Of a stretch of DNA of 44,225 nt, positions 1 to 44,225 are shown one piece after another. A program made the translations under genes and the position numbers. The notes below the pieces were generated by a model. That model was not told the origin of the DNA, made no database searches, and was given only the letters and a program-made list of their open reading frames with translations. Source of the DNA: a virus (lineage: Duplodnaviria > Heunggongvirae > Uroviricota > Caudoviricetes); IMG/VR virus record IMGVR_UViG_3300008453_000586; one strand, given 5' to 3'. Within the stretch, counting starts at the first letter, position 1. Each line of letters starts with the position of its first letter.

Positions 1-52
1 TTTTTTAAAGACTTATCAACCATTTATTTTCTAAACTTTTTTGGTACTATAG

Positions 53-60
53 TATTTATA
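53..60 (+). promoter_or_regulatory. Putative phage late-promoter motif TATTTATA upstream of the first structural gene
   Basis: TATTTATA 16 nt before the ATG at 77; the same motif recurs in most intergenic gaps ahead of structural genes. Confidence 0.5.
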
Positions 61-76
61 TATAAAAAGAAATACT

Positions 77-3000
77 ATGCCAATTTTTTATAATCAAGGT
101 GCACCTACACCAACTACAAAAAACAATATCACAGATATCGCAGTTTCTTATGGGATTAGAGATTTTCTATTAAATCTTAATTTAGCTCCGCAATATCCTT
201 TTATATCAACTTCAATTAATGGTAGTCCACGTATTGGTGAACCAGTATTAGATACTATGGTAGGTAGTGGTGCTCTTACAGTTCCAATTGGTTTACCTTT
301 AATTGCTAATGGTTTATTGTTTAAAGATTTGAATGTTATTTATAATACCTTTCAAAACGACCCTAGCGTTGCAAATAACGTAGAAAGTATCAACTACATA
401 CCTGATATACTAAACACTGATTATATCAACTCTGAATGGCCTCTAGGTGGTAATTTACCTTATCCAACAGGTGATAACCCACAAATTGAACAATATGGTA
501 TATTGGCTAAAACAACAGAAGCAAACTACAAGAAAGCCAATGTAATAAAGAATTTGTATTTGGATGAATCAAAACAAATTGATATGGCTTCTTTTATTGA
601 TTATCAACCTTTGGATATATCTCAACAAATCCCAGGATATTTAGACGTCTTTGGTGGTTTAAATCAAGGTGGTACAGCTGGTTCTCAAGCTATAAATATA
701 TTAGGTAGTGTATTAAACGGTCAAGGTGTCGGTATAGGTACCAATGGTAGTGTTGTACCAAATTTTGATATTAGAAGTTCTTTGGCTGGTAGAGTGTTGG
801 GAGCAACTGGTTTTTTAAATGATACAAAATTAGGGACTATTGGTGGACAACAATTAGCATTGGCATTGGCAAACAATGCTGCATTCAATGTACAACAAGA
901 GTTGTTTGGTGCTTTGAATATTGGTGAAAACATTTTAAACCTTATTAAAGATGGTTCAGCACCAGCGTTTAGACCAAACTACAAGATTACAGTGGCTCAA
1001 TCTACTGGTGGTAGAATATTAAATACAGCGTCCAATATTCTAGGTTTCCAAATTCCAAGAAGTTATTTGAGTGATGAAGGTTCAATTTTCCAATCAGAAA
1101 ATGGTGATGCAGCTAATATTGATAGAGCTAATTCAATGATATTAAACACTGGTAAAGGTCAATTAAAATCTTTGATTAGTAACGCGATGGCTAACGGAGC
1201 TGTAAATAGTTCAACTAACCCTTTTAGAAGTGGTTACGTACCAGCATACAACGATAATAAAGGTCAACCAGCGGTTAAATCTGCTGATACCAAAGTATAT
1301 GCTTATAGTAAAGCTGGAAACGTTGATAAGTTATTAGGTAATTCTGGTGACATCATACCAGAAATTAGTTACGATAGAGAAGCCTTGACCAAAAATTCTG
1401 GTTTTAGTTCACCAGATGATGATTTTGTGTCAACCGCTGGTTTTATTAATGTTGGTTATAATGGTAGAAAAACTTCATCAATTGGGTTTTCATGGACAAG
1501 TCAAGAAGGTGAAGCTTTAAATAAAGTACCTAATATTAGCACTCTTGGTTTAGACTTTACAGCTTTTGGTGGTTCACCGTTAACACCAGTAGCAACAGAT
1601 GTTGTTGGTGATAAAAAATCTTTGTTGGTTAAAACACAAAAATTATTTAACAGTAAAGGTATGAAAACACTTGTTTCAGTAAAAGGTGAAATGGGTGTTT
1701 CGTCAAGTCAGATACAAACTGCAAATAACGATGGTATATCTAAAGGTAGTGCTGTATTAGCATCTGGTAGATATGACTTAGAAACTGGTCGTGTAAACTC
1801 GTCTGGTGCTGAAGCTCAAAATAATTTCTGTAGAAGTTGGACAACGTTAGATAGATACGATAGTGTTAATAATCTTATTAGACATAAACCTTTATATGAT
1901 AGTACCAAAGCACCTTACAGATTCCAAACCGAAAACAGTGTGTTGGGTGATGGGGGTTTTGTAAAAATAGCACCATATTCTGATGACGTACCTACAGACC
2001 CAAAAAAGTTTATGTTTAGTATTGAAAATTTAGCATGGGCTGGTGACCCTTTTAATAATTTACCACAATGCGAACAAGGGCCAGGTGATTTAACAACTGG
2101 AAAACGAGGTAGAATCATGTGGTTCCCACCATATGATATTCAATTCACTGAAAACAATACTTTGGATTGGGAATCAAATAAATTCATTGGTAGAGGTGAA
2201 CCAGTATACACATACAACAACACAGAAAGAAGTGGTACTTTGTCGTTTAAAGTAATTGTAGACCACCCAAGCTATTATAATGCTTTTAGAGGTGAAAAAG
2301 GACCAGATGATAATTATATTGCCTCATATTTTGCTGGTTGCGTTGACCCAACTGAAGGTATGATTAGAAAATTAACAGTAAATGAAATAAATGATATTAT
2401 ACCTAGAAATGTTGTCATTGACCAACCTAAACAAGATTCACCAATACCACCAACTTCAACACTAAAAGTATATTTCCCTAATGATAATTTTGAGTTAGAC
2501 CAATTTCAAAATTATGAAAACGGTTTAAGTGGTAGTACACCTAGTGGTTTAGCTACTGCTATTGATTATACGATTAATTGTGATGGTTTTGGTTATGGTA
2601 TTGGTTTATACCCTAGTAACATAACCCAAGTAGATGTTAATGGTGTTACTAGAAATTGGGACGATAGATATAATTTTGGTTTGAATTGGAATAGTTCTAA
2701 CGGTAAACAAAACGATATTAACGGTAAAAAATATTTTGGTTATTTAGACCCAGATTACAACGCTGCTATGGTTGAATATCTTAAAAACGAATGCAAATAT
2801 TGTACTATAAAAGTTAAAGGTTATGCGAGTCCACAAGGTAACCAAAAATCTAATGAAAAATTAGCTAAAAAAAGAGCTGAATATATTATTAAACAATTAA
2901 AAACAAAATGGGGTGGTGGGATAGAATCGGCCGATATGGATAAAAGATTTAAAACACCTACTAGTGAAGCTAAAACAAGTTCAGGATGTCCAATACAAAC

Positions 3001-4378
3001 AGCTCAACAACCAAATCCACCAACAGATATTTTAGAATGTAAATTGGATAGGTTTGTTGAGGTAACAGTTGAATATGACCCAGAATTTGCAGCTGAAAAA
3101 GAAAAAGCTTTACAACCAGAGCCAATAACTAAAATAGAACGTACAGCAATCAAAAAAGAAATTTTGAACAAATTTTATACTGAATGTAATTATTTTGACC
3201 GTATGATAGAAGATAAACCTTTTGTTTTTGATGAAATTAGACAGAAAATTAGATATTTTCACCCAGCGTTTCATTCAACAACACCAGAAGGTTTGAATTC
3301 TAGGTTGACATTTTTATTACAATGTACCAGACAAGGTCCAACACTTGAACAACAAGGTGCTAATAACTTAGCTTTTGGTAGAGCTCCAGTTTGTATATTG
3401 AGAATTGGTGATTTTTATAACACAAAAATAATTATGGAGAATGTAAACATTGATTATGAACCATTAGTTTGGGACCTTAATCCAGAAGGTGTTGGGGTTC
3501 AACCAATGATTGCTAATGTTGATATTTCGTTTAAATTTTTAGGTGGTTCAAGTCTTATGGGGCCAATTAACAAATTACAAAATGCGTTATCATTTAACTA
3601 TTTTGCTAACACACACGTTTATGACCCTAGAGCTGATTATATTTCTAAGAATAGACCTTCATTTGTTCAGCGTTATAAAGATGAAAATGATTTAGATGCT
3701 AATGGTGTTGCTAAAGAAAAAGCTAGGTTGGTTGATGCACCATTCTCACCAACTGGTTTTTATATTAATGATGGTGTTGAATGTTATGAACCAGAGCAAA
3801 TAATAATATCTGAAAGTATTATTAATGAAAATAATAAAGAAGTTGACCAAGTTAAAGCTGAGGAAAAAGTTAATGGTGGTGTTGAAAATTCAACACAACC
3901 ACCTTTAAGCTCGACAACAGCTACAACAGTAACAGGAACTGATGAAGAAGTTATAGTACGCGTTCAAATAGAAAGTTATCAAGAAGTTTCTGAAGGTGAT
4001 GATACACTTCAAATTGGTTTAGGGTTTTATCCACCAGATAATAACCCAAATCTTAAATTTTTGTTATCTGGTGATAAAATTTATAAAGGCAAACTATCTT
4101 TAGTAAGGTTAAACTCCACAAAGGTTGATAATATAAACTTTTTTGTTACTGGTCGAAAAAATGATAATAATTCAACAATTTTCAAAGCTGAATCTGAAGT
4201 GATAGTGTCACCTACAGATAAAAGTTGGGTGTTAAATATACCATTAACAGATAATGATTTAGATTTCTTGTTAGCCGCTAAAAATGACACAACAGATGAA
4301 CATTATAGTTTACGTTTTAGATGGGACACTACAGACATTTTTAGTAGTGTTGGATATGCAAAAGCTAATGGTGGATAA
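77..4378 (+). CDS. Baseplate/tail-tube-initiator-like protein (tube fold) with an inserted OmpA-like peptidoglycan-binding domain
   Basis: Tube-fold N-half WFPPYDIQFTENNTLDWESNKFIGRGEPVYTYNNTERSGTLSFKVIVDHP (2120-2270) and C-half APVCILRIGDFYNTKIIMENVNIDYEP...PMIANVDISFKFLG (about 3374-3548) flank OmpA-C-like motifs VYFPND...IKVKGYASPQG..SNEKLAKKRAEYI...DRFVEV (2468-3064). Directly precedes a LysM/gp53-like gene and a hub gene, the usual order in contractile tail-tip modules. Confidence 0.65.
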   Translation: MPIFYNQGAPTPTTKNNITDIAVSYGIRDFLLNLNLAPQYPFISTSINGSPRIGEPVLDTMVGSGALTVPIGLPLIANGLLFKDLNVIYNTFQNDPSVANNVESINYIPDILNTDYINSEWPLGGNLPYPTGDNPQIEQYGILAKTTEANYKKANVIKNLYLDESKQIDMASFIDYQPLDISQQIPGYLDVFGGLNQGGTAGSQAINILGSVLNGQGVGIGTNGSVVPNFDIRSSLAGRVLGATGFLNDTKLGTIGGQQLALALANNAAFNVQQELFGALNIGENILNLIKDGSAPAFRPNYKITVAQSTGGRILNTASNILGFQIPRSYLSDEGSIFQSENGDAANIDRANSMILNTGKGQLKSLISNAMANGAVNSSTNPFRSGYVPAYNDNKGQPAVKSADTKVYAYSKAGNVDKLLGNSGDIIPEISYDREALTKNSGFSSPDDDFVSTAGFINVGYNGRKTSSIGFSWTSQEGEALNKVPNISTLGLDFTAFGGSPLTPVATDVVGDKKSLLVKTQKLFNSKGMKTLVSVKGEMGVSSSQIQTANNDGISKGSAVLASGRYDLETGRVNSSGAEAQNNFCRSWTTLDRYDSVNNLIRHKPLYDSTKAPYRFQTENSVLGDGGFVKIAPYSDDVPTDPKKFMFSIENLAWAGDPFNNLPQCEQGPGDLTTGKRGRIMWFPPYDIQFTENNTLDWESNKFIGRGEPVYTYNNTERSGTLSFKVIVDHPSYYNAFRGEKGPDDNYIASYFAGCVDPTEGMIRKLTVNEINDIIPRNVVIDQPKQDSPIPPTSTLKVYFPNDNFELDQFQNYENGLSGSTPSGLATAIDYTINCDGFGYGIGLYPSNITQVDVNGVTRNWDDRYNFGLNWNSSNGKQNDINGKKYFGYLDPDYNAAMVEYLKNECKYCTIKVKGYASPQGNQKSNEKLAKKRAEYIIKQLKTKWGGGIESADMDKRFKTPTSEAKTSSGCPIQTAQQPNPPTDILECKLDRFVEVTVEYDPEFAAEKEKALQPEPITKIERTAIKKEILNKFYTECNYFDRMIEDKPFVFDEIRQKIRYFHPAFHSTTPEGLNSRLTFLLQCTRQGPTLEQQGANNLAFGRAPVCILRIGDFYNTKIIMENVNIDYEPLVWDLNPEGVGVQPMIANVDISFKFLGGSSLMGPINKLQNALSFNYFANTHVYDPRADYISKNRPSFVQRYKDENDLDANGVAKEKARLVDAPFSPTGFYINDGVECYEPEQIIISESIINENNKEVDQVKAEEKVNGGVENSTQPPLSSTTATTVTGTDEEVIVRVQIESYQEVSEGDDTLQIGLGFYPPDNNPNLKFLLSGDKIYKGKLSLVRLNSTKVDNINFFVTGRKNDNNSTIFKAESEVIVSPTDKSWVLNIPLTDNDLDFLLAAKNDTTDEHYSLRFRWDTTDIFSSVGYAKANGG

Positions 4379-4399
4379 TAAAATTAAAATAAATAAAAA

Positions 4400-4720
4400 A
4401 TGGCAGAATATTACGATAGATATAGAGGATTTAAAGTTAACTCAGAAGTTAAACCAATTCCAGGTATTACAATACCTTCAAAAAGCACAGATAAAACACT
4501 TATTTACAAACAAGGTGTAACAAGACTTGACAAAATCAGTAACATGTATTATAATAATCCATATAGCGGTTGGTTAATAATGCAAGCTAATCAAGAATTT
4601 GGTGGTTTGGAGTTTGATATTCCAGATAACACATTGATTAGAATACCATTTCCTTACGAAGACGCTTTATCAAGATATATAACTCAAGTTTCAATACATA
4701 AAACACTTTATGGAGAATAA
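4400..4720 (+). CDS. LysM-like baseplate wedge protein (T4 gp53 / P2 gpX-like)
   Basis: RLDKISNMYYNNPYSGWLIMQAN...DIPDNTLIRIP fits the degenerate LysM pattern (L..IS..YY......W.I..AN...G..I.IP); small size and position between tube-initiator and hub genes. Confidence 0.75.
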   Translation: MAEYYDRYRGFKVNSEVKPIPGITIPSKSTDKTLIYKQGVTRLDKISNMYYNNPYSGWLIMQANQEFGGLEFDIPDNTLIRIPFPYEDALSRYITQVSIHKTLYGE

Positions 4721-7700
4721 TAACACACCTAAAATAGGTTGTAGCGGTGGAAATAGAACAAAAATAATAGACCCTAATGATTTTTATGGGTACCCTTCAT
4801 TTATGAATCGTTCAGTTCAAAATGAAGATTTGAATATTTCAGTAAAATTATCAACGTACAGAAAGGGGCGTACCGTTCTTTCAGCTAAAGATGATAAAGG
4901 TAGTGTTCAAACAACAAACACTATCAGACTTAATTTTATTGAAGGAAGTGATATAAACGGTAAAAAAGTTTTAACAACTAAATATACTGATTTAACAACA
5001 GTTTTTGAGCAAGGTACTATCAACACCGAAACTTTGGGTATCACTAATATCGATATCAATTTTAATTCATCTTTTGCACCACAAATTACGGTTGATTTTA
5101 TTGACGTAAGAGGTAGTTCTATTTTTCAAAACGAATCAGATATTTCTAATACGGATGTTAATAATCCATATGCTGCTTTCTTTCAGTTACCATATCCTTT
5201 ATTTGAATTAGAAATTAAAGGTTATTATGGTCAACCAGTAACGTATTGTTTACATATGATTAAATTTACATCAAAGTTTAATTCACAAACAGGTAATTTT
5301 GAAATTAAATGTGATTTTATTGGTTACACATATGCAATGTTATCTGATATGTTGGTTGGGTTTTTAAAAGCGATACCTTTTACAAAAATTGGTGCTGAAA
5401 AATTTAAAAACTACAATGAGGGTAGAGAAGTACCTATTTTGAATTTGGTCGATTTAAAAGTAAAAGTTGGTCAGATAAACGCGGCTATTGAAAAATTAGC
5501 TGTAAGTTCTAACAGTTCAAAAATTTTAAACTCTTTCGCTGAAGGTAAAGAAATATTAAACAGTATTTTAAGTGAATTTACAACATTTTCGATTATTGGT
5601 CTTAAAAAAAATTCTGATGATGAATCTAGTTATAGATTTATTGTCACAAATAATACTGATTTTACGTCAGACCAAAAAAAGAGTTACCAAGATTTAGATA
5701 CTAATGTAAGAGGTTACATAAAAAAATATAACGATTTAAACATAACAGGACTTAAATTAAATGATTCTGATTTTTTACCAGTTACTTATGTTCCAGATTT
5801 AACTATACCTCTTTTAAATGCTGATAGTACTGAGTCAATCAATACTACTATAACAGGTGAAGAATTAATAAAGTTTAAAAGAGAAGCTTTAGCTTACGTT
5901 AATGACTATATGGGTTTTACCGATACCTTCAAATTTAGAATGTATGATTTAAGACAGATAATTGATTTATTAGAAAAAGAAAAAACTAAATTAGATTCTA
6001 ATGTTGAAATTGCAAATAAATCTTTAGCTAACGAAATTAAAGATGAAATAACTTCAGAGCTTGGTTTTGACCCAACAGTTAGAAATATTATAGAAATTTT
6101 TACTGGGTTGATTGAAGTATTTATTGAAACAATATATGATGTTTCCCAAAATGCTGAAAACAACGTAGATAGAACTGCGGAATTGGAAAAAGTTTTTTCA
6201 GAAACATCAAAAACAACCAAAACAGATATAACCGACGTTCAACTTAAAGGTAAAAAATATTTTCCTTGGCCAGATTATTCAGAATATGATACAAAAACAA
6301 ATACATATGTTGAAAAATATTTAGGGTCAAACCCAGTTATTGATAGTAAATTATCAATAAATGAAATTAAATTTATTGAAGATTTATTGCAAGCATTTTT
6401 GAAAGCCAACGAAGAGGAAAATAAAGCTGATGCATTGGCTGCTGGTGATGAAATCAATTGGTTCCCATCAAATCCAATAGACACTAGATTGTTTGGTAAC
6501 CAAAAAAATCCTTATGAAAGAAGTGAGTTAATTTCATTGGAAGCGGTTAAAAGACTTATGTTAATTAGAGGTATGATGTTTTTAGGTTATACCAACGATG
6601 AGAAATATTTAACCAGAGAAGAAATTCAAACAATGGCTAAACTTGAAGCTAATGCAATCGCATCAGCAGCTCAACCAAGTTTAAAAAATGTATTGAAGAA
6701 TATAACACCAGACAAAATTAAAGATGTTACTGGTGTGATAAATGGGCGCGCTAGAAAATTAGTTAGTTCTACACCAAATGGTTATTCATATACTTATTTG
6801 TTTGTTGGTACTAATCCAGATAAAGAAATAAGAGTATTACCAATAAGTGGTGATTTTAACGATAAAACAATTGGTGGTTTAGTCACAAAAACTATAACTA
6901 CAGCAAATATAGACCAAACAACATATATCCCTGACACGTCAATACCAACAGTGGCAGCTCCTGGTACTGTTAAAACAACTAATTATTCATACATAGTAGA
7001 TAATGGTTCTTATGAAAATGAAGATACTAGAGATTTATTAAAAGAACTTAGTAAAAGTGAAAACTTTTTAACTAACTATAGCTCAGTAGCTGTAACTGGT
7101 GTTCAAAATAGAAAGTTAATTGATGGTGGTATTTATGTTAGAATGTTTACACCTTCTGAATTTAACACAACCGCACAACTTATAGATAGTAGCGTTAAAA
7201 CTGATTCTATTATTAATTTAGAACAATTAAGAAAAAGTAAAATTTCACAAGCTGGTTTTAATTGTTTTGGTGGTACTTATGGTATTCAAGAATTTGTGAA
7301 CATGGATTATGGTGATAATACAGCTTTAAAAGGGTTGCCACTTATGTATGTGTTTTATTCACCAGACAAAGATTATGGTTTAAGTTACACTAGAAAAGAT
7401 TCAGCAAAACATCAAAAATTACCTAACAATAAAACACTGACTAGCATATATGATTTTAAACTAAACTCTCCATCATTTTTAGCATCAAATGAATTTTATA
7501 CGGGTGTATTAACTGAAGTTAAATCTGATTCTAGAAATGATGAATTATTACTACATTCTGGTAGAAAAAATAATAGAGAATTATTTAATAATTTAGTAAA
7601 TCCAAATACTGGTAAATATAAAATCAGTTACCCATATATTGAACATGGTTTTGTCTATGGTTTAATAAGTTCAGGCACAGATAAAGACACACTTAGTTTG

Positions 7701-10700
7701 TTTGGTAGTAAATGGTACTATTTACAAGCTAATTCTAGAATGAAAAAAAACAATAACACCTTTATAAACAATATTAGTGGTAAATATACAAAAGCTTTAA
7801 TTTTTTTAAATACACTACCGTTTAATTTAGGTGATGAAATTTTAGATAATAATCCTTTATTTCCAAAAGAATTAAGACACTTATTTGATGTTAGAGGTGG
7901 TTTTGTCCATACACCAAGACTTTGGTGTGCTTTTATCGGTGGTATGTTATGGTGGATGTCAACGGAAGACCCAATTATTGACGGTGATTTTATTACAGGT
8001 GGTGGTAGAGGTAAAGAAGACCCTATTGTTTGGAAAACTACTTGTGGTAATAGTGCGTCACCTAAATATGACGCTACAGAACTTAACGGTAAATATTTAC
8101 CAAGAACAGTTGGTCACTCAAATAATGATATAAAATCAACCGATGTATTAGTAAATTTACCTAATCAAGTAAAAGAACAATTTAAAAAAATATTTTTTGA
8201 TTTTGTAAATGGTAATAGTGAATACATATCTTTTGACACACTTCGTAAAAATTTAGAAATATGGGATGAAAATAAACCAGTCACACAATTTTGTGGGTTT
8301 GTTGATTTATTATATAATACGTCAAACCCAGAAGATGACCAAGCACGTATATTACCATCTCAGATTACTAATAATTTAATAAATTATAAAAACTATAATA
8401 TAATCAACCTTTCAAAACAAACATCATCATTGACTTTATTTTTAGAATTAAATGATGATTCTATTGCTGTCACAAATTTATTAACAGCTTTGAAAGAAGA
8501 GGTTATAATTGCAAATACAGGTTATAGAATTTGGCGTGGACCTTTGACAGAAAATTTTGGAACTGAAGGTGAGGAATTAAAAACTTTACGCTACCCAATT
8601 TATGCTAGTAACGATAATTATGATGATTATTTTAAAACATTAACTAATGAATTAACTACTATAACTAGTGGTTATACCACATCAGCAGAAAAAGATGCAG
8701 CATTGAATGAAATTTTCAATACAGCTAATCTAAACGATATTAAATTAATGTTATATAGAAGTTGTAAAAATATTTATGATAAATGGTTGGGTGGTGTAAC
8801 AAATCCAGATAATATTATTTTTCAATGTGGTGAAAACGATATTAATGAAAGCAACAGAAATAAAACTGATTTAGCTATGGCTAGTAGGTTTGGAAGAACA
8901 AAAGCTAGATTAATAGATAGTTTCAGATTTGTAAATAGGTCCTTTAGAGATATTGGTGATGAGTTATTTATAAATCCGATACCGTTGAACGACAAATTAC
9001 AAGATTTCCCAAACACATCTGCGTATGAAATTATTTCAGGGTTGTTAGGTGATAATAAATTTGATTTTATCGCTCTACCAACATTTATAAATTTTCATGA
9101 TGATAAAGTTTTGGAATCTATGTTTAAACCAATAAGCATGTACGAAAACCCAATAAAATCTTGCGGGCCTTCTTTTGTTTGTGTTTATGTTGGTCAAAAA
9201 TCTAAAAATTTAGATTTAAAAGATGCTTCAACAAACTATACTAATGATGGTTTTGATATAAGATGTGATGGTGATAATTTGAGTAGTTCTATACCACCAG
9301 ATTATAGTAGTCCTCTAGGAAATAATGATGGCAAACTATATGAAGATGCGCTACCAGTTTTTGTTGTTAGATATGGTCAACAAAATCAAAACTTGTTCAA
9401 AGATATTACTTTAGACCAGAGTGAGTTTTCAGAAAGTGAAGAATCTATCAAGATAGTTCAAGACATATCAATGAAAGGCTCTAATACTAATATGAGTGTT
9501 GGTGGTCAAAATATGTATAACGTTTATTCAGTTAGAAGTTATAATGCTGAAGTTGAAATGATGGGCAACGCTATGATTCAACCTATGATGTATTTCCAAT
9601 TGGACAATATACCTATGTTCCATGGTGCATATATGATTACACGTGTAAAACATAGTATAAAACCTAACAACATGTCAACAAATTTTACTGGTGTTAGAAT
9701 TAGAGCAGCTGAAACACCAATTATTGATGTTGCTGATGCATACATGGCACTAATTGAAACATTGAATGTAGCTGGAGCAAATAAAGCTAAATCAGGTCGT
9801 GTTGGAAATGGAACTAGCGGTATGATTTTAGGTAAAAATTGTGGTGAGTTCAAATTGAAAAAACCATTGGTAGATGGTGCTGAAGGATTTTACAAAACTA
9901 AACCAATTAGAGATTTGGTTGGTGTTGTCGAAAGTAATGGTGATTATAACGCATATAATAATGGAACTGCTGGCTCTAAAGGTACTGGTAATTACACACC
10001 ATCACAAATGACAATTGGTGAAATAAAAAATGCACAAGCAAAAACAGGTACTGATAGAATATTTGCAGTTGGTAAATATCAATTAATACCAGATACATTT
10101 AACAATATGGTTAAAGCTTTAGGTTTTACGTCTGAACAAAAATTTAATGCTGAAGCTCAAGAAAAAGCTGGTGAATGGTTAATATTAAAAGGTGCTGGCT
10201 ATAGAAGCGGTTTAAGAGCATATTTTGCTAAAGGTAGTTTAGGTACAGAAAAAAACCTACAAGAAGCCATTACGGATTTAGCGTTAGAGTTTGCCTCTTT
10301 CCCAACTTATTTTGGTGTTTCTTCTCAAGAAGCTGCTGCTAGAGCAAACCCAATTGGTTATAATTCAAAAACAGCGTTATACGGTGGTTCAGCTGGAAAT
10401 GCTGCGGAATCTAAATTTTGTGCGCAAGATGTTTCTAAAGCTTTGATAGAAACATGGAAAAACCTAAACGAAGGTAAAACACCACAATTTGATTATAATA
10501 AAGTAACGGCAATAAGTAGTCAAGTTAGTGCTGCCGCTGATAACTCAATAAAAACAACTAGTTCAGATAAATCAGCAGCTATTATTATGGGTGATTCAAC
10601 TGTTGGTGTATTTAGCTCGGTACCAAATGGGTTGGTTAAAAATAATATTGAAATATCTTTTAATAAATCTGGAGAGACTGTTAAATGGTTAGTTGATAGA

Positions 10701-11072
10701 ATGACTGAATTTGCAAAAAACAACAAAAAGTATGGTAACACTAAACATGTGTTCGTATCAATAGGTACAAATGATGGTTATGTTGTAAACACTTCTAGCA
10801 AGAAAAAAATTAGTGAATTAAACGATTTGATTAAAAAAGTTTACCCTAACGCTAAAAGAATTGTTGTTCCAGGGACTTACGGGTGGGGTAATATTAAAGA
10901 TAAAACAAAACAAGACCAAGACGCTTATTATAAAACTTTTACAGATTTAGGTTTTATTTATCAATACCCTGACGCAAGTGCGTCAGTAAGTACTGATGCA
11001 AAAGCACATGACCCTAAAGGTGATTGGTTTGTTAAATCAGTTAAAAAAATTGTTGAATTAAAAAGTTCATAA
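4710..11072 (+). CDS. Baseplate hub protein (gp27/gpD/VgrG-N-like) fused to a lambda-R-like (GH104-type) muralytic domain and a C-terminal SGNH/GDSL hydrolase
   Basis: Hub end motif EVEMMGNAMIQPMMYFQLDNIPMFHGAYMITRVKHSI..NMSTNFTGVRIR. Lysozyme-fold motifs VVES(catalytic E)NGDYNAYN, AVGKYQLIP, FNAEAQEKAG, LALEFASFP (about 9900-10305) parallel lambda R AAGRYQ/FSPKSQD/IWASLP. SGNH blocks GDS (10590-10598), GTND (10764-10775) and DAKAH (10995-11009). Confidence 0.7.
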   Translation: MENNNTPKIGCSGGNRTKIIDPNDFYGYPSFMNRSVQNEDLNISVKLSTYRKGRTVLSAKDDKGSVQTTNTIRLNFIEGSDINGKKVLTTKYTDLTTVFEQGTINTETLGITNIDINFNSSFAPQITVDFIDVRGSSIFQNESDISNTDVNNPYAAFFQLPYPLFELEIKGYYGQPVTYCLHMIKFTSKFNSQTGNFEIKCDFIGYTYAMLSDMLVGFLKAIPFTKIGAEKFKNYNEGREVPILNLVDLKVKVGQINAAIEKLAVSSNSSKILNSFAEGKEILNSILSEFTTFSIIGLKKNSDDESSYRFIVTNNTDFTSDQKKSYQDLDTNVRGYIKKYNDLNITGLKLNDSDFLPVTYVPDLTIPLLNADSTESINTTITGEELIKFKREALAYVNDYMGFTDTFKFRMYDLRQIIDLLEKEKTKLDSNVEIANKSLANEIKDEITSELGFDPTVRNIIEIFTGLIEVFIETIYDVSQNAENNVDRTAELEKVFSETSKTTKTDITDVQLKGKKYFPWPDYSEYDTKTNTYVEKYLGSNPVIDSKLSINEIKFIEDLLQAFLKANEEENKADALAAGDEINWFPSNPIDTRLFGNQKNPYERSELISLEAVKRLMLIRGMMFLGYTNDEKYLTREEIQTMAKLEANAIASAAQPSLKNVLKNITPDKIKDVTGVINGRARKLVSSTPNGYSYTYLFVGTNPDKEIRVLPISGDFNDKTIGGLVTKTITTANIDQTTYIPDTSIPTVAAPGTVKTTNYSYIVDNGSYENEDTRDLLKELSKSENFLTNYSSVAVTGVQNRKLIDGGIYVRMFTPSEFNTTAQLIDSSVKTDSIINLEQLRKSKISQAGFNCFGGTYGIQEFVNMDYGDNTALKGLPLMYVFYSPDKDYGLSYTRKDSAKHQKLPNNKTLTSIYDFKLNSPSFLASNEFYTGVLTEVKSDSRNDELLLHSGRKNNRELFNNLVNPNTGKYKISYPYIEHGFVYGLISSGTDKDTLSLFGSKWYYLQANSRMKKNNNTFINNISGKYTKALIFLNTLPFNLGDEILDNNPLFPKELRHLFDVRGGFVHTPRLWCAFIGGMLWWMSTEDPIIDGDFITGGGRGKEDPIVWKTTCGNSASPKYDATELNGKYLPRTVGHSNNDIKSTDVLVNLPNQVKEQFKKIFFDFVNGNSEYISFDTLRKNLEIWDENKPVTQFCGFVDLLYNTSNPEDDQARILPSQITNNLINYKNYNIINLSKQTSSLTLFLELNDDSIAVTNLLTALKEEVIIANTGYRIWRGPLTENFGTEGEELKTLRYPIYASNDNYDDYFKTLTNELTTITSGYTTSAEKDAALNEIFNTANLNDIKLMLYRSCKNIYDKWLGGVTNPDNIIFQCGENDINESNRNKTDLAMASRFGRTKARLIDSFRFVNRSFRDIGDELFINPIPLNDKLQDFPNTSAYEIISGLLGDNKFDFIALPTFINFHDDKVLESMFKPISMYENPIKSCGPSFVCVYVGQKSKNLDLKDASTNYTNDGFDIRCDGDNLSSSIPPDYSSPLGNNDGKLYEDALPVFVVRYGQQNQNLFKDITLDQSEFSESEESIKIVQDISMKGSNTNMSVGGQNMYNVYSVRSYNAEVEMMGNAMIQPMMYFQLDNIPMFHGAYMITRVKHSIKPNNMSTNFTGVRIRAAETPIIDVADAYMALIETLNVAGANKAKSGRVGNGTSGMILGKNCGEFKLKKPLVDGAEGFYKTKPIRDLVGVVESNGDYNAYNNGTAGSKGTGNYTPSQMTIGEIKNAQAKTGTDRIFAVGKYQLIPDTFNNMVKALGFTSEQKFNAEAQEKAGEWLILKGAGYRSGLRAYFAKGSLGTEKNLQEAITDLALEFASFPTYFGVSSQEAAARANPIGYNSKTALYGGSAGNAAESKFCAQDVSKALIETWKNLNEGKTPQFDYNKVTAISSQVSAAADNSIKTTSSDKSAAIIMGDSTVGVFSSVPNGLVKNNIEISFNKSGETVKWLVDRMTEFAKNNKKYGNTKHVFVSIGTNDGYVVNTSSKKKISELNDLIKKVYPNAKRIVVPGTYGWGNIKDKTKQDQDAYYKTFTDLGFIYQYPDASASVSTDAKAHDPKGDWFVKSVKKIVELKSS

Positions 11073-11087
11073 ATAAAAAAAAAGTAG

Positions 11088-11095
11088 TATATTTG
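11088..11095 (+). promoter_or_regulatory. Bacteroidota-type -7 promoter element TATATTTG (TAnnTTTG)
   Basis: GTATATTTGCA, identical to the core at 13326-13336; ends 4 nt before the ATG at 11100; no clear TTG -33 element at the expected distance. Confidence 0.5.
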
Positions 11096-11099
11096 CATT

Positions 11100-11729
11100 A
11101 TGAAAATTGCGAATATAGTAACAAACAACAAAATCAACGTCTCAGAAGACTTTAATGTGGTTAAATCCATGGATGAAATAATCCATGGATTACCAACGTT
11201 GATTATTAGTTTTACTTATGTAAACAAACACTACCCAGATTTCGATGTTATGGAAATGCATATTAAAGACAACTTGTATTGGACATGTACACCAACCGAA
11301 GGTCGAGATAAATTTAGAGAAGATGTGTTTCATTTTGTATACATGGTTTACAAAGATTTGTTCGAAAAAATATCATATGTGTTCGTAGACCCAATACAAT
11401 ATAAACCAAGAGTTTTGGTTAAAATACTAAAAAAAATTTATTCTTTAGAAAATAAAATAACCTACATAAATGGTAAAATGATATACATATATGGTGATAA
11501 TTTTATATTTGGGGTTGATTTGAAATTATTAGATTATATTGGTATGGATATTGAAAAAATAAAAACTAAAATAATCTCTTTGAGCTCAGTGTTTTTGGTA
11601 CATGAGGATATATTTATAGAATATAAAAATACGATAGAGGATTTCGATAATCAGTATCGATTTATACCTTATTTATATTCTATTAAACATGGACAGAACA
11701 ATATTACTAGCGTCATTCATATTTCCTGA
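11100..11729 (+). CDS. Hypothetical protein (209 aa)
   Basis: Fills the gap co-directionally, has its own promoter-like element and a globular composition; no recognisable motif. Confidence 0.8.
   Translation: MKIANIVTNNKINVSEDFNVVKSMDEIIHGLPTLIISFTYVNKHYPDFDVMEMHIKDNLYWTCTPTEGRDKFREDVFHFVYMVYKDLFEKISYVFVDPIQYKPRVLVKILKKIYSLENKITYINGKMIYIYGDNFIFGVDLKLLDYIGMDIEKIKTKIISLSSVFLVHEDIFIEYKNTIEDFDNQYRFIPYLYSIKHGQNNITSVIHIS
11611..11618 (+). promoter_or_regulatory. Possible late-promoter motif TATTTATA embedded in the 3' end of the 209-aa gene
   Basis: Exact motif 70 nt upstream of the next ATG (11689); intragenic, so a chance match is possible in AT-rich DNA. Confidence 0.3.
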
Positions 11730-12090
11730 AAGGGTTGAATGGTTCCTTAGCTATTTAAAAAACAAATTTAACATCGAAAAAGAAAAAGTTTTCTGTTTCG
11801 AAAACCTTGATGATGAATCAAAGGTTATCATCACTTTTAGGTTAACCATTGAGGATGGCAAACCTTTGAACCTTAAAAATTTATTCCCTAACGCTATAAT
11901 TATACACAAAAAGGGTAATGCTTTATACACCATAAACGCGTTAAACAAACTTATTGAAGAAATATATCCAGATTCAATAGGGAATATGGATAATAAGAAC
12001 ATTAAACTAGATTGGTCCGAATATCAAAATAAATTCATATTAATAAACGATAATAAACTATGTCTTTTTAATATAAACAGAGTTTTTTAA
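11689..12090 (+). CDS. Hypothetical protein (133 aa)
   Basis: Co-directional ORF overlapping the previous gene by 41 nt; globular composition; no recognisable family. Confidence 0.75.
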   Translation: MDRTILLASFIFPERVEWFLSYLKNKFNIEKEKVFCFENLDDESKVIITFRLTIEDGKPLNLKNLFPNAIIIHKKGNALYTINALNKLIEEIYPDSIGNMDNKNIKLDWSEYQNKFILINDNKLCLFNINRVF

Positions 12091-12101
12091 TGATTTTTAG
12101 A

Positions 12102-12109
12102 TATTTATA
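12102..12109 (+). promoter_or_regulatory. Putative late-promoter motif (GA)TATTTATA
   Basis: Intergenic exact motif upstream of the 66-aa/267-aa gene pair. Confidence 0.5.
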
Positions 12110-12142
12110 TTAAAACATAAAATATATTTAATAATAGTAATT

Positions 12143-12343
12143 ATGGAACAATCAAAAAATACACAACAAATAAAAAAATCTGATGAGCTTAACGATGCTT
12201 TGAAAGGTTTCCTTAACACTGAAAACCAAGACCCAAATTTAGATTGTAGTTCTGGTGTATGTGTAATCAAAGGCGATAAAAGTATTCTAGAAAGAATCAA
12301 CAAAAAAATCATAACAGAAGACGGTAGACAATTATTATTCTAA
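12143..12343 (+). CDS. Small hypothetical protein (66 aa)
   Basis: A-rich leader, TAATG coupling to the next gene, C-terminal IITEDGRQLL motif. Confidence 0.7.
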   Translation: MEQSKNTQQIKKSDELNDALKGFLNTENQDPNLDCSSGVCVIKGDKSILERINKKIITEDGRQLLF

Positions 12344-13146
12344 TGAAAAAAACTAAGTTAAACCCTGAATTACTTAACGAAGAACTAAAAAGATTCAGAC
12401 TATTGAATGAATATAGTTTTTATACTGAGAAAGAAACATCTGATTACGAAAAACCACTTATACTAGGAACAGATTTAGAGGAAGCTGATGAAGACCCTAA
12501 CGCTTCAGACCCTAATCAAGATGCTGCCGAAGGTGGTGATGTTAATGATATGGGTGGAGAAGCTGGTCTTTCAGATGAAACACCAGCAGATGCAGAGGCG
12601 CCAGCAGATGAAATGCCAGCTGAAGATGATTTAGACTTTGGTGTTGGTGGTGATGAAACACCAGCAGAACCAAATGCTGAAGCTATGCCAGTCGAACCAG
12701 CAGCAGAAGAACCAGTTGATGATTCAGTTGAAATTGATGTTTCAGAACTTGTAAAAGGTTCTGAAGAAGCAAAAGAAGCCGCTGAGAAAGCTGAAAAAGA
12801 ATCTACCAAGGTAGCAAACATTTTGATGAATAAATTGTCTGATTTGGAAGCTAAATTAGCTAGAATGGATGCTGTTACAGCTAAAATAGATGGTTTGGAA
12901 AAAGAAATAATCAAAAGAAACCCAACACCAGTTGAAAAACTAGAAATGCGTTCATTGAGTTCTTATCCATATTCTCAAAAGTTAACTGATTATTGGAGTG
13001 ATAAAGAAGGTGCTTATGATGTAATGCATAAAGACGATAAACCAAAAGAATACGTGTTAACAAAAGACGACATAGATTCAACCTACAGTGATTCATCGAT
13101 AAGAGATAGTTTTGATGTTGACGATTACGAAGAAGAAGATATTTAA
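12343..13146 (+). CDS. Acidic protein with disordered Pro/Ala/Glu linker and coiled coil; possible scaffold or internal head protein
   Basis: N-terminal LLNEELKRFRLLNEY, acidic linker with DETPA/DEMPA repeats, heptad coiled coil (EEAKEAAEKAEKE...LEAKLARMDAVTAKIDGLEKEI); followed by a terminator. Function is inferred only. Confidence 0.55.
   Translation: MKKTKLNPELLNEELKRFRLLNEYSFYTEKETSDYEKPLILGTDLEEADEDPNASDPNQDAAEGGDVNDMGGEAGLSDETPADAEAPADEMPAEDDLDFGVGGDETPAEPNAEAMPVEPAAEEPVDDSVEIDVSELVKGSEEAKEAAEKAEKESTKVANILMNKLSDLEAKLARMDAVTAKIDGLEKEIIKRNPTPVEKLEMRSLSSYPYSQKLTDYWSDKEGAYDVMHKDDKPKEYVLTKDDIDSTYSDSSIRDSFDVDDYEEEDI
12574..12668 (+). repeat. 17-bp direct repeat GATGAAACACCAGCAGA (12574-12590 and 12652-12668) inside the acidic linker
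   Basis: Two exact copies plus a degenerate copy GATGAAATGCCAGC at 12607; encode DETPA/DEMPA. Confidence 0.7.
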
Positions 13147-13166
13147 CCAAATAAAAATACATTAAG

Positions 13167-13188
13167 AGCCCCTATAGGGGCTTTTTTT
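13167..13188 (+). terminator. Rho-independent terminator
   Basis: Perfect stem AGCCCC-TATA-GGGGCT followed by a T-tract, 20 nt after the 267-aa stop. Confidence 0.9.
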
Positions 13189-13214
13189 ATTTTTAAAAAT
13201 ATTCACAAAAAATA

Positions 13215-13245
13215 TTGCAAATTATCAAAAACATTCGTATATTTG
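13215..13245 (+). promoter_or_regulatory. Bacteroidota sigma70-type promoter P1 (TTG-N20-TATATTTG)
   Basis: TTG at 13215-13217, TATATTTG at 13238-13245, 20-nt spacer; matches the established -33/-7 consensus. Confidence 0.75.
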
Positions 13246-13303
13246 TAAAAATAGTTTTAGAAAAAACTTAAACTATTGGTAAAAAAAAATACTATTTGAA
13301 ATA

Positions 13304-13334
13304 TTGACTTTTGATAATTTAATTAGTATATTTG
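13304..13334 (+). promoter_or_regulatory. Bacteroidota sigma70-type promoter P2 (TTG-N20-TATATTTG)
   Basis: TTG at 13304-13306, TATATTTG at 13327-13334, same 20-nt spacer as P1; directly upstream of the SSB gene. Confidence 0.8.
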
Positions 13335-13383
13335 CATAACTTACAAACGAAGAAAATAACGTAAATATATATAAATTTTAAAA

Positions 13384-14280
13384 ATGAGTGAACAAAAAAA
13401 TGCCTTAGCTGAAATGTTGGCACAGTACGAAAAGAACAATGCTCCTAAGTACGAAAAAACAGAAGCAAAAACTTACGATTTGAAAAACTACTTTAACACT
13501 TTCTTAGAAAAAGGAGTTAAAACTGGTACAAAAACAATTCGTATATTACCAGCTACCAATGGAGGAACACCTTTCGTTGAAATGCACGCACACAAAGTAT
13601 TAGTAGATGGAGAATGGAAAACTTATCCTTGTTTGAAACACGAAAAAGGTGAAGACTGTCCTTTCTGCGAAGCTAGAGCTGCATTACAAGCGACTGGAAA
13701 AGAATCTGACAAAGAGTTAGCTAAAAAATTTAACGCACGTTTGATGTATGTTGTTAAAGTTATCGACAGAGACAACGAAGCAGATGGTGTTAAATTCTGG
13801 AGATTTAACCACGATTTCCGTAAAGAAGGGGTTTACGACAAAATCTTTGCAGCATGGAGTGCTTTGAAAAAAGACATTACAGACCCAGAGACTGGTCGTG
13901 ACTTAGTAATCACACTTAACAGAAACCAAAATGACGTTCCAGTAGTATCTGGTATCCAAGCTTTGGACCCAAGTCCACTGTCAGAAAACGCAGCACAAAT
14001 GGCTGAGTGGTCTTCTGACGAAAGAACATGGGAAGACGTATATTCTGTTAGAAATTACGACTACTTGTATTTAATCGTAAAAGGTGAAACACCAGTATGG
14101 GACAAAGACGAAAAACGTTGGGTTGCTAAAGACGCTGCTAAAGCTGACGAGAACGCAAAATTAGAGTCTGAATTAACTATAGGTGTGGAAAACGTAAAAT
14201 CTACTATGAAAGCAGCTGAACCAGTTGCTGAAGAAGTTAGCGTTACCTCTGAGGAAGACGAAGACGATTTACCGTTCTAA
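13384..14280 (+). CDS. ssb: T4 gp32-like single-stranded DNA-binding protein
   Basis: IRILP...PFVE..H motif; Zn site H-x12-C-x8-C-x2-C (HKVLVDGEWKTYPCLKHEKGEDCPFC) versus T4 gp32 H64/C77/C87/C90; acidic C-terminus EEDEDDLPF. Confidence 0.88.
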   Translation: MSEQKNALAEMLAQYEKNNAPKYEKTEAKTYDLKNYFNTFLEKGVKTGTKTIRILPATNGGTPFVEMHAHKVLVDGEWKTYPCLKHEKGEDCPFCEARAALQATGKESDKELAKKFNARLMYVVKVIDRDNEADGVKFWRFNHDFRKEGVYDKIFAAWSALKKDITDPETGRDLVITLNRNQNDVPVVSGIQALDPSPLSENAAQMAEWSSDERTWEDVYSVRNYDYLYLIVKGETPVWDKDEKRWVAKDAAKADENAKLESELTIGVENVKSTMKAAEPVAEEVSVTSEEDEDDLPF

Positions 14281-14300
14281 TATTGAATGGTTAAACCAAC

Positions 14301-14329
14301 AAAAAGGAGTGAGAAATTGCTCCTTTTTT
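14301..14329 (+). terminator. Rho-independent (possibly bidirectional) terminator with GAAA tetraloop
   Basis: AAAAAGGAGTGA-GAAA-TTGCTCCTTTTTT; stem has two G-U pairs; flanked by A5 and T6. Confidence 0.8.
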
Positions 14330-14365
14330 GTTCTAAAATAACAAGATTATAAATTAAACAAAAAA

Positions 14366-15475
14366 ATGAGTAAAAAACCAGAAAAGAAACCAATCGAAAA
14401 AAAACCATTTAGCAATAAGTCTGTAAAAGCCGCGTTAGGTTTAGGCAAACAAAATGTTAAAGAAAAAGAAATGAGTTGGATTCCTTTCAAAAAAGCTTTT
14501 CACGATGCTGTTGGGTTGCCTGGGGTTCCGAGAGGTTATACCTCTCAATTTAGAGGATTCTCTGACGTAGGTAAATCAACGGGTATCTATGAAACTATTG
14601 CTGGTGCACAACTACTAGGTGATTACATTGTAATATTTGACACCGAAGGTAGTTTTAACTGGGAACACGCTAGATTAGTAGGTTTCAAATATGAAGAAAC
14701 TGTAGACGAGGAAACTGGTCTTATCAACTACGAAGGCGAAGATTTTATTTATCTAGGTGGTCAAGATTTAGTAGACTTATACGCTAATTTTGACTACAAA
14801 TCTGGTAAAATGACACAATCACCACAAAGATTTATCCCAGTTGTTGAGGATATTGCTAGAGCCATGAACGAATTGATGGACCAACAATCTAGAGGTGAAC
14901 TAAACATGAACATTACATTCGTTTGGGATTCAATTGGTTCAATTGGATGTTACGAAGGTGCTGTTTCAAACACAAACAACAACCAATGGACCGCTGGAGC
15001 CTTGAAAAGAAGTTTCGAAAGTATTCTTAACTTTAGAATCCCAGCATCAAGAAGAGAAACGTCACCGTTTATCAACACATTTGTTACAGTACAAAAGATT
15101 TGGTTAAGACCAAACGCTGTGGGGCAACCAACTGTAATGCACAATGGTGGTGAAGGTTTCAAATATGGTGTTAGATTGATTTTCCACATGGGTGGTATGT
15201 CTACATCATCAGCTAAAAAACTGGAAGCTGTTAACTCTGGTAGAAATTACCAATTTGGTGTTATGACTGATATCAAATGTGTTAAAAACCACGTTAACGG
15301 AATCGAACAAATGGGTTCTATTTGTTCAACACCACATGGGTTTGTTAATCCAGCTGAAAAAAATGATTATGTTAAATCTCAAAAAGATTTCATAAACGAA
15401 AAGTTAGGTACTACTTTTGAAGATTTCGCAGTTAAAGAAATTGAACTAGAATCAGATGCCTACGAAAAACAATAG
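14366..15475 (+). CDS. recA: RecA/UvsX-like recombinase
   Basis: Walker A GFSDVGKST, catalytic Glu in FDTEGS, Walker B FVWDSIG, GG-x-G-x-K-Y motif (NGGEGFKY), C-terminal VKNHV strand. Confidence 0.9.
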   Translation: MSKKPEKKPIEKKPFSNKSVKAALGLGKQNVKEKEMSWIPFKKAFHDAVGLPGVPRGYTSQFRGFSDVGKSTGIYETIAGAQLLGDYIVIFDTEGSFNWEHARLVGFKYEETVDEETGLINYEGEDFIYLGGQDLVDLYANFDYKSGKMTQSPQRFIPVVEDIARAMNELMDQQSRGELNMNITFVWDSIGSIGCYEGAVSNTNNNQWTAGALKRSFESILNFRIPASRRETSPFINTFVTVQKIWLRPNAVGQPTVMHNGGEGFKYGVRLIFHMGGMSTSSAKKLEAVNSGRNYQFGVMTDIKCVKNHVNGIEQMGSICSTPHGFVNPAEKNDYVKSQKDFINEKLGTTFEDFAVKEIELESDAYEKQ

Positions 15476-15498
15476 TATTAACCTTTAAAAAGTTCATA

Positions 15499-16551
15499 AT
15501 GAACAAAAGACCACCAAGAACTGGTGAAATAGTTAAAAAAACACAAAATACTCTATTGGTTGACGGAAACGCCCTGTTTAAAACAGGGTTTTTCGGAGCC
15601 AAAGACTCATACAACATTCACGGCCAACACATAGGTGGTTTATTTCAATTCATGACAACACTTAGAATGTTGTTAACTGAAGATTTATACCATAGAGTCT
15701 ATGTATTTTGGGATGGAAATTTTAGTGGTAAACTAAGATATGAAATTTATCATCCATATAAGAGCGATAGAGGCAAAGATTACATCAATGGGACACATCC
15801 TATAGATGAATCTGAATTAACGCAAAGAGAGCGCGCTTATGAGTATCTAGACGAGTTATATGTTAGACAACTAAGACACGAAATTATTGAAAGTGATGAT
15901 TTCATCGCTTATTATTGTCTAAACAAAAAAGAAAACGAGAAAATAACTATTTGCACAAACGATAGTGACATGGCTCAATTGATTGACGATAATGTTAGAA
16001 TTTATTTTTTAAATTTAAAACAATATGTTGATAAATCCAATTTTTCTTCGTATTTTTGCTATTATTACGAAAACGCTGCGTTGGTCAAATTAATGACTGG
16101 TGATACAGCCGATAGTATAAAAGGTATTCGAGGGGTAGGGACCAAAACGTTAGTCAATCTATTTCCAGAATTGAGTGAAAGAAAAGTAAGTTTAACCGAA
16201 ATTTTAGAAAAAGCAGAACAACTACAAGAACAAAGAAAAACAAAAAAACAGAAACCGCTTGTCGCACTAGACAACATTATTAACCGAGTAACTGATGGAG
16301 TTCAAGGAGAAAACATCTACGAAATAAACTACGCTCTGGTTAATCTAAAACAACCCATGATGACCGAAGACGGTATTGAGGAATTACATAATCTAATGGA
16401 AGGCACGTTACACGAACCAGTTAGAGATATCCAAAAAGTATTCAAATACATAAACGAGGATGGGTTAAGAATAACTATTGGTGAAAGCAGATATGAAGAT
16501 TATCTAACACCATTTAAACAACTAAAACAAAGAGAAGATTTAATATTTTAA
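15499..16551 (+). CDS. 5'-3' exonuclease / flap endonuclease (T4 RNase H or Pol I 5' domain-like)
   Basis: LLVDGN, VFWDG, YK..R, ESDD, TNDSDM and helix-hairpin-helix GDTADSIKGIRGVGTKT motifs. Confidence 0.92.
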   Translation: MNKRPPRTGEIVKKTQNTLLVDGNALFKTGFFGAKDSYNIHGQHIGGLFQFMTTLRMLLTEDLYHRVYVFWDGNFSGKLRYEIYHPYKSDRGKDYINGTHPIDESELTQRERAYEYLDELYVRQLRHEIIESDDFIAYYCLNKKENEKITICTNDSDMAQLIDDNVRIYFLNLKQYVDKSNFSSYFCYYYENAALVKLMTGDTADSIKGIRGVGTKTLVNLFPELSERKVSLTEILEKAEQLQEQRKTKKQKPLVALDNIINRVTDGVQGENIYEINYALVNLKQPMMTEDGIEELHNLMEGTLHEPVRDIQKVFKYINEDGLRITIGESRYEDYLTPFKQLKQREDLIF

Positions 16552-16554
16552 AAA

Positions 16555-17070
16555 ATGAGTGAATACATTAAAAATGAAGAATTGAGATTTCAATTCGTAC
16601 TTTACATTAACGAAAACATTATATGTCAACGTTACTTCAACATCTATGACTTCAATGAAGATTCATTGAAATCTATAGAATTAAAAGACCTTATGAACGC
16701 CATAACTGGTGTTAATAATGGCGATTTCAGCTCTCAAGGTATCATACCTAAACACTTGAAGCGAAAATCAATAACCTATTTATGGGATACTTACAACCCT
16801 TATTTCTTACAAAACGAAGATTCGGCTAGAAATGGTTCTGACAAGAAAGATAATTTCCAATTTGAAATTAAAGTGGATGAACGTACTGTCGCTAAATCTG
16901 AATTTAGTGGAAATCTATTTCAACCAAAAATTAGATATGCGGTTGATGTTAGAGAAATAATTCCAGAGATTATGAGTGAAATTAGACAATATTTAAGTCT
17001 AAAAAAATACACAATTGACAGCAAAACAAAGGCTTGGGAAGAATCTCAAAAAGAATTTTTGATAAAGTAG
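16555..17070 (+). CDS. Hypothetical protein (171 aa) in the replication operon
   Basis: Starts 3 nt after the exonuclease stop; globular composition; no recognisable motif. Confidence 0.8.
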   Translation: MSEYIKNEELRFQFVLYINENIICQRYFNIYDFNEDSLKSIELKDLMNAITGVNNGDFSSQGIIPKHLKRKSITYLWDTYNPYFLQNEDSARNGSDKKDNFQFEIKVDERTVAKSEFSGNLFQPKIRYAVDVREIIPEIMSEIRQYLSLKKYTIDSKTKAWEESQKEFLIK

Positions 17071-17090
17071 TAGTTGATACTACTTTATCA
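17060..17090. other. Perfect 13-bp inverted repeat (hairpin) overlapping the 171-aa stop codon
   Basis: TGATAAAGTAGTA-GTTGA-TACTACTTTATCA; no long T-tract follows, but TATTTAT begins immediately at 17091. Confidence 0.85.
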
Positions 17091-17135
17091 TATTTATTAT
17101 TAACAAAGTTTTTAAAAATAAGATAAGGGGAAAAA

Positions 17136-18569
17136 ATGATTAGAGTAGACACAAGCGATTTTTCATATTTAGGGGATACGTATCAGATTAAGCTGATAGC
17201 GCAAATACTTAGCGATAGAAAATTTGCTAATTCAATTTTGGACATTGTAAGTCCAAACTATTTTAAAGACCCAGCTCTAAAAACTATTGTAGCAGCTATT
17301 AAAGATGCTAAAACGATTGATGAAGTTAACCTAGATATTCCAAGTTTAGAGATTAGACTATACGATGGAATTAAATCAGACATGGTTCTTAAACAAATTG
17401 GTAGACAACTTAGAAAAATAGAAGAAAGTGATTTAAACGATTCTTTAAAAATACAAGAAATCGCTATGAATTTTTGTAAGTACAAAGAAGTTAAGAAAAC
17501 AATCGAAGAGATTTCTAAAATCATTGATAGAGGCGACATCAATGATTATCACGAATGTGAATCAAAGCTCCGTAAAGCTTTGGAACACGGTGATATGAAA
17601 GATGATGGTATGGATATCTTTGACAACATTAAAGACGTTCTTATAGACGATTTCAGAAAACCAATACCAACTGGTATTAAAGGGTTGGATGAAATTATGG
17701 ATGGTGGTTTATCAAAAACAGAGTTAGGTGTTATATTAGCACCGTTTGGTGTTGGTAAGACAACCATGATGACCAAATTAGCCAACACAGCGGTTAACAT
17801 GGGTTATAAAGTTTTACAAATCTTTTTTGAAGACAACCCTAAGGTAATTCAAAGAAAACATTTATCTTGTTGGTCAAACCACGACTTGAATAATTTGTCT
17901 TTACATAAAGAAGAGATTTATGAAATGGCAGCCAAAATGGATGCTGAAATCAAAGCTAAAAAAGGTGGGTTAAAACTTAAAAAGTTTTCAAGTGATGGTA
18001 CAACCATCCCAGTTATTAGACAATACATCAGAAAATTAACAGCACAAGGTTTTAAACCAGATATGGTGTTGTTGGATTATATTGATTGTGTTGAACCATC
18101 AAGAAAATTTGATGATATAAACGCTGGTGAAGGTAGTGTGATGAGACAATACGAAAGTATGTTATCAGAATTAGACATTGCTGGTTGGACCGCAGTACAA
18201 GGTAATAGAACATCTATTGGTGCTGACGTAGTTCACGCTAACCAAATGGGTGGTTCTATCAAAAAAGGACAAATTGGCCACTTCATCGTGTCAATTGCCA
18301 AAACACTAGACCAAAAAGAAAACGGAACAGCAACTATGGCTATTCTTAAATCTCGTTTTGGTAAAGATGGCGTTGTGTTTGAACACATTAGATTTGATAA
18401 CGCTAGTATTCAAATTGATATGGGAGATAGCAAAGGGGCTAGAACCAATAGTGAACACAAACAAGACAAAGCAGAATTTAGTCAAAAAAGAATTAATGAG
18501 GTTATGGGTAACCGAACTAATATATTGAATACGGATATACTTAATTCAATAAAATTAACAGAAGAATAA
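17136..18569 (+). CDS. dnaB: Replicative SF4 helicase (DnaB / T4 gp41-like)
   Basis: IPTGIKGLDEIMDGG, Walker A APFGVGKTT, FFEDN, LLDYID, TAVQGNR, GGSIKK, ILKSRFG motifs. Confidence 0.93.
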   Translation: MIRVDTSDFSYLGDTYQIKLIAQILSDRKFANSILDIVSPNYFKDPALKTIVAAIKDAKTIDEVNLDIPSLEIRLYDGIKSDMVLKQIGRQLRKIEESDLNDSLKIQEIAMNFCKYKEVKKTIEEISKIIDRGDINDYHECESKLRKALEHGDMKDDGMDIFDNIKDVLIDDFRKPIPTGIKGLDEIMDGGLSKTELGVILAPFGVGKTTMMTKLANTAVNMGYKVLQIFFEDNPKVIQRKHLSCWSNHDLNNLSLHKEEIYEMAAKMDAEIKAKKGGLKLKKFSSDGTTIPVIRQYIRKLTAQGFKPDMVLLDYIDCVEPSRKFDDINAGEGSVMRQYESMLSELDIAGWTAVQGNRTSIGADVVHANQMGGSIKKGQIGHFIVSIAKTLDQKENGTATMAILKSRFGKDGVVFEHIRFDNASIQIDMGDSKGARTNSEHKQDKAEFSQKRINEVMGNRTNILNTDILNSIKLTEE

Positions 18570-18588
18570 CAAACAAAAAATTAACAAC

Positions 18589-19542
18589 ATGTATTTAAAA
18601 GACAGTACACTAAAAAAAAGGTATTCCATTTTCCCAGTCATACATAATGACTTGTGGCAGATGTATAAAAAAGCCGAAGCTCAAACATGGGTTGCGGAAG
18701 AAATAGATTTAAGCAAGGATGATTTTGATGGGTTGAAAGATGCTGAAAAAATTTATCTAAAAAATATTTTAGCATTTTTTGCTATATCAGATGGTTTGGT
18801 TATAGACAACCTAGCCACAAACTTCTTAAATGAAGTTGAATTATTAGAAGCCCAATACTTCTACGGACATCAAACATTTATAGAACAAGTTCATGCGAAT
18901 GGTTATTCTTTGTTGATTGAAACATACATAAAGAACCTTATTGAAAGAGATGAATTATTTAATTCTATGGAAAATAACCCTGCGGTTGCTAAAAAAGCTT
19001 CATGGGCTGAGGATTGGATTCATCACCCATCTTTTGGTCACAGACTTGTGGCTTTTGCGTGTGTTGAAGGAATTTCATTTGCTAGTGTGTTTTCTGGGGT
19101 GTTTTGGTTTAGAAGCAAGAATAAAATGCCTGGTTTGGGTGGTATGAATGAATTAATCCTTAGAGATGAAACATTCCACTATGAGTTTGCACTTAACCTA
19201 TACAAAAATTATTTGAAAGATGATTATAAGCTTTCAAAAGAAGAATTAAGAAATATCATTTTAGGGTGTTACGAAATTGAAAAGGTTTTTGTTGAAGATA
19301 GCATGCCAGATGGTTTACAAGGTATGACCAAAGATGATATGATTCGTTATGTGCAATACGTAACAGATATCGTTCTTAACGATTTCGGTTGTGATTTAGA
19401 ATTCAATGTGACAAACCCGTTGGATTACATGGCCAGAATTGGTTTATCTGCAAAAAACAATTTTTTTGAGAAAAGAGATGGTGAATACACAAGAGTTGAA
19501 ATACCTACAACTACTGATGGTATGTTTGATGAAGACTTCTAA
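18589..19542 (+). CDS. nrdB: Ribonucleotide reductase class Ia beta subunit
   Basis: W.AEEIDLSKD, FFAISDG, EQVH..GY (iron ligands plus radical Tyr), VEGISF, RDETFH, NFFEKR..EY motifs. Confidence 0.97.
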   Translation: MYLKDSTLKKRYSIFPVIHNDLWQMYKKAEAQTWVAEEIDLSKDDFDGLKDAEKIYLKNILAFFAISDGLVIDNLATNFLNEVELLEAQYFYGHQTFIEQVHANGYSLLIETYIKNLIERDELFNSMENNPAVAKKASWAEDWIHHPSFGHRLVAFACVEGISFASVFSGVFWFRSKNKMPGLGGMNELILRDETFHYEFALNLYKNYLKDDYKLSKEELRNIILGCYEIEKVFVEDSMPDGLQGMTKDDMIRYVQYVTDIVLNDFGCDLEFNVTNPLDYMARIGLSAKNNFFEKRDGEYTRVEIPTTTDGMFDEDF

Positions 19543-19555
19543 TTAAAATATAAAT

Positions 19556-21712
19556 ATGAAAATACAAAAAAGAGACAAATCGACACAGGCTTTTACGCCT
19601 AACAAAATTTTAACGAGAATCAAAACACAAGCCAAAGGTTTGAAAATTGACTCTGACGTTTTGTTCCAAGAGGTTATTCCATTGATTACGGATAACATCA
19701 CTACAACTGAAATCGACGAGATTATCGCTTTCAAAGCTGCTGATAAAATTATACAACACCCAGACTATTCATTGCTGGGTGGTCGTATTTTATTAAGTCG
19801 CCAATCAAAATTAATAGGTAAAGAATTACAGCCAGTAGATTTAACTTACGACTTCTTTGCCGCTACAACTTTTTTGAGTAAATACTCAATGAGAGATGAA
19901 AAGAAAACTCCATTAGAATTACCTTCATGTATGTACGAAAGAGTAGCTACGCATTTACATGAAGATAATGAAGCTGATAGATTAGAGCTATTAGAAGAAT
20001 TAAAATCAAAAAGAGGTAACTTTGCTACACCAACATATACAAACGCTGGTATACCTAAAAGAAACGGTATGATTAGCTGTAACCTTACACATTTAGAAGA
20101 TGATTCATTTGAAGGTATCGAAGAAACCCTTAAGAAGATTTCCTCGGCATCTAAAGAAGGTTCTGGTATTGGGTTATTAATTGACCCACTTCGTAGCAAA
20201 GAAAGCATTGTAGAATCTTTTCAAGGCAATGCAGGTGGTGTGGTTAGATTAGCTGATATGGTGCAATCTAAAATGAGATTCTACAAACAAGGTTCTCGTT
20301 CTGGAAGTTGTGCATTGTATTTGTCATTATGGCATAGAGACATCATAGATTTCTTAGAATTAACATTACCTATTGGTTCTGCTGAATTAAGAACAAAAGA
20401 TTTGTTCACTTCAATCATCGTAAACGACTTGTTTATGGAAAAATTAGAGAAAGGTGAGGATTGGTATTTGTTCTGCCCTAATGACATTAAAAAAGCTGGT
20501 TTAAAACCGTTATACAACTTACATGGTGAGAAATTCAACGCTGAATATCAAAAAGCAGTTGATTTAGGGTTGGGTAAAAAAGTTAACCCTAAAGATATTT
20601 TTGACGCTATTGTTAAATCACAAGTTGAAAGTGGTAGACCTTATGTAATGTTCAAAGACAACGCGAACAAACGTAACATGCAAGATAACATAGGCCCTAT
20701 TAAACAATCAAACTTGTGTATTGAAGTAATGCAAGCGTCTAAACCAAAATACACGCCACAATGTACTTTAGCGTCAGTTAATTTGGCCGAACACGATACG
20801 TTGGAGACTATTGCGCAAACAACTAGAGTATTGGTTAAAGCTCTTAATCAAGTAATTGATAAAAACAAATGGAGTGATAGTTGGAGTGAGAAAGCTGGTA
20901 TGGACCAAAGAGCTTTGGCTATTGGTGTTGCTGGTTTGGCCGATTTCTTCGCCAAAAAGAAAATTTCTTTTGAAAGTGAAGAAGCTAAACAATGGAATAA
21001 TGATATATTCGAAACAATGTATAAAACTGCTGTTATTGAATCTATGTTATTGGCTGAAGAAAAAGGTGAAAACTATCCAGCGTGGGAAGGCAGTCGTTAT
21101 TCAAAAGGTGAAACATACATAGAAGGCTGGTCACCAAAAGCAGTAGGAGAAGCGATTCCAATGTATAACAGTTTATTGTTAGGATTGATGCCAACAGCGT
21201 CGTCAGCGATTTTGTTAGGTGTGTTTGAATCTTTTGAACCAGCCACAGCTAACTTGTTTACAAGAAGAGTAGGTCAAGGTGAGTTTTTGGTTGTTAACAA
21301 ATATTTGGTTAATGAACTAATTGAAAATAATCTTTGGACTTCAACTATTATTGACAAAGTTATTAAAAACCAAGGTAGTATCCAAAACATTGTGGAAATA
21401 CCAGAAGAAATAAGATTTAGATACAAAGATGTTTGGGAAATTTCTCAAAGAGTATTGTTAGATTTGTCAATTATCAGAAACAAATATGTTGACCAATCAC
21501 AATCATTAAACGTATATCATTCTGATGCAAAATACGGTAAAATAGCCAGCGCACTTATGTATGCTTGGAAAGGTGGTTTAAAAACTGGTGTTTATTATAC
21601 TAGAACTAAATCAAAATTAGAAGCAAATTCAAAACTAGCTAGTAGCCAAATTGCAAATCAACCTGAAAAACCAAAAGATAGTCAGTTTGAGTGTTTCGGT
21701 TGCTCAGCTTAA
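19556..21712 (+). CDS. nrdA: Ribonucleotide reductase class Ia alpha subunit with N-terminal ATP-cone
   Basis: KRD ATP-cone start, ATPT, SCNL, QSNLCIE, CTLASVNL, MPTASS, VYY and C-terminal CxxC (ECFGCSA). Confidence 0.97.
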   Translation: MKIQKRDKSTQAFTPNKILTRIKTQAKGLKIDSDVLFQEVIPLITDNITTTEIDEIIAFKAADKIIQHPDYSLLGGRILLSRQSKLIGKELQPVDLTYDFFAATTFLSKYSMRDEKKTPLELPSCMYERVATHLHEDNEADRLELLEELKSKRGNFATPTYTNAGIPKRNGMISCNLTHLEDDSFEGIEETLKKISSASKEGSGIGLLIDPLRSKESIVESFQGNAGGVVRLADMVQSKMRFYKQGSRSGSCALYLSLWHRDIIDFLELTLPIGSAELRTKDLFTSIIVNDLFMEKLEKGEDWYLFCPNDIKKAGLKPLYNLHGEKFNAEYQKAVDLGLGKKVNPKDIFDAIVKSQVESGRPYVMFKDNANKRNMQDNIGPIKQSNLCIEVMQASKPKYTPQCTLASVNLAEHDTLETIAQTTRVLVKALNQVIDKNKWSDSWSEKAGMDQRALAIGVAGLADFFAKKKISFESEEAKQWNNDIFETMYKTAVIESMLLAEEKGENYPAWEGSRYSKGETYIEGWSPKAVGEAIPMYNSLLLGLMPTASSAILLGVFESFEPATANLFTRRVGQGEFLVVNKYLVNELIENNLWTSTIIDKVIKNQGSIQNIVEIPEEIRFRYKDVWEISQRVLLDLSIIRNKYVDQSQSLNVYHSDAKYGKIASALMYAWKGGLKTGVYYTRTKSKLEANSKLASSQIANQPEKPKDSQFECFGCSA

Positions 21713-21733
21713 TTTTCATTTTTCATTTTTCAT
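21713..21733. repeat. TTTTCAT x3 microsatellite just after the nrdA stop
   Basis: Three exact tandem 7-mers at 21713-21733. Confidence 0.6.
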
Positions 21734-21740
21734 TTTAAAA

Positions 21741-21766
21741 GGGTCTTAAATAGGGGCCCTTTTTTT
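21741..21766 (+). terminator. Rho-independent terminator closing the replication/RNR module
   Basis: GGGTCTT-AAATA-GGGGCCC (three G-U pairs) plus T7, preceded by A4. Confidence 0.8.
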
Positions 21767-21773
21767 ATTTCAC

Positions 21774-21810
21774 ATATTTACTTATAAAAATACTTTATTA
21801 TAATATTTAT
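21774..21810 (+). promoter_or_regulatory. Tandem late-promoter-like motifs (ATATTTAC at 21774, ATATTTAT at 21803) opening baseplate block II
   Basis: Immediately downstream of the terminator and 14 nt before the gp25 ATG. Confidence 0.5.
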
Positions 21811-21824
21811 CAAATAAAGAACAT

Positions 21825-22211
21825 ATGGCAACAGGTAGATTCATAAATATTAATTTCCCGTTTAAAGATAGTAGACAAGGGTTTTTCTTAGATTTAAACA
21901 ACACCGACAACGAAGCAATCAAAGCTGATTTGCTTCACTTATTATTAACCAGAAAAGGTCAAAGGTTATATTTACCAGATTTTGGGACAGATTTATTAAA
22001 ATTTATTTTTGAACCTGAAGATGGTATTACGTTTGAAGCGGTTAAAAGCGAAATAAGCAACGAAATTCAAAGATACTTACCTAACCTTCAGATGGATGAA
22101 TTATTGATAGAGGAGTCTCCAGATAACGAATACGCTGTTGTTGTAACAATACAATACACAATAACTGATGGGGTTTTTGAATCATCAGACATTTTAACAA
22201 TAAATTTATAA
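21825..22211 (+). CDS. Baseplate wedge subunit, T4 gp25 / P2 gpW-like
   Basis: AIKADLLHLLLTRKGQRLYLPDFGTDL..FIFEP signature; 128 aa; upstream of a gp6-like gene. Confidence 0.93.
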   Translation: MATGRFININFPFKDSRQGFFLDLNNTDNEAIKADLLHLLLTRKGQRLYLPDFGTDLLKFIFEPEDGITFEAVKSEISNEIQRYLPNLQMDELLIEESPDNEYAVVVTIQYTITDGVFESSDILTINL

Positions 22212-22218
22212 TTTTATT

Positions 22219-24039
22219 ATGGCAAATACAGGAATAAATTACGCATCTAGAAACTATGCCGATATTAGAGCTGGGTTGGTAGATATGGTAAAACAATATT
22301 ACCCAGAGGTACTTAGCGATTTTAATGACGCATCAGTTGGTATGATGTTGTTGGAGCTAAATGCAGCTGTTGGAGACATGTTATCGTATAACACCGATAG
22401 AATGTTTCAAGAAACACAAATTGATTACGCAAAAGAAAGAAAATCAGTATTGTCAATGGCTAGAACTTTTGGTTTAAAAATTCCAGGAAAACGTCCAAGT
22501 GTAACAATCGTTGATTTCAGCGTTACACTACCAGTTTTAGGCGATACTTTCGATGTGTCTTATGCTCCACTACTTAGAGCTGGTTCCCAAGTATCTGGTG
22601 GTGGTAAAATTTTTGAAACAACTAACGATATTGATTTTAGTAACCCATTCAATGTGAATGGTATTCCAAATAGAATTATTTTACCAAACTTTAATTCCAA
22701 CGGTGTATTGTCAAACTATACAATAACCAAAAGAGAAATAGTAACTAACGGTTACACGAGAACCTACAAAAAAGTAATAAATATCAACGATGTTAGACCG
22801 TTTTTCGAAATAGTATTACCAGAAAACAATGTAATTTCAATAGAATCAGTAATCACACTTGATGGTACAAACTTTAACACAGAACCTTCATTTAGTCAAT
22901 TTTATAATTTTGACAACAGATGGTTTGAAGTTGATGCATTGGCTGAAAATAAAGTTTTTATTGAAGATTATTCTAAAATAACAGATAATTCTGGTGTAAA
23001 ACCAGGAAAATGGGTAACCATAACAAAAAAATTTATTAGCGAATATACAGATTTAGGGTTCAAAAAATTAATATTTGGGGCTGGTACTAAAGATACATCA
23101 AGTCTTTGTGATTTTGATACAAATATTCCTTTGGTTAATCAAATTGGTAATATTATCAACAACAGCTCGTTAGGTGAAACACCAACAGCCAATACAACAA
23201 TGTATGTTAAATATAGAATTGGTGGTGGTTCAGATACAAACGTCGGACCAAATGTTTTAAGAAATGTTGGAATTATTAATATGAGTGTAAATGGTAGTAA
23301 TCAATCAATTAACGCTGCTGTTAGAAATTCATTAACAGTTAACAACGCGTTTCCAGCGTTAGGTGGTAGAAATGAACCAAGCGTTGAAGAAATAAGATAT
23401 ATGGTTAAATATAATTTCTCAGCACAAAACAGAGCGGTAACTATAAAAGATTATCAATCTAGAATAGGTCTAATGCCAGGTCAATTTGGTGTTCCATTCA
23501 GATGTGGTGTTTTCGAGGAACAAAACAAAGTAAAAGTTTATGTTATGGGGTTAGATGCTTCAAGTAAATTAAGTAATGAATCAACTAGCGCTCTTAGAGA
23601 AAACATAGCAACATATTTGTCAGATTATAGAATGTTAAACGATTATGTTTCAATTAGCAACGGTAAAATTATTAATTTAGGTTTTGAGATTGATTTATAC
23701 GTTGACAAAAAAATGCCACAATCACAAATTATTACAGAAGTAATTACAAACGTTAAAGATTATATGGATATCAATAAATTTGATATGGGTGATAATATTT
23801 ATCTTTCACCGTTAATTGAAACGATTAACAACGTTGGTGGTGTACTTAATGTTATTGACCTTAGAGTGTATAATAAAGTTGGTGGTGGTAAATATAGTTT
23901 AAATGAGATTTCACAACCTTATTTAGATACAGAAACTAGACAAGTAGATATCAGTGGTGACTACACTATTTTTGGTGAACCAACATCAATGTTTGAAATA
24001 AAATTTCCAAACATGGATATCATGGTTAGAGTTAAATAA
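22219..24039 (+). CDS. Baseplate wedge subunit, T4 gp6 / P2 gpJ-like
   Basis: DFNDASVGMMLLEL.A.VGD.LSY..D; LIFGAG; YRIGGG..NV; GG..E.SVEEIR; AQNRAVTIKDY motifs. Confidence 0.92.
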   Translation: MANTGINYASRNYADIRAGLVDMVKQYYPEVLSDFNDASVGMMLLELNAAVGDMLSYNTDRMFQETQIDYAKERKSVLSMARTFGLKIPGKRPSVTIVDFSVTLPVLGDTFDVSYAPLLRAGSQVSGGGKIFETTNDIDFSNPFNVNGIPNRIILPNFNSNGVLSNYTITKREIVTNGYTRTYKKVININDVRPFFEIVLPENNVISIESVITLDGTNFNTEPSFSQFYNFDNRWFEVDALAENKVFIEDYSKITDNSGVKPGKWVTITKKFISEYTDLGFKKLIFGAGTKDTSSLCDFDTNIPLVNQIGNIINNSSLGETPTANTTMYVKYRIGGGSDTNVGPNVLRNVGIINMSVNGSNQSINAAVRNSLTVNNAFPALGGRNEPSVEEIRYMVKYNFSAQNRAVTIKDYQSRIGLMPGQFGVPFRCGVFEEQNKVKVYVMGLDASSKLSNESTSALRENIATYLSDYRMLNDYVSISNGKIINLGFEIDLYVDKKMPQSQIITEVITNVKDYMDINKFDMGDNIYLSPLIETINNVGGVLNVIDLRVYNKVGGGKYSLNEISQPYLDTETRQVDISGDYTIFGEPTSMFEIKFPNMDIMVRVK

Positions 24040-24067
24040 TAACCTTTCCTTATTCATAGATAATAAC

Positions 24068-24075
24068 TATATTTG
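24068..24075 (+). promoter_or_regulatory. Bacteroidota-type -7 element TATATTTG upstream of the 127-aa membrane protein
   Basis: Intergenic exact motif; TTT(C) at 24045-24048 occupies the -33 position (20-nt spacer). Confidence 0.55.
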
Positions 24076-24103
24076 TGAATAACAAGTAAATAAAAAAGTT
24101 AAT

Positions 24104-24487
24104 ATGGGATGTGGATGTAACACTAAAAACGCTAAAAAAACAAGTGCGTTAGGGCCAATTGAAATTTCAAAAATAGACGGATTAGACATAATTGTAAAAA
24201 TTATTACAAAAACATTAGGATTTTCATTGGCGGTTTTACTGATGCCAATTATAAATGCTTTTGTTCTTTGGTTTATGTTTGAAATGTTAGTTTTAAATAA
24301 ACAAGTAGATTTAAAAAAATTAATTGCTGGTGTATCAAGTAAACTCTCATTCATGAATGAGAGTTTTGACCCTTTTGATAACGAAGATGATGAAGAAGAA
24401 ATTTACGAAGATGATGAAGAATTCGATGAAAACGAATTTGAAGCGGTAAACGTCGAAGATATAACAGAAATAAGTAATGTCAAATAA
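24104..24487 (+). CDS. Small membrane protein: N-terminal MGCGC, hydrophobic segment, highly acidic C-tail
   Basis: Hydrophobic stretch LGFSLAVLLMPIINAFVLWFMFEMLVL; tail DNEDDEEEIYEDDEEFDENEFE. Confidence 0.75.
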   Translation: MGCGCNTKNAKKTSALGPIEISKIDGLDIIVKIITKTLGFSLAVLLMPIINAFVLWFMFEMLVLNKQVDLKKLIAGVSSKLSFMNESFDPFDNEDDEEEIYEDDEEFDENEFEAVNVEDITEISNVK

Positions 24488-27400
24488 AACAATTAGAGTT
24501 AGAACCACACCAGATGGTTCAGATAAATATTTAAAAGTAAAACTAGACCAAGAATTTGATTTTATTGAGGTTCTTTCTTTGAAAATATCACAGGAAGAAG
24601 CTTATAGAAATTTTTGTTCTGATTATGGTGTTGTTGTTGGTAGAGTAATAATTAACAGCGGCTACGGAGTTCCAAATGCCAGAGTTAGTATATTTGTTCC
24701 AATTGATGATGTGGATATTAACGACCCTGAAATAAAAGGTCTATATCCATATGAAATTGTAACGGATAAAGATTCAGAAGGTATTAGATATAATCTTTTA
24801 CCAAGAAATTCAGAAACTGATAATGAATGTTTTACCCCAGTTGGGACTTTCCCAACCAAAAGAGAAATATTAGATAATTCAACTCTTTTAAATGTTTATT
24901 GTAAATATTATAAATTTACAACAACTACAAATTACGCTGGTGATTTTATGTTTTTTGGTTTACCAGTAGGTAACCATGCTGTACACGTTGACGTTGATAT
25001 TTCAGATATGGGTATTGCATCTCAAAGACCTTACGATAGTATAAGTCAAGGTTCACCAGTCGCTATGTTTGATAGTTCTACAAAGTTTAAAGGTGGTACA
25101 AATTTAGATAATTTAGTTCAAATAAAATCAGCCAATTCAGCGGTTAATGTCCAACCTTTTTGGGGAGATGTTAATTCTTGTGAATTAGGTATTTCTCGTT
25201 TAGATATTGATTTAAACTACAACATTAGACCTTGCGCTATTTTTACTGGTAGTATTTTTGGTGATAACGAAAAAAATAGTGTTAACAAAAACTGTAGACC
25301 TAGAAGAGATATGGGTGAATTGTGTAAACAATCTACGGGTGAGGGTACTATTGAAATGATTAGAAAAAATATCGATGGAGATATTGAAAAATTAGATATT
25401 GAAGGTGGTAAACTTATTGATGACAAAGGAACTTGGGCGTATCAAATACCCATGAACCTAGATTATCTAGTTACCAACGAATTTGGAGATTTAGTACCAT
25501 CTGAGGACCCAAATAAAGGTATCCCTACCAGAACAAGTGTTAGGTTTAAAATATCCTTAGATGAAACTGGTGGTTTAGGTAGACTTAGAACCAGAGCAAA
25601 ATATCTGGTACCACATAACCCTAACTCGGTTAATGAAATAGATTACGAATTTAGTACAGAAACAAAAGATTCTAGTTTTAGAGACATGTATTGGAATAAA
25701 ATCTATACTGTTTCAAATTTTATTACTAGATTTCAAAGAGCTAACTCGGTATTGGTTAAACCAGTAAAAAATAGAAATATGGTAGCTATCAAAGATATTG
25801 ATAGTTGTGTTGGTGATAAAAATCCATTTCCATATTCAAAAGTTAACACACAATTTAATCCATTATTTTTTATTATTTGTTTGATAATGAAAATTTTGGA
25901 GTTTGTTATTTTTATTATAAATAAAGTTGTTGTAACTATTCTTAACCTTATCATGATAGTTGTTAATGCCATAATCCAGATTATTTGTAGTATAATTAGA
26001 CTTATTAGGCGTATTTGGAAATGGATTTTTGGTAGAAGAAGACCACGTTTACCATCTTTTTGTAATAAAAAATATTGGGTTCCGTGTATTTTTGCAACAT
26101 GTCCATTCGATGATGAAAGTTCAGCTTTGTTTATACCTGGTTGTTCTGATAGTAATGGTAGACGAGAAGCGTTAGTACAAGCTGGTGCCGCTGGTACACC
26201 CACAAAAATTTATGATGATTTATTTGAATTATCAAATTGTGTTGCTTTTGAATTAGCTAGAGCTATGAATTTATTTCAATTTGATTTTTATAATGATTGG
26301 ATAAATGGAACATTATATGCTTATTTATTAAAATATAAAAGACGTAAACGTAGAGAAAAATATTGTAGTAATGATTGTTCTGGTAGTAATTGTATTACAA
26401 AAATAACTTTGGATACTTGTTATAATGGTGGTGGTGATTCACAAAATGAATTAAAAAGTATTGCTTTTAGAGAGGGTGTAATCAAAAAATACAAAGGTGA
26501 ATTTTATTATGCTCCAACAACAAAAGATGGTGCTTTTAAACTATACGCTACTGAAATAACTAATTTAGGTGCGGTATTTAATTGTGATTGGCAAGGTGTG
26601 CCTAAAATACAACCACTGTTAGTACCAACAACATTTAAAATGCCACCAATATTGGATGAGTATGATGAAACTGCAAGGTTTATTGAAACAACTGGTCAAG
26701 TTGATATTGGCGGTAATGAAGGGTTGTTTTTCGACATTAGTTGTGCTGGTTTAACATGTAGTTATAGACAATGTTTAAACTTTAGACATATTTGTGAATT
26801 TGGTGTTGATTTGGATGAAATAGATATAGACCCTAATGGAAACGATATATACCCAGATTATGTTATTGGTTCACAAGAAATTGAAAGCAACAGTAGATTT
26901 GTTAGAGATGTGTTGTTTGGTTTAAACATTTCAACAAACAACATGTTTACCAACTACCCATATTCTACAGATTTTAACCTACCAAATTGTAGTGATTATA
27001 ATTTTGGCGGTAATGAAATCTGTAACCCAAGTCAACCAACAACACAAGCAAATGGCTCTGATTATTTGAAATTTAGAGGTAGTGGTTATACAAACTCTAG
27101 TTTTTCACAACCAGAACATTCATATTATTTTTATTTTGGTATTGTTCCTGGTGCAACAGGGTTAGACCTTATGAATAGTAAATTTTTCACAAGATGCTAC
27201 CCTGAAGTGACCAAAGAGTTTTTGATTAAAATTGTCAGCACTACAGCGACAACTACTGACACATCAACCGATGGTGCTTTTTCGTTCTCAATTATTAATG
27301 GTCTTAGTACAGGTTACACATATACAATTAGTGGACCTAATGCAACATTTATTACTGGAACGGTTATAGAAACACCTACTGGAAATTTAACAACCATTGG

Positions 27401-29051
27401 TAATTTACCAGATGGTGATTATATTATAACCGTTCAGGACACAAACGGAACACTTATTACGCAAACATTTACAATTTCAGGACCAACACCGTTGTATGCT
27501 GATGCGTATGTTATTAGAGATAGTTCTGGTGCTACATGTAATGGTGAAATAAGTTTATCGACTATAGGTGGTGGTAGTGGTACATATTATTACGTTGTTC
27601 ACCATAGTAACGGTTCAATAGTACCAATAAACGGTTCAACATTACCACAACTAGTCGCTACCACACCAACAACTATTGGTGGATTGTGTGTAGATATTAC
27701 GTCTGGTACTACTGGTGTTGGTTATTATATAGTAGTAACCGATTCAAATGGTGAGACTGTAACAATACCAAACTTAGCAGTTGCTGGGGTAACACCAATT
27801 ACTTTGAGTGTATCAACAGTAAATCCATTATGTTTTGGTGATGATTCTGGAACGGCAACTTACACCGTAATTGGTGGTAATCAACCAATATACGTCACAA
27901 CAACTACTAGTGTAGATGATTCATCTATTGTTGGTTTTAATATTAGTGGTCTTACGGTTGGTACTTATACAGCAACAGCTTCAGACACCGCTGGTCAAAG
28001 TGCTACATCAACATATACTTTAGTATCACAGAATCCTGAAATGGATATTGAGTTGGCTAATGCTGATATATTGAGAAAACAATGTGACCCATTAGTTCAC
28101 ACAATAACTTTCTCATTGACAACATCTAGTGCAGCTGCTTATTTACCAGCATTTGGTGGGGTCGTTTATATTCAAACAAGCAAAGATGGTGAAGAAGATG
28201 AAGATGGTAACCCTACATTTAACTTATCACAAACACCATTAATTGCAACTAATATTGGTGGCGGTAACTATACTATAGACTACCCAGCTTTACCACCAAG
28301 TGCTAGTTTTAATGCTGAACTTAGAATTAGACTTTGTAACCCAGCTGGTACGTGCTGGAGTGATTTTGACGTGGTTACAAAAAATCAAGTTATGGTACCA
28401 TTGATGCCTTTGGAAATTAGCGCAACAGATTATATAACTAACGTTGCAATAAACAACTCAGCGCAATGTATTATTGGAAAAGTTAAATTCAAATTTGCTA
28501 TCAACCAATTAGCGTTCGGTATGACATTTAGAGCACCATATCTTGTTGAATATAGATTAACAGCGTTAGTCGGTGGTATTCCAACGGCTTTCCCAACTCC
28601 AAGTATTGGTAACCCTAACCCAGTGTTCATAGCTACGGTATCAAACTATTTACAAGAAATTTTATGTCCGTTTCAATTACCACCTAACACTAGTAATGTG
28701 GTAGTAACTATAGTTAAAGTTATTGATAATGTTGGTTGTGAATCAAACTCGATTACATTACCTTCTATTCAATTACCAACACAAGCTATGACAGCTCAAT
28801 GGCTTAAACAAACTAACTCTAGTATACCTGCTGGATTTAGTAGATATTGGGTGTATATAACAGGTGGTTTACCACCTTACACTGGTTTCTCTGGACCAGT
28901 ACCTTATCAAGGTCCAGCTCCAGTTGGTGGGGTTGGCTCAATAAACCAAACAACTTTTCCAGGTTATCTAGCACCAACATCTGGTGGTGCAGTGTCTTCA
29001 GTATTAACAGATAGTTCTGGTTGCCAATTTACAACAACATCACCAATTTAA
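24477..29051 (+). CDS. Large virion protein (1524 aa): prealbumin-like beta-sandwich, long hydrophobic helix, Cys-rich core, SprB-like repeats
   Basis: VVVGRV...VPNARVSIF...TTTNYAGDFMFFGLPVG..VHVD resembles a carboxypeptidase-regulatory-like fold; hydrophobic helix 25854-26063; repeats such as LCFGDDSGTATYTVIGG...GLTVGTYTATASD and ITGGLPPYT...LTDSSGC. Follows gp6. Confidence 0.7.
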   Translation: MSNKTIRVRTTPDGSDKYLKVKLDQEFDFIEVLSLKISQEEAYRNFCSDYGVVVGRVIINSGYGVPNARVSIFVPIDDVDINDPEIKGLYPYEIVTDKDSEGIRYNLLPRNSETDNECFTPVGTFPTKREILDNSTLLNVYCKYYKFTTTTNYAGDFMFFGLPVGNHAVHVDVDISDMGIASQRPYDSISQGSPVAMFDSSTKFKGGTNLDNLVQIKSANSAVNVQPFWGDVNSCELGISRLDIDLNYNIRPCAIFTGSIFGDNEKNSVNKNCRPRRDMGELCKQSTGEGTIEMIRKNIDGDIEKLDIEGGKLIDDKGTWAYQIPMNLDYLVTNEFGDLVPSEDPNKGIPTRTSVRFKISLDETGGLGRLRTRAKYLVPHNPNSVNEIDYEFSTETKDSSFRDMYWNKIYTVSNFITRFQRANSVLVKPVKNRNMVAIKDIDSCVGDKNPFPYSKVNTQFNPLFFIICLIMKILEFVIFIINKVVVTILNLIMIVVNAIIQIICSIIRLIRRIWKWIFGRRRPRLPSFCNKKYWVPCIFATCPFDDESSALFIPGCSDSNGRREALVQAGAAGTPTKIYDDLFELSNCVAFELARAMNLFQFDFYNDWINGTLYAYLLKYKRRKRREKYCSNDCSGSNCITKITLDTCYNGGGDSQNELKSIAFREGVIKKYKGEFYYAPTTKDGAFKLYATEITNLGAVFNCDWQGVPKIQPLLVPTTFKMPPILDEYDETARFIETTGQVDIGGNEGLFFDISCAGLTCSYRQCLNFRHICEFGVDLDEIDIDPNGNDIYPDYVIGSQEIESNSRFVRDVLFGLNISTNNMFTNYPYSTDFNLPNCSDYNFGGNEICNPSQPTTQANGSDYLKFRGSGYTNSSFSQPEHSYYFYFGIVPGATGLDLMNSKFFTRCYPEVTKEFLIKIVSTTATTTDTSTDGAFSFSIINGLSTGYTYTISGPNATFITGTVIETPTGNLTTIGNLPDGDYIITVQDTNGTLITQTFTISGPTPLYADAYVIRDSSGATCNGEISLSTIGGGSGTYYYVVHHSNGSIVPINGSTLPQLVATTPTTIGGLCVDITSGTTGVGYYIVVTDSNGETVTIPNLAVAGVTPITLSVSTVNPLCFGDDSGTATYTVIGGNQPIYVTTTTSVDDSSIVGFNISGLTVGTYTATASDTAGQSATSTYTLVSQNPEMDIELANADILRKQCDPLVHTITFSLTTSSAAAYLPAFGGVVYIQTSKDGEEDEDGNPTFNLSQTPLIATNIGGGNYTIDYPALPPSASFNAELRIRLCNPAGTCWSDFDVVTKNQVMVPLMPLEISATDYITNVAINNSAQCIIGKVKFKFAINQLAFGMTFRAPYLVEYRLTALVGGIPTAFPTPSIGNPNPVFIATVSNYLQEILCPFQLPPNTSNVVVTIVKVIDNVGCESNSITLPSIQLPTQAMTAQWLKQTNSSIPAGFSRYWVYITGGLPPYTGFSGPVPYQGPAPVGGVGSINQTTFPGYLAPTSGGAVSSVLTDSSGCQFTTTSPI

Positions 29052-29062
29052 TCTAATTAAAA

Positions 29063-30856
29063 ATGAGTACAGAAAGAACACAACATAGACTAAGCAGTCA
29101 AACATCAGCAAATAACGTTAATACAGATACGTATTTAAAAATCAACATGGTTGGTAATGAGAGATTATTACCAACCAATCAGATTAATGAAATTGTTGAT
29201 GTAGCAAAACGTTTTGATACAGAAAGAGAACGTTGTACGTTTTATAGAATAATTGGTACTATAAACCCTTTGGTTAGTAATACGTTGTTTAATTTAAACG
29301 ACCCTAACAATAACAACTTATATACCTATGCTGGGTTTAATGAAAATTTATTCTTAGACCGTTCATACCCAAGAGACCAAAGCGTTAATGACGATGAAGA
29401 TTTAACTTACAATTTAGCTATTAACACTTTTTTAAAAGAAAAAGATGGTTGGTTTGGTTATTATGACCCAAACATAGCATCAGCAGCGTTGTGTAATTAT
29501 TTTGATATGGAACCTAAAAGAGAAAGATTTTCTTTTTTACCAGACTATCACCCATTTGTGGCCAATCCTAGCGCTACACTCCCAAACTTTGTTAAAAATT
29601 GGGAGTTGACGATAACATATCCAGTTAGTGCAGATACAAAACATAAAATGGTTTATGACACAACCAACGGTAATGGTTTGTTAATTGTTGACGATACTTT
29701 GGCGGTTCAGTCAACTAGAAATATGACAGCATTAGGTATGGCTTGTAAACACAATTTAGAAATTGGTGATACAGTTAGAATTTTTGGTACGAATGGTTAT
29801 AACGGTGACCATGTGGTTATTAGAACAGGTTTGGATGATGGAAAATTAAAAGATTATTATTTTGTAATTGACCTACCAAATACTGGTTCAATATCTAACA
29901 CTTCTAGAATGAGAAAAATTGTTAACGATGTTGAATCTGAATACTATTTTAGATTATTCACGAAAATAAAAACAAAAAATTCACCAGTGATTGAAACTGA
30001 CGACTATGAAACATATCAAGCTGGTTTTAGTGAGAATTTTTTCAATGACCAAATAATTCAATTTGTTTTTAATGAAGATATTGATGTATCAGACTTGACC
30101 GATAACCTAAATAGACCACTGAGTGAGTTATATCTTACAATGATAAAAACAGATAGTAATTTCTTATTTACACAAGTTAAGTCTGGTATTGAACCACCAT
30201 TTATTTTTAATTTAACTCAAACCAATACACAAACTTATTTGAGAGATGTACCAGTAATTAATAGAATTCATAACGCACCACTATTACCATATGTTTCAAA
30301 CACACCTTTGGAAAACAACGTACAAATCGGTAATCAATTCTTTTATGGTGATTTGGTTGAATTTAATAAAACAACTTTGATTGAAACGGTGTTGGCAGAT
30401 GTGCATCACAGGTTTAACACTATAAATAGACAAACAGCGCCTACGATGAATATGGTAATAGCTAGTGGTCTAACATCAACAGTAACTTTAGGTCCAAGAC
30501 AAGAAGGTTATTACTATAAAGCTCATCATTTGATAAAAATTAGAGAATTTTCTAATTACATTGAAGAAGGTGAAGCTAGTGTAGATGAATTACCGATTTA
30601 TTCAATTAAAACTTCAGTAGATAGTTATATATGGAGAGATTTATTACCAATTGGGTTTAATGAATCAGAGGAAAAACCTTTGGATTATCCATTTTTAAAT
30701 AATTCTCATTATATGTATCAAAATTATTGTTTTGATATAAAAAGACAAGACCCATATGGTCTTTGGGGTTTATTTTATGATAAATACCCTTCAGACGCAT
30801 CTGGAGATAGAATAACAGACAAATTTATAGTAAACTCAGCAGACGATGTATGTTAA
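29063..30856 (+). CDS. Putative virion/baseplate protein (597 aa)
   Basis: Inside the structural operon; contains the small beta-barrel-like motif LEIGDTVRIFGTNGYNGDHVV typical of phage tail proteins; family not recognised. Confidence 0.6.
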   Translation: MSTERTQHRLSSQTSANNVNTDTYLKINMVGNERLLPTNQINEIVDVAKRFDTERERCTFYRIIGTINPLVSNTLFNLNDPNNNNLYTYAGFNENLFLDRSYPRDQSVNDDEDLTYNLAINTFLKEKDGWFGYYDPNIASAALCNYFDMEPKRERFSFLPDYHPFVANPSATLPNFVKNWELTITYPVSADTKHKMVYDTTNGNGLLIVDDTLAVQSTRNMTALGMACKHNLEIGDTVRIFGTNGYNGDHVVIRTGLDDGKLKDYYFVIDLPNTGSISNTSRMRKIVNDVESEYYFRLFTKIKTKNSPVIETDDYETYQAGFSENFFNDQIIQFVFNEDIDVSDLTDNLNRPLSELYLTMIKTDSNFLFTQVKSGIEPPFIFNLTQTNTQTYLRDVPVINRIHNAPLLPYVSNTPLENNVQIGNQFFYGDLVEFNKTTLIETVLADVHHRFNTINRQTAPTMNMVIASGLTSTVTLGPRQEGYYYKAHHLIKIREFSNYIEEGEASVDELPIYSIKTSVDSYIWRDLLPIGFNESEEKPLDYPFLNNSHYMYQNYCFDIKRQDPYGLWGLFYDKYPSDASGDRITDKFIVNSADDVC

Positions 30857-31697
30857 TAATTATAAGATAAACCTTTCAACAATGCCTAGCGGTACAACCG
30901 CTACCACTATCAACATACCTATCAGTATGGAATATCAATTAGTAGATACTGCCGAGCTAATACAACGTGTTTTTGTTGAAACTGAAACGGAAAATGCTAT
31001 AAACCCAATTTTAAATTATGATAGACTTAGATTTATGCCGATAAACCCAGCAGACAACCCAGTCACATCATTAACATATGACATTAAATTATTTAATAAT
31101 CTAGGTGTTTATGGTAACTTTTATAGCGATATTGGTTTTGATTATGATGATGTTAAATTTAGTAAAAATTCGTTTACTCAAAGTTTTTTAAGATTATCAT
31201 TTTATGATTCAGACGACCCAATGGTTCAAAACTTGGTTGCGTTCACAACTTTATTTTGTAAATTGGCACCAACAGATTTATTATCTGGTAGTACTGGTGT
31301 TATCTCTACTGGTATGCCAAAACCTATAAATCAAATACCAATAAAATTCACAGTTGAAAACCCTTTGATTAACAAAAGAGGTTTTGGTGAGGGTTTTCAT
31401 TTATATTATTACAAAGATAGTTTAAATATTGGTGAAACAAAGTATTTATTTATGAAAGCATCATTCAACAATGCTAAAACAGGTAAAAAAACTAATTTAA
31501 TGGTTAAAAACACACCACAAAATATTGAAAATTTGGTGCATGAATTATATACGAGATATAAGATAACTAGAACATTAACTGGGTATTATTATGAAGTTGA
31601 TGACCAGTACCAAGGTAATGGTACTAGCGGTGTTAATAACGTAACTTATTTTGGTAACGGACCAACTATTAATTTATATGAAGTAAAAGCGATATAA
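30846..31697 (+). CDS. Putative virion protein (283 aa)
   Basis: Overlap-coupled to both neighbours; beta-rich composition; no family recognised. Confidence 0.6.
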   Translation: MYVNNYKINLSTMPSGTTATTINIPISMEYQLVDTAELIQRVFVETETENAINPILNYDRLRFMPINPADNPVTSLTYDIKLFNNLGVYGNFYSDIGFDYDDVKFSKNSFTQSFLRLSFYDSDDPMVQNLVAFTTLFCKLAPTDLLSGSTGVISTGMPKPINQIPIKFTVENPLINKRGFGEGFHLYYYKDSLNIGETKYLFMKASFNNAKTGKKTNLMVKNTPQNIENLVHELYTRYKITRTLTGYYYEVDDQYQGNGTSGVNNVTYFGNGPTINLYEVKAI

Positions 31698-32587
31698 TGG
31701 AGATAATAAAAAGAAAAATACTTTTAGAACAAAGCATAGATAGAAACGCTAGCAGCCCTACATGGGGTGTTATGACAGCAACTACATTTTATCTTAATAT
31801 CATGATTACTCAAAATATTGATGATATGGGTTTATTTACAGATATATCATATACCCAAAAAACAAACCCAATTACACCACCAAATTATAGTTTGTTGATT
31901 AGTAAATTACAAAGTCTAGGATTTACATTTCCTTTTATGACACCAAATACGTATATTAACGTATCACCATTATTTGCAACGCCTACTGAAACAGCTACGC
32001 TAAGATATCCACCTCATAGTGCTTCTACATATTACAATTTTGGAAATAGACCAATAACTGGTGCTACTGATAGTAAATTATTAGATGTTAGAGCTTATTC
32101 TTCAGTAACGTATACGGATGTTTATAGACCTGGATTTAATGTATCGACTGAAACTTATGTCAATTATGCTGGTATTAGTGTCAGTGGTGTTAACCAAGTG
32201 CATTCTATAGGTGAACCAACAAAATATGTTTTTGATGCGATAACTGGTTCTACGTTGGCCCAAAATAACCAACCATACGGTTTACAATATGCAGATTATA
32301 CTGGTACTACTAGAGCGCAAGTAGTTAATGGTGATACAAACCCTTTACCATTGACAACTTTTAGGTATATTGGTGAAGGATGGAATCAAACCAACGTATC
32401 TTTATCAGCTTTGACCAAAGAAGAGTTTCTATTTGGAATTATTTCTAGACCAGAATTACAAAACGATGTATTTATTGATAGAGGTTCAACTAGTGTTATG
32501 GATTCACATTTAAAGCTTTCTGAAATAAAAAATTTAGGACAATTAACCGATTACGGAAATGGGTTTTACAAAATAAATAAACAATGA
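31697..32587 (+). CDS. Putative virion protein (296 aa)
   Basis: TAATG coupling; Thr/Ser/Tyr-rich; no family recognised. Confidence 0.6.
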   Translation: MEIIKRKILLEQSIDRNASSPTWGVMTATTFYLNIMITQNIDDMGLFTDISYTQKTNPITPPNYSLLISKLQSLGFTFPFMTPNTYINVSPLFATPTETATLRYPPHSASTYYNFGNRPITGATDSKLLDVRAYSSVTYTDVYRPGFNVSTETYVNYAGISVSGVNQVHSIGEPTKYVFDAITGSTLAQNNQPYGLQYADYTGTTRAQVVNGDTNPLPLTTFRYIGEGWNQTNVSLSALTKEEFLFGIISRPELQNDVFIDRGSTSVMDSHLKLSEIKNLGQLTDYGNGFYKINKQ

Positions 32588-32715
32588 TGGAAAAATATAG
32601 CAATTATTATATATTGGTTAAACACGGAGGATTCTGCGTTGAACAATTACACGAAATGTCAGAGTATGAAATTAACGAAATGGCAAAAGTATTAAAAAAA
32701 ATATTAAACAATTAA
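32584..32715 (+). CDS. Unannotated 43-aa ORF, possible T4 gp51-like baseplate assembly chaperone
   Basis: MMEKYSNYYILVKHGGFCVEQLHEMSEYEINEMAKVLKKILNN; ATGA overlap with the previous stop; ends 3 nt before the next ATG; L-x2-H-x2-F-x4-L-x2-M-x3-E spacing matches the gp51-like pattern as I recall it. Confidence 0.6.
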   Translation: MMEKYSNYYILVKHGGFCVEQLHEMSEYEINEMAKVLKKILNN

Positions 32716-32718
32716 AAC

Positions 32719-33648
32719 ATGGCAACAGGAACATATGGTATAGTTAGACCAGCAGATATTTCACCAACAGACGTGGAAATTTTTTATCATTATACAGCTA
32801 GTAGAGATACAATTGGTGATACAACATTAACTAAAATTGATGATTCAACAACTATGTTATTTAAAGTAGATACACCTCAATCATTGAAAGACCAATCAAA
32901 TTTAACTGGATTTCAAATTTTTGGTGGTTTATACACTCTTAAATTACCAACAGCTACGTTTGGTAATAAAGGATATTACACAATAATAATTAAACCAGTT
33001 GAAATTAGAACTACAATAGTTGATGTTGGTGTGCTATCAGCATATCCAGACATAAAAGGATTAGTTTTTGACTTATCACAAATTCCAGTAGCTTATCAAA
33101 GTAAATTCGAAAACGATGGGTTGGTTGGTTATAGAATTGAGTATTTAGATTCGAACAACCCAATTGATTCTAAAGTTAATAACTTTTTTAGAGTTATCAC
33201 TTCTAACAACAGAGCAGAACCAGTTAACCAAAATTTAACAAACAGTAATCAAAAAGCTATCCGTTATAGATTTAACGATAATTCAACATTGACTTTCGCG
33301 ACTGTATCACCAGCATCTGCCAGCAACGTTAAACCAAATGCGTTACCTTTTATAGGGCAACCAAACCAACCAGTTATTATTACAAATACGTTCTTTAACC
33401 CAATCATGATTGAAGTTGAAATGGTTGAACACGATATTGAAACATTGGCATTTGCATTGTTCGGCAACCAAACTAAAAGTCTTGATGATGGTATTTACAC
33501 AATTTACAATTTTGGTAATCAAATCTACAAACAATACGACCTTTATGAAATTAAAGACCAATTTACTGGTAAACCATTGTTTGAAGTTAGAAGCAAAAGA
33601 ACTAGTATTGATTTTACAAAAACATTTAATAATATAACTCAAATTTAA
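32719..33648 (+). CDS. Putative virion protein (309 aa)
   Basis: Co-directional in the structural operon; beta-rich; no family recognised. Confidence 0.6.
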   Translation: MATGTYGIVRPADISPTDVEIFYHYTASRDTIGDTTLTKIDDSTTMLFKVDTPQSLKDQSNLTGFQIFGGLYTLKLPTATFGNKGYYTIIIKPVEIRTTIVDVGVLSAYPDIKGLVFDLSQIPVAYQSKFENDGLVGYRIEYLDSNNPIDSKVNNFFRVITSNNRAEPVNQNLTNSNQKAIRYRFNDNSTLTFATVSPASASNVKPNALPFIGQPNQPVIITNTFFNPIMIEVEMVEHDIETLAFALFGNQTKSLDDGIYTIYNFGNQIYKQYDLYEIKDQFTGKPLFEVRSKRTSIDFTKTFNNITQI

Positions 33649-33656
33649 TTTAAGTA

Positions 33657-36308
33657 ATGAGCGATAAAAAAATTAAAGTATCGGGGTACGCTAAGAAAGA
33701 GCTGTACAATGGTAATATAGAATATAGAAATTTTTCCCCAGATTTAGTTGGTTTACAATTAACTAGTGAAGGTGGAACCCCATTGTTTACAATGGGTAAT
33801 TTTTCTATTACCACTAACTTGGACCCTAAACTTAGTAGAACTTATATTACAAATAGTTTTTCCGACTTTATTACTTTATCGAACATTGGTTTAGATGTTT
33901 CACAAACTGAAACATTATTAAACAATAACACTGGTGTTTATTTAAATTTAGATAAAACAAATTTAAACTATTACGCTAAATTTGGTTCTATGACTGAATA
34001 CGTTAGGGTAGCGTTGGAAAAAATTATCATGTCTTGGCCAGCAGCGTTATACCTAACACCAATTTATTTAAATTCAGATTTTATTCAATCTCAAGGTAAT
34101 ACGTATGAAAATTATTCATATAACCAACTTTTAGATGAAGCTACTTTTAGAATTAATGTTAATTTTATCAAAAATATTTATAACATTAATTATTTAACTA
34201 GCGGTACTTTGGAAAATACTTTCAATGAAACCAATGATTTAAGAAACCTAACAGTTAACTATGCAGCATATTGTATCTATTTAAACAATGTTGAGTATGA
34301 CGTGGTTAATTTCACAGGTTCAACTGACACGGTAAATGATTATATTTATTTTGTAGTAAAAGGTAACCCATTTTCTGGTATACCACAAACAGTTACATAC
34401 CATATAAAACCTAAAAACATTTATGAAGAATTGTTTTACAATGGTTTAGACGAGTTTGAATATTATCTGTTAAATAGAATGACTTATCCAAAATACACTT
34501 CTATATTTTCATTTCCGATGAGAACAGATAGTGGTGTCTTATTATATACATCAAAATCATATACTTGGCCAACAACTGACGGTTATAATTTAGATTTTGA
34601 TACGGACAATTATGTTACCTATGTATCAGGTTTGTTAGATTTGGCAAACACCAACGATTTAACTAGAAGTAACCTTATGTCTAGACTATTAGTTACTGAA
34701 GCAATAACTGGTTTTGATACGTTACCTTATTATTTGGATGAACGTCAACAAGATACATCTGGTGGTAAAGTTACTAAACTTTTAAACGTTTATGGTAGGT
34801 CTTTTGATGATATAAACAAATTTATTGATGGTATTTCTTTTGCAAATACAGTTACTTATAATAAATTAGACAACATGCCAGATAAATATTTAAAAGATTT
34901 GGCTAGAGTTTTGGGTTGGGAACTTATTTCATCAATAAACGATAATGATTTATTATCAAATTATGTTAGAAGTGGCGAATCTGGTTATAGCGGTCAATCA
35001 GCTGGTTTAACACCAGTAGAAGCCGATATTGAAATGTGGCGTAGAATTATATTAAATTCACCATGGCTTTGGAAATCTAAAGGCGCTAGAAAAAGCGTAG
35101 AATTTTTATTAAGGTTCATTGGAACACCTAATGGGTTGGTAACTTTTAATGAATACATATACAAAGCTGATGGACCTATAGATGTTGAATTATTCAAAAC
35201 TGTTTTAGAGTTAAATGGTCTTACAGCAGATATTTCAGAATACCCTATAGATTCAGATGGATATCCTAAATTCTTTTCAGATACTGATACCGCATATTTC
35301 CAAAACTTTGGTTTATGGTATAGAGAAACTGGTGGCGCTAATTCTGTTATTGATATTAAAACTGGTAACAATCCACACGTTGGTCCTTATGATAACGGTA
35401 GTGCTTATTTAGAACAATTAAGAACGCTTATACCTAATTTTTCACCACTTACAATAACCTCTGAAACAGTAACCACAAGTTCTTACGATATATTCACAAA
35501 TTATAATAATGGCGAAATAACTAATTATGATGGTGAGATATATGTGGATGTTGTTAATACTGACGGAAGTGATTTAGATGGTTGTGTTACAGCAACAACA
35601 ACAATAGAAACTGACCCAAAACCAGAAACAATTATTTCACCTTGTGGTTGTCCGTCAACTGATGAGGATGATATGTTAAGTATTTGTTTAGAAAAAACTA
35701 AAGGTGGTCCGATACAGTTAGATTGCCCAAATTTTATAAAAGAACCATCAACTAATGAAAGTGGATATTATGTTTTTTCATTATTTCAATATAACCAAGA
35801 TGGTTCAATTTATAGCAATCAATTAGGACCAATAGCAAACAACACACCGTTCATAAATACAGATTGTTGTGAAATATTAAACGGTACACCTATGTATACC
35901 GAAATTCCTACTTTTAACAATTTAGATGTTATAACATCCGTTCAAGCTGGTTATATATGTTGCACACCTAATAGAGATAGATGTGGTTGCATGGCATCAT
36001 GTAATTGGATAATAAAAAATAACCCAAAAGAACACCCTATTGGTAGTGGAGAATTTTATTTAGACTTCACTACTCTTTATGGTCTAGGTGCATCAACTTT
36101 AGTTACTGCTGACGGTACTAACTGTCCAACACAATGGACTACACCTATTCAAATTACTGACCCCTATACTGGGTTAAATGGGTTTGGTTGTAAAGTTAAC
36201 TTTCCATTACCATCAGGTTACGATTTTTCTAACTTGGTTAATATGTTCCGAGACAAAGCATATACCGCTGAAGGTCTTGGAAGATGTTGTGATTGGCAAT
36301 TTAGATAA
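33657..36308 (+). CDS. Baseplate wedge protein with P2 gpI / T4 gp7-like core and Cys-rich C-terminal extension
   Basis: MPDKYLKDLARVLGWEL...WRRIILNSPWLWKSKGARKSVEFLLRFIG is the gpI-like signature; 16 Cys in the last ~240 aa versus 1 in the first ~640. Confidence 0.8.
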   Translation: MSDKKIKVSGYAKKELYNGNIEYRNFSPDLVGLQLTSEGGTPLFTMGNFSITTNLDPKLSRTYITNSFSDFITLSNIGLDVSQTETLLNNNTGVYLNLDKTNLNYYAKFGSMTEYVRVALEKIIMSWPAALYLTPIYLNSDFIQSQGNTYENYSYNQLLDEATFRINVNFIKNIYNINYLTSGTLENTFNETNDLRNLTVNYAAYCIYLNNVEYDVVNFTGSTDTVNDYIYFVVKGNPFSGIPQTVTYHIKPKNIYEELFYNGLDEFEYYLLNRMTYPKYTSIFSFPMRTDSGVLLYTSKSYTWPTTDGYNLDFDTDNYVTYVSGLLDLANTNDLTRSNLMSRLLVTEAITGFDTLPYYLDERQQDTSGGKVTKLLNVYGRSFDDINKFIDGISFANTVTYNKLDNMPDKYLKDLARVLGWELISSINDNDLLSNYVRSGESGYSGQSAGLTPVEADIEMWRRIILNSPWLWKSKGARKSVEFLLRFIGTPNGLVTFNEYIYKADGPIDVELFKTVLELNGLTADISEYPIDSDGYPKFFSDTDTAYFQNFGLWYRETGGANSVIDIKTGNNPHVGPYDNGSAYLEQLRTLIPNFSPLTITSETVTTSSYDIFTNYNNGEITNYDGEIYVDVVNTDGSDLDGCVTATTTIETDPKPETIISPCGCPSTDEDDMLSICLEKTKGGPIQLDCPNFIKEPSTNESGYYVFSLFQYNQDGSIYSNQLGPIANNTPFINTDCCEILNGTPMYTEIPTFNNLDVITSVQAGYICCTPNRDRCGCMASCNWIIKNNPKEHPIGSGEFYLDFTTLYGLGASTLVTADGTNCPTQWTTPIQITDPYTGLNGFGCKVNFPLPSGYDFSNLVNMFRDKAYTAEGLGRCCDWQFR

Positions 36309-36329
36309 TAAACCAAAATTAAAAAAACA

Positions 36330-36337
36330 TATTTATA
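36330..36337 (+). promoter_or_regulatory. Putative late-promoter motif TATTTATA
   Basis: Intergenic, 11 nt before the ATG at 36349. Confidence 0.5.
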
Positions 36338-36348
36338 ATTAAAAAGAA

Positions 36349-39300
36349 ATGGCAGAATATACATTAGATAGCGTAATAACTGATTGTAGAAAATATTTCA
36401 CAACAACTAGTTCAATAGTAAAAAATCCAGATGGTACTTTATCGGTTTACATAAATAGTAATAATAACAGTAACGTTCCACCTACACCATTTATATTATC
36501 AAAAACTTGTTGTGAAGTTTTAAACACCTTTGACCCAAATAACCCATCCGTTCCATCAACCCCTCAAGGTTATTATTTTGATTTAGAAGAACAAAAATGT
36601 AGATGGCGCGGAAAAAGCAACCCATGTGATGAACCTATTCAAAATATTAAAGTTGTTTTAAACCCTGATGGTAATGACGGGTCTATATTTGATATTGGTG
36701 GTGATGAAAATTGCTCGTTACGAGTTAAATTTAATTATCTTATTAAATTTAATTGTGAGGATTTGGCAAATGTGATTGTTAATAATAATAAAACATCTTC
36801 TACAACCCAGAACGAAGAACTTATAGCGTTAAAAAACAAGCTAGCTGAAGAAACATCAAACTCAGAACAAATTTCGTCTAAATTATCATCTTTGGCTGTT
36901 GAATATTCTAAAACCAATTATTCAATTGTTTGCGATTTATTTCCATATAATGCTAATTCAAAACAAATATCACCAGATATCGCACCTAATACTAGTGCTG
37001 ACACAGTAACTTTAAATAGTGAACAAAAATCAGCGTTTAGCAAAACTGGATTTGGTGATTTAGCACCGATGTCTTTTGCGTTACCAACTAGGGTTGCTAC
37101 TTTTTGTATCATAAATGATGGGTTAGAATATTGGAGAAAAATAATCGGTGAAAATAATTATGTTGGGTTTATTGAAGGTGACCCAGATAGTTACACATGT
37201 AAACACGTTATTGAAATGTATAATCTAAATAATGAGTTAGCCAAACAAGGTAATAACGAAATTATAGTTGAATGCGACACACCTTTTGGTGCCAAAACAG
37301 CCTTAGAAAAAAGCATTAATGAGAACATCATACTTAAACAAAAATCTGATGTTGTGATTAATGATTTAAATGCTGAGATATCAGCAATAGACGCTGATAT
37401 TGTAAATATTAATTGTGTAAACATTTTAGATTATTTTGAAAATTTAACATTAACAGCATCTATTGATGTGGTTAACAATGATAATACATTAACTCCAGTA
37501 CAACCATTACAATTATTTGGTTTACAACAAACTACATTATATAATTGGTTAACACAACACCCTAGCGATAGTGGGTTTTATGTTTGTGGAGCTTCAGAAG
37601 CGCTTAATGATTGTACCCCATTGATTTATCCAGAATTTACTAATGGAGAGTTACCAGAAACCGTAGATGATAATGTTTGTGAAACAGTCAGAAACGCAAT
37701 TTACGATGAGTTATTTGCTCAATCTGGTTACGATACTACTAGTGATTACGATTCATTTAACGCTGCGTTATCACCAACAGTGTTAGCGTCAAATTGGATT
37801 ACATTTGACCAATTATTAACTGGTGATGATTTCATTTCACAAATAGCTAATAAAAAAATAAAATTAAGTATCAATATAAACAATAGTTGTGGTGTATTTT
37901 GTCTTTTAATAGACCAAATAACTTTACAGAGAGAATGTGAAGATAGTTTTGTTTCTACAACACTATTAAATGAATCCCCAGGATTTAATTTAACCAAAAT
38001 AATCGATAACAAAAAATCTTGGTTAAACAATACCGAATATGATTATAGAGATTTTAACATCACAAATGTATTTGATACAAACCCTATTCGCCAAACAGAA
38101 TACGATGTTAATGATGATAGACTAATCATCAACAGCAAAGAAATTGATTTGAATATGAACATAGCATCAGCTGTTGAGTATGATGTTTGGTGTTACATGA
38201 CTGAAAACCCATGTTTACTAACTGGCTCTACGTGTTCTTGTTGTTTAAACTGTGGTGATGCTGACATTAACTTTAGCGAATTTTTAAATTTTGAGGTTTC
38301 AGAAGTAAAAACGATTGAAAATTTTGAATATTTAATGGGTGATTTTATTGATGCAAAATCAAGAAAAATTTTATCTGGGTATCCAACACTTAGGGCGATT
38401 TATGATAGATACATTAATAGTGGTAAATATTGTGCGAAACCTAGCTTAGCTTTTGATTATTATAAAATGGATGAGTTTAGTAATTTAATCACAACCTATT
38501 GGGATGACCTTATTGAACAAGTTATTCCTTCAACAACATTATGGGGTAGTGTTAAAGTGTACACAAACACTATGTTTGACCAACAAAAATTCAAATATAA
38601 AAGTTATACATCCTTGTTTTGTGATGAACCAAAAAATAGGTTTAGAGTACCATTCAACGTCCCAAGTCCAATAAATGGAAACAATGGTTTATGTCAAAAT
38701 GTTGAGGTAATTTTAAGTTATTTACCAACTGAAAGTAGTTTAAAAAATGTTAATACATCAACGTATAATAAAATTTGTTTATCACAAATGAATTATGGTT
38801 CTGAATTTATAGGTAATGTAGATATTATTGGTGAAAATAATACTATAATAAATGATGACAATTTTTGTGGGCCTTGTATACCAGAATTTACTTATAACAA
38901 TGAATTTTATGGTAATCTTTTAATTCGAAACGGACATTCTTTTAACTCAGATGGTACATTGTTATTCATCACAGTTCATAACAATGGTATGGGTGGTGGT
39001 GGACCAGACACTGTAAGAGCATACTCATTATCCACACCATGGGACGTTTCAACTATTAACCCATCAACTCCGATTGCTCAATCAATATCTATGAATCAAT
39101 CTGGTACTACTGCTGTATATGGTCATCATTTTTCACCTAATGGACAATATCTTTTCGTTTGTGGTTCAAATAGCAATTTAATTATTAAATATGAGTTAAC
39201 AACATTTTGGGATGTTTCAACAACAACCTTTACAAATGGAAATACATACAACACAGTTTCGTCTCCATATTATATTGATTTTAGCCCTAATGGCTTATTT

Positions 39301-39708
39301 ATGTTCATCGTCCAAGGTTCTAACATAAAAAGATACACATTAACAACTCCATGGGATATTACAAGTGGGGTTTCTGAAACTCAATCATTACCAAATGGTT
39401 CTGGATTTGATTTATCATTCCAAAATGATGGTTATTATTTATTTTCATTAAACTCAGTGTCGTCAAACCTTTTACTAATTAAAAGGACTTTATCAGTACC
39501 TTATGATTTAACTTCAATAATATCAACTGAAACAATTACTTTAAATAGTATTTTTATTCCATTAGGTAATTTTTTTGGTCTTAGTTTTAAAGATGGTTAT
39601 AAAGGGTTTATTTCAACTTACGCAAGTACTTTCCCAAATAAAATTTACGCGTTTGAACTTGGGTGTGAATACGACATTAAAGGGTCTTTAGTTATTAACC
39701 CTATATAA
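36349..39708 (+). CDS. Putative tail-fibre/receptor-binding protein: Cys-rich N-module, coiled coils, C-terminal beta-propeller repeats
   Basis: Five repeats of F(S/N)xDG..LF(I/V)....Y.L(S/T)TPWD(V/I)ST between 38929 and 39685; coiled-coil segments in the N-terminal third. Confidence 0.65.
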   Translation: MAEYTLDSVITDCRKYFTTTSSIVKNPDGTLSVYINSNNNSNVPPTPFILSKTCCEVLNTFDPNNPSVPSTPQGYYFDLEEQKCRWRGKSNPCDEPIQNIKVVLNPDGNDGSIFDIGGDENCSLRVKFNYLIKFNCEDLANVIVNNNKTSSTTQNEELIALKNKLAEETSNSEQISSKLSSLAVEYSKTNYSIVCDLFPYNANSKQISPDIAPNTSADTVTLNSEQKSAFSKTGFGDLAPMSFALPTRVATFCIINDGLEYWRKIIGENNYVGFIEGDPDSYTCKHVIEMYNLNNELAKQGNNEIIVECDTPFGAKTALEKSINENIILKQKSDVVINDLNAEISAIDADIVNINCVNILDYFENLTLTASIDVVNNDNTLTPVQPLQLFGLQQTTLYNWLTQHPSDSGFYVCGASEALNDCTPLIYPEFTNGELPETVDDNVCETVRNAIYDELFAQSGYDTTSDYDSFNAALSPTVLASNWITFDQLLTGDDFISQIANKKIKLSININNSCGVFCLLIDQITLQRECEDSFVSTTLLNESPGFNLTKIIDNKKSWLNNTEYDYRDFNITNVFDTNPIRQTEYDVNDDRLIINSKEIDLNMNIASAVEYDVWCYMTENPCLLTGSTCSCCLNCGDADINFSEFLNFEVSEVKTIENFEYLMGDFIDAKSRKILSGYPTLRAIYDRYINSGKYCAKPSLAFDYYKMDEFSNLITTYWDDLIEQVIPSTTLWGSVKVYTNTMFDQQKFKYKSYTSLFCDEPKNRFRVPFNVPSPINGNNGLCQNVEVILSYLPTESSLKNVNTSTYNKICLSQMNYGSEFIGNVDIIGENNTIINDDNFCGPCIPEFTYNNEFYGNLLIRNGHSFNSDGTLLFITVHNNGMGGGGPDTVRAYSLSTPWDVSTINPSTPIAQSISMNQSGTTAVYGHHFSPNGQYLFVCGSNSNLIIKYELTTFWDVSTTTFTNGNTYNTVSSPYYIDFSPNGLFMFIVQGSNIKRYTLTTPWDITSGVSETQSLPNGSGFDLSFQNDGYYLFSLNSVSSNLLLIKRTLSVPYDLTSIISTETITLNSIFIPLGNFFGLSFKDGYKGFISTYASTFPNKIYAFELGCEYDIKGSLVINPI

Positions 39709-39719
39709 AAACAAATAAG

Positions 39720-40025
39720 ATGATAATTAAAGGTAGAGATAGGGTTCTTAGGGGTGTTTTGGAAAATTTTTCAGATTTACCAATAGACAAACAAAACAAT
39801 TTTAAATCGATAAAACAAGCGATTGAAGAAACTTTGAATGATAAGTTTAATGTGTACATTTTTGGTAGTTTTAACCATGGATATTGGGATGAAGAATCAG
39901 ATTATGATGTAAATCTAATAGGGAAATCAAATGTTAGTTTAAATGATATAATATCACAAAAAACCAATTTAAAAGTAAATGTGTTTTTTACTGAAAATAA
40001 GTTAGGTAATATTATGATACCATAA
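39720..40025 (+). CDS. Stand-alone minimal nucleotidyltransferase (MNT, Pol beta superfamily)
   Basis: VYIFGS-x10-DYDV (hG[GS]x9-13DhD) in a 101-aa protein; the third-carboxylate position reads KVNVF rather than VD. Confidence 0.75.
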   Translation: MIIKGRDRVLRGVLENFSDLPIDKQNNFKSIKQAIEETLNDKFNVYIFGSFNHGYWDEESDYDVNLIGKSNVSLNDIISQKTNLKVNVFFTENKLGNIMIP

Positions 40026-40037
40026 TATTTATAAATA
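40026..40037. promoter_or_regulatory. Late-promoter-like motif within the palindrome TATTTATAAATA
   Basis: 12-bp palindrome filling the gap between the MNT stop and the ATG at 40037. Confidence 0.4.
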
Positions 40038-40807
40038 TGTTAAAGTTAATTAAGAATATAGAAGGGAATTTTGTTACCAATGTAATTGGTAACATAAACT
40101 ATGCGAATAAAATAAACGCTGAACTTCAAAATAGTGATTGTATACAAATTTATGGGTTTACAGCGTTCCTACAAAATTTATCAACTACTGAAGAAACTGC
40201 TGCGTTGACCATCCCAAATTTATTCGGTTACCAAGTTCAATTTAATCAAGTAGTACAAGATTTAAACTTTAGTACATGCAACAAAAAAGCTAGTTGGTAC
40301 AACATGCAAGAAAGCCCAGAATATATGATGGGTTTGAGTTGTGGTATTTATCCTGGTCCAAGTACAGTCATTTTTACAATAAATAGTTTTGTAATAAACG
40401 GTATTGAAAAAATAACAACACCATTGTCTGCGTCTGTTAATTCGTTAACAGCGAATTGGATACCAGCTAATAATAATGTGGTTTCAGCATGTACAGGTAC
40501 AACTACAGGTTTGACTTATACTGATTTTGTTGATTTTTTAAATGAAACATTTTGGAATTTAGGTGTTAATTATAGAGCTCAAATATCTACGGTTGAAGTA
40601 AACGTTGGGGCTAATAGTAAAAGTGGTTTTTATTTAATTTACCCAGAAGATGATGTGTTTTATCTAAACACATCAAGCAATAGTGGTTTTCCTTTTCTTA
40701 GTTTAATTTATGCTAATAGCGAATTATTAGGTCCAGGCGCTTTTCAATATTACAAAATGACTAACAACGTCACTTACTATTGTGACACAGACACAATAGT
40801 AGAATAA
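40037..40807 (+). CDS. Putative virion/tail-fibre-associated protein (256 aa)
   Basis: Asn/Thr/Ser-rich beta composition within the distal tail cluster; no family recognised. Confidence 0.6.
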   Translation: MLKLIKNIEGNFVTNVIGNINYANKINAELQNSDCIQIYGFTAFLQNLSTTEETAALTIPNLFGYQVQFNQVVQDLNFSTCNKKASWYNMQESPEYMMGLSCGIYPGPSTVIFTINSFVINGIEKITTPLSASVNSLTANWIPANNNVVSACTGTTTGLTYTDFVDFLNETFWNLGVNYRAQISTVEVNVGANSKSGFYLIYPEDDVFYLNTSSNSGFPFLSLIYANSELLGPGAFQYYKMTNNVTYYCDTDTIVE

Positions 40808-40818
40808 AAATTACAAAC

Positions 40819-42288
40819 ATGAGATATCAAGAAAGAATATACATACAAAACGAATACAACGGTGTTAGAAATAAAGATATAAATATTTTTAACATGAGCT
40901 CAGATATGTGCATATTTAACGCACCTAGTTTTTCAGTTTCTGGTGCTTCTAAAATAGATTGCACTGGTTCAACAAGTGGTAATACGTATATTTTATCTGG
41001 CGACACCTCAACCATACCAATGACGTTTATATTCACAGCAAACACTAATAGTTTTATTCAAAACAATGCTGTTTTTCAATATCAAGTTTATAAATATAAT
41101 CCAAAATTTTCTGGTTTTTCATCAACCGCTGTTTATAAATCTAACGACATAGAATTTTCATCATTTAGTGCCACTAGTGCAACAACACAATCAATTCCAG
41201 TGGCTAATTTAAGTTTGGATGGTGATTACATAATAAAAGGTTATTATACGTTTGATGCGTGTACTAACTATTTGAATAAAATGGGTAAAAAACAATACAC
41301 TGGTAATAATGTATTTGGCACACAATATGGTATTTATAATGGAAATACCGATTATTATTTTATTGCGTTTAAAGAAGCTGAAACCCCATTGTTCACATCA
41401 AACGGTAGTAATTATATTAGTAGTGGTTCGTTATCTCAAGCAATATTAAGGGTTGATGATGGAACTATTAATTCAGACCCATTTAATGAAGGTCCATACC
41501 CAACAAACGTAGTTACAATCCCAAACAATTATTATGGTAGTTTTGTTTTAACTTTAAACGGATTGGTTTTAGCTAAAGATTTAGATTATACTGTGGATAA
41601 CACTCTTGTAACATTAAGCGGTTATACTACCAAAGATGATGTAATTACAATTATATACACAACTAATGGTGATAATGTATTAAATAGTGATGTGATTAAC
41701 GTGGCAACTACAATAGTTAGCGGTGCTACAAACAACCAAGGTAATAATTTAATTTATTATAATACAAGTACAAACAAATATGAGGCCTATGCCTCAGTAA
41801 CACCTCAAGACTTTAGCACTATGATTGTAATGTTAAATGGTATTACTTTGGCAAACGGTATTGATTTTTACCAATCAAAAACTAACGCTAAAAGAATTAT
41901 ATTTGAAGGTGAAATAGTCGTTAATGATATAATCACAATTGTTTATTTTCCAGCGATTGATGTTGTTAACTCATTAACCACAAACAACCCTATGATTAGT
42001 TGGTACATATCCAACCCGCCAACAAATAATGATGGTTATTTTACTTTAGAAGTTAGTTCAGATGTTAATTTTGGTTCGTTTTATTATACTGGTAATACTG
42101 ACTATTTTTCTGGTGGACAACACTATAACAATTCATTTATAGCAACTGGTACTACTGGTACAAAATTATATTACAGGGTTAAAAATACCAAAAATTATAC
42201 TACTATTTGTGGTAACGTATTAAATAGCGTTGTCTATAGTGAAACAGTCCCAATAACAATTACAACTAATTCGATAAATTCATACTAA
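40819..42288 (+). CDS. Tail-fibre-associated protein with two Ig-like LNG..L....DY modules and a C-terminal FN3-like domain
   Basis: VLTLNGLVLAKDLDYTV...DDVITIIY and IVMLNGITLANGIDFY...NDIITIVY repeats; FTLEVSSDVNF...LYYRVKN. Confidence 0.65.
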   Translation: MRYQERIYIQNEYNGVRNKDINIFNMSSDMCIFNAPSFSVSGASKIDCTGSTSGNTYILSGDTSTIPMTFIFTANTNSFIQNNAVFQYQVYKYNPKFSGFSSTAVYKSNDIEFSSFSATSATTQSIPVANLSLDGDYIIKGYYTFDACTNYLNKMGKKQYTGNNVFGTQYGIYNGNTDYYFIAFKEAETPLFTSNGSNYISSGSLSQAILRVDDGTINSDPFNEGPYPTNVVTIPNNYYGSFVLTLNGLVLAKDLDYTVDNTLVTLSGYTTKDDVITIIYTTNGDNVLNSDVINVATTIVSGATNNQGNNLIYYNTSTNKYEAYASVTPQDFSTMIVMLNGITLANGIDFYQSKTNAKRIIFEGEIVVNDIITIVYFPAIDVVNSLTTNNPMISWYISNPPTNNDGYFTLEVSSDVNFGSFYYTGNTDYFSGGQHYNNSFIATGTTGTKLYYRVKNTKNYTTICGNVLNSVVYSETVPITITTNSINSY

Positions 42289-42291
42289 TAT

Positions 42292-42341
42292 TATTTACTA
42301 TTAGATATTTATTATTAAAATAAGAACAAAAGATATTTATA
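42292..42341 (+). promoter_or_regulatory. Cluster of late-promoter-like motifs (TATTTAC 42292, GATATTTAT 42304, GATATTTATA 42332)
   Basis: Three related motifs in a 57-nt intergenic gap upstream of the final ORF. Confidence 0.55.
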
Positions 42342-42345
42342 AAAC

Positions 42346-44225
42346 ATGAGTTACATTATAAAAAGCACAAGCCCGTTCGTTAGTATAAAACTAACACAAA
42401 CAGGAAGACAACAATTAGCATTAGGTAGATTAAATTTTAATTATTGGGCTATTGGTGATTCTGAACTTAATTATGAAAGAGAACAAGTTGTTGACACTAA
42501 CTCAACTAATGTGATTTTATCAGCATCTAGTATGGTTTTAAGACCAGTAGATAGAGAACCTAATATTCAATATTATATCAAACCATCAACAACTACAGAC
42601 CCATTACAAATTATTGATGCTGGAGTTCTTAACGTAGTTAAAGCGGTTGTTAATAACGCTGCTGATGAGCGAGGTTTTTTTAGTCGTAATGGAAATGTTT
42701 TTACAACTTTAACTGGTAGCACATATATAGCATACACGCAAAATATTGCAAATAGTGTGTTGACTGGTGGTACTGTTTTAAATTTAACCGCTACCTCAGG
42801 ATTTAGTGTTGGTGACATAGTATTACTTAAAATGGCTAATGACGATTGTGGTGGTTTAATCGTAAACGAAAACACTAGAGCTTTACCTAATTTATGGTTT
42901 AAAGTTAAAACAAAAACTAGTACATCAATAACTGTTGATAGAAAATTACCTAATTATAGTGGTGATTCATCTAGTTCACAGGTTATTGTGTATAGAGGTG
43001 GTGAAGTTTGGAACACTATAGCCACAGGTAACACAACAGCATATTGGGATACTGGAACTTTATCTTTTGATTCTGCAAATAATGTGACTTGTGACAATGT
43101 ACCTGTTTGGAATATGAATAATGTTTGGTGTGAATCACCAGCTGGTATAACTGGTACGACTTACGAAGATTACACTAAATTTGGGTCTTATACTTATTTA
43201 GGGCAAAAATATCCTTTCTTAAGATTTGGTTGTGATTCCTCAACAACAAGTGGAACAACTAATTGTGACGGTGTTGGTTTAAGTTATGCAGATGAAATAA
43301 GCAAATCAATATCTATTCTTCATTATACAAACAATACAATTTCTAATTTGTATGGTGAGTTTTTCTATACTGATACACTTAATGGTAAATATTTTAAAGT
43401 ATATTTCCCTGATATGATGTATCATAAGTATAGTGCATCAACAGCTAGTGGTACTTCTCAAGGTATGGCGTTTATAGCGACTGGTGCAACTCAAACACTT
43501 GGTACTACAGATTTAGAATATATAGACTTGATTGAAGACCCAACATACATAACTCCATCAATACCACAAGTTGTTGGTAAAATATATCCACAATTAAAAA
43601 TAGCTGTGTTTACTGATGATGAAATTGTGTCAGCAATATCTTATAAATCAAACAGAAACTGGACACTTCCAGAATTAGCAGCGGTTCTTAACGCACCTAC
43701 TGGTACAACTTCTAGCGGTGCTTTGAATGTTGGTGAGACAATGTATTTAACTTACATATTAGAGAACAACGCAAACGCTGGATTACAAACAGCGATGCCG
43801 TGTCAAAAATACATAAAAATAACCAACAATACAACAGCATCTAAAGACATCGCTTTTAGAATTAAAGAAACTGATTTATTACCATACATGCGTAAAATTG
43901 AGGATGCTGGTTATGATGGTTTAGGTTTCCATGCGGATAAATTCAAATTAGTTTATCAAATAGTGGGTGATTCAGGTGTGAGACCAAGTTCAGATAGTTG
44001 GAAAGTTGCTGATTTTACAACAACAGCTATAACTAGTGTTGCTGGTGAAACAATCGACCCAAAACTATTAGAAAATCAAACTCCATCAACAATTGGATTT
44101 ATTTTGGATAAAAACAAAGCTACTGGTTCAACAACTTTTGACCTTATTAGCATTTTGAATATGGCGGCAAACACATCACCGACTGATTTACAATTTGGTG
44201 ATGAAAGATTTTTCTATGGTAATTT
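42346..44225 (+). CDS. Tail-collar/fibre-attachment protein (P2 gpH N-terminus / DUF3751-like), 3'-truncated by the window end
   Basis: Not in the ORF track because it has no stop. I translated it: open for 626 codons, starting MSYIIKSTSPFVSIKLTQTGRQQLALGRLNFNYWAIGDSE (LT..GR..LA....F...AIGDS signature) and ending ...LQFGDERFFYGN. Confidence 0.8.
   Translation, partial: MSYIIKSTSPFVSIKLTQTGRQQLALGRLNFNYWAIGDSELNYEREQVVDTNSTNVILSASSMVLRPVDREPNIQYYIKPSTTTDPLQIIDAGVLNVVKAVVNNAADERGFFSRNGNVFTTLTGSTYIAYTQNIANSVLTGGTVLNLTATSGFSVGDIVLLKMANDDCGGLIVNENTRALPNLWFKVKTKTSTSITVDRKLPNYSGDSSSSQVIVYRGGEVWNTIATGNTTAYWDTGTLSFDSANNVTCDNVPVWNMNNVWCESPAGITGTTYEDYTKFGSYTYLGQKYPFLRFGCDSSTTSGTTNCDGVGLSYADEISKSISILHYTNNTISNLYGEFFYTDTLNGKYFKVYFPDMMYHKYSASTASGTSQGMAFIATGATQTLGTTDLEYIDLIEDPTYITPSIPQVVGKIYPQLKIAVFTDDEIVSAISYKSNRNWTLPELAAVLNAPTGTTSSGALNVGETMYLTYILENNANAGLQTAMPCQKYIKITNNTTASKDIAFRIKETDLLPYMRKIEDAGYDGLGFHADKFKLVYQIVGDSGVRPSSDSWKVADFTTTAITSVAGETIDPKLLENQTPSTIGFILDKNKATGSTTFDLISILNMAANTSPTDLQFGDERFFYGN

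Follow-up and report, generated by a model that had tools for sequence, protein, structure and literature searches.

Our analysis suggests the central hub protein gC of a very large uncultured phage with a contractile tail ending in an exchangeable pair of enzymes, i.e. a lambda-type lysozyme-fold domain and an SGNH esterase that would strip the 6-O-acetyl group of MurNAc for its neighbour enzyme, with the two proteins encoded upstream, gA and gB, being structural. To this reading as a whole we give about half of our confidence. It is built on the following features of the window, by which we mean the entire 44,225-nucleotide stretch of DNA analysed:

77 to 4378, plus strand: gA, an ORF of 1433 aa, conserved tail-tip protein
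2459 to 3076, plus strand: divergent OmpA-C-like domain, gA residues ~795-1000 (Pfam below cut-off, PDB profile matches)
4400 to 4720, plus strand: gB, an ORF of 106 aa, gpX/gp53-like, probable LysM fold
4710 to 11072, plus strand: gC, an ORF of 2120 aa, predicted central hub/tail-tip protein
4710 to 9789, plus strand: gC body, residues 1-1693, conserved core of the predicted hub/tail-tip protein
9790 to 11086, plus strand: exchangeable enzyme cassette, gC residues 1694-2120 plus a short spacer after the stop codon (blastn gap against the sister phage L004)
9852 to 10499, plus strand: lambda-lysozyme-like domain (lysozyme superfamily), gC residues ~1715-1930 (AlphaFold model and VIA-align)
9930 to 9932, plus strand: putative catalytic Glu1741 within a conserved E-S motif
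10572 to 11069, plus strand: compact SGNH esterase domain, gC residues ~1955-2120 (Pfam, model and structure matches)
10596 to 10598, plus strand: SGNH block I GDS with Ser1963 (motif conservation)
11007 to 11009, plus strand: SGNH His2100 in an A-H motif (motif conservation)

All four domains of the original prediction, OmpA-C-like, LysM-like, lambda-R-like and SGNH, were found at the positions it had given. The last 427 residues of gC are predicted to comprise a lysozyme-like fold and, after it, an SGNH hydrolase, and it is this segment that differs between close relatives. In a blastn comparison with L004, similarity is absent over exactly 9790-11086, with 88.4% identity before this interval, throughout the gC body up to base 9789, and 94.6% after it; L004 encodes VanY and Phage_lysozyme (GH24) domains in its place. 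The comparison shows a swap at the C-terminus of gC, the cassette being mobile and exchangeable by recombination. Of the 119 hub homologs listed, 93 have recognised Pfam domains of peptidoglycan hydrolases at the same position (VanY, GH24, Phage_lysozyme2, SleB-like, M23, DUF2272), the cassette of most relatives being a peptidase plus a muramidase, and four hubs (L027, L054, L058 and L077) have no cassette, ending in tails of only 34-55 aa. The survey of homologous hubs for co-occurrence of both domains, which had been proposed as a check, showed the pair to recur: the lambda-like domain accompanies the SGNH domain in eight members, all longer hub proteins, of the full 146-member SGNH set. The pair is present in hubs just 38-50% identical to gC overall (P0008, P0009, P0069, P0073 and P0094), and across the pair-bearing hubs the identity of the cassette (47-66%) exceeds that of the whole hub; the lysozyme-like and SGNH domains are retained together as one unit.

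The lambda-R-like domain, placed by the original prediction directly before the SGNH hydrolase, is borne out by structure comparison. It has no Pfam or NCBIfam match, and its sequence likeness to lambda R is weak (blastp E 0.042, Foldseek E 0.25, hhalign probability 60.6% over 69 columns). The AlphaFold model of gC residues 1691-1947 has a pLDDT of 84.5, and in VIA-align its nearest solved structure is the lysozyme domain of the cyanophage A-1(L) hub (8kea_A, Z 9.7, 156 residues aligned), with lambda lysozyme (1am7) at Z 8.1 over 139 of 154 residues and lytic transglycosylases next in the list at Z 6-7. The E-S motif is kept in all true members of the domain family, a GKYQ segment lies at gC residues 1788-1791, and by tblastn the domain occurs in genes for hub, structural and tape-measure proteins, of cyanophages among others. 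Rather than a hydrolase, the enzyme would probably be a lytic transglycosylase, and Glu1741 its catalytic acid.

The assignment of the second domain is carried by sequence and structure alike. Pfam Lipase_GDSL matches gC with 24.5-28.4 bits (cut-off 23.6 bits), the model has a pLDDT of 89.4, exceeding 90 across the domain itself, and all 20 listed Foldseek matches at E ≤ 1e-3 are SGNH/GDSL enzymes, designed-scaffold entries aside. VIA-align to known SGNH enzymes reaches Z 13.4, with PAF acetylhydrolase, sialate esterase, OatA-C and CE2 esterases at Z 12-13.4 compared to Z 11.2-11.3 for Ape1; the fold is generic, and Ape1 is no closer than these other enzymes. In addition to Ser1963 and His2100, the domain contains Gly1988, GTND (Asn2021) and G-T/S-x-GWG motifs. 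Conservation does not extend to the Asp of block V, so the gC esterase would use a dyad or an unusual triad. The missing canonical Asp might also point to a catalytically inactive domain serving as a wall-binding or structural module, which we regard as very improbable: Gly-Asp-Ser of block I, the Gly of block II and Gly/Asn of block III show a conservation of 90% or more among 131 distant members, and the His, invariant in the six full-length hubs, is retained by nearly every SGNH-bearing sequence in the wider alignment. Moreover, Ser-His dyads are functional in CE2 esterases.

Which substrate the esterase acts on is suggested by the company it keeps. The SGNH subfamily is tiny, with 146 matches among 1.84 billion representative proteins. 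The Pfam partners of its 131 shorter members are PG_binding_1 (ten times), SLT (six), Amidase_2 (three), Phage_lysozyme2 and Phage_lysozyme (two each) as well as NlpC/P60, GH19, CHAP and PG_binding_3, and longer hub proteins combine it also with VanY plus Phage_lysozyme2, Amidase_2 or M15_3. Since the recognised partners are mostly peptidoglycan hydrolases or binders, a cell-wall substrate is the best guess, and the esterase would most plausibly be a peptidoglycan de-O-acetylase. Some members of the subfamily adjoin amidase or peptidase domains, enzymes that have no need for de-O-acetylation. A lipase, phospholipase or lipoprotein esterase weakening the outer or the inner membrane where the phage enters would agree with the Pfam match being to GDSL lipase/acylhydrolase models and with PAF acetylhydrolase, phospholipase A1 and lipases being among the structural matches; it is improbable given that the co-occurring domains are directed to the wall and not to the membrane, and that the domain is very compact (~170 aa), no lid or hydrophobic extension being seen in its sequence. 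De-acetylation of another surface glycan (O-antigen, capsule or exopolysaccharide), aiding adsorption or passage of the outer layer as by the tailspike esterases of G7C and Vi phages, is unlikely but deserves more weight. Surface polysaccharides are the substrates of the phage SGNH esterases known so far (PMC5380687), G7C gp63.1 is a structural match (Z 10.0) with CE2 and sialate esterases among the best ones, and the A-1(L) hub likewise bears a non-murein 'endoglucanase' domain. However, the gC domain is located on the central hub and not on a fibre, its slot is filled elsewhere by murein enzymes, and its subfamily accompanies peptidoglycan hydrolase or binding domains rather than fibre or spike domains.

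In the model that we favour, tail contraction would drive the tip of the hub through the outer membrane, delivering the enzymes to the periplasm, where the esterase, via Ser1963 and His2100, would most likely remove 6-O-acetyl groups from MurNAc and the neighbouring glycan-cutting domain could then make a local opening in the wall for the tube. De-O-acetylation ahead of glycan cutting would be sensible because the cutter needs a free C6 hydroxyl, as is required by lytic transglycosylases (PMC1199599). Peptidoglycan is O-acetylated in Bacteroidota (69% in B. fragilis, 27% in B. thetaiotaomicron; PMC1199599), a possible host group of this phage.

The hub role of gC is predicted from gene order. 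Its body is common to at least 654 homologs of ~2000 aa with 38-83% identity, and no hub model in Pfam, PHROG or NCBIfam matches it. The order gA-gB-gC is the same in every related viral contig examined that has the flank, the 11-nt overlap of gB and gC is seen again in most related loci, a tape-measure gene (phrog_167, E 2.9e-12) lies directly upstream of gA in L004, and wedge genes, gp25-like and gp6-like, are found at 21.8-24 kb of the window. The location of the three genes at the tail tip is supported by synteny rather than by a hub fold, and the best explanation is that they are conserved central tail-tip genes, the tape measure being followed by the initiator-position protein, then the LysM-fold adaptor and then the hub.

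If all three genes formed one coordinated kit, gA through its OmpA-like domain and gB through its LysM fold would bind peptidoglycan and position the enzymes of gC. The genes are always adjacent, and both folds bind murein in other proteins. For gB, the sequence has no match in Pfam or PDB and a weak 'baseplate wedge' match in PHROG (E 6.6e-3), and its ESM Atlas neighbours bear Phage_tail_X or Phage_gp53 (feature scores 0.94-0.95, TM 0.58-0.63); the LysM fold is probable as a lead from these models, reinforced by gene position. The best 120 of its 424 homologs are 65-95% identical and 104-107 aa long (106 aa in nearly all). Its counterpart in the solved A-1(L) baseplate, the LysM-fold protein gp16, is an adaptor buried among wedge and initiator proteins and therefore not free for murein binding (PMC10966104), which speaks against gB as a free peptidoglycan binder; by analogy, gB most likely is a structural adaptor joining the trimeric hub to the hexameric wedge.

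gA has at least 1729 homologs and adjoins gB in every related locus with the flank present. Judged by position only, it would occupy the slot of tube initiators (P2 gpU, T4 gp48/gp54) between the tape measure and the LysM-fold protein; hhalign and blastp against these three proteins gave no informative match. Its OmpA-like domain is genuine, albeit divergent: residues 898-942 match Pfam OmpA with E 1e-4 to 4e-4 and 21-23 bits, below the cut-off of 27.2 bits, NCBIfam gives weak OmpA-type matches only, and 24 of the 25 PDB matches of a profile of 30 gA homologs are OmpA-C or Pal domains, led by OprF (E 1.5e-3). The domain is an insertion in gA, whose sequence on either side is much better conserved, and has the conserved elements vyfpND, GYASpqG..N..La..Ra and CK.dR. 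Arg933 of the OmpA motif is invariant, but GYAS replaces the GHTD of OmpA, and because an invariant Ser (S918) stands where Asp is expected, gA lacks one of the two residues that canonically contact diaminopimelate. The insertion is a constant feature of the family, outside any O-acetyl-specific kit, and may still touch peptidoglycan. L004, with its VanY and GH24 domains, yet shares gA and gB at ~88-95% identity, and both proteins are equally conserved next to hubs with any cassette or none. gA and gB are hence ordinary structural tail-tip parts, invariant partners of every hub whatever its cassette, and a dedicated three-gene kit is quite improbable. Of the predicted wall-breaching machinery defeating O-acetylation, what stands is a conserved mobile muralytic/SGNH cassette with peptidoglycan-related partners.

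The original prediction knew no description of such an arrangement in a phage. Hubs with more than one enzyme (A-1(L) gp15) and SGNH domains borne on hubs (phi11 Gp44, 80alpha Tal) are already published, while we found neither a lysozyme-SGNH pairing nor a phage peptidoglycan O-acetylesterase in the literature. The cyanophage A-1(L) (PDB 8KEA) is similar in having a contractile-tail hub with several wall-degrading domains, gp15 with lysozyme, endoglucanase and peptidase domains, next to the small LysM-fold protein gp16 and the tube initiator gp18, and its hub lysozyme domain, whose activity is not reported in the structure paper (PMC10966104), comes closest in structure to the lambda-like domain of gC. 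In contrast to gC, its hub has no SGNH esterase, and its enzyme domains are insertions in a hub of 899 residues instead of forming a C-terminal cassette on a 1690-residue body. The Tal proteins of the Staphylococcus siphophages phi11 (Gp44) and 80alpha (gp59) combine a gp27-like hub with a C-terminal SGNH hydrolase on the central tail-tip trimer, for which action on the cell wall is proposed and activity unproven (PMC4876445, PMC7048315). These phages differ in their non-contractile tails and Gram-positive host, and their SGNH domain is larger (~240 aa) with no fused lysozyme-fold domain; a tblastn search of the deposited phage records for this comparison revealed no sequence relation at E ≤ 0.1.

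Ape1 of Neisseria and Campylobacter (PDB 4K3U, 8GLD), a peptidoglycan O-acetylesterase, has the SGNH fold in common with gC and matches the chemistry and logic proposed here, 6-O-acetyl removal letting lytic transglycosylases act (PMC1199599). It is a host housekeeping enzyme and not a virion component, its PDB chains of 350-365 residues are about twice as long as the gC domain, and there is no sequence-level homology. It further differs from the gC domain in that the latter has no conserved block V Asp. The lambda endolysin R, a lytic transglycosylase, shares the lysozyme fold, the G-K/R-Y-Q-L and A-I-x-D..W/F-A-S-x-P segments and a Glu at the end of the domain's first helix; the gC domain is ~17% identical, ~70 residues longer and part of a predicted virion protein, whereas R is a soluble endolysin. 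T4 gp5 likewise places a wall-cutting enzyme on the central baseplate complex, and there, too, the gene of a LysM-fold protein (53) immediately precedes that of the enzyme-bearing protein (5), as gB precedes gC. Unlike in gC, the enzyme of gp5 is a GH24 hydrolase inserted after an OB fold and ahead of a beta-helix spike, with no esterase and no exchangeable C-terminal cassette.

We found the domains described in the original prediction in three consecutive tail-tip genes, i.e. an OmpA-C-like domain in gA, a LysM-like fold in gB and a lambda-lysozyme-like domain followed by an SGNH hydrolase in gC. Of their interpretation as a three-gene kit that binds, de-O-acetylates and cuts peptidoglycan, the two-domain C-terminal cassette of gC is retained as a hypothesis, and the kit of three genes is not. 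The features of the window on which this is based are the following (residue numbers are those of the respective protein).

77-4378, plus strand: gA, open reading frame of 1433 amino acids
4400-4720, plus strand: gB, open reading frame of 106 amino acids
4710-11072, plus strand: gC, open reading frame of 2120 amino acids
13384-21712, plus strand: replication/nucleotide block (gp32-like SSB, UvsX-like recombinase, exonuclease, DnaB-like helicase, both RNR subunits)
21825-24039, plus strand: gp25-like and gp6-like baseplate wedge genes

Outside the three tail-tip genes, the window is coded on the plus strand only, has about 31% G+C and also contains large unannotated open reading frames. The replication/nucleotide block lies between the tail-tip genes (77-11072) and the wedge genes (21825-24039), so that the window has its baseplate genes in two blocks. 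Directly 3' of gC, three open reading frames of 209, 133 and 267 amino acids (11100-13146) lack Pfam-level and NCBIfam annotation and show one PHROG match of unknown function; no spike or PAAR-like hub partner was found among them using Pfam, NCBIfam and PHROG. The end of gB overlaps the start of gC by 11 bases (4710-4720), and this stop/start overlap recurs in most of the related IMG/VR loci (L004-L083), which suggests translational coupling of a small adaptor and a hub.

The families of all three genes are large and metagenome-only, comprising at least 1729 homologs of gA, 424 of gB and at least 654 of gC, the latter of about 2000 amino acids; the best 120 gB homologs have 104-107 residues (nearly all 106) and are 65-95% identical. 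Scanning IMG/VR with the gB alignment yielded 80 loci, and in every locus that includes the flanks the end of a gA homolog lies shortly before gB and a gC homolog begins at the end of gB or a few bases off, usually with the 11-base overlap. At two loci, L024 and L025 (9355-11633), gA, gB and the hub gene do not abut and are spaced by about 650 bases and about 1.3 kb, suggesting genes being inserted in an otherwise rigid block. Among 50,697 deposited phage records, megablast revealed no close DNA relative of the region and tblastn no protein match for gA and one weak match for gB, in an uncultured 484-kb phage; a scan of bacterial genome contigs returned four mis-binned MAG contigs only and no host information.

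The closest locus, L004 of a sister phage, lies on a 362-kb contig and carries a tape-measure gene (phrog_167, E 2.9e-12) directly upstream of gA, itself preceded by a 'baseplate hub' PHROG match. The resulting order of tape measure, gA, gB and gC mirrors that of tape measure, gpU, gpX and gpD in P2-type tails and in R-type pyocins with their canonical U-X-D gene order. From gene position and order we infer that gA, gB and gC are tail-tip genes, with gA being the putative tube initiator and the body of gC the putative hub. The gC body (1690 residues) and gA match no hub or initiator model in Pfam, PHROG and NCBIfam, and neither an enzyme nor a hub came up when gA, gC or the profile of the gC family was searched directly against PDB sequences. 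Comparisons of the family alignments with single sequences of P2 gpU, gpD and gpX and T4 gp48 and gp54 (hhalign) and blastp against T4 hub genes including gp27 were uninformative, and PHROG scans of distant hub relatives matched enzyme domains only.

The sequence of gB follows the LysM pattern, and its neighbours in the Atlas carry Phage_tail_X or Phage_gp53 (scores 0.94-0.95, TM 0.58-0.63). The PHROG match to 'baseplate wedge' is weak (E 6.6e-3), Pfam and the PDB profile search gave no match, and hhalign of the gB family with P2 gpX aligned only 24 columns. The position of gB downstream of the tape measure, between the gene in the initiator position and the hub gene, fits a gpX/gp53 LysM-fold baseplate protein. 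In the solved baseplate of cyanophage A-1(L), a small LysM protein present in six copies connects the hub trimer to the wedge hexamer, and wedge and initiator proteins surround its LysM domains (PMC10966104). The fixed length and high conservation of gB and its coupling to gC fit a structural adaptor role rather than that of a free murein binder.

For gA, the Pfam OmpA model (PF00691) covers residues 898-942 with 21.2-22.9 bits, below its curated cut-off of 27.2, NCBIfam gives weak OmpA-type matches only, and a few gA homologs have a precomputed PF00691 match or a JGI OmpA name. A profile of 30 gA homologs retrieved 25 PDB structures, of which 24 are OmpA-C or Pal, with OprF on top (E 1.5e-3); in the Atlas, the middle part of gA matched its own unnamed family only. 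The OmpA-like domain (about 795-1000) is the least conserved stretch of gA and lies between the nearly invariant blocks 640-760 and 1040-1190, a pattern fitting an insertion. In OmpA/Pal structures, an Asp/Arg pair (GHTD ... RA) contacts diaminopimelate. The corresponding motif of gA, GYAS...N..LA..RA, keeps the Arg (R933) and has Ser at the Asp position, both S918 and R933 being invariant in the 30 homologs. As the Asp contacting diaminopimelate is replaced, binding of peptidoglycan by gA, the first function of the proposed kit, is possible but not supported.

About the first 80% of gC is common to its homologs, and about the last 400 residues differ. By our own tally, 93 of 119 listed relatives, among the at least 654, carry recognised peptidoglycan-hydrolase domains at this position.

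C-terminal cassettes among the 119 listed hub relatives of gC
VanY + Phage_lysozyme2: 30
VanY alone: 24
DUF2272: 10
DUF2272 + Phage_lysozyme2: 9
VanY + GH24: 8
Others (M23, SleB-like): 12

The DNA of the window is 89.9% identical to L004 over bases 2-1405, 88.4% over 1607-9789 and 94.6% over 11087-14000, whereas 9790-11086 shows no detectable similarity; in the matching gap L004 encodes VanY and a GH24 lysozyme. Since the flanks are alike and this stretch is replaced, the cassette comprises gC residues 1694-2120, exchanged as one piece after the conserved body. The hubs of four loci (L027, L054, L058, L077) end 34-55 residues past the conserved body and have no enzyme cassette, showing the cassette to be dispensable for the structural role of the hub; some other hubs have three-domain tails of 620-640 amino acids. 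An IMG/VR single-protein scan with the gC cassette gave no match. Five loci (L011, L034, L061, L076, L081) carry single-domain tails of 215-304 amino acids without a Pfam match, which may be undescribed wall enzymes in the same slot. The closest gA homolog listed (P0123, 86% identical) and a hub (P0012) that is only 52% identical to gC and carries VanY and Phage_lysozyme2 are both listed with a longest contig of 78,629 bp and apparently share it; this contrast would point to mosaic exchange among the tail-tip genes.

The first domain of the cassette has no Pfam or NCBIfam match even at permissive E-values, and with tblastn it turns up in cyanophages and some few other phages, within hub, structural and tape-measure genes. 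As a two-domain model matched SGNH enzymes only in both fold searches, we folded it alone (pLDDT 84.5). Foldseek then gave weak rows only, mostly lysozyme-superfamily enzymes, and the exhaustive aligner ranked the hub lysozyme domain of A-1(L) first (Z 9.7) and lambda lysozyme 1am7 second (Z 8.1, rmsd 4.5, 139 of 154 residues), followed by Slt70, Cj0843, MltC, MltE and phiKZ gp144 (Z 6-7). The predicted fold is thus superposable on lambda lysozyme, and 'lambda-R-like', as the original prediction had it, is a fair description of it. Sequence similarity to lambda R is weak, with E 0.042 in blastp and 60.6% probability over 69 columns in hhalign. All true members of the family keep an E-S motif (E1741) and GKYQ; E1741, the putative catalytic Glu, lies at the end of model helix 41-52 and may correspond to Glu19 of lambda. 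Membership in the GH104/lambda R family and lytic-transglycosylase chemistry are inferred from these similarities.

The assignment of the second domain as an SGNH hydrolase is borne out by Pfam, the model and motif conservation. It passes the Pfam Lipase_GDSL threshold, and its model (pLDDT >90) shows the flavodoxin-like alpha/beta/alpha fold. Of 20 Foldseek matches at E<=1e-3, the listed rows are all SGNH/GDSL enzymes, designed-scaffold entries aside, and VIA-align returned SGNH enzymes only, with Z up to 13.4.

Structural matches of the gC SGNH domain model
PAF acetylhydrolase: Z 13.4
A sialate esterase: Z 13.4
OatA C-terminal domain: Z 13.3
CE2 esterases: Z about 12
Ape1: Z 11.2-11.3
PatB: Z 10.9
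G7C gp63.1: Z 10.0

Residues S1963 (GDS, block I), G1988 (block II), N2021 (GxND, block III) and H2100 (block V) do not vary among full-length homologs. In 131 distant members, conservation of GDS, Gly and Asn is 90% or higher, and an extra G-T/S-x-GWG motif is conserved as well. Block V has no conserved acid at the position of the D-x-x-H triad Asp, the window having D-A-K-A-H (D-x3-H) and homologs VGKAH, VNKAH, EAEAH and others, which is compatible with a Ser-His dyad. That the domain is inactive or has another role takes up what probability the substrate readings discussed below leave; the absent Asp speaks for inactivity, the conservation of the other catalytic blocks against it. In contrast to Ape1, which is two-lobed, the gC domain consists of the SGNH core alone (about 170 residues); it has no PDB sequence match at E<=1, Ape1 included, and its structural score with Ape1 is no better than with unrelated SGNH enzymes.

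When 1.84 billion representatives were searched exhaustively with just the SGNH domain, only 146 relatives came up, none of them named and many of the short ones being fragments of long hub proteins; tblastn (E<=0.1) found none in the 50,697 phage records. The original prediction proposed surveying the co-occurrence of lysozyme and SGNH domains, and the pairing with the lambda-like domain does recur, in eight members, alongside other partners. Hub relatives combine VanY, Phage_lysozyme2 and SGNH, Amidase_2 and SGNH, or Phage_lysozyme2, SGNH and an M15 peptidase. Among the 131 shorter members we found PG_binding_1 (10), SLT (6), Amidase_2 (3), Phage_lysozyme2 (2) and Phage_lysozyme (2), one each of NlpC/P60, GH19, CHAP and PG_binding_3, and non-wall domains once or twice each. 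An exclusive tie of SGNH to the lambda-like domain, which held in the first 120 homologs and the IMG/VR loci, was ruled out by this wider search, in which SGNH follows VanY and Phage_lysozyme2 or Amidase_2 and precedes an M15 peptidase. In three relatives within the alignment of the SGNH domain (A4), T4SS pilin or TrbC/VirB2 domains are present; conjugation-type machines, which must cross the wall, may thus be another place where the subfamily occurs.

These partner domains and the slot otherwise used for murein enzymes make a peptidoglycan-directed esterase the best reading of the SGNH domain. Murein glycan strands have one common ester only, the 6-O-acetyl group on MurNAc, which blocks lytic transglycosylases outright, hinders lysozymes and is plentiful in Bacteroides (PMC1199599). 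The predicted activity would accordingly be acetate release from 6-O-acetyl-MurNAc, to which domain co-occurrence alone points, the structural matches picking out no single substrate. The latter leave room for another acetylated glycan as substrate, which the wall-enzyme partners make unlikely in our view, and for a lipid, which we consider less likely still. For the peptidoglycan-directed esterase, the model according to which the SGNH domain would de-O-acetylate murein and thereby serve the neighbouring cutter domain stands at about an even chance.

Work on peptidoglycan O-acetylation has dealt with its part in protecting bacteria from host lysozyme and in controlling their autolysins; to our knowledge, its role as a hindrance to phage entry, and phage answers to it, are essentially unexplored. 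The cassette of about 430 residues, its boundaries marked by a natural swap, is a sharply bounded candidate for such an answer and directly testable on O-acetylated and de-acetylated sacculi. Should the cassette indeed counter wall O-acetylation, this modification would obstruct phage entry in addition to lysozyme, and the domain would represent a compact SGNH family that is new, Asp-less and murein-specific. If it acts on murein, the esterase could also help muralytic enzymes against bacteria with O-acetylated walls. The hub family as a whole comprises at least 654 members, with about ten types of cassette joined at a single fixed junction, and thus offers a natural library of wall enzymes carried by the virions of very large phages that are uncultured.

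Our literature search found no phage peptidoglycan O-acetylesterase and no fusion of lysozyme and SGNH domains on a virion protein. Multi-enzyme phage hubs have been published, i.e. A-1(L) gp15 (PMC10966104), and so have hub-borne SGNH domains, in phi11 Gp44 and 80alpha Tal, whose activity is still not established. The gC cassette might be the first peptidoglycan O-acetylesterase to be carried on a virion, fused to a lytic transglycosylase that it assists, passed from hub to hub by recombination and countering wall O-acetylation, a possibility to which we give somewhat less than an even chance.
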